This document shows positions 1 through 64,000 of a DNA stretch of 64,000 bases, in pieces. The stretch lies in contig CDRNST010000144.1 of assembly GCA_977016875.1 (NCBI GenBank), forward strand, positions 5,332,001-5,396,000, written 5' to 3'. The number at the start of each line of letters is the position of its first letter. Within the stretch, counting starts at the first letter, position 1. Origin of the DNA: Pavona decussata. Its lineage: Eukaryota. Below the pieces are notes generated by a model. The model did no database searches and was not told the DNA's origin. It saw nothing but the letters and a program-made list of their open reading frames with translations. Position numbers and translations under genes: made by a program.

Positions 1-369
1 GACAAAGCAAATTAGAGAGGAAAAGTTGGTGACCAGGTATAGCGTCTGCGAAGATGAATAACATGCGGAAAGATGAAAACTACCTCGCTAAGTTGCAAAA
101 AGTACAAAATAAATAAATAAATAGTATTAATTGAAATAAAAATCCGCTAAAAAGGCACATGCAAATGTCTCTATCGCATAGCAGGCGACCCAGTTATCCA
201 CTCCGAAGCACAATTGCCACGGATGATCGGTAAATGCATGAATTTGGACTGCTCCGCTCTCGTCTGGTCAGAGTTTCTTTTGCATTCTATTGCTGCTAAA
301 GTTAGCACAAATAAAGTACTTTAAGGTACAATATCCACAGACAGGACTGCGACCAAAGCAGCTACTTGT

Positions 370-502
370 TAGTCTGCGTACCAAGCGGGATTTTGTGCAT
401 TTTCTCTTTTTGACCGCGTGGATATTAGGACGACAAAATTTCCGCGCATTCAAACAGCGAAAAGCAGACAGAACCCCACGGAAACTCTAGCTGCACAGGC
501 TA
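370..502. mobile_element. Short MITE, TAG...CTA termini, 9-bp TSD
   Basis: GCTACTTGT at 361-369 and 503-511; ends TAGTCTGCG...GCACAGGCTA. Confidence 0.75.
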
Positions 503-746
503 GCTACTTGTTTCCCCTGATAAACAAGTATAGTAGAAAATCTGCTTTACGGTCCCTTTGTTAAAAAAAGAAAAAGATACTGTTTTTCTGCCGAGTATAG
601 AATTTCATGCAGTAATTTTCTAATCTTAACAGAATACGTTTATGTGACCATCAATTAATATAATCTCATTTTTGTTGCTCGTTGGTGTTAATTTGTTAAT
701 GGAGTTTCTCTAGTTTTAAAGTAGAAATGTTGCCTAGTTTCCTTGA

Positions 747-875
<129 letters not shown>

Positions 876-2311
876 TAGATACAAGCGTATGAATCTCTTA
901 TTTAAAGAAATATATATTAATGTATCATAAAAGAAAGTATGAGACAAGTAGAGTGAGCCAAGACTGTGCTCAATCTGGCTGGAAACGAAATCTGGCTCAA
1001 TCTGGCTGGAAACGAAAGCTGTTCACTTTTTAAAAGCATTCACCCATTTAAAAGTTTCCATCTAAAAGTTTTCTCGAGATTTCGTTTGTTTTCAGTATAA
1101 CTGGTTGTTCACGATGGAAAACTTCTATCGCTTAGGGATTTAGGGTCATCGGTTTTTGAAGACCTCTGTTTTTGTTCTTATTCGTTTAAAAAAGTGGCCA
1201 AACTGTCTACAGGCCGGGGAAGGTCGTCACGCAACCCCTTGTAGTGAATACAAGCGTTGTTTGACAAGCCAAATAAGGGTTCCGTAGGGTGCTTGCGTGG
1301 ATAGTATTATTTTGTATTTTTGTTTGCCTCGCTTTGCTGCAGCCTCTTTCTGAGGGCGTCGGAGAAACAAGGCCTTGAATCTGGTTGGCCAGTTTATTTG
1401 GAATCTTTACATTGTAGGTGACAAGACTAGCCTTTTTTGTTATAAGAAGTCAGAATTTTTATCATATTCATTTATTTTAATATTGGCTTTATTAATTAAG
1501 CAAACGCTTTTAATTCAAATTATCTGGAAATTTATTGTCATTCTCCCAAACTATTTCAACATTACATAATAAGCTAAGAAATGCAGATTTAAACAATAAA
1601 TGTCTACTGTTACTGTTGTGACGCTGGCGCGTGACTTTTTACTGTAGACTCAGTTTATTAAGGAGGCTCGCAGCAGTTTTTTTGGACTTAGGGTGGAAGT
1701 TTTGAAATTACAATCTCGCATACAAGATAAACTTTGATCTCCTTCATACTACATCATCATTTCTCATCGGTCTTTAAGCAACAGCTATTACCATAGCAAC
1801 GGAAGCGCATAGCCTCTCATTTTAAACATTGCCGATTATCTCGAAATCTAGTCAGACTTTATGGCGAAACTTTAGGGATTTAAACTACTCAATCTAGACA
1901 AGTTTTAGGCGAAATTTGAAAAAAAAATCTGTATGAGCGTTTTCTAGTAAATAGCGAATCAAAATTTATGGGGTGATTTTGTTTATTCCCGCATTTTCAT
2001 CAATATGTCTGGCAAAATAAAACTTGACACTTTGTCTTTTCTGTTAAAGGTCTTTCCTCATCGCAAAACATTCTAAATGTATATTGAGCTTCATGGGTGT
2101 CTCCGATTTTAAGATATTTGTGTTTGAAAACTGTTAAAGCGCAGATGAATGAAAAAGTTCATAAATCGAGATATCTTTAAAAAACCCCGACAGATTTTTC
2201 CGTTAAATTACAAGCGGTTAGAGTAAGAATTCTTTTCGACATTCACGCAAGTTTTAGGCCCAAGAACCGAAACCAGTGTTAGATAGGAAGGCTGAATCTT
2301 GGTCAAGTTAA

Positions 2312-2661
2312 GGACGGTGCCTACTAATACCGAAGTATTTTTGTGCGGCTTATGACTATGCGGGAAAAGCAGATCTTAGCAAGGGCTATTGGAATCCAAA
2401 AAGAAAATTGGGGGGAACCACGCATTTTTCAGAGATAATGAAGCCATAATACCTCTAAAAAGTGCCAAAATATAAAGGAATGTATGGGATTTTTTCCCTA
2501 AATTGAGGCTTAATTATCTCTGAAAAATGCATGGCTACCCCCAATTTCATTTTGAGATACCAAAAGCACTTGCTAAGTTCTGCTTTCTCCGTATAGTTTT
2601 GAAACCGCGCAAAATTATCCCTGTATTAGTAGGCACCACCCATAGGAAACCCGAGTATCTC

Positions 2662-2706
<45 letters not shown>
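2312..2706. mobile_element. Non-autonomous DNA transposon with TTAA TSD (Kolobok-like RR..YY ends)
   Basis: TTAA-GGACGGTGCCTACTA...TAGTAGGCACCGTCC-TTAA; perfect 15-bp TIR. Confidence 0.85.
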
Positions 2707-2710
<4 letters not shown>

Positions 2711-3738
2711 GAATACAGTTTCATACAAAAATAATACAAATGAAATTCGGCGATTTAAGCGAATTTCGGTAAAAGAAAGAAACTGGTTTCGCTTATGATA
2801 ACACAATTATGTGAATGTTACTGAGACCAATCAATCAATCAATCAATCAATCAAGAAACGCAAAAGTGCTTCAATAAAACTCCTTCAAATCAATACAATG
2901 AAATACGCAAGACTTGAGTGCGAATTCATATTCAAAGTCAGCGGAATAGTACTATAAAATGAAAAAAAAAATAAAAGAATAAATACCAAAACTTTTCTTT
3001 ACTTATTTCCGCAAGTTGTGCCAACATTCAGATCTCCTGCCGATGGTTCATTAATTTCCACTAGGATTTCCTTTTCTTTTCTAGATACATAAGTGTAATG
3101 TGTACTATTTTTATTGGGTTCGACGTAGAAAGAACGCACTCCTAGTACAGATTGCAGTCGAGATTGTATGGGACAACGTTGATGGAATGAATGGATCTTG
3201 GGACGGCCGTTTCTGGTATCCCCCGAAGATTTTACAGGGGCGTAAGGTTTGTGCTTGGCAACCAAAAAGGCTCTCAACAAAATTCTTCTTCAAGCTAAAG
3301 TTAAATCGCGATGCTATTTGGCACTCTCTCCGGCAGCAAGTATTCATAAGGAAACGCCACAGATGCATTACGTTGTTTGATTGCATCAGAGATCTTCTGG
3401 AGTGAGGACTGGAAACGAGAGATAGCACCTTCCACGGTTTCGCCGGTAAGTAAGCTCTGGGAATAATCACCAATGAATCGCTATGGGACAAGATAGGAGA
3501 AGAAAAAATTATGTAGCAAAATGTCCCAGAGATGTCAACAAAAAGGCATTTGGCCTTTGGATAAAGACCTCATTCAAAAGTGACTGCCACTGATTTATTT
3601 TCATCATCCAGAACGGAAACTAATTAAGTGGAGGTACACGGAGTAACTGGATTTTTGAGCCAGAGACTGGTGAGAAAATATAGTAACTTATTTTTCACAA
3701 AACCCAGCATCAATCTTTGTTTCTTACAACTCTCTTAA

Positions 3739-4859
3739 AGGGACACAGTCACCTTTGTGACCGCGCTGACCTGGACGCTAGTTTTTGTCAATTTTGAAAA
3801 GCGTCCACCTCAACCCGAAATCAAAAGTACGCGTCGGCATCAGAAATCCGCTTCAATCTTCCCAGTGTTTTATTGGATTTTCAATCTTTTACTGGGAACC
3901 TGTTTCTGAGTATGCTTTTGCTCATCCTGTGATATTATTTTATAATATTTGGTTAAAAACAGTATGGATCGCGTCTCCAACGGAACATGAAAAGAAGAGG
4001 TGGGAAACGTGAAAGCGCCGGGCGGAAGAAATCGCCTGCGTTGACTAAAATAACGAGAGAAATCAATCAAAAACATTGGAGAACAAATCATCATTATATA
4101 TATTTGGAAAATTACATTTTCGTAACCTGGCGAAAGGTTCGTGCGGTGAGAATCTTCGTAAACGATTCGAACTACGCGTCATGGCTGCTTGGTTTGGAGC
4201 TCAGACGAAGACAAGCTTCCGTACACAGTCCATTATCTCCTCGACAAGGAAAACCTGCAGTAGAACCTTGTTTTCTACGGGTCGAGTAAGCGTTCTTGCA
4301 TCGACATGGGTTTGGTTCCTAAATTTAGATAACGGAGAAGTTGTAGAAACGAAATTATAAAAGCGAAATATATGATTGAAAGCAGAAATAAAGCTTACCG
4401 GTAGTTTCGCTACAAAGTCGTTTCGCTACACTGCAACTCAGTTGATTCGCTAAGTTCTAAAATTGACACATTCTCTAATATTTGAACTCAATTTGCTTCT
4501 CACGCAAATACTGTGAAACGTAGAAACAGCTAAGATAATTTTTCACACGACCGGATACCGAAATAAACGATTAACCCTTTATGATTCTTCGACTTCAGAG
4601 GTATTCGTTGACGTTTGACTTTCCCTGGACAAGTCCATCAGTAAATTCTCCATGGTATCAAGAAAATGAGTGTTCTAAAATGACATTAGGTCTATAATCA
4701 CCATAATAATTTTGACTGGCAAATACTTCGACTCGACAAGGTTTGTTTAGATTTTTCAAAGGATGCGCTTCTCAGCGCGAGACTTGTGATGAAGTGTGAT
4801 ATGCAAATCAGCTAAGAAATGGTACCTAATGCGCGTGTGCACCAGGTGACTGTGTCCCT
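3739..4859. mobile_element. Kolobok-like element with TTAA TSD in the last intron of AOS-LOX A; carries an ORF remnant
   Basis: TTAA-AGGGACACAGTCACC...GGTGACTGTGTCCCT-TTAA. Internal basic ORF 3987-4289 (KRRGGKRESAGRK). Confidence 0.8.
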
Positions 4860-5587
4860 TTAAATTTGCGCTAGATCGGGGAGGGGGGGGGGGAATTCTG
4901 TCCACGGCAACTTTGAATCTGAATAACTTTGTTTTTAGTATTTGTGCAAATGCCATGAAACTTACTGACGTTTTCAGAAATTCATCTGGGAACAATTTGA
5001 TGTGGCTGGTTAGTGTTAATCAGTGACTTTGATGTTACCATAGCAACCAATTTTTGAACGACCGTTTTTCAGAAAATAGAAAATGTCATTTTTGAATAAG
5101 AAAAATTACTTTCTTACAGTAACTTTTATGTTTTTAGCTCATATTATTGATTACTTTTCGTTCAATTTTGGCGCTTCCTAAAAGTTTTGGGGAAATCAAG
5201 AAATCCGTAATGGTAGATCCAAGATGGCCGCCATTTGGTAACTATGACGTAATTACCACGTAATATGACGTCATACTTGTCGTTCCACTGTTTAGGATTT
5301 GGAGGGACAACATGTGGATTAAATTCCTCATCGGTGTGCGTTAAACCAGAATTCAAAAAAGACTGAATAACGTTACTGACAAGCTACTTTTGATCTTGAA
5401 GAAAGTAGCCTCCTGAAGAAATTTAGGTAAATCGTATGGATGTTATCAAACCTTATAGAATCCCCCAAGAAAGTGGAGCAAGCAATGAATCGTGACTATT
5501 TGTCAATACTTTCGTATTGACAAATATAATTTTAGAGCACTTTTGACCCGGCCTTACATAACGTTTGTTATGATATTTGCAGTAATA

Positions 5588-5950
5588 GACTTACACTCAG
5601 GTATGTGCATTTTCTCATCTCCAGACTGGGGTACCAACCTGCCCAGCATTGGACAGCCATTTCGTCCTAGTTGGGGGTCTCGGCAGGACAGCGTAAGGCA
5701 TGGTGGGTAATGGGAGAAAGATCCTATTTCTCCGGACGTCTACTGGTGCGTTGGTCTATAGAGATCCACCACGTGTACCGCATGTTTTGGATCACTGAGG
5801 TGGGAGAAGTAAGATCTTTCCCCCATTTCTATGCACCATGCCTTACGCAGTGCTGACAAGTTCCAAGTAGGAAGAAACAGCTGTCCACTGCAGGGCTGGT
5901 TGGTACCTCAGTCTGGAGATGTGCAAATGCACATACTTGACGGGTGAGTT
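5588..5950. mobile_element. MITE with about 75-bp imperfect TIRs
   Basis: ...GTATGTGCATTTTCTCATCTCCAGACTGGGGTACCAACC... is inverted against ...GGTTGGTACCTCAGTCTGGAGATGTGCAAATGCACATAC.... Confidence 0.7.
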
Positions 5951-8900
5951 CATGTCCATTCTTACAACGTATTACCTGTCATGGGAGGATATTGTTGAAC
6001 AAACTTACCTCATCATCAGCAATCCTCGTTCGTGTGTACATAGTAGCAATATGCCATCCCGCTTGGGATTTGTTGGGTAGCGTATCCATGATGCTCTTCA
6101 GGGTTGCCTCATTTTTCCTTGTGGGTGGAGGAAGGCGCATAACAGGTGGAACATTGGGAACGAAAGTTGTTATTTCCATCATAGGAAAATTCACGGCTGC
6201 GTGTTGACACGAGCACCCGAACACCACACAGGTCAGCACGTGAACAAGCTGATCACGTGTTTCAAGGCTCTTGGAAAACTCGTGATCGACATCTCCTTCT
6301 CTTACGGGAAAACCATTTTCGTGAATGTCCATCACCCATTACTGTAACTCGTGGTCTTTGGAAATTTCATCATCGGTTTGATAAAAAATGTTCACGAATT
6401 CCCCGATGAAATTAGAGATGGCATTCCACATACAAAGGCCGTCATCCCTGTTGAGAAAAGCAATTCAGATCAATGGGTGATTCCTAACGAGATTTGTTTC
6501 TGTTTATTTCCCATAAGGATTAATATTTGCTCCGGTGGGAACAGATGTTCCCAAAGTGACACTCACAGACATTTCTCACCTCCGCCCTCGCTCAACCTTT
6601 TTAGGCTGGTTGTATACGGGTATGCACATGTGGTCACCCTTTACCCATGAACAAGTCAAAACTGTAAAATAATAAAATTGCTCGTGTACAATTAGCCTCA
6701 CTTCACATCTCTTCCTTGTTCCTTGTATTTTTTTTGCACTTATCATTACAAACTGCCTAACAGAAAATAAACTTGATCACTCAGTTTACGTAAAAGTACC
6801 TGTAATAGTAGTTGGGTAATTTCTTGGTATTATCCACTCCTCTCTTCTTTAACATGTCAGGGAAAGAGAGCATCTCAAATTTGAACTTCTTGTACGTCTT
6901 TTCCAACAGCTGAATATGGCCTCCTCCTCCAATGCTAAGGGTCTTGTCAACAATACCTCCTTCTGCCGTGAGTTCGTTTCTGCCAATAGTGTTGATGGCA
7001 ATAACAGAACGAAGGTGAGGAAACAGAAGCTGGAAGATAGGATGGATGGACGGCAGCTGGCGCCATAAAGCAACAGCAAACGCTTCCATTAACAAATGGG
7101 TCTTCATCAGATGGGTTCCCATCTGTATGAAACAACAGGAAGTAAAAGTGTCTAGAGTTATTTACTAGTTGAATTGCTGTAACTACGTTTGTTTAGAAAG
7201 TAAACCACTCTGCTGGCTGGTTGATTGAGGGATGTTCGCTGATCGGAAACATCAAGGTTCGATGGCAAGTGTGAAACTTTAACCACAATTTTTCAACAAA
7301 GGACACTTCCTACTGACATACAAAGATAACTGTATGTCCGACGGTAATTTCAAAGATGTGGATGTAAGCCAAAAAGAAGTGTCGTTATTATAATACTACT
7401 TTATTTCTCAGAATATGCAGACTAAAGGCTCATATTTGATATGATTGGCTATTATTTTTATCAAAAATTTGATTGAATTACGAAATTAAATCGGAAGATG
7501 TAACTTTGTCTGTTCCTTTGTTTGCTTGTTTGCTTATTTGTGTTTGTCGATAAAATCGTGCGATCGAAATCAAATGTGAATACACCGAGATTAAATGTAT
7601 GGTACCCTTTATACGATTTAGTTACACTACACATGATAGGCTTTTGCTAGTGGAGGTACACCGAAACTGATCTTTGAGTCATCAAAGTACATAACCCTAG
7701 CCCTAAAAGCTCTTTTCATGGTAATACCACTAATGCCAAACTACTACTACCTGAAAGCAATGAGGCCCACGAGTCCCTTATACGGCTTCTAATAAACTAG
7801 TTTCTGTTGTATGAACGATACAGGTTGCTTTACTAAATAAAACGCTTTAAAACCTGATGAACTTGATGGTCGGCATTACGGAACCACATCTTTGCCAGCA
7901 GCCAATCATATTTAGAATCGTCAGGAGTCCATATTGGGTTGGTGTCGCTCGGTTGCTGGAACAGCTGGATGGCAATAGGCACCAGGTCTCCACAGCTCTT
8001 GACGTAAAATAGGCAAAGAGGCTCTGCTGTGTAAAATTTCAACTTTGAATTGCCGTCCTCTCCTCTGCGTCTGATGTCGACGAGTTCCTTGTAGTCAACA
8101 ATGTAAACGTGTCCAGCCTGATTGACAGAACGGTTACGTTAGTTATTTCGATATTTGGTTGTTGTGTCTATCGTGCAAGCCGCAAGTCAGCGGGCCAGTA
8201 TGAAGTGATGTTATCTATTATTGAGTTGCATTGGGATTTTCCACATTCGTACTGTATCCAGTTGGATGTAGCTTACAAAAATAAATATGGAAATCATCCG
8301 GCTAATAAGGACGTCAGTACAGTTGAGTACAACTTAATGTATGTAATCTCCCGCAGAATTGTTCTTTAAATCCAAGATCCTACGCAATAGTAGTAGACTA
8401 ATATTGCCACGGAAACAGTAAGGTTATTAATTAATGGTGAGAAATTCAAAAAACGTGTCAGTTTTGATGACAAATGGGATGCAATGTGGTCTGCCAAAAA
8501 AAAGAACATTTGTTCTTGCTTTTAGCATAAATTGAAAGAAGCTTCAAACTATATCAGGTGAGATTAATCATACCTTAATCTCTTCCATCAATGTCATCCC
8601 TCGATCGAGAACGTTTTTAACCAAGTCATTTGTAACAGAAAAGTTACTTGGCAACTCGGTGCACCTTTCAATGACGCATGGGTTGCAACCATTCAGGAAC
8701 TGGTAGCCAAATATTCGGTCTTCCATCCACAAATCATCCCGAGAAATTTTAGGTATGTCGCCTGTCCAACCAGTGAAGATCTTCTTAAAGCTGTCAAAAT
8801 TCTCCCAGCTGTCAAATAGAGTGCAGAGGTAAGACAGACCAAGGTTAATTTTTCCTTTAAGAGTACCTATGTGAAACGAGCGTGATGCCTCTTCTGAGAA

Positions 8901-11900
8901 TTGTGAATCTCGTGGAAGATCGTCATGTTTGGCGGCGTGAATAAAGCCCGGCAAATTGACTACTCCAGGAGGAAGTTGTCCCCAGCAGTATTTCTCTTTA
9001 CGTTCTTGAATCTCGAGAATTCGCTGAGCCCTGATGACTTCCGGTTGGTTATGGGAAGGGAGAAGAGCTACAAAATGAAATAATTAAAAGTATGGGGATT
9101 CAATGGGCCTCGGCAAATTTTAAAAAATAAAAATATAATGCGTATTAGCTTCTCCAGAAAGTGTGGTTCCAGCTACGTTAACTTCAGTTGCTGGAAACAA
9201 AGAAAATACGTGGTCTTGGTCACAAATGTGTTGACAAAAACCAAGGCCTCGAGAATCAACGGTATATTGAGAACAAAGAACTCCTAATTAAGCCTGCAAT
9301 AATGTAATGAAACAATTCTGTAAAGAAATTTTAATCTGTTGCAGAACAAGGGCCGCACCATATATTTAAATATCAGAAGTTTGTAAAGATGAATGTATAA
9401 GGCATAAACAATAGCACCCAATCACATCCTAGGAGGACTTGTGCGCCGGGATTTAGAGTAATATATTAAATAGTTATCAAGATATTTTTCTCTCCAGCAG
9501 GTCTTTCACTCTTCATAGAATACTCTCAGTTTGCTGCGTTTTTTTTGTAGTGAGTATGGTATCTCAGACAACAATGAGAAATTCCCAGTAGCCACAATGC
9601 CATTGGTCATATCGTTCGTGAACGTTATTTTCTCCTAAACCGCATAGTAGGCAGTTGTTTGGCACAGATAATAAGGGCAATTCTAATATGTTTGCTTAAA
9701 CTGGAGTTAACACCTCCCATATGTCGTAACCTTTACATTTATAGTTATTGAAATACCTTGTCCTTGAAAAACAACCACATCTGACACTACCCATCGATAG
9801 CAAGGGAACTGGAAGGCTCTCTCTTGTGTTGAGCTGGCCACGAAAATTTTGTTCACAAACCAATCAGGATTCTTCAACCAGCCACTGCTATTGTTGTGAA
9901 GCTGGATCATCAGCACTTCACCAACATCCATCGCCTGTATCATGTACTCATTCGTGTGTCCTGCTTCAAAATCATTGCGCCAGGAACCCAGACGAATCTT
10001 CTCCGTTTTACCTTTTGTTCCTGAAACGTGTTTCCAGATATGCAGTAATATAGGCAAAAATACGGAAATTACATATGTAAGTGGCAAAGCAAATAAAATA
10101 GCTGTGGTCGACAAAAGTTAGTACACTGTAAAAGGAAAGAAATAACAACATAGACTTGGAGCAAAATGAAAGACGTGTGACACATTCCATGAGTGATCAA
10201 AAAGGAGGATTTAAAACTATTTTCCATTTTTCTTTCTTTCTCTCTTTCTTTTTTTCTTTTCTCCAAACGGACACGGACCATTTTCGAAGTGATTATTTTT
10301 CAAGATTTTGCAGCACTAGCACTATGCCTACAAAATGAACCATTCGATTCTCAGTTTTACAGTTCTGACAAATGGTAAACGCCCTCAGTTTAACTAAGTT
10401 TCAGTGGGCATTGAGGACATTTTCTAGGAAAAGCGACTGCAAAACACCAGCTCACTACACTGTGTGTGTGTCTGGCTACACAGTCAGGTAAAGAAGCTAG
10501 ACTCTACTAGCACCATAAGTCATCATACAGTGGTAATAACGACACGGAAGTAGTCGATCGATGCAGCTGGATGTAAAGTGTAGAATAGCAATCTTAACAT
10601 GCCACGAAGCTATATTTGAATACATTAGCAAGGAGAGCTCTTGAAGTGTATCAGCTCTAAATACCTGTTAGCGACACGGAAATGTCTGCATTAGTTCCAG
10701 CTCTTGACTGGCTCCCAGTCTCCACACTGATGTTATAGGTGGCCACGTTATCTGGTGCTTGGCCTGACCTCCTGAGTGATCGAATTTTTTGCGTCCTTGG
10801 ATACAATTCCTTTCTTACATGAACTATACAGTTAGGGTGGTAGATAGAGCGCGCTGGTAGTAATTCAAGACAAGGTGATAGATTGCCAGGGTTAAAGCGT
10901 AGTTCCTCCGTAGCATCCGCGCTTAGGAGCACCATTAGTGTGACGTCAGCCACATCCAACCAGGGATGAGTGGCCTCGTCCCAGTATCTCACGACATTCA
11001 AAATGTCTGGTGGATCATCTGATTTGGGCTCATGTAGAGTCAACTGAAGTTTGTATTTCACTGGTCCGCGAGAAAGCCTCTCTTTGAACTCTTCCTTAAG
11101 ATAATCTTTGCTTCTAGTTTCTGATGGCAACCTCTTTTGATCCCTACAGTTAAGTAATACGATAAGCATATCCATTAACACTGAGAAAGGAATAATGGAT
11201 CCATACAGTGAGTAAGTGAGTGAGTATACAAGTTAAACGAATAGAAAAATATAACAAGCCCTTACCAAACATTCCTCTGATCTTCTTCTGATAGCAAACC
11301 TGTTTCCGGTGTCTCATCAGCTGGCATCAGTCGAAATCTGACGTAACGTTCAACTTCATCGAAGGCTTTAAAATCGTGGATAATCTCTGAGTAATACCGC
11401 TGGTCGTAAAACGATTCCGGTGCACGACGTATACCGTCAATGTTACTGGCAAGGCTGAAATTTGAAGTTAAAACATTCTAGCATTGTATAAGTAGTATAT
11501 CAAACAAGAGGAAGATTGTTTCATCCAATTTCCAAACAGCGAGAAGTGGGTTGATAAAACGAGGTGTACACATCAAAACAGCAATCATGATATAATTCCA
11601 TCAAAGTTTTTTTGTACAAATTTTCAGCGCAACCGACTTCAGAAATTCATCGATGTGAGTGAACACCTGTCTCAGAAATCTGGCTAATGTAGATATTCAT
11701 AGGCAGAGTCATGCGCGATCTTAACCCTCGCGGTGACTTTGAACCTGAATACTTTTAGTATTATTGACCGGCCTGAAACTTCAGCAATTTTCAGAAATTT
11801 ATCGCCGGTTACTGTTAATTGATTTTTGACAGGATTTTTTTTTCCAGAAAATAGAAAATCCCTTTTTAAAATGAAGAAAAATCACTTTGGGTAACTTTCA

Positions 11901-14900
11901 TGTTTCTAGCTCACATTAGTGTTCCTTTATTGGCTCTGATTACTTTTCGTTCAATTTCGGCGCTTTCCTGAAGTTTTTGGGAAGTCCAGAAATCCAAGAT
12001 GGCGGATCAAAGATGGCCGCCATTTGACAATTATGATGTCATTAGAACGTCATATGACGTCATCACTTCTCGTTGCAAGCCACAAAAGAAACGTCTTTTG
12101 ACGTACTATCTCTCTTCCAAGTCTCATTGTTATAGCTTTTATACTTGCGAACCCGGCCCCTGGGAAAAAAAAACAAAATGCCCGGTCTTGATAGGGTTTC
12201 AACGACAACGGCAACACCACAAAACTATAGGTCTATTCCAGTTTGATGTGTTCAATGATTTTGATGTTACAATTGCAACCAATGTTTGAAAAAGCCCTTT
12301 TTTAAAATGAAGAAAAATTACTTTTCCTACTCTGACTATGCTTTTAGTGTTCCTTTTTTGGTTTTGGTCAGTTTTCGTTTTTCCAGAGATCCAAGATTGC
12401 GGATCCAAGGTGGCCGCCATTTGGCAATCATGACGTAAATACATGTAATGTGACGTCATCATTTTCCATTGCGGTAATCGAACCGATGTCATTCCGCATA
12501 CTCCTCGGGGAAATGAGCTATCGGAAGACCCCCAGCGGGAGGGACTATGTAATAATTAGCAGGAGGGGGTTGGGTACTGACCAGCGGAAGCGGGGAGGGG
12601 ACAACGAGTTAATCTTTGTTTGTATTGTTATTTTGTCTGGAACTGTAACCTTTATGTATAAGAGATAGTTTACTTAGCATGGAAAGCGCACTGCAAAGGG
12701 CACTGCTAAGCGTCAGAAATCATGGGTTTGTTTCAAATTATCTGATCAAATTATGCTAGCAAATTTCTAATATTGTAATGTCCTGGTACTGTGTGGGGAT
12801 CAGAACAGATTCGTTTAGCCAAAGAATTTGCCATCTGCTTTTTGCGTACCAATCTCTCTGCCTAAGGGGATACGTACTTTTCTGTCGAGAGTGTAACACC
12901 ACTGAACTTTTTCCGTACAATTTCGGATGATGAAGACATTTAAAGTAACGAGTTTTGGTTTCAAATACAGGAAGGAAGAAAGAACAATCTGCACAATGGT
13001 CTACATTCTGCTGTTTCGTAGCCCAAAGAGTCTAGTCACAAAATTCCTTGTATTCTCTAAGCCGTGAGAAGATCTCTCAGAAAAGCTTTTAAGCTTAAAC
13101 CAAGCAACTTTCCAGAGAATATTGACGAGATGGGTAAACTGTTTAAAAATGTTTGATCGAGAGGTTTCACATGTAAATATCTTAAAATTCACAGATAAGG
13201 GTCAGAAACAGGGGTGTGCAATATTGAAGTGGCAGGACTGTTTGTGCCAGTATGTAAACTACTCGAGTCTCAAATGATGGAGTCTGCATTCGTAGGGCAT
13301 CCGATGACTGCACAGAACGTGGATGAACGAACGAACGCAGTAATCGGTGTAGCTCTAATGGAAGGAAGATCCATTGAGTTGATCCAGTTGACTGATTCAC
13401 TTTACGGCCAAGTACTATCAGGTAAAGAAATTATTTGTACTCAACCAGTAACAAAAATATGGAATGTACACTGTGAATGAAAGCACATGAAACATTTTTG
13501 TCCAACAGCTTGAGTGCCTTGAAACAAAGGCAGAGAAAAGGGCAGAACAATAAAAGCGCTACCAGAAATTTGCTGGACAGATGGAAAGGGAGGCAAGGCA
13601 TTGACGAGTAAGCAGCATACACTGTAGTGAAGCGACAGGGTTTGAGAATTAATGGAGGTAAGCGAGCAGTAACTGAAAGGGTTCTGGGCCGTACACACGA
13701 TGGGGGAAGTATGAGATGGATAATACTCTCAATGAGGATGTCAACATGGCTTCATCTTCAGACGCAAGTGGTTTGGAGCCACTGAAGTGAGTGATTCTGT
13801 GTCAACAGATTCTGAATCAGATTGTGGATATGTGGAGAACGGTTTTGACGTTTGTTCGTTCCCTAGTAAAATACCATGCAATTCAGCTAATGAAACGACA
13901 CGTGTTCTGTCAGAAGTCTTGATATTAGAGGAAACAGAATAGGAGAACTAAAGGATGGGGGAAGTGGATGAATGTTATTAATTATTTTTGGTACGAGGGG
14001 ATATTAGAGGGGTGAATACTTATATTTTTAATCATCTCTTTCCAGTTTCCCAATCTTCCCTTCCTGCTAATTATCGCCCTGTCTCCAATGCTGAAAGCCT
14101 CCTGTGTGTGTGTTCGAATATCCCTGAAGAAAAAACATACATTCTGTTGTAAATCCGCCTTAAACACAGTTCCAAATTTTAACTTTAAACATTCTTATGA
14201 AAATGAAGTGACAACTGTCCAACACGTGTCATCTAACTCAACTAAAATATGGCGGCCCCGCAAGTCCGTGAGGTCCCTAATCAGTAACATTAAAACACAT
14301 ACTTACTAATCAGGTCTCTTCAGATAATATCCTTTCAAGTCACCACTTCGAATAGCTTCTAGTGCATCATATATACCCTGTACATCCCAGAATATAGTGG
14401 ATCTTCCAGTTGACATAATAATGTCCAACGGACTCTCTGCATCGCTGTCAGCAAATCGTATTGAGGCGCTTAAGAAATTCAACCCCGCATCATCGATAGA
14501 CTTAAAAGTTGCATGACGAAGGCATACAGGAAAAGAACGGCCAGGAGTGAAGAACTCACAGTTAGGGAACTGAGGATCAGCTACGATTGTGGCAATGCCC
14601 TGGGCTCCTATTCCGACAGCATGAGTTGGGCGCTTACCCTTTGACCACGCAGCAGCGCCAAACATAAATTTGATTTTCTCCATCTCGATACGGAGCTTGA
14701 CATCATCAAAAATACTGCTTGGTAGAATCTGAAACTACAGAAATGATTTTGAATTAAACATGTTTGGCATACACACATCCTTTTTTTATTTATACATGTA
14801 TTGCAACACAGGAAAGACATCAGTAACGGAGAGATAAAAATGATAAAAATGATATGTTTGCCGTGCGGACGTGCAATTTATTTTCGTTGGCACTCAGAAT

Positions 14901-17900
14901 AAACATGACTTGGAATCGCAGTATGACATGAGATCATAATAATTTCACACATTTAAAGGGAACACGGGGTTTTTCAGTCTTACTACACTGATAATTGCCA
15001 TTGGGCCATCTACTGCGACCACGTACACTGATAAGGTAGTTGCCCTCTGAAACGGGAATAAAGCTGAGCAAAAGCACAGCACACGCGCCTTTCCACCTCA
15101 ATGGTGATTTTGTGTCCCTAAAATAGAATTAGAATGTCCACCCGCTGCAAAAACTTTATATACGGGCAACGCATAAGTTATACATATAATAATCAACCAA
15201 CAGAACCTTAAGCCCTTCGTCGGTCGGTGACATGCTGGAAACATAAAACCTCATGTTAACACACAGCCACTTTGCAAGAAACTCAATTTTGCTTTTAAAA
15301 TAAATAACGAATGAGGTTGGCACCCCAAATTATGTCCACCAGATCACATTTTGCACGTTTACATTTGCACAAACGGCACTAACCTTCGGGACTTTTTCAG
15401 AAATTATCCCGGAACAATTTGGAATGGTAGGTAAGAGTTCACTGAATGTAACCATGGCAACCAATTTTTGACAGGCAGTTTTTTAAATTTACAAAACAAC
15501 TTAACTTCCTTACAGTTAATCTCATGTTTTTTTTAATATCATTTTCGTGTTTTTAGATAGCTCATAGAAAACTGACGCTATCATGGAGCCAAGGTCGAAA
15601 AGAACTTCTAAGTATGTCTGTCACGAGAGCCTTTATAAAAAACACTTCATACTTTATCAGGGAGATGACATCACTGGAAAAACAGAAAAATAAATATCCT
15701 TAGAAACCAGCCGGACTTTGAACCAGCTTGAATCGCAAAACCAGCTAACACAACTGAAACTAAACAACACATAAATCACTAAATAAACAATATTTAACTT
15801 GATAACTGATGTAACATGACATCAATTGATTGATTGAGTTCTGAATGAAAACAATTACCTGATTACTTTTTCTTACCGTATTTACTTCCTTCATCTTCCT
15901 GTTAAATTCTTCTTCTCCTTTGATTTCTTTGTAAATTTCATAGCCAAAGTTCTTCCCTGTCATAGAGAGTCAGACATTTAAGGTCAGAATCTTGGAGCAA
16001 TTGAAAATTAAAACTTCATTGGGTCAAATTAATGAACCCGAAGGGATTTAACAAGAGTGGTTCTAATGCTAACATTACGAAACACAAGCCGATATGCAAC
16101 GTTAATAAGAAACTCTTAATCATACAAAAACTGTTTACACTACCCAGACGTCACTTAATCGTGCAATCCGTAAAGCAAAAAATGTACGTACATTCCATTT
16201 TGCCTCAGCGTTTTTCCCCTCACAATTATTCTGAGAAGAGTTTTCCATGTAAATGGTAAGCACCCCTGCTTTCAAGCACTTTATCCCAACACTGTGAACG
16301 ACTTTGGCGAGAATAGAAAACGTCCAATGTTCTTTGAAAATTTATCAAAGATTTTTAAAGGCGCCACCTCTAGCGCATGCGCAAATTAAGTCTTATTGCG
16401 AGACATCTACTGGTAAACGCACCCTGCTAAGGTTTCCTTACGTTATCTCTCGGTCCACCGGTTGTATCAAAAATATGTCAAAAGACCTCGAATGTTGGCC
16501 AGATAAGACGATAACGGAAACTTAGATATGGAAGTTCGAAGAAGTTAGCAATAATGTGATAATTTTATTTTAAATTAACGTCTTCCCTGACAAAATAATC
16601 TTTAAATTACTTACTACCAGTGATAAAGCCTAGAAAACATATTAAAGTTTCATTTCGCGACGGTCTTTACAATAATTCTAGTGAACCCCATGTGGCAATT
16701 ACACGTGCTTCATTTGAATCAAAACGATTGAATTTTGACAGCTGAAAGTACGTCATTACTGTGCCCCTTACAGGACGCCTACATGACAAAAAATTCTTAA
16801 AATGTAATCAAGGAGGAATGCCTGAAAATTTTGAGGAAATGGTAACCATGAAAGAAATTACTTTTCGCACATATTTATTGTATTTCGTGATGCAGTTTGT
16901 TTTTCAAAATACCTGTTTAATTTTGTTAAAGACAGAAAATACATTTCATCCTCGATGGCATCGAATAACCCAAATTGAAGGCCAAATTAGTAGCTACCAA
17001 AACATCTCTCGTCTGCAAACGGAAAGAGTGCTTAGATATTTTGGTTGTATTGTGTTGATTTGTGTAATGTTTAACACTTCATCTGAAATGACATTTTGCT
17101 GGCTATCGCGTAAAATGGAAGCAATCCCACGCATTCAAAACAAGCAGTTTTTTTAAACTGACGAAACATTTAATTTCACCACTACACTGCGATCAAATTA
17201 TATTCCATATGCCCAATGATGAATTACTCTAGCATTCAAGCTGTGAATTGTCTAAGAATAGTGCTGAGAAATATGTGAAAACAGGATGGATTTTGAGTTT
17301 TACTCAAATTTAATGACATTTTGATTGATTGTGAATATAGTTAACTGAGGGACTAGCTATGAAACTTGCCGTGACAACAATGATGGTACAATTTATGTTG
17401 AACGGGCCAAGACCGTGCACAATTCCTTGTTTTAACGTTCACAGTACAGGAACGTTTCTATTGGTCAGCTGCTCCAACACATTTTAAAATCTATTGTCGT
17501 CTGTGCACGGTCAAGGCCAAAACTTTTAACAAAAAACATATAACAAAGAATTTTGTCAGGCTTCGTAACCAATTCCATTTATTAGTATGGTTTGCAAATA
17601 ATCATATTGTTTTAAAATTACGGTTTATGGAGTTTTTAAGTCCCATCTGGTTCTATTTCTCTCCGGTGACAGCGTTTCTTGGCCGACATTTTCGGGTACA
17701 TGGAAGGATTAGGCTATAAAATAACTTACCTTTGATGACGACAGGTACCCCTAATTGACTTTGAGACGTGCTGATAAAATGATATGATCGTTTATTTTCC
17801 GAGGAGATCCAGAAAGTGACGCCGAAGTTGATCGGCAGGCCGAAAACTGTCGAGCAAGGTATATCACCACAAGTTCTGTTCCTTTGATTTAACCTACCTA

Positions 17901-18414
17901 CCTCTTCGGTTGTAGTGTTTTGATTTTATTTGTTTATAAGATGTTTATACCCATGAATAGCAAGGAGAACTGAGCAAACGAACGGAGAAGCAATTAAACA
18001 AACCAAAAACGTAAACAAGCGCTCAAGAAGAAGAAAAAGCGAATGAACAACTGGATGAGTAGTGTAAGAAAAACAACAGTCAGCAAGCTGAAGAAAGCAA
18101 ACCTTGAGGGCTCAGATATCATTACAGTTACAGGCCACAGAAGCTTACAGTCCCTCGACGACTATGATGAAGCCGACAAGGAAGGGCAATGACAACTCTC
18201 TCTTGCAATATCCAATGAAAACGAAATTATGAAAAACCGATTTAACGGAATAGATGTCATTGACGAAACTGACAATCTAAAGGACCACGTTCATTGCGTT
18301 TATAATTAACAATTAGATTATGAGCTCGAAATTTCTATCGCGTGATAGTTGATGAGGGCGCAGCCCGAATCAGCTATCACGCGTAGAAATCGAGAGCAAA
18401 TAATCTAATTGTTT

Positions 18415-18792
18415 TAGTATAAATCTACTAGACGTTCCAAACTGAACAAGTAAATTATCTATATTCTCATCGCAGACACTTCGAAAACGAGGCGAAGCGG
18501 CCGCCATTTTGTTGAAAACCGCTACTCACTATGATCACAGAATAGATAGCGAATAGACCCAATGCAAAAATGGCGGACATTTTAATATTCTTTTTTCTGC
18601 ATTCAAATTGGCCTCACTAACCTCGTTCTTGAGTTCAAAAATCAAAAGAATATTTTACCTTGGCCGAGGCTAGTGAGGCTAATTTGAATACAGACAAAAG
18701 AATACGAAAATGTCAGACAATTTTGCGTTGGGTGTTTAGCGTAGCCAATCAGAGAACGGCATTCGTGATAGAACACTAGTAGATTTATACTA
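18415..18792. mobile_element. Inverted-repeat element with a nested palindromic MITE (about 18552-18740)
   Basis: TAGTATAAATCTACTAG / CTAGTAGATTTATACTA inverted repeat. Inner element AATAGACCCAATGCAAAAATG...TTTTTGCGTTGGGTGTTT; a related element lies at about 24500-24690. Confidence 0.55.
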
Positions 18793-21700
18793 ATATACAT
18801 TACATAATTACTCAATTCCGACTGGATAAGAAAGGACTGCAGTTTTCATGAAATACGAGTGCATTACAAATGTTTTTAACTATAGATTATAGGAGAAACA
18901 AGAAGTCTTTCTCTATAGCATTGCAATCATAAGATTAAAACATGAGAAAACTGTTTCGTGATGTTTTAATACAGAAATTTAACGGTAATTTCAGTGATTG
19001 TTTGTAATATGTTTATGCCCACGAATAGCAAGAGGAACTGGGCAGACGGTGGAGCAACTGAACAAACCAGAAATAGAAAGCGCAAGTGAATGAAAAAGCG
19101 AATGAACAACCGGATGATAAGCAGTGCAAAAAAACAAACAAACAAACGAACAAAAAACACTCAGCAAGCTGAAGAAAGCAACGTTGAACACTCTGATAGC
19201 GTCAAAGTCACAGGCCACAGAAGCGTACAGTCCCAAGACGACTATGAAGAAGCCGAGGAGAAAGAGCAACGTTGACTCCCTCTTACAATATCCAAACGAA
19301 ATTATGAAAACCCCTGTGCCGAGAAGAAGCGAATAGCAGATTCCGACATTACAGTTGCTCCACTCGCTCCGGTAACGATGAATGTGCCATTTATCACAGA
19401 CAACAGCCGGCCCATCGATGGCAGCGAAACTTTTTGTTAGTCTTTGAAAAATTTACTAGTGCTTATTTATTCCAAATTGCGCTCGAAATCATGTGATTAC
19501 CTATAGTAATTTAGACGTACAAAATAGAATTAGAATTACCCCCTTTTTTTTTTCAATGCAACAATGATGGTATCAAAAAGTAACTCTCAGTATGATCATT
19601 TTCTCGGCATATAAACAGGTTTCTATTGCAACAGTATAACCTGTTAAACAAAAAACACCCCTAATGGTTGCAACTCTATTATGGAACTCTGATCAGCATG
19701 TTCGCGCACAGGTTTTTAAAGTTGGGAGAAGGGTTCAGAGCCATCTTAAATTTTTGAAAATTTAAGGCGTATTCGTTAAAGGAAAAAAAGAAATAATAAG
19801 TTACAGAGGCATGTGGAGAAAATTTGATCCGCTCATTTTTAATGATATCATCATGGTAGCGTCAGTTTGAGCCGATTAAAGAGGAACCATCACTCTTATG
19901 ACAAATTTCGTCCAATTGATTCAATATTTTCACTAATTAACTGGAATGAATTTTTGTGAGGACAAAATGTGGATTTGAGCAATGCCTATCTCTATTTTTA
20001 AATTTGGATTTTATACTAGCGCGGGTTACATAGGATGCAAAGTCTCGTCTGAATGCATGTGGTTCGCGTTCGCATCCAACATCCACCGACAACGGATCTT
20101 TTTTATTTTTCTTTTTTTGCAGATTAAACTCATTCTTTAACACCGCTTTTTTTAAAAAAAGGGCGTTAATTTCCCACTTTGTATTTTTAACTTGAATCGA
20201 TATTTAGATAGGTTGGATTTGCCGCGCCGCTGACAGTAAATTTGGAGTAAATTCACGAATGAGAGGTTTCTGGTTATTTTAGAATTCATGCGTGATCCTC
20301 GAAGGCCTTTAGTTATTTGAAGTTGGGTATTTTGCTTTCAATTAAAATTCGTCTTAGTTACCGCCATCGCTTGGTTTTACGAACCACCAGCATCTTGCGC
20401 AAATGATTATAACCGATGTTTAACTTTGCGCCACAAAAGTTAATTTGTTTTGCAGCTGAGGTTAATTTGCACAATTGGGACCCAGTGTTCGGTACAGTTT
20501 GGAGTATTAAAAAAAGAAATTAAATTACAACAGTGGAACTATAACATCATGAATCAGGTTTGTAAAAAATTTTCTTTTTGGAATCAAAAGAGGAAATTCG
20601 AAAATCTCCAGTTTTGGAGGTTGACACAAGAATTTTCGTTCAAAACCATAACCAAGAGGACTTTCCGATGAAAAGCTTACGTCTGAGCTGATCAAGAGAA
20701 AAAGCATGAGAAAACTCAGCTGTGATGAAAAGCAAACATTCGTCTACCGGGGCGCGTCGAGATAGAGCTTAATTTTACTGGAAGATCATAAACCGGCTGA
20801 AAACAGTCAAATAATAATAGTGATAAAAAAAGATTCCGCGTCTAAAGGCCCTGGAAAACAACAAGACTGCATTAGCGCGCGCAAAAATGATTCGATTTGA
20901 CGTTTTACTCCGCGTCATAATGGGAGGCTGACAGAACGCAGTTGAAATAATTGTCGGTGGCAGCGTGAAAACACTGTGACAGTTTTTGCGACAAAAAAAC
21001 CGAGAGAAATCGAAGATGGAGCGAGAAGATCGCAATTCAGGTTAGTAAACCTATTTGCGCTTAGAAGCAGATGCGCAAAACCGAAAATTTGAAATTTTTG
21101 GAGATTAAAACTGCAACGCAAGAATTCGAGATAATTTGGCGGAAAAGTTTTCTGACGAAACTCTGAAAAACTAAAAGATCTGGACGACAAAGTGGAAGGA
21201 AACTTTAAGCTGCTATGAAATTTTTAAGGTTGATATGTCGAGATGAATCGCAGTATTGTATATGGTAACGAATTTATCAGTTTTAGCTGTTTTGAAGCAA
21301 AGAATAATTTTAGCGAAATGTTTGTTTATACTTTGACACAAGCGCGCAACCTTGGCAACGCAAGTTGGCACGCGTCATAACAATCGATTACGTCAACACC
21401 GGAAGCTCGCGCGCTCCAGCTTCGTTTCCAGGCTTCTATGTGCCAAGCGCGCCGAGCTTTATGTCGGAGGCTTGCGATCGAACTCGAAAGCGCGAGAGTC
21501 CTAGGAGCGATCTGGCGTTGGATCTGGCGCGTCTTCCTTATCTCTTCCCCAGTCTCTTCCATATCAGTTCAACGCGTGACGTCTTTGGTGACGTCACATT
21601 TGACCGCGCACCTACTACGGACTGGGGCCGAGGATCCGTGCGCTTATTATTTCGTTTCGTTCGCTCAGAAAACAAACAATTTTTAGTTACAATCTTATTA

Positions 21701-22649
21701 TCTTAGAAGCCAGGAGCCAAAAAGGGATCGCAATAGAATAGCTGTTGACAGCCTCTGTTAACAACTTCAGTGTAATTTGAAAAACCACCACTCGAAGCTC
21801 TGCCGGGTTTCACGGCAGTTATTTTTTTTCCAAGGGACGCAACTCTTACAGTATTCACTACATCCTGGTTTACCCAGCATCACTGTCTTTTTATGTTTTT
21901 AGAATCATTTTGACTGTTATTAGCTTTTTGTTTTACTCATCTTTGGAGTTGGGAACAAAAATCACGAAAGGTTTCCCATGCGTTTAATGTTACTTACAAA
22001 CTTCAAATTTTGTTCCTGATTTAGGCACAAACCGCGTATCCCGTAAAACGGTACAAGGCAAATTATTACAGGAACAAGAAGAGCATAAGGTAAGTTAATT
22101 ACATACACAACAAATAGTTATTGAGAAATTATAACAACGTTGTTTTCAGCGCTTTCAACAGCAGAGATGATTGCATATAACAACAGCTTGCGCGTAACAA
22201 ACAATTGAATGTAACGGCCTAACTTAAAATAGCATCTTATGGAACTATTGGTAACAAAATTCTCAAAAGGCATTTCATTATTTTAAACAAGCAAATATTA
22301 TAAAACTTACGTTTGGCCGCTGAAGGTTTCTCAGTTTAGTTGTCGTTCATTCTGCTCTGTGAGTCAGCCGTTCAGTTTGCAGTGGTTCGTTGTTGACGAC
22401 CGCTTGATTGCCTGCGCGCGCTTTATTTTGAAATAGAAAAATGATAACGCCATCTTCTTATTTGATCTAAGATGAAATCAATTATTCATCCTTTGATAAC
22501 AAAGGACCTCTCAGGTAATAGTTTCTTGACAACAGATTTCCCACCGAATTGAACCTGTATCATGTTGATTAATAAAAATGCTGTGCAGTATTGAATTTTA
22601 TTATATGGCTGGCTCCGCGAGCGGGCAAGATGAGTCAAATTCTGCGCTG

Positions 22650-22680
<31 letters not shown>

Positions 22681-23604
22681 TATCTTGCCCGCTGGGGATT
22701 ACCCGTTGCCCGTCCGCTTGGCATCGAAAGTTTAATCCCAACAACAATGCGGGCTTTCTTCGATTTTCTCGTTGTTTTGGGGGAAAACGCTCACTAAAAA
22801 GTTCGGTAAACTCTCAACATTTACCTAAACGAAAGGAAAGAGAATGGAATCGTCCTGGTGTAGTGAAAACTTCGTTTCAGCTACAATGAATGTGAGTTGA
22901 ACCGGTGAGTTGCTCTGCGTGTAGTATTTTAGATAGAATTGATTTTGAAAGACTTATTGTCTCAAGTCGAGTGCCAAATTGATAGGTTCTCTAGGTTTGC
23001 AATGACTGTATTTAAATCATAGCGTAGTGGAAGTTGCGGTTAGTGTTTAGAGCAGTTCAGAAAAGTATTTTTTTAAGTTCGCCGAAGAAGCTCACGTTTT
23101 TAATTCAGCCGCGTCTTGCTTGTTGTAAACAACAAAATCTTGCCAAAGTTTCGCCCAGTTTTCTGATTTACCTGCTCTTTTTTTCGACTTATGTTTGCAT
23201 ATAATCTCAAAATCTATTGTTTCATTCAAGAATTAATGATTGGAAGCTAAAAACTGTGTAAAAAAATTTTATTATTTACGCCACCGCGCGATCGCCTGAA
23301 AATGGCGAGTTTGCCGGATTCTATTCAAATCTTCCCGCTCTTGCGAAAATCTAAATTTTTCGTTTTCTCGATAATTGTACACTTCCTTTAAGCCATTATA
23401 AAGTTAGAGCCCTAAGATAATTTAGGATTTCTTGTTTTCCACGATTACATTCTAATCCAAAGGTGCACTGAAAATAAATCTTGCACCGGCCGGCTATGAA
23501 GAATTTCTTTCCGAGTAGAGCCATTTCATGTCGTATTTTGTTTTGTTATTGTAGTTTTAACTTGATGGTAAAGCCATATAATGAATCCTTTATTGACCAA
23601 GCTT

Positions 23605-23639
<35 letters not shown>

Positions 23640-23646
23640 TTTTTTG

Positions 23647-23688
<42 letters not shown>

Positions 23689-23748
23689 TGAAAACGCAAA
23701 AAAAGAACTTGGCCAATATCCAGCCAGCTTGACCTCACGCTTGGTCAT

Positions 23749-23749
<1 letters not shown>

Positions 23750-23781
<32 letters not shown>

Positions 23782-23994
23782 GCAAACGCCAGGCTGAAAC
23801 AAGTTTCTCTTTGATGAAAAACTTGAAGCTTTTTTTGGTTTAAGCTTATCTCCACCCAGTCGGCGACAGTTATCGAGCAAACACGAAAAAGAGAGAAGTG
23901 AGTACGAGAAAAACAAGTTTATGCATTTTCGAACAAACAGCGGCTTGACGTTTCCCGTTTGGCGTTAGCCGTAAACGCGAAGCTAAACCTCTCT
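23750..23994. mobile_element. Harbinger-type MITE nested in a larger repeat (about 22600-24010)
   Basis: About 27-bp TIR AGAGAGATTTAGCATCGCGTTTACGGC / GCCGTAAACGCGAAGCTAAACCTCTCT, in a TTA/TAA context. Confidence 0.7.
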
Positions 23995-25045
23995 AATAAC
24001 GCATATATCTCGTTCTGCCGGCATTATAGAATACAAGCTCTGTTTCGATCTGTTTTGCTCGACCGCTTCAATAAAAACAAATAGCGTACTTTTATAGGTA
24101 GTGGACTCAAGTTCTTTGGCGGTTGATTGAACAATAATAATGATTCCAAACTTTCTACTGAAGTTAAATGCAAAAACCTGTTTTGTTTTTATTCAGAGGC
24201 TCACTGAGAAAAAATTGAAAGTTGAGCGGGAACTGGAGCAAGCAGAAGAGTTTAAAAAGATTGATGAGTAAGTACTGTTACAATGAAGCGTATTGACTGT
24301 ATGGTGTCACTTAACTTGTTAATCAAGATGGCATACAGCTCCTCTAAATTCCTTGGACCTGTATAACACGCAGCTGTTTTTTTTTTCATTACTCTCCCGT
24401 TGTTATTTTAGCCAATCCTGTTAGCTGCGTGAGAGCTGCGTCGTGGTCTGTATGAGTCTGATTGGCTATCAGTAGACATGATTTGAGCATTGATTGTATG
24501 GCCCTTTCTTTTCATAAATGGCAGCCAATAAATAATTCTTTAGTTTGTATGAAAATTAGCCTTACTTGCCTTGTTGGCATGTGCAAAATTCATTAGAAAT
24601 TTTATTCTAAAATGAGCTTAGTAGGGCTAATTAAAATATACACCGAAAAGAATAATAAATTGACGGCTGTTTATGAAGAAGGTCTATTATGGTGTGTGCT
24701 TCAAACCTGAGTAATCATGGACTTGAAAGTTCCCACAAGCAAGGAATGTGATCATTGCAGAGACACTGTTTCGCTGCGGATGTCTCTCCTTTTGCGTGCA
24801 CACAAACATTTGCTTCCTTCTGAGAAATTTTAATTTCTCGGAAACGAGTGTTTTCGAACAGTAATCCATTTCTTCTTGCAACGTCGAAAACGTGACTTGA
24901 AAACAGAAATTCTGGTTATTTAAACTACTTTGCATTTAACTCAACTCGTTAAACTTAAACAATGGATGTGGCTCAGATATCCGGGAACGGAACTAGTGGG
25001 ACTTGGTCTCCAGTAGCTTCTTCCATACTTTACTGAATATCGAAC

Positions 25046-26297
25046 GCCTAGGTCAAACGTCGAACTTTTCATGACACGAACCAAATTGTAATGTGGGCCG
25101 ACCTACTGATTAAGTTTAGATCGTCTGCTGGGTCAGACGTCAAACTTACAAAGCTTCAAATCAACAGACAAAAAAGCAAATTTTGGGGGCCAGCGGGTGT
25201 TCATAATAAAACAGGTTACGGTCGTTGTTGACCTTGAAAAATTCTTCGTTCGAGAAGACGACGTCCCATACTGCAAAACGACGACGACTCCTTATGTTGA
25301 AAATGTCTCCTCACAACTTTGTTTATCCTGAACCACGAAGCCAATGTTCACCCTAGTCCATGTTCCCGCCGTATTTTGCTGAACCAAAACACGAAATGCA
25401 GGTGTTTTCGTCATCATTTGACGCTGGATTTGAGAAGTTCAACTTTTATCTCTAAGACGCCATTTTTCCCGTCCCCAGAGTTACTCGTTTTTGATCACAT
25501 GGTCTTTGAAACTCACTGGAATAATCATTAATAAATCTTTCTGCGAACGTGGCTGAATATATACAGTCGAGCCTTGCGATCACCTCTCGCAAGCGACCAC
25601 TTTTCCAAAATAGCAAAATTTTCCCAGTCAAATCACTATAGTTGGAACCTCTCGTAAGAGACCACCTCTCGTAGGAGACCGCGACCACTTTAAGAGACGA
25701 CAGTTTGCAATTTTCTTTTCGCTTTTAACCTCCCGTAAGCGACCTCTTGTCACATACGTCCCCATATCTATCCCCTGTCGGAAGTTAGACAGTTTTCGGC
25801 GTTGTCGTTGACGTCGCCGTCGTCGTTGCTTAAGTTTCCATAATTTGCCTTTGTACTATCATTACATCATGGCATTCTTGGGTGGTTCAGGAGACATGAA
25901 TGTCGCAATCAGGCTAATACCGGGTTTCCTGAAATAGACTTTTCTCATTTGCCGTTATAAGTCCATTAAGTAATTTATCCCAGGCAAACCATCAACTTGG
26001 ATACTGAAATTCTTTGGCAATATAATTTTGGAAAGTTTAAAATGTTTTTGTGGTTACTAAATCTCTGGAGTCACCTTATTCTAATGAGTTTAAAACTTAG
26101 ACCCCTTGTGGTCTGACCTCTCGTAAGCGACCACCTTCCGTAAGCGGCCACCTAGGCTTGACATTTTGGGTGGTCACTTACGGGAGGTTTGACTTATCAT
26201 CATACAATTTTTTAATTTATTAATTTAGTTCGTCTCATGGGAAAATCGACGCACAGTTTGGTTCGCCTCATGAAAAGTTCGACGTTTGACCTAGGCC
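25046..26297. mobile_element. MITE with about 40-bp TIRs, containing a nested CAGTCG-ended MITE (about 25564-26195)
   Basis: GCCTAGGTCAAACGTCGAACTTTTCATGA.. is inverted at 26255-26297. Inner element TACAGTCGAGCC...GGAGGTTTGACTTA has repeated CCTCYCGTAAGCGACC subterminal motifs. Confidence 0.75.
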
Positions 26298-28791
26298 TAA
26301 GCAGTCAAACTTCTTTAAACCGCTTTCATTCATGTAACCCTTGAAGCCTTAGACCTGGCCATTTTACTGATTTCGGCAAGCTGTTTGTAGCTCTGATATT
26401 TTTCTATATGATATTCATTAATTTAGGGAAAACTAGGCCAAGACGAGAAAATAGTCAAAGTTCAGCTCCCATAGGGAAGCATTTCACGTCTATATAAAAA
26501 TATGATTGTTTTAAATTTTTGTTACCATAGGGAAATCGAGACTCTGATATTTCAAGCACCATCCAACACAGAAAGGGCGAAGATAGAGGTATGAAAATTT
26601 GAAAAGTTCTGGCGTATGATTTTGACCTTAAATATCGAGTTCTTTTGAAATGAAGAACCGGTGGTTCCTTTGAAACCGCTGCGTGTCCAGAATTTTCGTT
26701 TCGTTTAAATTGAAATACATTTTTAATCTGTTTTCAGGCCGAGCTTCTCAACTTTCATCATAATAATGTAATTTATTTACGGTTAGTTCAAAGCTCAATT
26801 TTATATTGTGAAATTTCTCAAGTGAAATGAGCCGCACTTGACTCTTTTACTACATTTTTAAAAGCCACACCCCAGAACTTGATTTAATTCTGATTGGGCA
26901 CAGTTAATTTCGTGGAGACTGAATTCAATAGAAATTTTAAATGGCTACGACTAAAATGTGCTTAGAATTTGAACCTTATTTATTTTCTCAATTTACAACA
27001 CCCTCACCCCAATCCCCTCCCAGCACTATGAAAACCAGGCCTTAAATTCCTTGGAAGCTTACATTTAATGACCAAACTCAGCTCATTCTTAATTAGGTTG
27101 CGTTCGATTGACCGTATTCCGGAAAAAAGATTAAGCGGAATAACTGTTAAATTTCTCTTTTTCAGTAAATCTGGAAAGACAATTCTGCAAAGTTTCGCTG
27201 ACACATGATAATTTAAGAGTTACTCCAGTAGCTCCAAAATCGAGCACACCTTACATTTTTGAGTGGTAATAGTAGTAAGTTATATTTTCTTACCTTACTT
27301 GAACTATAGCCCGCAGTAATAAAGTTAGAAGAATTGCGTTAGGGCCGATGGAAATTAAAAAGATACTGTATACGTATTGAAGTTTGCGATTTTGGATTAA
27401 CTTGAACGTGGGTAATGCTTTACGTCCATTCCGACTCAGTATTTTTCAAATGAAACTGCGCTTGTAATATATAATATGTGTGTACGAGAGAGAATGATTG
27501 TATTCAGGGGTTCGTCCATTAGATCGGTATATGCGCCTAGTTTTTGTTTTGTCTTTATACATAATCTTCCTTTGTTTCCTGTAATGTCCATCTCTTCCTT
27601 CCCAGGTTTTGCTCAGCGTTTTGCTAAAAAGTGTTTTTTTTTTTTTGTTTAGAACACTCAACGAGAAAGTTGTTGACGAAGTGAATGGAAGCCAGGCTGC
27701 GGTGAGTGGAAAGCAAATTCGTAACCATCGTAAAAGTACGGTGTTATTGCTGTTGCCCTGGAAATAATTAGTCTGTTAAACTTAAGTAATCCAGAAAAGG
27801 ACTTACCAATATAGTTGTCAAGATTTCCTCACCCTAGCTCGATGGCCTTTCACGCACATATGAAATAAAAGATAACCGTTACACTCAGTTAAAGCGGTCT
27901 CCGTCTTATCCAATCTTGTTGCGTTTTGCTGTAAAAGTAATAAAGATTCGTGTCAGTGTCCCTGAATGTTTTTTTTTAATATATATGCAATTATTTTTTA
28001 TTCACTTTCAGCTTGATGCTGTAGAAGAGTTACTTATCAAGAGGTAATAAGCCATTTTCTTATGAAACGTGGTCAGAATGTTTTACAATGTATAGTGACA
28101 GGTATGCTTGCCAGAGATTTTGAAAGGAACCCCTTTACTGAGAGGAACTAGAATCGGGACTAGGTAATTTGCGAGTAGAATCTCGTTTATTGGGCGTGGC
28201 ACAAATCAACTTCCAACTCTAAAGGGAAACATTTCTGAACTGATTATTTCCCAATGCCCTCAAATGTGCCGTCTTATCGCCAAGACTGACGGTGGTCATT
28301 TTGTTGAGATTTGAACGCCTCAAGCGGTATGAACCACAAACTATTACTCCTCACAGGTAAGAGTCGCTAACTCCCGGATTAAGTGGGATGTAGATTAAGG
28401 GAAAGATAATTTCATGATTGTAAAATTGTACGAAAGCCCAATTGAAAGTGATTAATGCCTTAGTCAAAAGAACAGATTTTCTTATGTAATTGTAATACAA
28501 CAAAATTTATTATCTGAACGTCAGCGTAAAGCTAATTCTTTCCATTTTTAAATCCCCCTTACCCGACAAGGCCAAAACTTGACTCAGGTGTAATGCCTTC
28601 ATGGGTTAGACATTTCTTATAGGTTTAATTTAAGTTTGTTAATTTAAGTAAATTGTTTGTTCACTAACCCATTCACGACGAATGGGTTAGTGATAGTATA
28701 AGAAGAATAAAATGAACGAATAAGTGAGATAGATATGAAGTAGACTGGGTTGGTGGGTATATCTTACTAAAATTGGTACACTGTTTGACAA

Positions 28792-28792
<1 letters not shown>

Positions 28793-28830
<38 letters not shown>
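28793..28830. repeat. (CAA)n microsatellite
   Basis: Tandem AAC units. Confidence 0.9.
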
Positions 28831-28831
<1 letters not shown>

Positions 28832-29265
28832 TTTTTCCTTTCTTTCATTAAAAGGGAATCACAAACAGGAAGTGTCCATGAAGACACCGTAAGTTCAATT
28901 TTCTTGCGTTCTATTTATGATAAATTCAGTTTATTTGCCACTGATTAATTTATAACTTACCGTGAAGTCCCAAAAATATCAGTAGACCTGCATCCTTCAA
29001 AAGCTCTGTTTTCACTGAACTCTGATAACCTGCAGCTGCATTGTTTTAGGGCAGGAAGCATTGTTCTGTCGTTCGTTCTTTTGTTCTTTCGACCAACTGT
29101 GCAAAACGCTGCAAATGGTGTAGGTCTACCCAAAAATATCGCCCTTCGTTAATTTCTGATTTAGCAGCGGCATCTCACTAGCGTTCCTTTCAGGTGATCC
29201 CTTCGTCCGGGTGACGTGGTCAACGCTTTCGGGTAGCTAATAATTGTAAGGTGTCCATACCTATC

Positions 29266-29340
29266 TAGCCTGCGAACAGCCGACGTATTTCCGGTCGTCA
29301 CTTCTCTCCCTTCGGAAATACGTCTGCTGTTCGCAGGCTA
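29266..29340. mobile_element. 75-bp hairpin MITE, TAG...CTA termini, perfect 9-bp TSD
   Basis: ATACCTATC at 29257-29265 and 29341-29349. Arms TAGCCTGCGAACAGCCGACGTATTTCCG / CGGAAATACGTCTGCTGTTCGCAGGCTA. Confidence 0.85.
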
Positions 29341-31394
29341 ATACCTATCATGCTTTCTCGAATCACGACAAATCTGTAAAGGTTCAACGCACAACTTTGC
29401 ACTAAAAAGCATTCTCAGTGTAAACTGGTTATAATTATGATAATGATAATACTGAAACTTCTCACCATACTCTGTGCCCATTTCTCAAACCAGAATCTTT
29501 GCACGTGATAAGCTTCTTCTCACACCTGGTACGCATGCCTATAGATTATTACCTGATACACCAAAAATGTATTTCAGCCTTCTTTTATGATAACAACGAC
29601 AAGGTTAAGTAAAGGCTTTGGCAACAAACTGAGTAGAGGTTACAAAGCCCTTCTCATTCCAAAATGTTACACTATATAATCTGGTCTGAAAAAGCCTGAA
29701 AGATTGCGAAATGTAAGATGGTGAGAAGTCGCAGTTTGTTCCTTGTTAAAGACGTTGGTATTATTTTGTTCATGATCATAAATGCTTTTTCCTCTTAGGT
29801 GATGGTTACCCAATCTAATACTACTGAAAGGTAAACTGTTTTGACTTTTGTTTTACCCACCAAATTGTAATTGACTTTTTAAAGACCAATATTCTCGAAC
29901 GCTGGCGTTAGCTCAAAGCTCTTACCTTCCGTTTTTTGTATGTCCCAAACCTCAAAAGAGAAGGCTTAAATCTGTTGTAACGGTGTACTCTGCTTTCACG
30001 AGACGTTTGCTGTAAGTTTCAGTGTCAAATTTAGTTTGTGCTAGCTTTGGTGAATGAATGATACAAAAGAAAGAGTAAAATGAACAAATAAGCGAGACAT
30101 AAATGAAAACGAGTGGGGTCGGTGAGTACCTATCTGTAATTAATGCAATACTAAAAGAATTATTTTTATCTCCAGCGAGCCGGTAAAAAAGAAGAAAACT
30201 AAAAGAAATAAAAAGAAGAAGAAGAAGGCAAAAGCTGGTAATGAGCAGGTCAGTAGAATTCAAACGTTTTACTGAGATTTTAAAAGTTATTTAGAGATGA
30301 GAAATGTTTGGAATTATTAACGTGTATGTTACACGTTTTTCGTTGTCCACCGTCCTCTGGTACTACAATCCGGGCCAAAAACCTTCAGACAGTCTGTTCG
30401 AGTTAGTTAGCAGAGTTAGTTCCCGTTCCCTCATTCAATGTTGATCGCATGTGAAATATTTTTCGTCTAACCACGTTTGATCAACGCTGAATGGAAAGAG
30501 GGTGTTTCAAAGAAATGTGGCCGGGATTGTATTTACTAGATCTGATGATCAGATCTGAACCAACAATTGGTACGAGAGACGACGAATCCTCGAAGACATT
30601 GCCAGGAAGTGTGTTCTGAATAGTCTACTGTTTTTCTTTCTCGTTTTAGGATTTCTTAAGAAATATTGTGAGTTTTCCTTTCGAATTAGCGCACTATGGA
30701 AACTGAAAAATATCCACCAAAAATCTTCCTCATCCGCAAACCTTTTGCACAGTTGGTCACGTGACAAATATTTCGAAATCATAAATCTGAAGCAACAGTT
30801 TTTTTTGTCTTTGGTTTTGAGAAATAATTTTAACGGAAATAGAACGAGCATACAGAATTTAGGCAGCATGCCAGTTTTCAAGGTAATATCCAAAAGGGGG
30901 ATTTGTACGGCCGTCTGAATTTAGACGAATTTGTGTTGAAAGCTTGGCCTCCAGTCACGCTCCAGTTCTTTTCTATACAAGTCTTGGCATATTTTCCAAA
31001 TTTTCAAACTGCCATTAAAACTCTGCCAGACATTTGCATTTGTGGTTAATTTATTTTCTTCGTTCTTCTCTGGTTTCTTAAAGTTAGATAGCTCCCGTGT
31101 CTTTGAAGGATCAATTATAGCAAATTCAGTCATCACAGCTACAAGTTCCACAATAGTCGGTCACGTGACGAATACTTACAAAAGGCCTATGGTGATGAGT
31201 TACTTATAGTTTGAAATACTGGCCTAAATATTTACTTTTATGGTCACTTTAACATTGTTTGTTGTTGCTGTTGCTAATTTAACCTTTCTCCTTCTTTGGA
31301 TCTATAGGTCGCTAAGAAACGAGATATCCAATTGGCAAAGTGAGTTTTCTAGCGATAGTATTTATTTAGTAAATGGTTTGAACCAAGGAGTCTT

Positions 31395-31842
31395 GTCATA
31401 CGTACGTAAATTATGGTTATCCGGGTGATTGTAATAGTGAGAGGTGATAGTGACTGACGTTTCGACAACCTGAGTGGAAGTCATCCTTAGAGTCAAGTAA
31501 ATTGTGGAACGACAGCAGATGGTATAAATAGCTCTNNNNNNNNNNNNNNNNNNNNNNNNNNNNNNNNNNNNNNNNNNNNNNNNNNNNNNNNNNNNNNNNN
31601 NNNNNNNNNNNNNNNNNNNNNNNNNNNNNNNNNNNNNNNNNNNNNNNNNNNNNNNNNNNNNNNNNNNNNNNNNNNNNNNNNNNNNNNNNNNNNNNNNNNN
31701 NACAACCAGATACAAATATACTATCTACTGATGTTCCACAATCTGAAGATGACTTCCGCTCAGGTTGCCGAAACGTCAATGTCACCTCAGACAGTCCTTT
31801 TCAGGACTACATTTACCCGAAATGATCATAATTTACGTACTA
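31395..31842. mobile_element. Inverted pair of Penelope-like terminal repeats flanking an assembly gap, with hammerhead-like cores
   Basis: 31395-31500 and 31740-31842 are diverged inverted copies. CTGAAGA...GAAACGTC core on + at 31743-31777. Confidence 0.55.
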
Positions 31843-32306
31843 AGTGTTTTTTTTTCGAGCTGTAGAACGAGTAAGTCTGTGAGAAAATTTGAGAGGCCCG
31901 CTTTCATGCTGCCTGGCCAGAAAAGTTAACTTTCGGTTATACAATTTATAAATGAAATCAGTAGAATAAGCTGAAGTTCAAACTGTAATGGTCTATTTTT
32001 TTTTTGCTAGAATCGTGAAAGATTTAACGGAAAAGACCATTTCTGAAGCTTTGGAGGAGGTAAAAAGATCGTTTAAGATTACTGCATACTAGTTGGTTGA
32101 TGTCACTCATTAAATGCCTATCGTGCTGATGCTTTATCTAATTCATACTTTCCATTTCATTCAGCTTTGAAACCATCCAGTTTCTTTAACTGCTCATTGA
32201 TTTGATGCTCGTTACTTCTTTTAACATTTACCTCAGCTGGTTTATGTATTGTTGAGAAAAGAAATGAACTCCACTACCAGTAATGACAGATGTACTTTTT
32301 CAATCA

Positions 32307-32438
32307 GTGACGCAGATATAATCGGAAAAGTTAAATTAGTGTTCTCCCAACAGGCGTCGAACCTAAGACCTCACGATTACTAGGTCAGATGCTCTACCAC
32401 TGAGCTACAGGAGACTAAGGCCATTAAACTAGGTTCAA
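32307..32438 (-). repeat. tRNA-derived SINE fragment
   Basis: Minus strand reads GTAGCTCAGTGGTAGAGCATCTGACCTAGTAATCGTGAGGTCTTAGGTTCGACGCC (A and B boxes) without a proper acceptor stem. Related fragments at about 49220-49340 and 50860-50930. Confidence 0.65.
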
Positions 32439-35400
32439 TAACGATGTTAGCTTTTCTTAAAAAAAAAAAAGAAGCTATTACGAACGGTTCAAGAAATCTT
32501 AATCTACGTATTCTTCGAACGTTTTGCCACAAGAACTTTTAAGAAATAACCCTTCGAAGCTCTGAGGTGGGCGAACACCAGTGTGTGACACATACTAGTG
32601 CTTAGCTTTGCTTGTCTGTTTCACGATCTGCCATGTTTCGTATTATGTGGGAGTGCCCAGCGGTGGGGAGGAGAATTGCTGGAACTGACAGAGCCATGAA
32701 TACTGTAATGAAATTTGCGGATAAAAGCCAGAAGTGCTATGAATTCTAATGCAAATTATTGACTTTTCATGTTCATATAGCTGGAGTCTGAGGAAGTTGC
32801 TGAGGCACCCTGTGGCTCTCACGAGAGTGTGCAGTTGCTTAGCCTCCAGGAGGCAGTGGAAAATAAGGAACAAACAGTGCCAGACTTGGAGCAAAAGATG
32901 GCGGAACAAGACTGTGAGCAAGGAAATACCCCACAGGAAACCCAACCTCAGACAGAAGAATTGAGCGAACAGATCAAGATGCTGAAAGAAAAGTTGCAGG
33001 AGGTTAGCATCTCTGGTTTATCACAGCTTTTCCTTTGTGCTACAGTTATTCTTTAAATGAGAAAATATTAAGAGAAAAATTTTGTCCGCACACTCAAATT
33101 CATATCCACCTGCTACAACACAATAAACAATATCACAGGAAAGTACTGCTCAGTAGTTATCATTTGAATAACCACTCTGTAGGGCCTCATCCAAAGACTC
33201 AGAAGTTAGGACCTCCTTTAACAGCATAATAAAAGCATCTCAGAAAGTGTGCTCAGTAGCTTCATTTTGAATGGCCACACTTCAGGATTTCATCTAAGGC
33301 CAACGCGACAGCACGATGAATATCACCTCAGGCAAATACTGCTGCATAGCTCGCATTAAAGTGGTCTTAAGGAATGGAAGTGAGAACCATATTTAAGCAA
33401 CACTTGAGGATTGTCTCTTGTGATGAAAATAAACAACAATGTTTTTCTGTTTAATTATTTAGAGAGATGCTACGTTAAAAACACAACAGAGGGAACTGGA
33501 CAAGGCATCTAAAGACCTCTCAGACGCGAAATTATTGATAAGCGATCTTGAGAGTCGAGTGTCGGAGAAAGATAATACCATCATTGAACTGCACAGCCTG
33601 AGGGAGAAGGACCAGGAAAATACCAAAAGGAGGATGGATGAGTTAAACCAAGCGCTAAATGACAACATTATAAGAATTAATCAAGGTAATCAAGAGCTGC
33701 AGGAGAGAGATGGAACAATTGATCACCTGAATGAAGAACTTGATGGTCTGAAAGGTGAGCTGGAAAAATACAAGCTACGTGAATTGGAGATGGAGAAATA
33801 TCTTCAACAGCTTCAGAGGATGAATGCTAATGAGGTTGAAAGAATGCACAAAGAACAACAAGGAGAGTTGCAAGCCGTGAATTCAAAACATGTTGCCGAA
33901 TTGGCAGAGCTCAAGTTGTTGACGACGAAGCAACTTGAAGAAACAGGCCAGGAGGTGAAAAAGCTGAGGCAAGTGTACGACATTGAGGTGCACGAGTTGA
34001 AGGGTTCGCTTAGCAAACGGATCTTACTCCAAACAAATTTAGAACAACAGATGAAGAGATTAGAAGGAGACTTTGATAATGTTGTGGCTTGCTTGAGAGA
34101 GAAAGATGCGCCTTAGAGAAGCTTCAGTTAAGGTTGAAAGAGTTGGAGAATTCAAGCGCGAGCGAAATCAGCTTGTTAAGAAGCGAGTTAAAGAATAAGG
34201 ATGAACAAACTGCCGAGTTGGAGGAAAAGATAGCGAATGAAGAAGAAAAGAACTTGAAAGCAAGCAACAAGCTTACTAAGTTAGAGGAGGACTTTCTGAA
34301 GGTTACAGAAGAAAGAAATAGACTCGTTAATGAGAATGACGTGCTGACAGACACCCAAAAGTTGTTGCAAGAAAGGATGGCCACATTATTTGATAGCTTT
34401 TTCGAGGTAACCGACGAACAAATCAGCCTCTTTAATGAAATTGAGTTGCTGCGAACGACTAACCAGATACTGGAGCAAAGCATGAATCTCCTAGAGCAAA
34501 GCACTTGTCCTGTTTCCAATCAAATTGTCAGAGGGTCGTCACTTGTGGAAGATTCTGTAGAAAGGCTTGAAGAGAGGCAGAACGCTGGTTTTACTCAAGG
34601 TACAGTATTGTGGGTTAAAGATAGAGTACTCATCTTTAGCACAATATTTCTCTTCTTGTTCGAACACATATTCTTAAAACATTAGCCAGAAAGAGGAGGA
34701 GAGAAAAATTGTGAACGGCTTCCACATATAAAAAGACAAATTTACAAAGCTCTGAACTTACTGCGTGCTCTTTATTTAGTATACGCACGTTATAAGCGTC
34801 TATCTCCAAACACCAGTAGACTGAGTTACGTGGAAGTGGTGCAAGTGCTTCATATAGACTTAAATCAAGTTAAAATCAGTTGGAAATGTTTTCAAGCACT
34901 GATAAAAACTGGGTTGTTCAAGACCGATTTACAGTGTTAAATTTAAGAAAAAGGTGGTGACGTTTTACCGTCATAAAAACAGACATTAAAACACATTCGA
35001 TGGTTTTTCCAAATCTTTCTCTTTCCAAACGACAGTGGCGAATTATTTCTGAAACACATAAACGGTATCGAGTTCGGCCTATGAACGTGGAGGTTGTACA
35101 TCAAACTAAATTCACGATGACAAGATCAGCTCAAGAGTTATTTCCACGAGTGAAATAAATGAAATTTCACAAATTGAAGCTGTGGCTAGGACAATGAGAG
35201 ACTATCATAGTTGATAGGTTGAGCTAGATGGGATGTCTCATCGCTCTCTGCGCCAGTCTTATTGCACGGGTAAAACGGACAAAACTGACTTCTACCAATG
35301 TAACCATACAAAATGTGCAGAAAATAATAATAAGAATGTTAGATTTTGACGTGGATCTTGAAATTTATATGTTTTTACTCTACTCATAGTTAGTACTAAC

Positions 35401-37440
35401 TAGCAAACTATGCTCTACTTGTTCTTATTGAAGGTTATCCAGACCCGGCCAAGTTGACAACGAAGCTTAATGAACTTCGTGAATTAGTGCAAAAGAAAAA
35501 CAAGTTGGACCGAAAGCTGAGAAAAGAACTTCAGGAGACCAAAGAGGAGCTTCAGAAGGAAAAAGAGAAGTTCAGGAAAGAAACAAGAGAACGTTCTCTG
35601 CAGGACGGCAAACGAAAACTTGAGAAACAGCTGACGGCAATGGAAAAAGAAACCGGTGACTTACTTGAGGAGCTCTCCATATTACAGGTTTGTATAATTT
35701 TGTGCAAACCACCTACCATTTCAATGAGACTTTGGTACATTTACTTCTACCAAGAAAATACACTCTACGATTCACTAAGAAAAAATGTAATAATAATGAT
35801 AAGAAAACGTTAATACACACATTAGAATACAAGCGTACAACAAGGCAAATAATGAAACCGAAAAATATAGAATAAAATAATACCAAAACTTATAAGATCT
35901 GTAGACAAAAACAAAATAGAACAAAAGAAAACAAAAAATAACTGATTTACATCACGTAAACCTTTTATACCGAACTAATAGACACTACATTAAAGAATTG
36001 TCCAGATTGCATAAGACGAATTACGTAAGCTCACGATAAAACTCTTAAAACAAAACAATAAGAAAAAATTAACAAATAAACAAAAAGGTAGCGTTCGTGG
36101 CTAATAGTTTCGTTATCCAAAAAACGTTTTATAACGAGACGAAGTGATAAAACATCTAAACTCATTCGACTTGACTTCAAGACTACAAACAATTCAATCT
36201 ACCTTAATTTTATGTCACTGAATTCCCCAAATGATTGAAGCCACTTTACTTAAAGATCGATCGTGGAATGCTCTATCGATCGCAGACAACTGGGCCTGTC
36301 CATAACTTAACGCCAAGAGATGTGCTCGGCAAGGGACCAGAGAGATAAATCGATTTGCCTGCGGTAAAACGTTGCGCACAGGGAGTTTTGTGAAGAAATA
36401 AACTTCCAAAACCTACACTTTCTTGTGGATGTGTGATGCCACAAAAATCAGTTTAACGGCGTGAGAGAACTTTTTAATGATTAAGTAACGAGAACATGAT
36501 ATTGATAAAAGATACACAGACACTTTACTGGATAGGAACTGATGCGTTTATTCTTTTGCCTTAAACGAATGAAATCGGCTGTCTGTTTTGTTGTCGTCGT
36601 TTTTAATATTCTTTCCCCTCATCTGCCAGGAAGATTTGAATCAAATTTTTGAAATACAGTAAAAAGCCCAAATAGAGTGACAAAATTGTCACTAATTAAC
36701 ACTTTAATCATTATCTGTTTAATTTGCTAAGACATTATTTGTTTTCAATTGCTTCAAATTAATTTTCTGCTATTTGATTTCTTTTTCAGCGGAAGAAGAA
36801 GTTGAACGTATTTAGACGCTGGTTTAGGTGTCTTCAGCCAAGCGAATTTAATTGAAAGCTTACTTTCTCTTCTGTATTTTAACATTTTTTATGTGTTTTT
36901 TTTTTATTTATTTCTATTGTTATTGAAATGTTGATTTCCGTGAGTAGTACTCTGTTGTTTCCATATTTCATTGCCCAAAAGAAAGAAAAGAAAAATGCGT
37001 ACAAAAGAAAACAAGAACAAAGAAACAAAGAAAAAACCCCCCCCAAAAAAAAAATAAATAATAAAAAATAAAAAGAAAGAAGAAGAAGAAAAAAAAGGAA
37101 GCTCATCAAAAATTACTGGATAATAATCACAGCCCTCTGTATTATGCCTATGAAAAATATCGCATTTTTTATACTTTCGTAAAGAGTTTTATATCCGCAT
37201 AGACCCTTATTCAGTGACATTTTCCCCCATTTCATTTTCTTTGTTAAATTAAATTATTATTAATTTCGCTGTAATTCAATTTCTGCTTTGGCGCAGATGG
37301 TCCGAAAATAGAAATGCCGAAAATGAAAAAAAAAATTAAAAAAATATGAAATGGAAACGCACAAAAATATTTTCTCTTCTTATGTTTTCAGTTTTTCTTT
37401 TTATCATTTCACCTTTCCTTTACACATTTCTTGTTAAATA

Positions 37441-38110
37441 AATAAGAAGCTGGGTCTACTTAAACGTATTCGTTATTGCCTACCTTTAGATGCTAGATTG
37501 CTGTTTTTCAACAGCTATGTTCTGCCATTGTTTGACTATGCTGATATCGTATGGGGGGATAGGGGTAATTCCACTCTAATGTTGCAACTTCAATCTTTAC
37601 ACAATAAAGCTGCAAAAATAATTTTAGATTTGCCCATTGGATCATCTGCAAGTGAGGCCTTGAATAAACTGAAATGGAAAACTCTCGCAAGACGTAGGGC
37701 CGAGCATAGGGCAACTTTTATTTATAAATGTTTGAATAACTTATTTTCTCATCGTTTTAATATTGAATTCAATAAGGATAAACACGATTATAATACTAGA
37801 TGTAAAAATAATATCCGTAAGAGTGCATCTAGTAGGAACTGGGGGCATTGGACATCGACAAATTTTGCCTCAAACGATTGGAATAAATTAGACCTTTCAA
37901 TCAGACAAAGCCCATCATTAGCTAGTTTTAAAAGAGTGGTAAGAAATGTAAATAGTCTTTAGTCTAATTTTTATATATTCATATTCATATATTAGTCTTT
38001 ATTTTTCTTTTTTTTTTTTTTTTTTTTTATTCTTTTTAATTTTCGAGGACTCTTTTGTAAATCACTTATTAGTGACATTGATTTCCTCAATAAAGATTAT
38101 TATTATTATA
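37441..38110 (+). mobile_element. 5'-truncated non-LTR retrotransposon (L2/CR1-group) ORF2 C-terminus with (TTA)n tail
   Basis: Open frame NKKLGLLKRIRYCLPLDARLLFFNSYVLPLFDYADIVWGD...HDYNTR...WNKL...SLASFKR to 37962. AATAAA followed by (TTA)n at about 38089-38110. Confidence 0.85.
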
Positions 38111-40904
38111 ATCATGTGCATCACTTGTTCTTAATTTCAAATTACGCGCAGTCGTGTTGCGATTTCAAAGCCAATCCAAACTGGTGTATGAATGAAATAA
38201 CCAGCGATCGTTTAAAACAAAAATTAATAAATAACAGCGATCGCTTTATGCTCTTGTAATACGATTTCTTTAGTACAAAAAACAGGGATCAAAAACGAAC
38301 AAAGTAGAAAGAGAAAAGTACCACGAAAGAATAAAAAAAGGATAAAAGAATAAAAATAAATAAAAAACTAAAAAAAACAAACAAAACAAAACAAACAAAC
38401 AAACACTAAATCAGAGGAAGAGAAAATTATAATACTGCGTTCTATTTTCGGACAACTTTTACCGGCTAAAATGGAAAAATAGAAATAGCATTGAAATTTA
38501 ATATCTTTAAAAGTGGAAAGTTTTACGAGTTAACCTATCGAATATATTGCTTGGTACTCTTTCTCATAAGAACCTATGACAAATTTGATCAAAATAAAAA
38601 TTGAAGAAGTAAATTTAGTGGTGGACTATGTTAGCTTGAAATGCCTTATAAAATGAAAAAAAATCTTGTTACTGGTCTCTATCTCGTGATAGTAATATAA
38701 GTTTTTATTGCATTAGCTAACTTGCGCATGATTTCATGAAATAAATTAATGTTGTGAGAATACTGTTTAAATGGGATAGTTTCAGCAAGAGAATTGGCGG
38801 ACGTGTTTGCCGTTGGATCAAAAGCCATAGTAATATAGAAGTTGAATGTATGAATAAGTCTTGTTCATGCGCCATTTAGGTAAAAAGAAGCATATTAGGC
38901 ATTCTACAAACGTAATAGGTTAACACAGCAATGTCCGGGCCTGTTTACATGAAAGTTAGCCTTCACCTTTGATGTCAACATTTTTTGGTTCCTAGGTGCG
39001 TTGATCACGTGCGACACTAAGCAAAAGTCTAGGAACTTGTGCCTCAGGTTTCATCTCGATCAGGATGAACTCGTCTTCAGCGATGTAACCTCGTCCAGGC
39101 ATCGCGGGATGAAAGAATTGTGTACAAAAAAAGATATACATTTCATCCCGTGACTATACACTCCCGGTCATCTCTGCTCTCATGTAAACGGGCCCTTATG
39201 TAATTACGATCACGTAGTTGAAATCATCGTCGAAAATGTTCCTTGTTGCTTAGTAGTTGTGAAGGTTGTGATTTGAAGTTCCGATGTTAAGTTTGAAATA
39301 TGAAAGAGATAGTGAAGATTGATGTGATAAACTATTGGATTTTTTCCTCTCTATCAATCAAATTAATCAGTTTTCAAACTTGTACGATTGTTGTAATTAA
39401 AAAAATTAAACATTGAATTGTAGACTCTTGTGTTATTGTAACGAGGTTTGCCAACCTTAGTATGATATAAAAACAAAATGGGCGCTTTCGCACTAGAATA
39501 CAAATGACATTGTTTCGTCGACTCGGTCATCAACTTTACATATTAACGCTGTCTAGACCGCCCTTTTTTTGTCTTTTAGGGCTAAAGGTTGAGCGGATCC
39601 CCCCGCCCCACCCACCCACCATAACTTCGCAAGTATAAAATCTATGGCCATGAAACTTAGAGTATAGATAGAACGTCCAAAGGTGTTTCCTTTTGATGTC
39701 CACAACGTGAAGTGATGGTGTCATATGACGTGGTAATTACGTCATGATTTCCAAACAGCGGCCATCTTGGATAAGCTAAAAATAACGGATATTTTGATGT
39801 TTAGTTTTCATTTTAAAAGGGATTTTTCATTTTCTAAAACACTGCCCGTCAAAAATTTGTTTGTTGTATGGTAACATAAATGCCAATAACCAATGAACAC
39901 TAGGCGACAACATCAATTTTTTCCAGATAAATTTCTGAAAAAAGTCCTGAAGTTTCATGTTTGGTGTTTGCTCAAATATAAAAAAAAAGGTTTTTCAGGT
40001 TGAAAGTCGCGACGGACATGATTAACCCCTTCCATTTTAAACTGCTAAGTGCATGTTTTGTCTCTGCATTTTGGGCTACATTTCCCCATGAATTACGTCA
40101 CGATATCCTCGGCTAGCTGTAGCGCATGCTTACTAGAACCGTTTTTTTATTAATTTACAAAGGAAACTTCAAATATTCTATAAAGATGACGATTTTAGAA
40201 ATAAAAAATCCATATTAAAATAAACTAAAATTACAAAGAAATGAGTCCACTTGAAACACAAACAATAGGACCCACTGGCATCTTCAGAATATTGTATATG
40301 TAGTTAATTGAAAATTACACTTTACTATTTAAAAATGGCACTTGATTAAATTTTATTAGTGATAATATCTATACTTGTCAAAAACATGGCGTCCATTTAA
40401 GCTCTGATTTCACTAAAGCTGTTTTTAAATCGAATTTTTTCATATTTCCCGACGTTAAACAACGTCAAAATTTAAGCCAAATACAGTATGGACCAAATTT
40501 ATATCAAAATCGAGTCTGCACGAATTAACAAAAGAGGACGCCTTAAGAGAACCCAATCCTTCAAAGCACACAAACGTACTTCAAAGAAGTGCTTCAAATC
40601 AAAGATATACAGAAGATTCCACGTAACTCCATTAAAAAATCGTTTGAAGTAACACATTTTTCCCCAGTGTGAAAAAAAAAAAACTACTGCGACCTAGAAC
40701 GTTATTTTGAATCCTGTGTTCATAAATTAAACTAAATTAAGTTGTAACATTTGTGAAAGCTTGGGAGAAATCCATAGCAGGAGCTATGGAGATGCTTGCC
40801 TTAGGCGCTTTTAAACACATCCTTGCCATTCTTCTTTCAGACTTGTAGTTGACGACCAAAATTACTCCAGTTTACCAAACCAAAAACATTTCTTCCAGCT
40901 AATC

Positions 40905-43900
40905 CTAAATTGCGATGCTATTTGGTACTCTCTCCGGCAGCAAGTATTCATAAGGAAACTCCAAAGATGCATTACGCTGTTTGATGGCATTAGAGATCTT
41001 CTCGAGCGAGGACTGGAAACGAGAAATAGCACCTCCCACGGCTTCGCCAGTTAGTAAGCCCTGGGAATAGTCACCAATGAATCTCTGCGGGAAGAGATAC
41101 AGAAAGGGATTTATACATTATAAGCCAAAATGTTAAAGAAATGACAACAAAATGTTTTTATTTTACCTTTAGACAACAAAACCTTATCCAAAGAAGCCAT
41201 TGATGTCGCTTATTTATTTTTAACATCCAGAAAAAGACTAGACCAAGTGATACAGTGAAGAGACAACGTTGATTTATTTTCAAGCCAGAATTACTTTTCT
41301 TGTAAAAAAATCTCTTAAATAGCCAAAACGCCGAAGACTCAGTAACACAATATATAAGTAGAAACTTTTGGCACTAGGAAAAGGATTTTAAGAAAAAAAA
41401 TTGGAGGGATGTAGCTTTAACTTTCCATACATTTGTCTGTATAGCGAACCAGCCGTGAACTGTTACTAAAAATAGTTCGCGGGAAAAAATACAGGGAAAT
41501 GTATGGAAAGTTCAAAACACGACTGGTGCCAAAAGTTTCCAATTCATGAATTCTTCAGAAGCGATGTTTTATGAAAACTATTTGACATCGGATTTCCATA
41601 CAAACACTGTTATTTCACGCCTGTTTACCTACTCGTCAAAATGGCGTCGAAAACCGTGATGAGGCCTATTGCAAAATCAGCGCTAGTATTTTATACCGCT
41701 TGAGATAATCATACACCAAAGAATTTGCTGAAAAACCGCTTTTCACCTCAAACAACATAGCTGCCTGAGAAAATAAGGTAAATGCTATTAGATCTTATGG
41801 AAATCTCATGGAGATACCCGAGGAAGAGGATAAGCAGTGGTTGGTACTCTTTTTGTTTGTTACTAAAACTAGGTCAGTTAGGCCATTGCAAAGGAAACAT
41901 TTTATTGGTATGGCCTAAGATCGTGATGAAATAATATTCCTTACGAGTGAACCACCAGGGTTGGCTTTGTTTGCACAAATCTCACCTCATCATCAGCAAT
42001 CCTCGTCAGTGTGTACACAGTAGCAATATGCCATCCGGCTTGGGACTTGTTGGGCAGCGTATCCATGATCCTCTTTAGCGTTGAATCATTTTTCCTTGTG
42101 GGTGGAGGAAGGCGCATTACAGGGGGAATATTGGGAACGAAAGCTGTTATTTCCATCATAGGAAAGTTCACGGCTGCGTGTTGGCACGAGCACCCAAACA
42201 CCACACAGGTCAGCAAGTGAACAAGCTGTTCACTTGTTTCAAGGCTCTTGGGAAACTCGTGATCAACATCTCCTTCTCTTACGGGAAAACCATTGTCGTG
42301 AATGTCCATCACCCATGACTGCAACTCGTGATCGTTGGAAATTTGATCATCCGTCTGATAAAAAATGTTGGTGAATTCCCCGATGAAATGAGAGATGGCG
42401 TTCCACATACGAAGGCCGTCATCCCTGTTAAGTAAAGAATTTCATATGAAAGAATGATCTTTAAGAGATTTCCCTATAAGGATGCTTCACAAGGCACGCT
42501 GGTTGTACGCGGGCACCTTTTTTTTATGCGTCGGCATTTGAAAAAATGTTTTCTAGTGTGTACCAAAAAAATTTGTCAAGTTTCTCCTTGACAAGTTCCC
42601 ACGAAAAACGCGGTCACATTTTTTGCATGAACATGTCAACATTATAACGAAAAGGTATCAACAAAAACCAGCCTTATCCAGACGTCTCCTTGTATTGATA
42701 TGTACGAGTTCTCTTACTCCAAGAGATTACACTACTAATAACAAATTTGATTACCCAATTTACTTTAAAGTACCTGTAATAGTAGTTAGGCAATTTCTTG
42801 GTATCATCCACTCCTCTCTTCTTTAACATGTCAGGGAAAGAGAGCATCTCAAATTTGAAATTCTTGTACGTCTTTTCCAACAGCTGAATATGGCCTCCTC
42901 CTCCAACACTAAGAGTCTTATCAACAATTCCTCCTTCTGCTATGAGCTCGTTCCTTCCAATAGTGTTGATGGCCATAACAGAACGAAGCTGAGGGAACAG
43001 GAGCTGAAAGACAGGATGGATGGACGGCAGTTGACGCCATGACGCAACAGCAAATGCTTCCATTACCAAATGGGTCTTCATCAAGTGGGTTCCCATCTGT
43101 ATAGAATAAAAGGAAGTAGATTTTCCAAGCATCATTTACTGTGTTTTGAATTTCTGCTACGTTTGTCCAGTAAATATACCCGTTTGCCCTTTAGTGACTG
43201 GTTTACCTGGAGATAATGGCGCCTGACAAGAAGAGAAAAGATACGATGGCAAAGAGCCAACGACTCTAAGATCTTCCGATCGTCCGATCAAAAATCCGAC
43301 GCGCTAACCACTACACCACCGGGCCTCCACTAAGGACGATTAATTAAAAGCAAGCTATGATTTTCGGAGTAATTTCTTATTCAGCTTCTAATTAAATTAC
43401 AAATGTATGAACGTTCGCATTGCCTAAATAAAACGCTTAAAACCTGATGAATTTGATGATCGGCATTACGGAACCACATCTTTGCCAGCAGCCAGTCATA
43501 TTGTGAATCGTCAGGAGTCCATATTGGGTTGGTGTCATTCGGTTGCTGGAACAGCTGAATGGCAATAGGCACCAGGTCTCCGCAGCTCTTGACGTAAAAT
43601 AGGCAAAGAGGCTCTGTTGCGTAAGATTTAGACTTTGAATTGCCATCCTCTCCTCCGCGTTTGATGCCGGAGAGTTCCTTGTAATCAACAATGTAAACGT
43701 GTCCCGCCTGGTTGAAGTAAAGCTTACATTAGCTATTTCCATATTTTGGTTTGGTAGCCGGACCAGTATGGACTTTTTTCATCTACGTTTGTAAGTTGGG
43801 TTTATTAGGGATATAGCTACATTCTAAGAAATGCAAGAAATCACCCGGCTTGTAATTAAGGACGTGAGCACAGCTGGAAAAAGTTGAGGTAGTGCATGTA

Positions 43901-45858
43901 CCACAGACCTGTTCCTAATTTATTGGAGGAGTTCCAAATTCCCTGAGATCCGGCCATCCCTAATTTCTCAGTCTCTTGATGATTAAGGCCCTTTCTTCGA
44001 CACTCAATTTGCAGAACTCGTTTCATAAATTTATTCCGCCTCAAAAATGAAGATACCTTGAGTTTTAAACAAGAGTTTAACCAGGCTTTATTGTATGGCC
44101 GCCTCCGAGGGAGTAATATGAACCTCATCGAATATAACATCGCTGTGTTATATTGACAGGCTACCCGAGCGAGGAAGAAATTGGAGCAATCTTGCCTGCT
44201 CTGGATTTCCTCGTTGTACCATGGACAATGCAAACCTTTCTTGTTATTTTCAGTAGAAAGGCATACAAAATTGTTCGGAAAACCCTCTATATTTTCTTTA
44301 GAAAGGAAGGGAGCATTTGATATTGGTTCTAGGTATTTTTTTGGTGTTTGCTTCATTTGCATGTTTCGTTGAATCAGCGAGTTGGTCGGTGAGTTGTTGT
44401 TTCCTGATTTTCATCATTCAGACTACAATGCATGAGAACTTAAACTTATTTTTTCTGAGCTTTTAAGTTATGTAGAGTTATGAACTTATTCGCATTCCTG
44501 CATTACTGTTTTCTTAAACACACAGCGTTGTGATCAAAACGGTGAAGTTCAAAAACCATTTTTAACCAACACCGCCTAGGAAGAACCTCGTGATCTGCTA
44601 AAAATGGCGACCAGAGTTGCTGGCTTTCGATTCTTTCGGTATTTGAGAAAAGCTAGACTTTGCTTATCCGAAAATTATTTACTTCCTTTAAGCATTTTTA
44701 AAGTTATTACCCCTTAAAGTTATTTTTTGCATTATTTCATGCTTAAGCCAGTTTCACAATTATTAACTCCTTAAAGTATTTTTTTTGCTTTATTACATGC
44801 ATGCTTTGCTGATGCTCCTGTAAATCCACTAAGAATGAAAATTCAGCATGAGGACGTTCTGTCCAAACACAGCAGTTTTATGTCTCTTATATATTGTAGT
44901 TTGATTAGACAGTAATGACCTCTTACTAAGTAAGCTCGAGGGTCGTACTGGGAAATACTGACGTAAGGTCATTGCAGTTCGGACCGAGTGGCATCTTTAG
45001 CTTCCTTATGAGTTACTTCATGCTCAAGACACGAGGTCTATAAATTCTAAACTATTATCGATACCATCACAGTGTAGCAGCAAGTAAATTTTCCCATCGT
45101 CACAACAATGTAATAAATTGTCCAGATTTTTGTTTCAAATACAAGAAAGCGATTAAATACTGTTTATTCGCAATAGTGCCATGCTATTGCGGCCTTACCG
45201 AAAGATACCAGTTTAAGTGATAATGCAGATGAAACGCAATGTATGTAAAATACCTTTACACTTCCTTTTAATACTAATTGGACCCATCTTAAGAATAATT
45301 TGATGTAAGCTTACTTATACCTTAATCTCTTCCGTCAATGTCATCCCTCGATCGAGAACGTTCTTAACCATGTCATTTGTAACAGGAAAGTTGCTCGGCA
45401 ATTGGCGGCATTTTTCGATCACACTTGGATTGCAACCATTCAGGAACTGGTAGCCAAATATTCGGTCTTCCATCCACAGTTCATCCCGAGAAAGTTTAGG
45501 CACGTCGCCTGTCCAACCAGTGAAGATCTTCTTAAAGCTGTCAAAATTCTCCCAGCTGTCAAATAGAGTGCAGAGGTAGGACAGACCAAGGTTAACTTTT
45601 CCTTTCAGAGCACCTAAATGAAAAGAGCGTGATGCCTCATCAGAGAATTGTGAATCTCGTGGGAGATCGTCGTGTTTGGCGGCGTGAATAAAACCCGGCA
45701 AATCGACTACACCAGGAGGAAGTTGTCCCCAGCGGTACTTCTCTTTACGTTCTTGAATCTCGAGAACTCGCTGAGCACTGATGACTTCCGGTTGATCTTG
45801 AAACGGAAGGAGAGCTATAAATGAAATTAAACAAACAGAATGGAATTCAGCATAACCT

Positions 45859-45897
<39 letters not shown>

Positions 45898-48800
45898 AAA
45901 TGAAATGCGTATTAGCCCCTTCTGAAGGTTTAGTTCCCATGTTGAATTAAATTGCTTGAAAACGAACAAAATATGTCACAGTAAAGAAGTCTTCGTGACA
46001 AATATCTTGATAATATGCCATCCCTCAATATGCAAAGGCAATGATTGAGACCAAAGAGCTCCTAATTTAAACTTTCACTGACGTTTGTCATGGCATGTTA
46101 GAATACCTTTTCCTTGAAAAATAACCATATCGGATACTACCCAGCGATAGCAAGGAAACTGGAAGGCTTTCTCTTGTGTTGAACTTGCCACAATGATATT
46201 GTTCACAAACCAATCAGAATTCCTCAACCAGCCACTTCTATTGTTGTGAAGCTGGACCATCAGCACTTCACCGACATCCATGGCCTGCACCGTGTACTCA
46301 TCCGTGTGCCCTGCTTCGAAATCATTGCGCCAGGAATCCAGAGGAATCTTCTCCGTTTTACCTTTTGTTCCTGAAACGTGTTTCCAAATATGCAGTAGCA
46401 TAGGGAAAAATACGAAAATGACATATGTAAGTGGCAATGTAAACAAAATAGCTGTGACGAAAGCTAGCGTTAGTTGAGGGAAAATGTAAAAGGAAGGATA
46501 TAACAACGTAGACATCGAAGATTAAACACCTTATGGGGCCGGTCTAACCAGTGGTCGAAGAAGGACTTACAAACTCGATTACGGGTTCAGCATCATGACT
46601 AAGTGCTACGTAGAGTACGAAGGCTAGAGGAATTAATTATTAATGGTTCAGTATCACGCCTTACCATTTCGTGGAAAAAAGTATCTTTTCTTGGAACATC
46701 AATCTAGTTACTTAACGTTTGTTTGTTTGTTTGCTTGTTTTTTTTATAAAGTGGTTTCTGTCAGTGTACATAGCAGATCATGTAAGAAGTGAGGAATCAG
46801 AAAAAAAAAAAAACTCTCCAGTGTAAATTTAAGTGCTGAAAAGAAGGTAATTAATTTCCCAGCGATATTAAAAAAAAATAAAAAATAAAATGTAGGATTC
46901 GAACTCACGAGGCGCCACATTTAATTTCAGGTAATATAAATATCATATCTAACTCGCAATCAAAGAAGATACTTTAGCTTAGTTCATTTTGGTTTCCTTG
47001 CGCATTAAGGATGTTGCCTAGAGAAGCGCCCCCAAAACACCAGTTTACTATAGCTGCACCGCGGTTCTGGCGATACAGACAGGTAAAGAAACTGGAAACT
47101 AATGATATTACAATCCACCTGCCACACAGTGCAAATAACGATATGGAAGTAGTCGATTGATTTAGGTGGATATGTAGTACAGATAACAATTGTCGAAGCT
47201 GCATTCGAATACGTACACCTTAAAAAATCATCAATTTATCAATTTCAGCAAGGAGAGCTCTAAATTCATGAAATTACACGACAGATTTACCTGTCAGTGA
47301 CACAGAAATGTCCGCATTAGTTCCAGCTCTCGACTGGCTCCCAGTCTCCACGCTGATGTCATACGTGGCCACGTTATCTGGTACTTGGCTTGATCTCTTG
47401 ATCGATCGAACTTTTTGCGTCCTTGGATACACTTCCTTTCTTATATGAACTATACAGTTAGGGTGGTAGATAGAGCGCGCTGGTAGTAATTCAAGGCAAG
47501 GTGATAGATTGCCAGGGTTAAAATGTAGTTGCTCTGTAACATCCGGGCTTAGGAGTACCATTAGTGTGACGTCAGCCACATCCAACCAGTGATGAGTGGC
47601 CTCGTCCCAGTATCTCGCGATGTTCAAAATGTCGGGTGGATCATCTGATTTGGGCTCATGTAGAGTCAACTGAAGTTTGAATTTCACTGGTCCACCAGAA
47701 AGCCTCTCTTTGAACTCTGGCTTCAGATAATCTTTGCTTCTAGTTTCTGGTGGCAACCTCTTTTGATCCCTACAGCAAAGTTATTTGGTAAACATATCTA
47801 TTTAAAATGAATAATAGATCGGTCAAGTCGATAAGTGAGTGAGAATATACAAGTAAAAAAAATTTACAAGTTCAACAAGTTTGTGGATTGATAGAGCGGT
47901 TTTCAATCGAGTTTCTTAAAAAAGGCGCTCTGTTATTGATAAGCAGAATTAACCAAAAAGGAACAAAACCAGTCGTGATTGGTCGCACGCTTTTCCCCAT
48001 GCTTTAAGCCGCTTTAGTCATTGTATTGCTTACGTCTGTTGTGATTGGCCAGAGTAGCTTTACTTTTATTTTTAGTTTTATGACAGTTTATAAAAAATCG
48101 ATCCAAACAAACAAACAAACAAACAAACAAACAAACAAACAAACAGACAAACAAACAAACAAACAAACAAACAAACAAACTGAAATTTGCGTTTTCGTTC
48201 TGTTTGCAAACATTAGCAACAACAACGATAGTTTTCGATTGTCGGTTTTTTTCCGGTAACAGACTTGGACAAATATTCTCTTCCTTTCCGCCCCACAATA
48301 AAATTCTAGCCAAGTTTTTCAGTCAATTTTTTTTTGTCCAGGACTAAACCAACTTGGAAAACTAGTACTCTTTACTAAATCCGTTTACACTCGAATTTTT
48401 ATTATTAGTTTTTTTTATTGTGTAATTTTGTCCTTTGATAGCTATAGGTAATCGGCAAAGGTCAATCATCCCCGTGGAAGTATACGCCAAAACACCACAA
48501 GGTGATACGGGTAATTTATAAATTTAATAAATCAAAACGTTTTCAAACTCCTAACGTAGCCTTGCGTACATTATGAACATTATAGTCCAAGCACGAACGT
48601 GGTGTATGGTAATGCAGTGGTCTCTTTTTGACCAATTATAGGGCTCGAATGCCTTTTGTGTTTTGATAAATACCTTAGACTGCCATTACAAGCCCTTACC
48701 AAACATTCCTCTGATCTTCTTCTGACAGTAAACCTGTTTCCGGTGTCTCATTAGCTGGCATTAGTCGGAATCTGACGTAACGTTTGACGCCATCAAACGC

Positions 48801-51273
48801 TTTAAAATCGTAGATAATCTCTGAGTAATACCGCTGGTCGCAAAACGATTCCGGTGCACGACGTAGACCTTCGATGTTACCGGCAAGGCTGAAATTTTAA
48901 GATAATCGGATACATTAACTTAGTAACCCTGTTTGTAGAGTAAAAGCAAAACATTTATTTCACAGCAGCTATAAGCAATGATAAAACTATCCACTATATT
49001 TGTTGCAGGTAATATTACGCCATAAACTGGGCATCTCGAATGCAACGGCTTGTCTTGATCACATCATTCAGAATTTTGCTTGAAAACGACTGCTTTCGTA
49101 CGGTATAAGTTGTATACCACATACAGCTCCAACTTACTGCTAGTGAAGGACATTGAACTGCCTCCACACCGCCTCCTTGAAAAGCTGTACGACGCCTCCA
49201 GAAAGTTTCAAGTAATTCGGAAGTTAAGAGAGACATAATATCCCGCATGTAACAATCATGGGGTAAAGAAAAAAAGCCTGATTCTCCAATAGGAATTGAC
49301 CCCATAAAATTCCGTACATCACTCTGATGGTTTAATAACTGTCAGTTAATGAGGGAATATTTTTTCACAAATACATTTTTAAGGTTGGGATTCTCTATCG
49401 AATAGTGAACAACGAAGACAATAGAAAAATTACGGCCTTTAAGCTTCAAGGGGAAAAAACACAAAGTCCGAGTGGCTGCTAGGACAATTAATGTCGAAAG
49501 GAGAAAGAACGCTGGCAGATTTTAATAGATCACTGATGTATTAAAAGTTTAGTTTTAACTTTAATAGATCACTTACCTAATAAAATTTGATGAGACAAAC
49601 ATAAAAGAAGGGATATCTATTGCGTATATCTAATCAATAACCAATAAATTTCGGGAAAAACGTTCGGGAATGCCCCTGCAGAAAACATATATACTCACTA
49701 ATCAGGTCTTTTCAGGTAATAGCCCTTCAAGTCACCACTTCGGGTAGCTTCTAGTGCATCATATATACCCTGCACATCCCAGAAAATAGCGGATCTTCCA
49801 GTTGACATAAGAATGTCTAACGAACTTTCTTCATCGCTGTCAGCAAATCGTATTGAGGCACTTAAGAAGTTCAACCCCGCATCATCGATGGACTTTAAAG
49901 TTGAATGGCGAAGGCACACAGGATAACAACGGCCAGGAGTGAAAAACTCGCAATTAGGGAACTGGGGATCAGCTACGATTGTCGCGATGCCCTGGGCTCC
50001 AATGCCGTCTGGATGAGTTGGCCGCTTACCCGTTAACCATGCAGCAGTGCACATAATAAATTTAAGTTTCTTCTTTTCGATGTAGAGATTGACCTTATCG
50101 AAAATACTGCTTGGTGGATTCTGAAACCACAGAAATGGTTTGAAGTAGACATACTTTCTTTTTGAAACGATAAAGAGATTAGTTACAACGGGATTAAAAA
50201 AAATCATGTCTGCCGTGTACATGTGGGAGTAGAATAGAATTAAATCCCAGTGTCATTAAGAATAAGTACGAACAAATATTAGAATTAATATCAAATGAGG
50301 TAGTGATAATTTTTTCATTTCAAGTTTAACTAACATCCTTATTTCTTCTTTACTTGCTCTGATCTACTCCCAGTGACAACTCCTTTTCCCTATCTGAGTT
50401 CCAATTAACAACCTGCTCAAATGTTCGCAGCTAAATATCTAATTTTTAAACATGTTTGAGTTTTACACATCGTGAAAACTTAAGGTTCCAGAGGTTACTC
50501 CCGGACGTTACTTAACCAAGAAAACCTAATCGAGACTACTTAAGCAAATAGCAAACTTCCGAAGGAAAATTCAGAAAGAACTGCAGTATAAAGAGGGCAA
50601 CCTCGAACTGACGTCACAGCAAAATACGTACGAGTGCAAACCGGGACCTTGAGCTCAGTGCCTTGAATGACAAGACCAGCATGACAGTCACAAGCTACCG
50701 AGTAGTGTAAATAAAATTACTCAATACTTAAATTTTCTTTTGTTATTTATTATTATCTATTGTTATAACGACAATAGTCGATTGTTAAGAAACAATACTT
50801 ATCTTACTAGGTTAATGTGACAAACATCCTAGGATTTGAATGTCGATGCGTGGTATATGTGGAAGAAAGACCCCAGTTGGGAGAACTCGGGTTTTCTTTT
50901 CCCTAATAATATTGCCTGTGTGACTAGCTGAAAAAAATAGATCTATTGTAAATTGATTTGATCGTTTTGTGAGAAAGGTTCTCATATATATTATTCCCTG
51001 ATCTTCTGAGTCAAATCTCATGTTAGCTGATAACTTTGTGTTTTACCGTTATTGCTTCCTTCATCTTCCTGTTGAATTCCTCTTCTCCCTTGATTTCTTT
51101 GTAAATGTCATAGCCAAAGTTTTTCCCTAAAAGAATTGAAAGATAAAACTTCAGTAGGTCAAATTTAAGAACCCCCAAAATATAACAAGTTTAAATCTGC
51201 TTACAGTTCAGGAAACACAAGCTCTTCAGTATGCAACTTGAAAAGGTTTCCACTGAAAGGGTTATTATTATTA

Positions 51274-51349
<76 letters not shown>

Positions 51350-51431
51350 AGGCAATTCACACTATCAGAGAGTCCAAGAAGTCGTGAAATTCGTAAAAGG
51401 CGTAAAAGGGAACATGGCACATACATTCCAT
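40905..51431 (-). CDS. AOS-LOX: Allene oxide synthase-lipoxygenase fusion (catalase-related haem domain + PLAT + R-type LOX), copy B, intact, about 1046 aa
   Basis: Eleven GT-AG coding exons: 51425-51431, 51047-51126, 49699-50120, 48700-48888, 47291-47769, 46107-46370, 45321-45814, 43444-43707, 42774-43096, 41986-42424, 40905-41084. Each has the same length as its copy A counterpart and no stops were seen. Motifs: KRPTH, RKEVY, THLMKTHL, INTIGR, QHAAVNF, C-terminal Ile. Confidence 0.95.
48104..48180. repeat. (AAAC)n microsatellite
   Basis: Tandem CAAA units. Confidence 0.95.
51262..51348. repeat. (TTA)n microsatellite in intron 1 of AOS-LOX B
   Basis: Tandem TTA units. Confidence 0.95.
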
Positions 51432-51699
51432 TTTTCCTCAGCTTTCCTCTTTGGCAAATGTCCTGTGAAATTAAGAAGAAGCTGTAAGGCATTCACATTG
51501 ATTACTAAGGATTCTGCAAAGATTATTTTGTCAGTTTATACTGTCAAAGTTTCGCTTGTTCAAAGTATGTCTTGACCAAACTGGTTCGTGCTGCAGTTTT
51601 GCTTAACACTTTAAAAGACGTTGACGTCAATAGGACACGTGAATTTTCCTTGATCTTTCAAGTATTATGCTTATTTCGCATCACCCTCAAACCTGGACA

Positions 51700-51868
51700 A
51701 TAAACCATTCTCACTCGGCGGCCAAGTTGAGTCTCAGGAGAATAGAAAGCTTTGTTTTTGCACGGCTAGACTCGCCCACACGCACACGCAGTGCGAGGCT
51801 AACCGTGCAAAAACAAAGCTTTTTTTTCTCCTGAGACTCAACATGGCCGCCGAGTGAGAATGGTCTAT
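51700..51868. mobile_element. Near-perfect palindromic MITE (about 75-bp arms) about 270 bp upstream of the AOS-LOX B start codon
   Basis: ATAAACCATTCTCACTCGGCGGCCAAGTTGAGTCTCAGGAG... / ...CTCCTGAGACTCAACATGGCCGCCGAGTGAGAATGGTCTAT. Confidence 0.8.
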
Positions 51869-54800
51869 CAAGCTCAATGTTGTCATGGGCTAGATAGGAA
51901 AACTGCAATTCGACTAAATTAAGTTTAATTTTTCTCAAATAAAGTAAAAAAATAAATAAATAACTAAATAAACACAACAAAATAAAAAAAAAATCACAGT
52001 GAAGTAGTGTTGTATCTTTTCTCGTCGTTGCTATCATTGCATTTTGAAAACAAAGCTTTATTAATAGTGAGAAGTCCAAAACATAAACGAAATCAGTAAA
52101 ACCGGCTTCCAACTATGCATATATTTTTAAACTCAACTCTTTGCCATCTTGTTTTCAGTTTTTTGCTCCAGTTTATTACGCCTCTGAAACTCGTTTATAC
52201 TGTGACTTCCATATTTGGTGTTTATCCATGTGAGCGCATTAAAAGCTTCGCATGATTGTCCAGCTTGGTTTCCTACCCAGGGGGTGGGGATTACCCCAAA
52301 TGATTAGACTTACTAACACATTGGGAGTACTCGCATGAAGGCTTTTGTGAAAGGACTAATTTTTAAGCTTTATTTACGAAATGCAGTGGTAGCAACAACA
52401 ACAACAACAACAACATCAAAAAGACATGTCATTACTTCACTGTGAGTTCAATTTGACTCTATTAAGGAGAAATTAAAATTTTAGCTATTATGCTCGCAAG
52501 ACGATTTTCAAAGGTGCCGCGCGTAAGACGTGCACGAGTTGAGTCTCATTTCAATACATTTCAACTCCAGGGGAGTTCTTCAGATTTTCTTTTGTTCCAC
52601 GGAGTGATGTCTAAATATCTCGAATGTGGATGGAACCAAAGTGGAAACTTACATATCGAAGCTCGCAACTCTTTATCGTTTCTGCAAGCGGCTTTGTGTG
52701 GGTACACATGGCACAAATGTACCTCAAATTGTTTTTCAGAGTAACATTAATCTCCATGTTACTTCTGTGACAAATTGCTCAAATGATTGACATGGGTAAA
52801 CCAACGCTAACCTGTGATTAAAAATGTTTGAGTTATTTGCCGTATTGACGTGTAAAGACTGGTGAGCCTTTTTTCCTTAAAATCTATCTTTACTGTGCAG
52901 ATCAACTTTTTAAAGAGAATTACAATAGACCAAGTCCAACGTAATAACCTTTCGGAGTTCTGGTTCAAATTCAGTATTTTATGCCAGCGTCTCGCGATCG
53001 GGCTTGCTGCTTTTAAAGAGATCTATGATAAGGCAAGCGGAAAGAAAGTCGTCGACTCGGTTTTGGCAGCAAATTGTCTAGCTAAATCAACGATTTCGAG
53101 CATGGCGACAATGTAAAATGTTTCCACGCCAACGTAGGACACAACAACCTTAGGTCCAATAATGGTCAAATAGCCTGACAAGGTTAATCCACGACAAATA
53201 TGGGACATTCCAATTAACACAATATAATACTGCCCACAATTTCCAGCCCACGGAACATAAGAAAATGTACCAATTACACCACCATTATCAGACTGGCAAA
53301 GACTGACTTTACGAAACAGAGATGTTACCGTATTTAGAATAGGACGGACCTCTATTTATCTATTGTAAAGATAAATAATTGGGGAGTTCTGCCCCCTTTA
53401 TAACTTTGCAAGAATATAACCCTTAGAAATGAAACTTGGAGGGTAAATAGTACATGTCTCCTTTGCAGGTCCATAATAAGATGGAATTACGCCTGATGAC
53501 GCAGGAATAAGTCATGATCTCAAAATGGCAGCCGTCATGGAATTTAAAGAGAAAGATCACTCCAGAAATTGTGTTAGTTAAGACTGAGTTGAGTTATTCA
53601 CCGTTGTTTGAGCTTCTGAATTGCTTTCAACTCATACGAAATTCTACTCCCGAAAGTCCGTGAATTGAGCACCACCATTTTGAGAAACACTTAGTAGCCT
53701 GGCTGCCTTTTTGTGACGTCATTCCTTTCCAAGAGAATATTACGTTAATACAGGAAGCTAGTCTCGCAATCCTCAGTTGTTTTTCTTTTGCGCAGGAAAA
53801 AAAACTGTGTGGACGAAATATGAATGGGATTGTTGACTAATCAGAATGAAACAACTGAGGAATAGAGAAACCGGGAGACTTGGTGTTCCTGTATTGGCGT
53901 CACAGCCCTAGTATCTCCGATTTCCCGTCTTTCGCAATATTTCCAACCGGGAGTGAAATTTGACACTTTTATAGTCCTCAAACTCGAGGAAGAAAAAATT
54001 ATAAGGAGTTTCTTTTCCGATTTTTATACGAGAACAATATTAACATTTGCTCAAGCAAATTAATTAATTAATTAATTAATTAATATGTCATATATACTTT
54101 GAGATTATCTGAAACGTCAGAAAGCTGTTGAACGAGCGCTGCGGTGACTTCGGGAAAATTTGTCTTTGATGTTTATATGAGGAGAGGACAGTTTGGGATG
54201 TTGCAGTGTCGCTTGATATCTTTCGCCACAACGCTGGCAGGTATTAGTTAAGACCACTTTTCAAACGCGATCTGTGGCGAGTCTGATAGTATTTGGTATT
54301 TGCCTGGGAAGGGCTATTGGTTTTGATAAAATTCTACCGTGTTAAATTCCCACCAAATTTAAACTAACTGATAATAATAATGACCTTTTATTAATCACCA
54401 ATTACAGGGATGAAATACAAGCTTCAAAATATGTTGATTAATGTTTAACTTAAAGTTACTCTTAACCAAACTTATTTAAATAGCTTTAATACGAAAACGT
54501 TTCATTTTTCATTTGGTATTTTTAATGAAGTTCTGTAACTTGTAAACATGTCTAAATCGAGAGCCATCTGACAAATGAAGAAACCGAGTGAATTGATATC
54601 ATTGTGGAAACCAAGTTTTATTTACAAGATAGTTGAAACTTACAATATTTCGGCTCTATCACAGAGTCATAGTCATGTGAAGATATTTTACAAGAGGCGA
54701 CTTAATTATCATAGGCGTGTTAATATTAAGTAATGTAACTAGAATACTTGTTAATCTAATTCTCTAGAGGCTTTAAGTCAATCGTTAATAGACGGCTTGA

Positions 54801-55029
54801 AATTCTTGATGTATTATCTCAAAGTTGTTTTGAACACAGGACAGTGGATGGTCATAGAAATAACCAATGTATTGGTTAGCTTACATGGACTACCTGATTG
54901 TTTCAATGACCTACCATTGTCCTGTATTCTAGTTACATTACGTAATATTAACACGCCTATGAAATTTAAGTCAAGAGTCAAACGTTTTGCCAAAATTGAC
55001 ACGCAAAGAATGTGAAGCGTTAAACGCTA

Positions 55030-56050
55030 TCAAACATCACAGTGCCCTTAACCTTAAAAAACGTGAACAAAGGAAGCACACTTGTTGTCATGGATAACCA
55101 AGATAAAGTACAAGAGGGACAAGTCCAAGTTAACGACTTAAATAATTACAGGCCTCTTGACACAAACCAAAGTGTCTCTTAGAACTACACCATAGCAACT
55201 ACATAGACGACATGACTAGAAAATGGTTTCTACAAACACCAAATCCGCCGCGACTACCTATACACTTCCCTCTTACAAAGATCCATTAACCTACTTTGGT
55301 AGGTAGACCAATCATCCCACGCTGTGATGGGCCAAAGAACAAATATCATTTGTTGACACACTACCTCCCCGGGACTACCTGAGCCTATTTCTGAAGCACA
55401 AGCGTGTTATCTTAAAGATGCCACAGATTTTATCAATTTTCTTGAAAACACGCAAGCTTTAAAAAGCTTAAATTCCTTGTATCGATGTACGTTATAAGCC
55501 TATATACAAATAAACCGTGTGTGACACATGAGGAGGGCATAGCTTCAGTATGCAAAGCATGCGATAAATTAACAGAAACAACCCTCCGATTCCCACTCCA
55601 TATCTGGGAAAAATGCTAACACTCATTCTCAATTCTCAAAGGCAATCGATGCCATCATCATTCCATACCGAAACCTTTAAATGCACGCATTTTTTCCTCT
55701 AGCCACCCACCAGGAGTCAAAAAGGATTTGTTAAGGCTACCCAAAGAATCTGATTGAAATAAAAAAAATGTCATCGGCATTAACTAAATGCAAAAAAAAA
55801 AAAACAAAAAAAAAAAAACAAAAAAAAAAAAACCACCCCCAAACAAATATCGCCTATCGTGACACAACATCAACATCCTTGCCCAACCTCAAACGTGTTC
55901 TGATGGGAAAATGACACTTAATACAAAACAAGCCATTTCTGCGAGAAACTGAGTTCAAAGAGCCACTTATATCCTTTTGAAAAAAGGAAAATATTTAAAT
56001 GACTTGCTTGTCAGAGCAAAAATATAGAGAGATAACATTCCCCCCAAAAA
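55030..56050 (+). mobile_element. Degraded Penelope-like retroelement RT relic
   Basis: Broken frames give KGSTLVVMD, RPII..CDGP, YLKDATDFINFLE, a (MD)V.SLYTN-like motif, EGIASVCKA, HPPGVKKG and DLLVRAKI*, typical of PLE ORFs, with many frameshifts and a deletion. Confidence 0.65.
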
Positions 56051-56139
56051 TTCCATTGTTAGAAGTTGTGCAGGCCTGTCTGTGTTACTCCTTGCTTTTT
56101 GCTACCGCAACTTGCAAACTCGGATCTAGTAAACTCGCG

Positions 56140-56356
56140 TTTACAGATCGGCTTCAATTTCTTGCAGCTAGGACTATGTTTGTCATATTTAAAGGATGTT
56201 GGGCCTCGTGCCTGATAAGAGGGCGTCTGGAAGAACCTTGGCGTGTTTATAGATCGGCTTCGTTTTCTTGTAAGACCACGTTTATAATATTGCTTAAACT
56301 TCCTTTTAAAGGATGTTGGGCCTAGCGCCTAATAAAAAGGCATCTGGCAGAACCTT
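56140..56356. repeat. Two-copy tandem duplication, units of about 100-110 bp
   Basis: AGATCGGCTTC...TTTAAAGGATGTTGGGCCT...CTGG.AGAACCTT occurs twice. Confidence 0.7.
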
Positions 56357-58627
56357 CGAGGTCCGAAATAATTGAGAACGTGGGTTTTACACTAAAAAAA
56401 TAGCAACTGGATATTTTCCAAGAATAAACAAAACGAATAATAGAATCTTTTTTTTTTCGAATAGCTCCCACCAAAATCTGAGAACCAGAGCCTACTTAGA
56501 GCCTAGTTAGCGTTTTCTAAAATTAACTGTCAATTTTGGTCTATAATCTGGAAATTTGCACTAATTTTCTTTCAAATGAGCAAATTATGAAAGTTATAAT
56601 ATACACGGCAGTTCAGAACAAAAATGGACGGAAGAAAGAATCTCCGTAGAACGAGACACAATCTAAATCGGAATTACACTTGGCTAGGGTTCAAGCGCTG
56701 GACTTAACCAGCATCTGTAGGTTTGCATTTTTCACCAATCACGGCTGTTTGTTAATGATATTTCTTTCACAGGTGAGAAATTTCGGAAGCCAAAAGCAGC
56801 TCGAAATTCTTCTGTAAGATTTTTCCGGGACTTCCGTACTTGACTTAACTTGAAGACTTAAAACAAATAAAGCTGAGTGAGGTTGCAAGGATATCCCTTT
56901 AATGGCATGTAAAACATGTCCCCTTACCTTGTGCTTAGAAAACTACGAGGTTGTATTTCACAGAAGACAGTTCAAACCTTCTAAACGGGTATTTCACCGA
57001 AATGAATGGCTGACTGCTCATGATTTATGCGGCCCTTCGAAGTGCTGGCTTTACATCTAACTGACTTACCTGAATCGATGATCTATACTTTGAAGGCTTG
57101 AGGCTGACGAGCACAATGAAACAGTAAAAATAATGCAAAGAACAGTTGAGTTGAACGTGAATTGAGTTGAAGCAACTCTTGAATGTGGCGAAGCTTATCC
57201 AATAAATGCTTTTAGTATTATGCTACGCCAATAATCATATTGTGGTCTTGAAAACTTGAAATATATGGGTGAAATATTTATGTGTGGGCAGTGAAAGGTG
57301 GGATTTTGGTGGATCATTTTTTTTGGGAACTATGTGTGTGTTTTTCGAATAGTGAACCGACGTTAAAACTACAATTATAATATACATCCAGGATAAAGAG
57401 GGCTCATATATTTATTGGTGTGATCTACTCTAGCAGATGACTGTAACTTATATGTATCTCTACCTTTGCTTCAAGAATTACACACTCGTCAACTGGAATT
57501 TTGTTTTCCTATAGTGGATCTAGGGGAGGGGCTCGGGCACCCGTTATCTTTTAGTAAAAAACCGCACTGAGTGAATAACTGCTTTACAATAAAAGCAAAA
57601 AATTTGCATTGCGCGTTATGTCTGCTTGTCTGTCTGTAGCTTAAATACTTTTGGCTGAAGACATTGGAAGGTGGAATGGTAGGATCTCTATGATTTCGTA
57701 AGCAAACTGAACTGAGTTAAAATAGAAAACACGTTATTGCACTTTGAAATATTTTTAACGGCCTATTCTATAAAACAAAGCCGTATGTGAAAACTTTTTG
57801 AAGCGATATCTTACTCCAAAGGAGCGGTTAAACTAAGTGCTTTCTCATACGTAAGATTGATTGTCTGGCTGTGTTTCGATGTTGGCTTGCCAATAATTCG
57901 CCACGTTTTATTTCCATATATTTTTTTGCAATAAAAAAATAACAAGTTTGTTCAAAAGAAAGAGTCCATACGCTCAATGCAAAGAAAGTACGTTATGGTT
58001 GCTTCAAGAAATGACATCGATGTTTGATTACCATCCAGTGATTTGGCTTTGAAAACAGCCTTCATGTGCAGCAGATGTCATAAACAATTTACCGCGCGCT
58101 AATATTTTATGTCTTTTTAGATGTTAAGCGCTCTGTTTTCAAATTCTTTTGTATCAAAATACCTCAAAGGTTCATTTGGAATCTCTTTTTTGCTTTGCTG
58201 AAGGAATTAGCGCCAAAGGTTTAACAGCAATTCGATCTACCTCTTGTGACACTGTTATGATAGAAATTCTCAGTACGTTTAAAGGCACTGCTCGATTTCA
58301 TATAGAAACAGCGTCAAGCGATCGATACCTTAAACTGGAGGATGCCGGCCTTCGAAGTATAACTCTTCGCGTCCTCGTCTTATTCGAAATATCTTCAATG
58401 AATCCGAGCAGAAATCCGTGGCGGATTTCCGTTACCCGTTTTTGAAGTCAACATACGCTCACGACACACTCGTGCTGCGAGATAAATGTCAGGAGCGAAT
58501 AGAACGAACGGATATACCTGAAATTTTCCAGAATAAATATATTGGATACAAGTAAACAGCTTTATTCACCGAGGGAGAAAAATATTATCACGGGTCAGCC
58601 TGCAGTTAACATAATGGCCCTCTTTAA

Positions 58628-59124
58628 CCCCATCTAGTCCGTCTTCTGGGGCCGTAGGGTGTAGGGGAGGGGGGGGGGGGGGGGGCTATTCTTCCCACTC
58701 CATAACTTTACAAGTATTAAACTTATGACAGTGGACAGTGAGACTTGGAAGATGGATATTACATTTAAAGGTGTATCCTTTGAGATCCGCAACGGGAACT
58801 GATGATGTCTATCATATGGTAATAATAACTATTATGAGCTAAAAAGCAAAACAAAACAAAACAAAATTATGGAAGAACAGTGATTTTTTTCTTAACTTTA
58901 AAAGGGGATTTTATATTTTCTAAAAAAATGCCTGCCAAAAATTGATTGCCATGACAACATCCAAGTCTACAAATACTAACCGACCACATCAAACTTTTAC
59001 TCAAATAAGTTTTTGAAAAATTCCTAATGTTTCAAGGTATTTGCACAAATATTTAAAAAGTTATTCAGATTGTAAGTCACCGCTGGCACAATCCGCCAAT
59101 CCACCACCCCCGGTCTAGATAGGG
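58628..59124. mobile_element. piggyBac-like MITE (TTAA-CCC...GGG-TTAA); partial relatives at about 4865-5370, 11720-12470, 15340-15560, 39542-40030
   Basis: TTAA CCCCATCTAGTCCG...CGGTCTAGATAGGG TTAA. The listed copies share internal motifs such as CCATGGCAACCAATTTTTG and AAGATGGCCGCC. Confidence 0.7.
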
Positions 59125-59560
59125 TTAAACGTACGCTAAAAATACAACTACTGGAAAGCTAAAAACTCGGCTGACTTATTTTAAAAGCTTCAAGAGATTA
59201 AATAGAAGAAAGACCCTCGCAGTTATCTACGCCACTTTAAAAGCAGTTGCGAAAAGAGTAGTCGAGAAGGAGATCTCAAAATCAGCGTTAAAAAACGACA
59301 TTGTAATACCCCCATCACACAAAAGGTTTGCCTTTATATTATGATAATTTGATACCCGTAGAACATTTCTAGGATGGTCTTCCTGGTAAAATATAGGGTC
59401 ACTGTTTTGCTATGCCATGTTGTTTTGGAGGGGGTGGGTGGGTACCTGTCTGGTGTCCTCACCTTGTTAAGGACATGCTTTAAACCATCGCAAAGGATAT
59501 ATGTCCTATGAAGACCGATGCAAATTACTAAAATGACCTACTATTTCCGACTGTAGACCT

Positions 59561-59824
59561 TATTTATCTTTAATTGAATGTTATAAGATAGTTTTTGGAT
59601 TTTATCATTTAAAATTTGAAGACTTTTTTGATTTCGCCACAACTCGGTCTACAAGGGCAAATCATGAATACAAGCTCTATGTCAAACCAGCCCGACTCAA
59701 TTGTTATAAACATTCTTTTTTCGTTAGAACTGTCAAACTATGGAATGAATTACCTGGTGATATAGTGGAAGCTGATAGCTTTCAGCATTTTAAATCTAAG
59801 CTCAAAATGTATTTAAATATTTGA
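59561..59824 (+). mobile_element. CR1-type LINE ORF2 3' fragment
   Basis: YLSLIECYKIVFG...TRSTRANHEYKL...KHSFFVRTVKLWNELP...FKSKLKMYLNI*. Confidence 0.75.
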
Positions 59825-61059
59825 CTCTAAAGATCTTGATTTATGTATACTTATTTTTGTTTTTCTTTTATTGAGGGAGTTTTCGCATAGGGCTAACCTC
59901 CAAACTTCCTTTTCTAGACTGAAGTACTTTTCTTCTTAGTTTTTTTTTTATTTGTATATATAGTCTGCNNNNNNNNNNNNNNNNNNNNNNNNNNNNNNNN
60001 NNNNNNNNNNNNNNNNNNNNNNNNNNNNNNNNNNNNNNNNNNNNNNNNNNNNNNNNNNNNNNNNNNNNNNNNNNNNNNNNNNNNNNNNNNNNNNNNNNNN
60101 NNNNNNNNNNNGGGAATATCCAAAATGGGAAAGGAAATGATCATATCTCTGAAGGTATAAGTGCTAGAAACTGGTTGCCAGAGTAACTTGCAAAACTGCC
60201 ATTCAAAGAGAAAATTATTACTTCATTGCTACAAATTACGTGAAAAGCAGTTCTTTTATAATCATATGATTTAATTTCAAATAAATCAATTGCAAGCATT
60301 AGATATAAAGCTACATATTTTAACTGATACAGAAATTATAGGGGCAGACGCCTCTTGACATACATGTACTATAAATGTGAAAAAGTCACGAGCGTCAAAC
60401 AGTGAAAGAAAGTATGCATTTCAATTCCTATTGTACTTCAGATGTCAAAATATAACAGTTGACTTAGTTCCTTTATTCAATTTTTCCTGGAAAGGGTGGC
60501 CAATGATGAAAATCAAAATTTTAAGGACCTGTTGCTTCATTTATGAGGTCACCCTCGCCTTCATTTTAGTCACCTACAAAAATTTTACTCAGGATAATAA
60601 CTTTTTCTCGGAGGTGTACAAAGCACCTAAAAGGTCTCTTTCAGCACATAATGCATGTATATTGCAAACAATAGCAGCTATTCCATCGACGATGAAAAAA
60701 ATAAGATTTACAATTGCGATTAGCAACACGTTTTTGTTACACATTAGGGACTTTAAGATCCAGGAACGCGGACGTCGTCAGAGGCGACCGGAAGTAAAAA
60801 TCAACCTTTGCAGTTCAGTGCGCATGACAAAAAGCCCAGACTGCCGCGTTTTCGCTCGCCACGAAAGTGACAAATGCAGTTTTCGCGTCGTTGATAAAAC
60901 GTGAGTACTTTGATGGTCTTTCTGGTTTTAATAGATCTTTTTATTGTCACTATTTACGTTTTTTCGAAGGTTTAAACATTCATTGTAGTAATGCTCGCTT
61001 AAAAAGTTAATCTGATTGCTTTTTCTTCAGATAAACAAGCAAATTCGGTGGGGACTGTC

Positions 61060-62314
61060 ATGGCATGTTCAAAGCCCAAGTGAGTGTAAATACGCTTAAC
61101 ATATTCTACAGGCATCTAAATTACCACCCTTTTGTTCCTTTTTGTTTGCCATTTCTCGACAACTCGTATTATGAAAGGGAGTTTATAAGAAATGTATTTT
61201 AAATTGTTTGCGCTCCATGTAGAAATGAAATAAGTCTTGAGCACAACAATTATAAAACCGAATTATGTTTATGTTAGGTCAATTTTTGAAGTAACTGCTA
61301 CCGAAGCATGGAAAATTGCCCGAAGGTTTGTTTATTGTACTATTCTTTCATTCTCGAAAAGGGTCCCTATTAATCTCAATATTATTCCCGCTTCAGATGC
61401 ACCAAACATAAGCTGCGAATTTTGCAATTTATAATTTATTTGATGAATTTATGTTTCCATATGATAGTACTGCCTCCCTTTTACTGACAGCATAACATAT
61501 AAGTAAAAGATTCGACCTTACTACTGGTAATCTATGGAATAATTTCGTCAAGCCAAATTTCCTTCTCTGTCGATTTTTTTTAATATACAGTGTTTTTTAA
61601 ACATGCATATTAAAACACTGTATATTTATTGCATTGCAGGATTATGAATTGGACTCCCTTGCATGACTTGCTTTTATGCCAGGAAGTAATATGTGTCAAC
61701 CCCTACAGTGCGAAAAAAAAATCTTTGCAGCGTAGTGCATTGTGGCAAAAAATTGCAGATTATCTGAACGTAGTAAAAGATCCACACTTTAATGTGGAAA
61801 AGAGATCTGTTCGTGATCATATTGGTATCCTAGTGCAGCGATTTAAGAGACAACAAGCACAAGAACTGAGAGAGAGTGGAATATCACCCGAGCGTACAGA
61901 GCTTGATGCTGCCATCGAACAAATCATAGCTTTTGAGGAATCTGCTGACACTGAACAGCAAGAAGCAAATGATGAAAACAGGGAGAAGCTACAGGCAGAC
62001 AGGAAAAAGGCAGAGGATGTGCGGAAGAAAGCGATGGAAACAATGGGAGAAACAAAGAAAAGGAATTCTGAAGAAGAAACTACTCAAGCTAAGAAGAGCC
62101 GACGGAATGGAAGTGGGGCAGTGGAATACCTGAAAGAAAGAGCAGATCAAGAGTTGGCATTTAAAGGACAAGAGCTGGAGTTGAAAAAGAGAGAGAACGA
62201 GAGGCTAGAAAGTCTCCAAACTCAACAAACACAGATGTTCAAAGCCTAATGGACCAGCAACAGCAGCAAACTCAGGCCTTGATGTCTATAATAGAAAAAC
62301 TTGTTCGCAAGTGA
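61060..62314 (+). pseudogene. Harbinger Myb/SANT-like (trihelix) DNA-binding protein; frameshift near C-terminus
   Basis: Exon 61060-61079 (MACSKP K, phase 2) joins the exon starting at 61640. Reads NWTPLHDLLLCQEV...WQKIADYLN...VRDH, then an acidic/basic coiled coil. Stops at 62249; one extra C would continue LMDQQQQQTQALMSIIEKLVRK* to 62314. Confidence 0.8.
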
Positions 62315-62847
62315 CTTTCAAAGAGTGACTCATTGGAGTAGTCATTAATGTTGTGTTATTGTTCTTATAACTCAGGCCTTGATGAAAAGCTTGTTCACAA
62401 GTGACTCGTTGGGGTCCTCATTAATATTGTGAACTTTTATTTTCCTTAACAAAAGATTTATTGTGTTACATCTTGATTAATTCATTTGATGCTGTTAAAA
62501 GCCTTCCTTTTGTAGGAAAAAATTTGAAAATTGTAAACCTTATTATTGATTAAATACTTTAACATGTTACTGGTGCTGCAACCAATCGGGCACTAGATTG
62601 AACCATAAGAAAAAACACCAATCACAGCTTCTGGTTATTTCATCTTGCCCCTCTGATTGCTTTTTCTTTCCAACATAACAAACATTCCTAGTGTGAATGG
62701 TTTTCTTGTGACAACGGCATGTTGAAACCTGTTATACATTTTGCACAATAATTATAGGTGCTGAATATAATATTTTGAAATTTCGGTTCGGTATTGTTGT
62801 GAGTATACTTGCCTTCTTAGAAAGTACCACAGTCTTTACTTAATTAA

Positions 62848-64000
62848 TTAAGCAAAATAGTCCTCTACTGAAGGAGGATCAAAGTCAAAGAACTGAGATG
62901 TGGTGTTTCCATAGAGGCAAGTCAATGCATTGTGTAGAAGTGAACACATGATATACATTTTGCTCACTTGACTAAGACCAATCTTTATGTTTTTTTTGAA
63001 GTCCAAAAATTTGAAATAGTTTATTATGTCACCAAATAGCCACTCAACAGAGGTGCGAACAGCACTCATCGAACTGTTTTAAGCCTGCATCTGTGGAGTT
63101 AACACACGATGCCGGAAAGGTGCTTGCAGGTGGACCCTAGGAGGATATGCTGGATCCCCATAAATACACATTGCTTCTCCAGTAGTAGAGAAAGCATTCA
63201 TCTGGAGGCTGTCATACAGGTGGGACTCTCCTAGCATTGCTGCATCATGCTTTCTTCCTTCTGTTGAGCAGAAAACAATTAACCTCTCTAAAATACATTG
63301 TTATACATGAGGTAGTAAGTGACAGGGTCGAGGGTGGAGTACTCTGGGTGGGTGGCAGGGGTGGATCAAAGATCTTACGAAAGGGGGGGTTGTCAGTCAG
63401 TATGAGTCAATACGGGGTCCAGGGGGACATGGCACACCTAGAAAGTTTGAAAATGTACATTATAAATAAGGTATTTTCAGCATTTTCACCCTCTCATAGG
63501 GGGGGGGGGGGGGAAGGTTGCAACCCCCTCAACCCTCCCCTGGATCCGCCCCTGGGTGGTGAGTGACAGGATCTAGGAGGACTGCGGTATAAGCCATGAA
63601 CATTTAAAGTTCACTGTACATGCAGTACAATTAGCATAATATGTTTCATTAATTGTATTTAATTTGGAACAGTAAGGAGTGACTCACCTACTGGCCCATA
63701 AAGATGTGCAATTAGGCCATTTGGAACAACAATAGATTGGAATGTAAGACTATGCACACGCTTATGCCCGTTGTAAACCACTCTTTAGTGTTCCCATGGT
63801 CGAGAAATAGGGCGGACAGTTCCATCCACGAAGCCAAAGCAATTTTGTAATGGTGCTCCTTTGTTGGAAATTACTTGTGCATAATTCTCCAGCTTGATGG
63901 GACTTAAGACGTTTGGATTCCAATCCATGATGCGCTGTCTGTGGTTGTCGTAGATAAAATACATCACAGTGTTATTGATCATGCACAATTCAGGGACTGG
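62848..64000 (-). pseudogene. Harbinger/HARBI1-like DDE transposase, 3' part, with two in-frame stops
   Basis: Exons 63688->64000 and 62848-63260. Motifs CFGFVDGT, YNGHKRVH, GRKHDA, YGDPAYP, RTSVEWLFG (D, D, E). TAA at 63785-63787 and 63079-63081. Confidence 0.9.
63356..63554. mobile_element. MITE inserted in the transposase intron
   Basis: Ends CAGGGGTGGATC...GATCCGCCCCTG, with GGTGG on both sides. Confidence 0.65.

Follow-up and report, generated by a model that had tools for sequence, protein, structure and literature searches.

Loss of the 8R-lipoxygenase Arg182 in the LOX domains of three tandem AOS-LOX fusion genes of Pavona decussata

If a coral lipoxygenase (LOX) lacks the arginine that lies beside the substrate carboxylate in 8R-LOX, must its substrate or product differ as well? 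The 8R-LOX:arachidonate crystal structure is, to our knowledge, the sole lipoxygenase-substrate complex, and a model in which positional specificity follows from 'tether plus cavity depth' has been built upon it. The question is raised by a stretch of 64,000 nucleotides from Pavona decussata (GCA_977016875.1 CDRNST010000144.1:5332001-5396000; hereafter the window, with positions counted from its first letter). The window holds two members, A and B, of a tandem set of three AOS-LOX fusion genes, the third of which, C, lies approximately 25 kb past its end. An earlier note, made from the sequence alone, had read the LOX domain of B as R-type but devoid of the 8R-LOX substrate anchor, and had proposed that positional specificity or substrate may differ from those of 8R-LOX.

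The interval concerned (45321-45814) coincides exactly with one exon of gene B, exon 5, on the minus strand (Table 1). It is bordered on that strand by TTTATAG before and GTATAAGT after, and codes for the linker between PLAT and the catalytic part, for helix alpha2 and for the lipoxygenase FGYQFLNGCNP region, its translation reading ...DEASRSFHLGALKGKVNLG... (in a longer stretch, ...HDDLPRDSQFSDEASRSFHLGALKGKVNLGLSYL...). Gene B as a whole is a multi-exon gene of the minus strand, spanning approximately 40908-50117. Transcript contigs from the public runs X1, X4 and X8, which stem from three different studies, contain exons only and define the joints 45814/46107, 43706/45320, 43096/43444 and 42423/42773. 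Each intron that they skip is GT..AG on the minus strand, and gene B is thus transcribed and spliced as modelled. The contigs span the codon for Ala182 (8R-LOX numbering), where no variant is listed. Exon 5 is also present in runs labelled 'coral metagenome'.

Haem, PLAT and LOX domains are assigned to a single gene: full-length orthologues are colinear over 9-10 exons, transcript contigs link exons 4-8, and the catalase-related haem domain runs into PLAT inside the one exon at 47289-47768. Pfam and sequence searches were run exon by exon. Lipoxygenase (PF00305) was matched by exons 6 to 8, with E = 8e-22 for exon 7 and 5e-25 for exon 8, and PLAT (PF01477) by exon 4; exon 5 alone scores 18.9 bits, below the Lipoxygenase cut-off of 23.6.

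Table 1. Features of AOS-LOX genes A and B in the window (residues in 8R-LOX numbering)
Feature	Position	Strand	Basis or remark
Gene B, exon 5	45321..45814	-	494 nt; AG/GT splice sites and spliced contigs
Gene B, codons of helix alpha2 (residues 172-195)	45570..45641	-	Helix from AF2 model of Montipora orthologue P0268
Gene B, Ala at Arg182 position, codon GCT	45609..45611	-	Gap-free alignment and transcript contigs
Gene B, Phe at Tyr178 position (Phe177 in 5-LOX), codon TTT	45621..45623	-	Alignment
Gene B, Lys184-Gly185-Lys186	45597..45605	-	Alignment; Lys186 on the helical face of position 182, Lys184 ~160 degrees off
Gene B, exon 6, WLLAK region; His376 at 43456-43458	43444..43707	-	Joints 43706/45320 and 43096/43444
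Gene B, exon 7, iron ligands His384 and His389; Leu385, Leu431; Coffa Gly427 at 42956-42958	42774..43096	-	Contigs
Gene B, exon 8, His570, Asn574, PMMEITAF, Thr623, Leu627	41986..42424	-	Contigs, alignment
Gene B, exon 8, Pro589	42121-42123	-	
Gene B, exon 8, Trp619-His620	42028-42033	-	
Gene B, last coding exon, ending ...PNSIAI and stop (C-terminal Ile iron ligand)	40908..41081	-	
Gene B, exon 4, PLAT domain	46107..46392	-	Pfam PLAT E = 7e-19; joint 45814/46107
Gene B, upstream exons (~49704-50117, 48699-48887, 47289-47768)	47289..50117	-	tblastn with Montipora, Oculina and Acropora orthologues
Gene B, probable first exon	near 51029-51124	-	tblastn with orthologues
Paralogue A, multi-exon	~3304-14812	-	
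Paralogue A, exon 5; Thr182 codon ACT 8862-8864, Lys184, Lys186	8574..9067	-	
Paralogue A, exon 8, TAA nonsense codon (TCA = Ser in B)	6339..6341	-	

The absence of the anchor withstands alignment. In a HMMER search of exon 5 against the PDB the top matches were the Plexaura homomalla 8R-LOX chains (3fg1/4qwt, 2fnq and 3dy5; E = 1e-43), the match covering 8R-LOX residues 122-280 and pairing the helix alpha2 stretch gap-free with ...DEKSRSYQESRKAALVNLG... of that enzyme. The motif SRSYQESRK, which the earlier note had given for P. homomalla 8R-LOX, is indeed the one carried by these chains. The numbering was anchored by applying an offset of 373 to the Gersemia fusion (1066 residues), which reproduces His384, His389, His570, Asn574, Gly427, Leu431 and Ile693. 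The same register is obtained from a 44-row MAFFT alignment, in every row of which the spacing from SRS[YF] to NLG is constant. Position 182 is occupied by Ala in B and C and by Thr in A, and position 178 by Phe in A and B. Neither Lys nor Arg stands at the equivalent of Arg182, the nearest Lys residues being at +2 (184) and +4 (186). The alpha2 sequences proposed for A and B were reproduced by exon translation.

Gene B retains a complete set of iron ligands, as had been claimed: His384 and His389 in THLMKTH, His570 and Asn574 in CQHAAVNF, and Ile693 at the end of the C-terminal PNSIAI. The Coffa residue had likewise been correctly identified, since NTIGRNEL aligns to DTIGRKEL of 8R-LOX with Gly427 at this site. 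As the five ligands, the Coffa Gly and the Leu431 clamp are all kept, the LOX domain of gene B should be catalytically competent and R-type, with the proviso that the Coffa rule, under which Gly denotes R, has known exceptions (PMC11582214).

By exon, the LOX domain of gene B is 38-57% identical to octocoral 8R-LOX domains, and the figure for its subfamily is approximately 47%. A representative-library search returned mostly exon-sized fragments, with full-length proteins only among distant relatives; closer full-length relatives were found by word searches that started from P0063 and went on to P0157. These are 'AOS-LOX protein-like' predictions from Montipora foliosa (two proteins), Acropora palmata, Oculina patagonica, one transcript assembly, Dendronephthya gigantea and Paramuricea clavata, and are 66-75% identical to gene B over all exons. 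Trees built from exon 5 and from the entire LOX domain unite the subfamily and the window rows in one clade (support 98/88, and 99), separate from the classical octocoral 8R-LOX fusions, from the 11R-LOX group and from two further scleractinian clades. Placement of the window gene differs by exon: its neighbours are Oculina and the octocorals when exon 5 is used, and the acroporids when exons 7 and 8 are.

An AlphaFold2 model of the LOX part of the Montipora orthologue P0268 (pLDDT 91, pTM 0.93) stands for an orthologue 74% identical to the window protein. It has an unbroken alpha2 helix over positions 172-195, and its top Foldseek match is 4QWT (TM 0.96, rmsd 1.7 A), so that the fold of the subfamily, long alpha2 included, is by this model 8R-LOX-like. 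None of the stony-coral LOX enzymes had been characterized as of a 2018 survey (PMC5793058), and we found no later characterized one in the literature searched. Judging from these sequence comparisons, the genes fall into an uncharacterized AOS-LOX subfamily of anthozoans, distinct from 8R-LOX, and to this extent the earlier note's reading of the system as uncharacterized holds. Two further points from the survey bear on what follows: LOX specificity is not predictable from sequence, and coral homogenates make mainly 8-HETE (PMC5793058).

How much of the 8R-LOX pocket is left once Arg182 is gone? According to a 2026 review (PMC13059375, Fig. 8), four residues are key in 4QWT: Arg182 near the arachidonate carboxyl, Gly427 for access of O2 at C8, Leu431 clamping C10, and the small Ala589, which lets arachidonate slide deeper than in 12S-/15S-LOX and brings C10 to the iron. 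We found no R182A or A620H mutant data in the literature searched, the primary 8R-LOX structure papers lying outside it. The 8R-LOX of the P. homomalla AOS-LOX (PDB 2FNQ, 3FG1, 3DY5, 4QWT) and its Gersemia fruticosa and Capnella imbricata orthologues have the haem-PLAT-LOX architecture of the window genes and share with them the iron ligands, the long alpha2 and Gly427, Leu431, Leu385, Ile423, Ile437, Leu442, Thr623 and Leu627, the last being Arg in A. They differ from them on helix alpha2, where Tyr178 is replaced by Phe, Arg182 by Ala or Thr, and Ala184 and Leu186 each by Lys, and at the pocket floor, where Ser376 gives way to His, Ala589 (Ser589 in the Gersemia 8R-LOX) to Pro, and Lys619-Ala620 to Trp-His. 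The small residue at 589 is thus missing from the window proteins. The segment after HAAVNF, which the earlier note had singled out, does differ (PMMEITAF in the window, SQKDHYGF in 8R-LOX), and the two groups fall in separate clades.

Other known enzymes each resemble the window proteins in part. The Gersemia fruticosa 11R-LOX (PDB 3VF1) is also a Gly427, R-type arachidonate LOX with a non-basic residue (Gly) at 182, and its floor is bulkier than that of 8R-LOX (Thr376, Thr589, Met620, Val623); unlike the window proteins it is stand-alone, belongs to another clade, has the alpha2 sequence SSLFRVGLADF and differs in its pocket residues. Vertebrate 5-LOX (PDB 3O8Y) matches them at Phe177 (178), Pro569 (589), Trp599-His600 (619-620) and Lys183 (184). 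It departs from them in its Coffa Ala (S-type), in Tyr181 at 182, in Lys409 before the Coffa residue and in Ala603, lacks a haem domain, and is approximately 40% identical overall. A proposed equivalence of 5-LOX Lys409 with the 'VFK' Lys (8R-LOX 411) was rejected, the alignment pairing Lys409 with Ile426 of 8R-LOX; position 411 itself is Gln in the subfamily, against Lys in 8R-LOX.

The closest parallels come from within the subfamily. Members from Montipora, Acropora, Oculina, Dendronephthya (isoform X2) and Paramuricea have Phe178, His376, Pro589 (Thr in Acropora), Trp619-His620 and Gly427, as in the window. Ala182 is common to gene B, Montipora and Acropora, whereas Arg182 is retained in the members from Oculina and the octocorals; at 186 the Lys of the window is replaced by Arg, His, Leu or Ile in acroporids and by Val or Gly elsewhere. 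His376, Pro589, Trp619-His620 and Thr623 are thus common to the subfamily, anemone orthologues and Arg182-keeping members included, and the pocket floor is therefore not coupled to the loss of Arg182. A change of specificity is possible and is not of a kind to be read from sequence, but Arg182 is probably not its main determinant. If positional specificity does differ from 8R, the floor is the more likely cause.

The substitution at 182 extends to the whole tandem set. Exon 5 of A, 90% identical to that of B in nucleotides and 87% in protein, reads ...EEASRSFHIGTLKGKINLG... (in a longer stretch, ...SEEASRSFHIGTLKGKINLG...). Paralogue C, on the plus strand and apparently intact, has the alpha2 sequence SRSFQKNALKGKVNFG, that is, Ala182, Lys184 and Lys186, the two Lys residues being present in all three genes. 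A six-frame search of the same genome yielded 14 matching stretches, corresponding to ten LOX genes, and the seven more distant of these all have Lys or Arg at 182.

Of the 42 sequences aligned, 28 carry Arg or Lys at 182; a basic residue is typical of the classical 8R-LOX fusions, of the two other scleractinian clades and of the anemone orthologues. Within the subfamily, Arg182 occurs in the Oculina, Dendronephthya, Paramuricea and anemone members and in the fragments P0344 and P0346. A word search with exon 5 brought in a further 29 fragments of exon size from other coral assemblies; P0342, P0343 and P0345, near-identical fragments from other assemblies, have the residues of the window genes. 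Together with three fragments, the window paralogues (Ala or Thr182, Lys184, Lys186) are sister to an acroporid clade in which every member has Ala182 and 186 is Arg, His, Leu or Ile, a join whose support (82/80) is weak. On this tree one loss of Arg182 lies on the stem of the clade uniting the window genes with the Montipora and Acropora orthologues. Ser or Gln stands at 182 in three further subfamily lineages, and Arg182 has been lost in a 13-row clade as well as in these three, with at least four changes between basic and non-basic residues as the minimum on the subfamily tree. Position 182 is, on this sampling of sequences, evolutionarily labile in the subfamily though well conserved in other clades. 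That the residue has been replaced several times argues that an Arg tether would not be essential here.

A substitute for the missing charge may lie one helical turn away. The nearest relatives with Arg182, P0344 and P0346 (81-82% identical in exon 5), read R-L-K-G-A over positions 182-186, against A/T-L-K-G-K in the window genes; in the window lineage the loss of Arg182 coincides with a change of Ala186 to Lys, while Lys184 is older than the loss. On an ideal helix, positions 178, 182, 185 and 189 form the conserved hydrophobic side that faces the channel, and on the helical wheel 186 lies at 40 degrees from 182, one turn on, with 184 about 160 degrees away. Position 186 is usually Leu, Ile or Val, and a Lys there is notable. 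Lys or Arg occurs at 186 in 7 of the 17 rows without a basic 182 and in none of the 21 with Arg182 (at 184, in 14 and 3 rows, respectively), counts for which the test of co-variation between 182 and 184/186 is underpowered, having one independent pair on supported branches. The pattern is suggestive only, with Lys186 a plausible surrogate tether for the carboxylate. Such compensation is not general, as the Acropora orthologues have Ala182 and a basic residue at neither 184 nor 186. Anchoring of the carboxylate elsewhere is known from other LOXs, for instance by Arg403 in ALOX15 (PMC11593649).

We would place an even bet on the following account. B and C would encode active R-type LOX domains for which Arg182 is dispensable, its loss being lineage-specific and probably compensated by Lys186, and their substrate and product would be set by features shared with Arg182-bearing orthologues. 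The enzyme would still take a free C20/C22 polyunsaturated acid tail-first, with the carboxylate held more loosely or by Lys186 and possibly Lys184, and the position of oxygenation would depend mainly on His376, Pro589, Trp619-His620 and Thr623. Coral biochemistry makes 8R the most likely position. The bulkier pocket floor makes 11R possible, and could by itself change the product, against 8R. For an R-LOX without a basic 182 there is a precedent in the Gersemia 11R-LOX, which uses arachidonate with Gly182. The loss of Arg182 would on this account amount to a probably compensated change within one lineage and not to a switch to a new pathway.

The foremost alternative, which stays close to the earlier note and which we regard as possible though on the whole unlikely, is that loss of Arg182 together with the change of Tyr178 to Phe alters function. 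Arachidonate would then bind in a shifted register and yield something different from 8R-HpETE, or the enzyme would favour esterified PUFA, in which the carboxylate is not free, or other chain lengths, and the product would feed a distinct reaction in the haem domain. The position of Arg182 beside the arachidonate carboxyl in 4QWT and its place among the four key residues (PMC13059375) speak for this, as does its absence from all of A, B and C in a genome whose seven other LOX genes keep Lys or Arg; the floor, too, is unlike that of 8R-LOX. However, an identical pocket in Arg182-keeping orthologues uncouples the two features, 182 is labile in the subfamily, Lys186 and Lys184 maintain positive charge on alpha2, and specificity is in any case poorly served by prediction from sequence (PMC5793058). 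Along with Gly182 in the Gersemia 11R-LOX, these observations weigh against the earlier suggestion that the missing Arg182 is the cause of a different product.

A more far-reaching version, speculative and in our estimation doubtful, is that in one scleractinian lineage the tether has moved one helical turn (Arg182/Ala186 to Ala182/Lys186) or been abandoned and that, in combination with the 5-LOX-like floor, this gives a new register or substrate class, for example 11R or esterified PUFA. Corals would then possess a second, as yet undescribed oxylipin pathway based on a fusion enzyme.

Relaxed constraint after tandem triplication would have the LOX domains decaying or redundant and Arg182 lost by drift, which we consider improbable. 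It accords with the state of copy A, where a TAA nonsense codon interrupts exon 8 and Leu627 is changed to Arg (6030-6032), with the variation of 182 among the paralogues (Thr in A, Ala in B and C), and with at least ten LOX-type genes in the genome. B and C are another matter: in both, every exon is open and all iron ligands and conserved channel residues are kept. Moreover, correctly spliced transcripts of B come from three studies, Ala182 persists across genera (Montipora and Acropora), and exon 7 shares 86-90% identity with orthologues. That these two genes are simply redundant copies in decay is thus unlikely. Finally, an artefact, whether of alignment, exon modelling or assembly, is excluded, there being no evidence for one, as HMMER, BLAST and MAFFT agree on the register, the SRS[YF]-NLG length is the same in all 44 sequences, transcript contigs of three studies cover the codon, and the near-identical fragments P0342, P0343 and P0345 carry the same residues.

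The gene family and its fusion architecture were already known, and orthologues are present in databases as automatic predictions. What seems to be new is, firstly, the recognition of a separate AOS-LOX subfamily, spread across anthozoans, whose pocket floor is 5-LOX-like and, secondly, the repeated loss within it of the 8R-LOX tether, including the swap from Arg182/Ala186 to Ala182/Lys186 in the window lineage. As evidence of new chemistry the loss of Arg182 falls short; it is better regarded as a lead that can be tested.

AOS-LOX genes have repeatedly been reported as stress- and wound-responsive in corals, and transcriptome studies of these animals may pool at least three sequence-distinct fusion subfamilies under a single name. 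Relatives that are 81-88% identical in exon 5 and that combine one pocket with either Arg182/Ala186 or Ala182/Lys186 offer a natural pair with which to gauge the contribution of the tether. Should the change prove neutral, an Arg tether would be dispensable in an R-LOX, which is also informative; should the tether instead have been relocated or lost with functional effect, these genes would represent a route apart from the classical 8R-HpETE/allene-oxide one.

Besides paralogues A, B and C of the AOS-LOX fusion, the same genome holds seven further LOX exon-5 homologues, and position 182 (8R-LOX numbering throughout), the carboxylate-tethering Arg of 8R-LOX, is occupied by Lys or Arg in all seven. 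In the genes on contig C237 the exon-5 region is divided differently. Paralogue C lies in inverted orientation with every exon open, and carries Ala182/Lys184/Lys186, Gly427 at the Coffa site, Pro589, the Trp-His pair and the C-terminal PNSIAI; because of its existence, the AOS-LOX cluster is a triplication rather than a duplication. Paralogue A has a nonsense codon and an amino-acid substitution (table); its remaining exons are all open, and it may be either a young pseudogene or the source of a product comprising the haem domain only.

Transcript contigs of different studies contain non-synonymous variants of exon 5 of gene B, which are presumably alleles; no variant at codon 182 is listed among them. 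An (AAAT)n microsatellite occupies intronic positions 45846-45899, preceding the acceptor site of exon 5 by about 30 nt, and was passed over as a repeat when reads were placed.

Between copies A and B, long plus-strand open frames at 33463-34682 and 35400-35810 are rich in heptad-like Glu/Lys/Leu repeats resembling coiled coils, and are probably part of an unrelated multi-exon gene. Among the putative transposable-element remnants, two frames are similar to the tail of a retroelement ORF, and a charged Myb-like ORF adjoins frames with 'YGDPAYP', a motif typical of Harbinger/PIF transposases.

Locations of features (bare coordinates, window; L numbers, loci)
Feature	Location	Strand	Remark
Three LOX homologues, L004-L006	G000:C144 near 5.02, 5.05, 5.09 Mb		Window's own contig, 250-350 kb away
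Four clustered LOX homologues, L007-L014	G000:C237, 0.34-0.49 Mb		Different contig
Paralogue C, L015, L016, L003	G000:C144:5411700-5428242	+	~25 kb past window end
His179Leu	45619		Helix alpha2; two runs
Ser254Cys	45395		Transcript contigs
Ile232Leu	45461		Transcript contigs
Ser222Cys	45490		Transcript contigs
TAA nonsense codon, A, LOX exon 8	6339-6341	-	TCA (Ser) in B
Leu627 to Arg, A	6030-6032	-
His376, Pro589, Trp619-His620 codons, B	43456-43458, 42121-42123, 42028-42033
Putative transposable-element remnants	37438-37959, 59537-59821, 61614-62246	+	Open frames, by appearance
Putative transposable-element remnants	62851-63300, 63788-64000	-	Open frames, by appearance

Position 411 is Lys (VFK/VWK) in 28 of the 41 aligned LOXs and Gln throughout the uncharacterised anthozoan subfamily that includes A, B and C (window exon 7 reads HPVFQLLFP); most members of a second scleractinian clade also have Gln there. 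The His376, Pro589 and Trp619-His620 shared by the whole subfamily and its anemone orthologues are matched by vertebrate 5-LOX, whereas octocoral 8R-LOX does not match them; this set may represent the ancestral pocket floor of animal LOXs.

What the first reader, a model, noticed from the sequence alone, without database searches (positions are those of the whole stretch)
49699..50120. Catalase-related haem domain with a rebuilt distal pocket: Asn replaced by Ser in both paralogues
Seen: both copies keep the distal Thr-His (KRPTH) and the proximal R-x3-Y (RKEVY/RKELY). They read DILMSTG (B) and DIIMSTG (A, 14307-14728). P. homomalla cAOS, recalled from memory, has DIVMNTG, where Asn137 is the distal Asn conserved across catalases. 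The catalase channel motif D-x-R (cAOS DAR) is NFL here, position 150 is Ile, and copy B has RHS (catalase-like Ser) and an unusual HPD after the distal His. Established: small pocket changes switch coral catalase-related enzymes between AOS and hydroperoxide lyase (Capnella cAOS/cHPL). Inference: a change shared by both diverged paralogues is not decay, so this lineage may run a different hydroperoxide reaction (lyase, epoxyalcohol or other).
Basis: partly seen in the sequence, partly recalled or inferred. Interest (0 to 1): 0.8.

Follow-up and report, generated by a model that had tools for sequence, protein, structure and literature searches.

The report
Coral AOS-LOX haem domain lacking distal Asn
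This is one exon of an expressed coral allene-oxide-synthase/lipoxygenase fusion gene in which a normally conserved haem-pocket asparagine is serine; the change is real and fixed across a whole coral gene subfamily, but published mutagenesis suggests it alters speed, not chemistry.

Summary
Window 49699-50120 (-) is exactly exon 2 of an intact, spliced, transcribed AOS-LOX fusion gene (gene B). Gene A (exon 2 at 14307-14728) is a paralogue, and a third copy lies just outside the window. Aligned to Plexaura homomalla cAOS (PDB 1u5u), both copies keep R64, T66-H67, R102, R349, Y353 and R360. N137 is Ser, D115-A-R117 is N-F-L, and L150 is Ile.

The Ser is not private to these two copies. It is invariant in all 33 database sequences of a well-supported "Ser-type" clade (Acropora, Montipora, Pocillopora, Oculina and others). 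Q274T and S344C are fixed with it. dN/dS between A and B is 0.27.

None of the eight paralogues in this genome has Asn: three have Ser, three Gly, one His and one Gln.

The functional reading is only partly supported. Asn137 mutagenesis of cAOS (Gao et al. 2008, as cited in PMC5617202) changed rate, not chemistry, and stony corals contain allene-oxide-derived products. The known AOS/lyase determinant positions (150, 176-177) match neither enzyme here, so the product cannot be predicted. No stony-coral AOS-LOX has been expressed.

Verdict: a new variant of a known kind, of moderate interest. The scan's notes hold no earlier record of this on other DNA.

The parts
49699..50120 (-). Gene B exon 2: distal-haem half of the catalase-related domain (cAOS residues about 31-169). 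It carries R64, P65, T66-H67, R102, K107, N-F-L at the 115-117 column, Ser at the 137 column and Ile at 150.
   Evidence: PDB alignment. RNA splice joints 50120|51047 and 48888|49699. AG/GT sites.
49803..49805 (-). Gene B Ser codon (TCA) at the cAOS Asn137 column
50013..50018 (-). Gene B distal Thr-His codons (cAOS T66-H67)
51047..51126 (-). Gene B N-terminal coding exon (KNFGYDIYKEIKGEEEFNRKMKEAIT), preceded by an AG acceptor at 51127-51128
   Evidence: RNA joint 50120|51047 with 80 matching bases. Sequence. tblastn with P0175.
51425..51431 (-). Inferred start of gene B: ATGGAAT followed by a GT donor. It would give M-E-W(T|GG) when spliced to 51126.
   Evidence: Pattern found. It matches the MEWKN start of P0175. 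Not confirmed by reads, so this is inference.
48699..48888 (-). Gene B exon 3 (cAOS about 170-235). It holds the G-N pair at the column of the cAOS N-L / cHPL Y-S specificity pair.
   Evidence: RNA joints. Translation. tblastn. Alignment of P0175 to 3dy5.
47290..47768 (-). Gene B exon 4: proximal haem half (T at the Q274 column 47664-47666, C at the S344 column 47454-47456, R349-K-E-V-Y353 at 47427-47441, R360) and the start of the PLAT domain
40908..46369 (-). Gene B PLAT and lipoxygenase exons (46107-46369, about 45318-45814, 43441-43710, 42773-43099, about 41974-42408, 40908-41087), with WLLAK, HAAVN and a C-terminal SIAI-stop
   Evidence: tblastn with P0175 covers residues 1-1047. Landmarks. 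RNA joints.
14307..14728 (-). Gene A exon 2, paralogue of the finding (83% aa identity). Ser codon at 14411-14413, Thr-His at 14621-14626, K at the K60 column, RHA.
3304..15963 (-). Gene A, a full-length AOS-LOX fusion (exon 1 at 15874-15963 with ATG, RKELY at 10801-10815, WLLAK, HAAVN, SIAI-stop at about 3304). Boundaries of exons 3 onward are approximate.

Best explanation
The stretch is exon 2 of one of three closely related copies of an anthozoan AOS-LOX fusion gene. These copies belong to an old, conserved 'Ser-type' subfamily of the catalase-related haem domain.

Shown: the haem-binding and O-O-cleaving residues are intact. These are the Tyr353 ligand with Arg349, the propionate arginines R64, R102 and R360, and the distal Thr66-His67 pair. 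The gene is fused to a complete PLAT-lipoxygenase and is transcribed. The distal Asn137 is replaced by Ser throughout the subfamily, together with Q274T and S344C. In most members, including this window, R117 is also Leu.

Inferred: the domain is an active haem enzyme. It takes the fatty-acid hydroperoxide made by its own lipoxygenase domain and cleaves the O-O bond homolytically on the Tyr-ligated haem, as cAOS does. It most likely still gives an allene oxide. On this reading Ser tunes rate or substrate fit and does not switch the chemistry.
For: Alignment to 1u5u and 3dy5 keeps all haem ligand and distal Thr-His residues. Full-length coverage of a 1047-aa Ser-type homologue by both genes, with no stops and the LOX landmarks kept. 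Spliced RNA contigs at the exact exon borders. dN/dS 0.27 between A and B. Ser is invariant in 33 database sequences plus the 3 copies here. The Ser clade has 100/99 support and is sister to a Gly-type clade. PMC5617202 reports that N137 is not important in catalysis per se, citing Gao et al. [quoted passage not shown] Stony corals contain alpha-ketol and cyclopentenone, the breakdown products of allene oxide (PMC5793058). This coral genome has no Asn-type paralogue at all, so some non-Asn form probably does AOS chemistry. cAOS turns over at about 1400 per second (PMC5617202 Table 1), so even a large rate loss could be tolerated in a fusion enzyme; this last point is inference.
Against: No stony-coral AOS-LOX has been expressed (PMC5793058; no later report found). 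Coral homogenates given arachidonate made only 8-HETE, not AOS products. The two positions shown to switch lyase to AOS (150, 176-177) are Ile and Gly-Asn here, which matches neither cAOS (Leu, Asn-Leu) nor cHPL (Phe, Tyr-Ser). Position 65 is Pro, as in cHPL. The near-invariant R117 is also lost. The lipoxygenase domain lacks the 8R-LOX carboxylate-anchor Arg, so the substrate may not be 8R-HpETE. Which paralogue (Ser, Gly or His type) makes the coral's allene oxide products is unknown.
Confidence: 0.5

Rival explanations
1. One reading: the Ser-type pocket (S137 with L117, I150, P65, G-N at 176-177, T274, C344) is rebuilt for a different hydroperoxide transformation (lyase, epoxyalcohol synthase or other), or for a different hydroperoxide isomer.
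For: Several family-invariant positions change together and stay fixed for a very long time. This is the pattern expected of a functional shift after duplication. Small pocket changes do switch cHPL to cAOS (PMC5617202). The specificity positions here match neither enzyme, and P65 is cHPL-like. The LOX domain lacks the Arg anchor. Trace aldehydes were seen in Acropora extracts.
Against: Mutating N137 alone did not change cAOS chemistry (as cited). P65A in cHPL did not change the product. Allene-oxide products exist in stony corals, and this genome offers only non-Asn paralogues to make them. There is no biochemical data for any member.
Confidence: 0.3
2. Tolerated loss: Asn137 is dispensable in animal AOS-LOX-like proteins, and Ser is a frozen accident with no adaptive meaning.
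For: In the animal part of the tree the column is highly variable: Ser, Gly, His, Ala, Asp, Val, Met, Gln, Tyr and Phe, with only 9 Asn among 63 rows. Amphioxus paralogues alone show Ala, Asn, Asp, Val and His. The mutagenesis shows the residue is non-essential.
Against: Within each subfamily the residue does not drift. Ser is invariant in about 35 sequences and Gly in all Gly-type sequences across deep coral divergences. Neutrality would not give this.
Confidence: 0.15
3. The haem domain is catalytically dead or only regulatory, and the gene works as a plain lipoxygenase.
For: Coral homogenates given arachidonate produced only 8-HETE. One paralogue of this genome (C237:429391-429714) has lost the distal Thr-His.
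Against: In genes A and B every haem-binding and distal catalytic residue except Asn is kept, and the domain is under purifying selection.
Confidence: 0.05

Closest known systems
Plexaura homomalla catalase-related allene oxide synthase domain of the AOS-LOX fusion protein (PDB 1u5u, 3dy5)
   Same: Same N-terminal haem domain + PLAT + lipoxygenase architecture. A Ser-type homologue (P0175) aligns over residues 1-385 at E 1e-86. R64, T66-H67, R102, K107, R349, Y353 and R360 are kept.
   Different: N137 is Ser, R117 is Leu, D115 is Asn, A65 is Pro, E140 is Arg, L150 is Ile, the N-L specificity pair is G-N, Q274 is Thr and S344 is Cys. K60 is Thr in gene B (Lys in A). Activity is unknown.
Capnella imbricata catalase-related hydroperoxide lyase (cHPL-LOX; PMC5617202)
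   Same: Fusion architecture, conserved Thr-His and Tyr, and Pro at position 65.
   Different: cHPL keeps N137. Its product-determining F150 and Y176-S177 are Ile and Gly-Asn here.
Predicted stony-coral AOS-LOX genes (Acropora, Orbicella; Lohelaid and Samel 2018, PMC5793058) and RefSeq 'allene oxide synthase-lipoxygenase protein-like' entries
   Same: These are the same gene family, and some are in the same Ser-type clade: Acropora palmata, Montipora foliosa, Pocillopora damicornis and Oculina patagonica are 66-76% identical to genes A and B.
   Different: That paper lists T66, H67, R349 and Y353 as conserved and does not mention residue 137. None of these genes has been expressed.
True haem catalases
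   Same: Tyr-ligated haem with a distal His. 'RHS' in gene B recalls the catalase R-F-S motif.
   Different: The Pfam Catalase model does not match these exons or P0175 at all. There is Thr instead of Val before the distal His, and the distal Asn and the channel D-x-R are absent.

Membership tests
Coral cAOS-type haem domain of AOS-LOX fusion proteins | N-terminal haem domain fused to PLAT + lipoxygenase in one gene | tested here: met
   tblastn with P0175 covers residues 1-1047 for both genes. Pfam finds PLAT and Lipoxygenase in P0175. WLLAK, HAAVN and SIAI-stop are present.
Coral cAOS-type haem domain of AOS-LOX fusion proteins | Proximal Tyr353 ligand with Arg349, and propionate arginines R64, R102 and R360 | tested here: met
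   Alignments to 1u5u and 3dy5
Coral cAOS-type haem domain of AOS-LOX fusion proteins | [quoted passage not shown] | tested here: met
   KRPTH in both copies. Invariant in the Ser clade.
Coral cAOS-type haem domain of AOS-LOX fusion proteins | Distal Asn137 | tested here: not met
   Ser in A, B and the third copy. No Asn in any of the 8 paralogues of the genome.
Coral cAOS-type haem domain of AOS-LOX fusion proteins | Converts 8R-HpETE to an allene oxide | not testable with these tools
   Needs recombinant enzyme. No stony-coral member has been assayed.
Coral catalase-related hydroperoxide lyase (cHPL) | F150 and Y176-S177, which direct the lyase reaction | tested here: not met
   Ile at 150 and Gly-Asn at the 176-177 column of gene B
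True catalases (Pfam PF00199) | Match to the Catalase profile; Val-His, distal Asn and channel Asp | tested here: not met
   No Catalase hit at E up to 1. Thr-His, Ser and N-F-L are present instead.

The most novel reading that the evidence does not exclude
The Ser-type AOS-LOX genes of corals (signature S137/T274/C344, mostly with L117) are a functionally distinct paralogue class. On this reading they turn a lipoxygenase hydroperoxide, possibly not 8R-HpETE because the LOX domain lacks the Arg anchor, into something other than an allene oxide. The Gly- and His-type paralogues in the same genome would be further specialised enzymes, giving corals a family of catalase-derived oxylipin synthases comparable to plant CYP74.
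Probability: 0.3. Interest if true: 0.65.

Novelty: new variant of a known kind. Interest (0 to 1): 0.4.

Why it matters
AOS-LOX transcripts are widely used as wound, disease and stress markers in reef corals (for example PMC12019164). Yet what the stony-coral enzymes make is explicitly unknown (PMC5793058). This work shows that the coral genes fall into sharply defined subfamilies, each with its own fixed residue (Ser, Gly or His) in place of the textbook distal Asn. It also shows that one coral genome has no Asn form at all. That gives a concrete, cheap set of constructs to express. It also provides a natural test of the conclusion from mutagenesis that the distal Asn tunes rate but does not determine chemistry.

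Tried and rejected
1. Gao et al. 2008 (PMC2598388, PMID 18652800), Mashhadi et al. 2016 (PMC5267355), Gao et al. 2009 (PMC2755933), Oldham et al. 2005 (PMC544295) and Teder et al. 2015 (PMC4528142) are not held. The N137 mutagenesis is therefore cited through PMC5617202. The list of mutants, including N137S, and the size of the rate loss come from my memory.

2. The P. homomalla sequence could not be placed in my trees.

3. No annotated octocoral canonical AOS-LOX came back from either protein search. P0036, which I suspected might be one, is no closer to 1u5u than the Ser-type protein is.

4. The joined spliced protein of genes A and B was not built or searched. All searches were exon by exon, and a natural full-length homologue (P0175) served as the whole-protein reference.

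5. Structure prediction was not run. The tool returns no coordinates, so distances of residues 117, 137, 274 and 344 from the haem could not be measured.

6. The Pfam scan of the exons gave nothing useful for the haem domain.

7. The scan's earlier notes hold nothing on this family apart from one note on the LOX exon.

8. The Dendronephthya gigantea RefSeq protein falls inside the Ser clade next to robust stony corals. I do not use it as proof that octocorals have a Ser type.

Full report
**What is at the coordinates**

Window 49699-50120 on the minus strand translates without stops to 140 residues. In the whole PDB these match only the Plexaura homomalla allene oxide synthase domain (1u5u, 3dy5; E 2.6e-28). 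The paralogous stretch 14307-14728 (-) matches the same entries at E 4.7e-33.

Both stretches are exact exons:
- Each is flanked by AG and GT.
- For gene B, spliced contigs from RNA runs of the same organism and from a coral metatranscriptome join 51047|50120, 49699|48888, 48699|47768, 47290|46369 and 46107|45814. All of these introns are GT..AG on the minus strand.

A 1047-aa natural homologue (P0175) aligns by tblastn over its full length to two gene loci, with no internal stops. Gene B spans about 51126 to 40908 and gene A about 15963 to 3304. Both keep the lipoxygenase landmarks WLLAK, HAAVN and a C-terminal SIAI. A third copy lies about 17 kb beyond the window end (G000:C144:5413246-5413662).

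In the HMMER alignments to 1u5u:

| cAOS residue(s) | Gene B | Gene A |
|---|---|---|
| R64-A65-T66-H67 | R-P-T-H | R-P-T-H |
| R102-H-A | RHS | RHA |
| K107 | kept | kept |
| D115-A-R117 | N-F-L | N-F-L |
| V135-M-N137-T-G | L-M-S-T-G | I-M-S-T-G |
| L150 | Ile | Ile |

The only caveat is that the proximal motif lies in another exon.

**How unusual is Ser**

A full HMMER scan of 1.84 billion cluster representatives gave 218 relatives, and I examined the best 150 of them. For the exon tree I pooled those with the word-search fragments, P0175 and this genome's eight exons, and kept the 150 rows that covered the exon well. In those rows the column is Asn in 95, Ser in 30, His in 10 and Gly in 5, with a scatter of Ala, Gln, Tyr, Met, Asp, Phe and Val. 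The tree has few columns and is weakly resolved. It separates a cluster of 87 rows with 86 Asn from a cluster of 63 rows with only 9 Asn. The second cluster holds the named animal sequences I identified: amphioxus (Ala, Asn, Asp, Val and His among its paralogues), Lingula (Ser) and a nemertean (Asn). So Asn is the family rule, but it is not conserved in animal AOS-LOX-like proteins.

**The Ser clade**

The word search with the exon returned 22 ORF fragments at 64-98% identity. M-S-T-G-R is invariant in all of them. A second word search with P0175 returned named full-length proteins:
- Ser-type: Pocillopora damicornis, Oculina patagonica, Acropora palmata, Montipora foliosa (two) and a Dendronephthya gigantea RefSeq entry.
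- Gly-type: Porites harrisoni and several transcript assemblies.

On about 1060 aligned columns the Ser clade has 100/99 support and the Gly clade 100/100, and the two are sisters at 100/100. The Ser clade contains both complex (Acropora, Montipora) and robust (Pocillopora, Oculina) scleractinians. From established coral phylogeny it is therefore at least as old as crown Scleractinia. The Dendronephthya protein nests beside the robust corals on a poorly supported fork, so I leave its meaning open.

Genes A and B are 66-76% identical to all named Ser-type proteins. The source species is therefore not close to any of them.

**More than one residue changed**

I compared 89 Asn-type domains with the coral Ser-type proteins, column by column.
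- N137S: Asn is 100% in the background.
- Q274T: Gln is 94% in the background.
- S344C: Ser is 89% in the background.

All three are fixed in every coral Ser-type protein and in gene B; genes A and B both carry T274 and C344. R117 (97% in the background) is Leu in all Ser-type proteins except the Pocillopora ones, and Cys in the Gly clade. I could not locate 274 and 344 in three dimensions with these tools.

**Selection and expression**

Between A and B, summing counts over exons 2-4 (362 codons), dS is 0.26, dN is 0.07 and dN/dS is 0.27. Together with the spliced RNA, this rules out decay.

**The rest of the genome**

Searching the 602-Mb assembly found the same eight exon-2 homologues with each of two queries: exon B and, independently, an Asn-type domain.
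- Three Ser: the A, B and C cluster.
- Three Gly: C144, 5.02-5.09 Mb.
- One His: C237:496189. This is the paralogue most like P. homomalla cAOS per residue (108 bits over 110 residues).
- One Gln: C237:429391. This copy has also lost the Thr-His pair.

Two further exon-4 relics carry stop codons. No paralogue has Asn.

**What the literature says**

PMC5617202 names H67, T66 and N137 as the distal residues shared by cAOS and catalase. [quoted passage not shown] I could not open that paper. My recollection is that N137S was among the mutants and still gave allene oxide at a few per cent of the wild-type rate; that is memory, not a tool result.

The same PLoS One paper shows that only F150L and YS176-177NL move cHPL towards AOS chemistry, while P65A and I357V do not. 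Gene B has Ile at 150, Gly-Asn at the 176-177 column and Pro at 65. On the known determinants it is neither AOS-like nor lyase-like.

PMC5793058 analysed predicted stony-coral AOS-LOX genes. It lists T66, H67, R349 and Y353 as conserved, says nothing about residue 137, and states that their activity is unknown. It also found endogenous alpha-ketol and cyclopentenone in Acropora and Galaxea, but only 8-HETE from added arachidonate. I found no later report of an expressed stony-coral enzyme.

**Most likely mechanism**

Shown: an intact Tyr-ligated haem site with the Thr-His pair, fused to a complete lipoxygenase, conserved and expressed.

Inferred: the LOX domain makes a hydroperoxide. The haem domain cleaves its O-O bond homolytically, as in cAOS. 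The product is most likely still an allene oxide, for three reasons. Removing Asn alone does not change cAOS chemistry. Allene-oxide breakdown products exist in stony corals. This genome offers only non-Asn paralogues to make them.

On this reading Ser, with T274, C344 and L117, tunes rate or fit. I put this at 0.5. A different product or substrate gets 0.3, a frozen neutral replacement 0.15, and a dead domain 0.05. Within-clade invariance argues against neutrality. The mutagenesis argues against Ser being the switch.

**Membership**

The stretch meets every defining feature of the cAOS domain that I could test, except the distal Asn. It does not match Pfam's Catalase model. It lacks the cHPL determinants. 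I therefore file it as a variant subfamily of the cAOS-type domain, not as a confirmed allene oxide synthase.

**Limits**
- The joined spliced protein was not built or searched; work was exon by exon, with P0175 as the whole-protein proxy.
- P. homomalla could not be put in the trees.
- No structure modelling with coordinates was possible.
- The 5' micro-exon of gene B (51425-51431) is inferred only.

Noticed in passing
window 45318-45812 (-), gene B LOX exon: Aligned to the 8R-LOX structures (3fg1/4qwt), the column I take to be the carboxylate-anchoring Arg182 (chain index 185, in E-S-R-K-A-A) is Ala in gene B, with a Lys two residues later. The numbering offset is my inference.
   Followed up: partly
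window 51127-51431 (-): Gene B seems to start on a 7-base coding micro-exon (ATGGAAT then GT). A 298-base intron follows, holding a long (ATT)n-type microsatellite at about 51240-51330. Gene A has a contiguous ATG (MTGKNFGY) at 15963.
   Followed up: partly
G000:C237:429391-429714 (L008): This paralogue has Ala-Asp in place of the distal Thr-His and Gln at the 137 column. It resembles the degenerate clade (T66 and R349 altered) that Lohelaid and Samel described in Acropora.
   Followed up: partly
G000:C144:5063461-5063871 and G000:C233:6950736-6951089: Exon-4-like fragments of the haem domain with in-frame stops (2 TAA; 1 TGA). These are probably pseudogene relics of further AOS-LOX copies.
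   Followed up: no
G000:C144:5018488-5085414 (L004-L006): A second tandem cluster of three AOS-LOX genes lies 0.3 Mb from the window. All three have Gly at the 137 column and Cys at the R117 column. This Gly-type is also found in Porites harrisoni.
   Followed up: partly
window 47861-48057 and 50816-51012: Intronic stretches with very high summed contig depth in the RNA runs (up to about 4000 in the metatranscriptome) and many loose ends. These are probably expressed repeats or transposable-element pieces inside gene B introns.
   Followed up: no
P0230 (RefSeq, Dendronephthya gigantea): A protein labelled as from an octocoral falls inside the Ser-type clade next to robust stony corals (71% identical to Oculina). 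It is either an ancient shared paralogue or a problem of assembly or labelling.
   Followed up: no
window 48090-48200: A (CAAA/GTTT)-type tetranucleotide repeat in intron 3 of gene B produces spurious LFVC-repeat ORFs.
   Followed up: no
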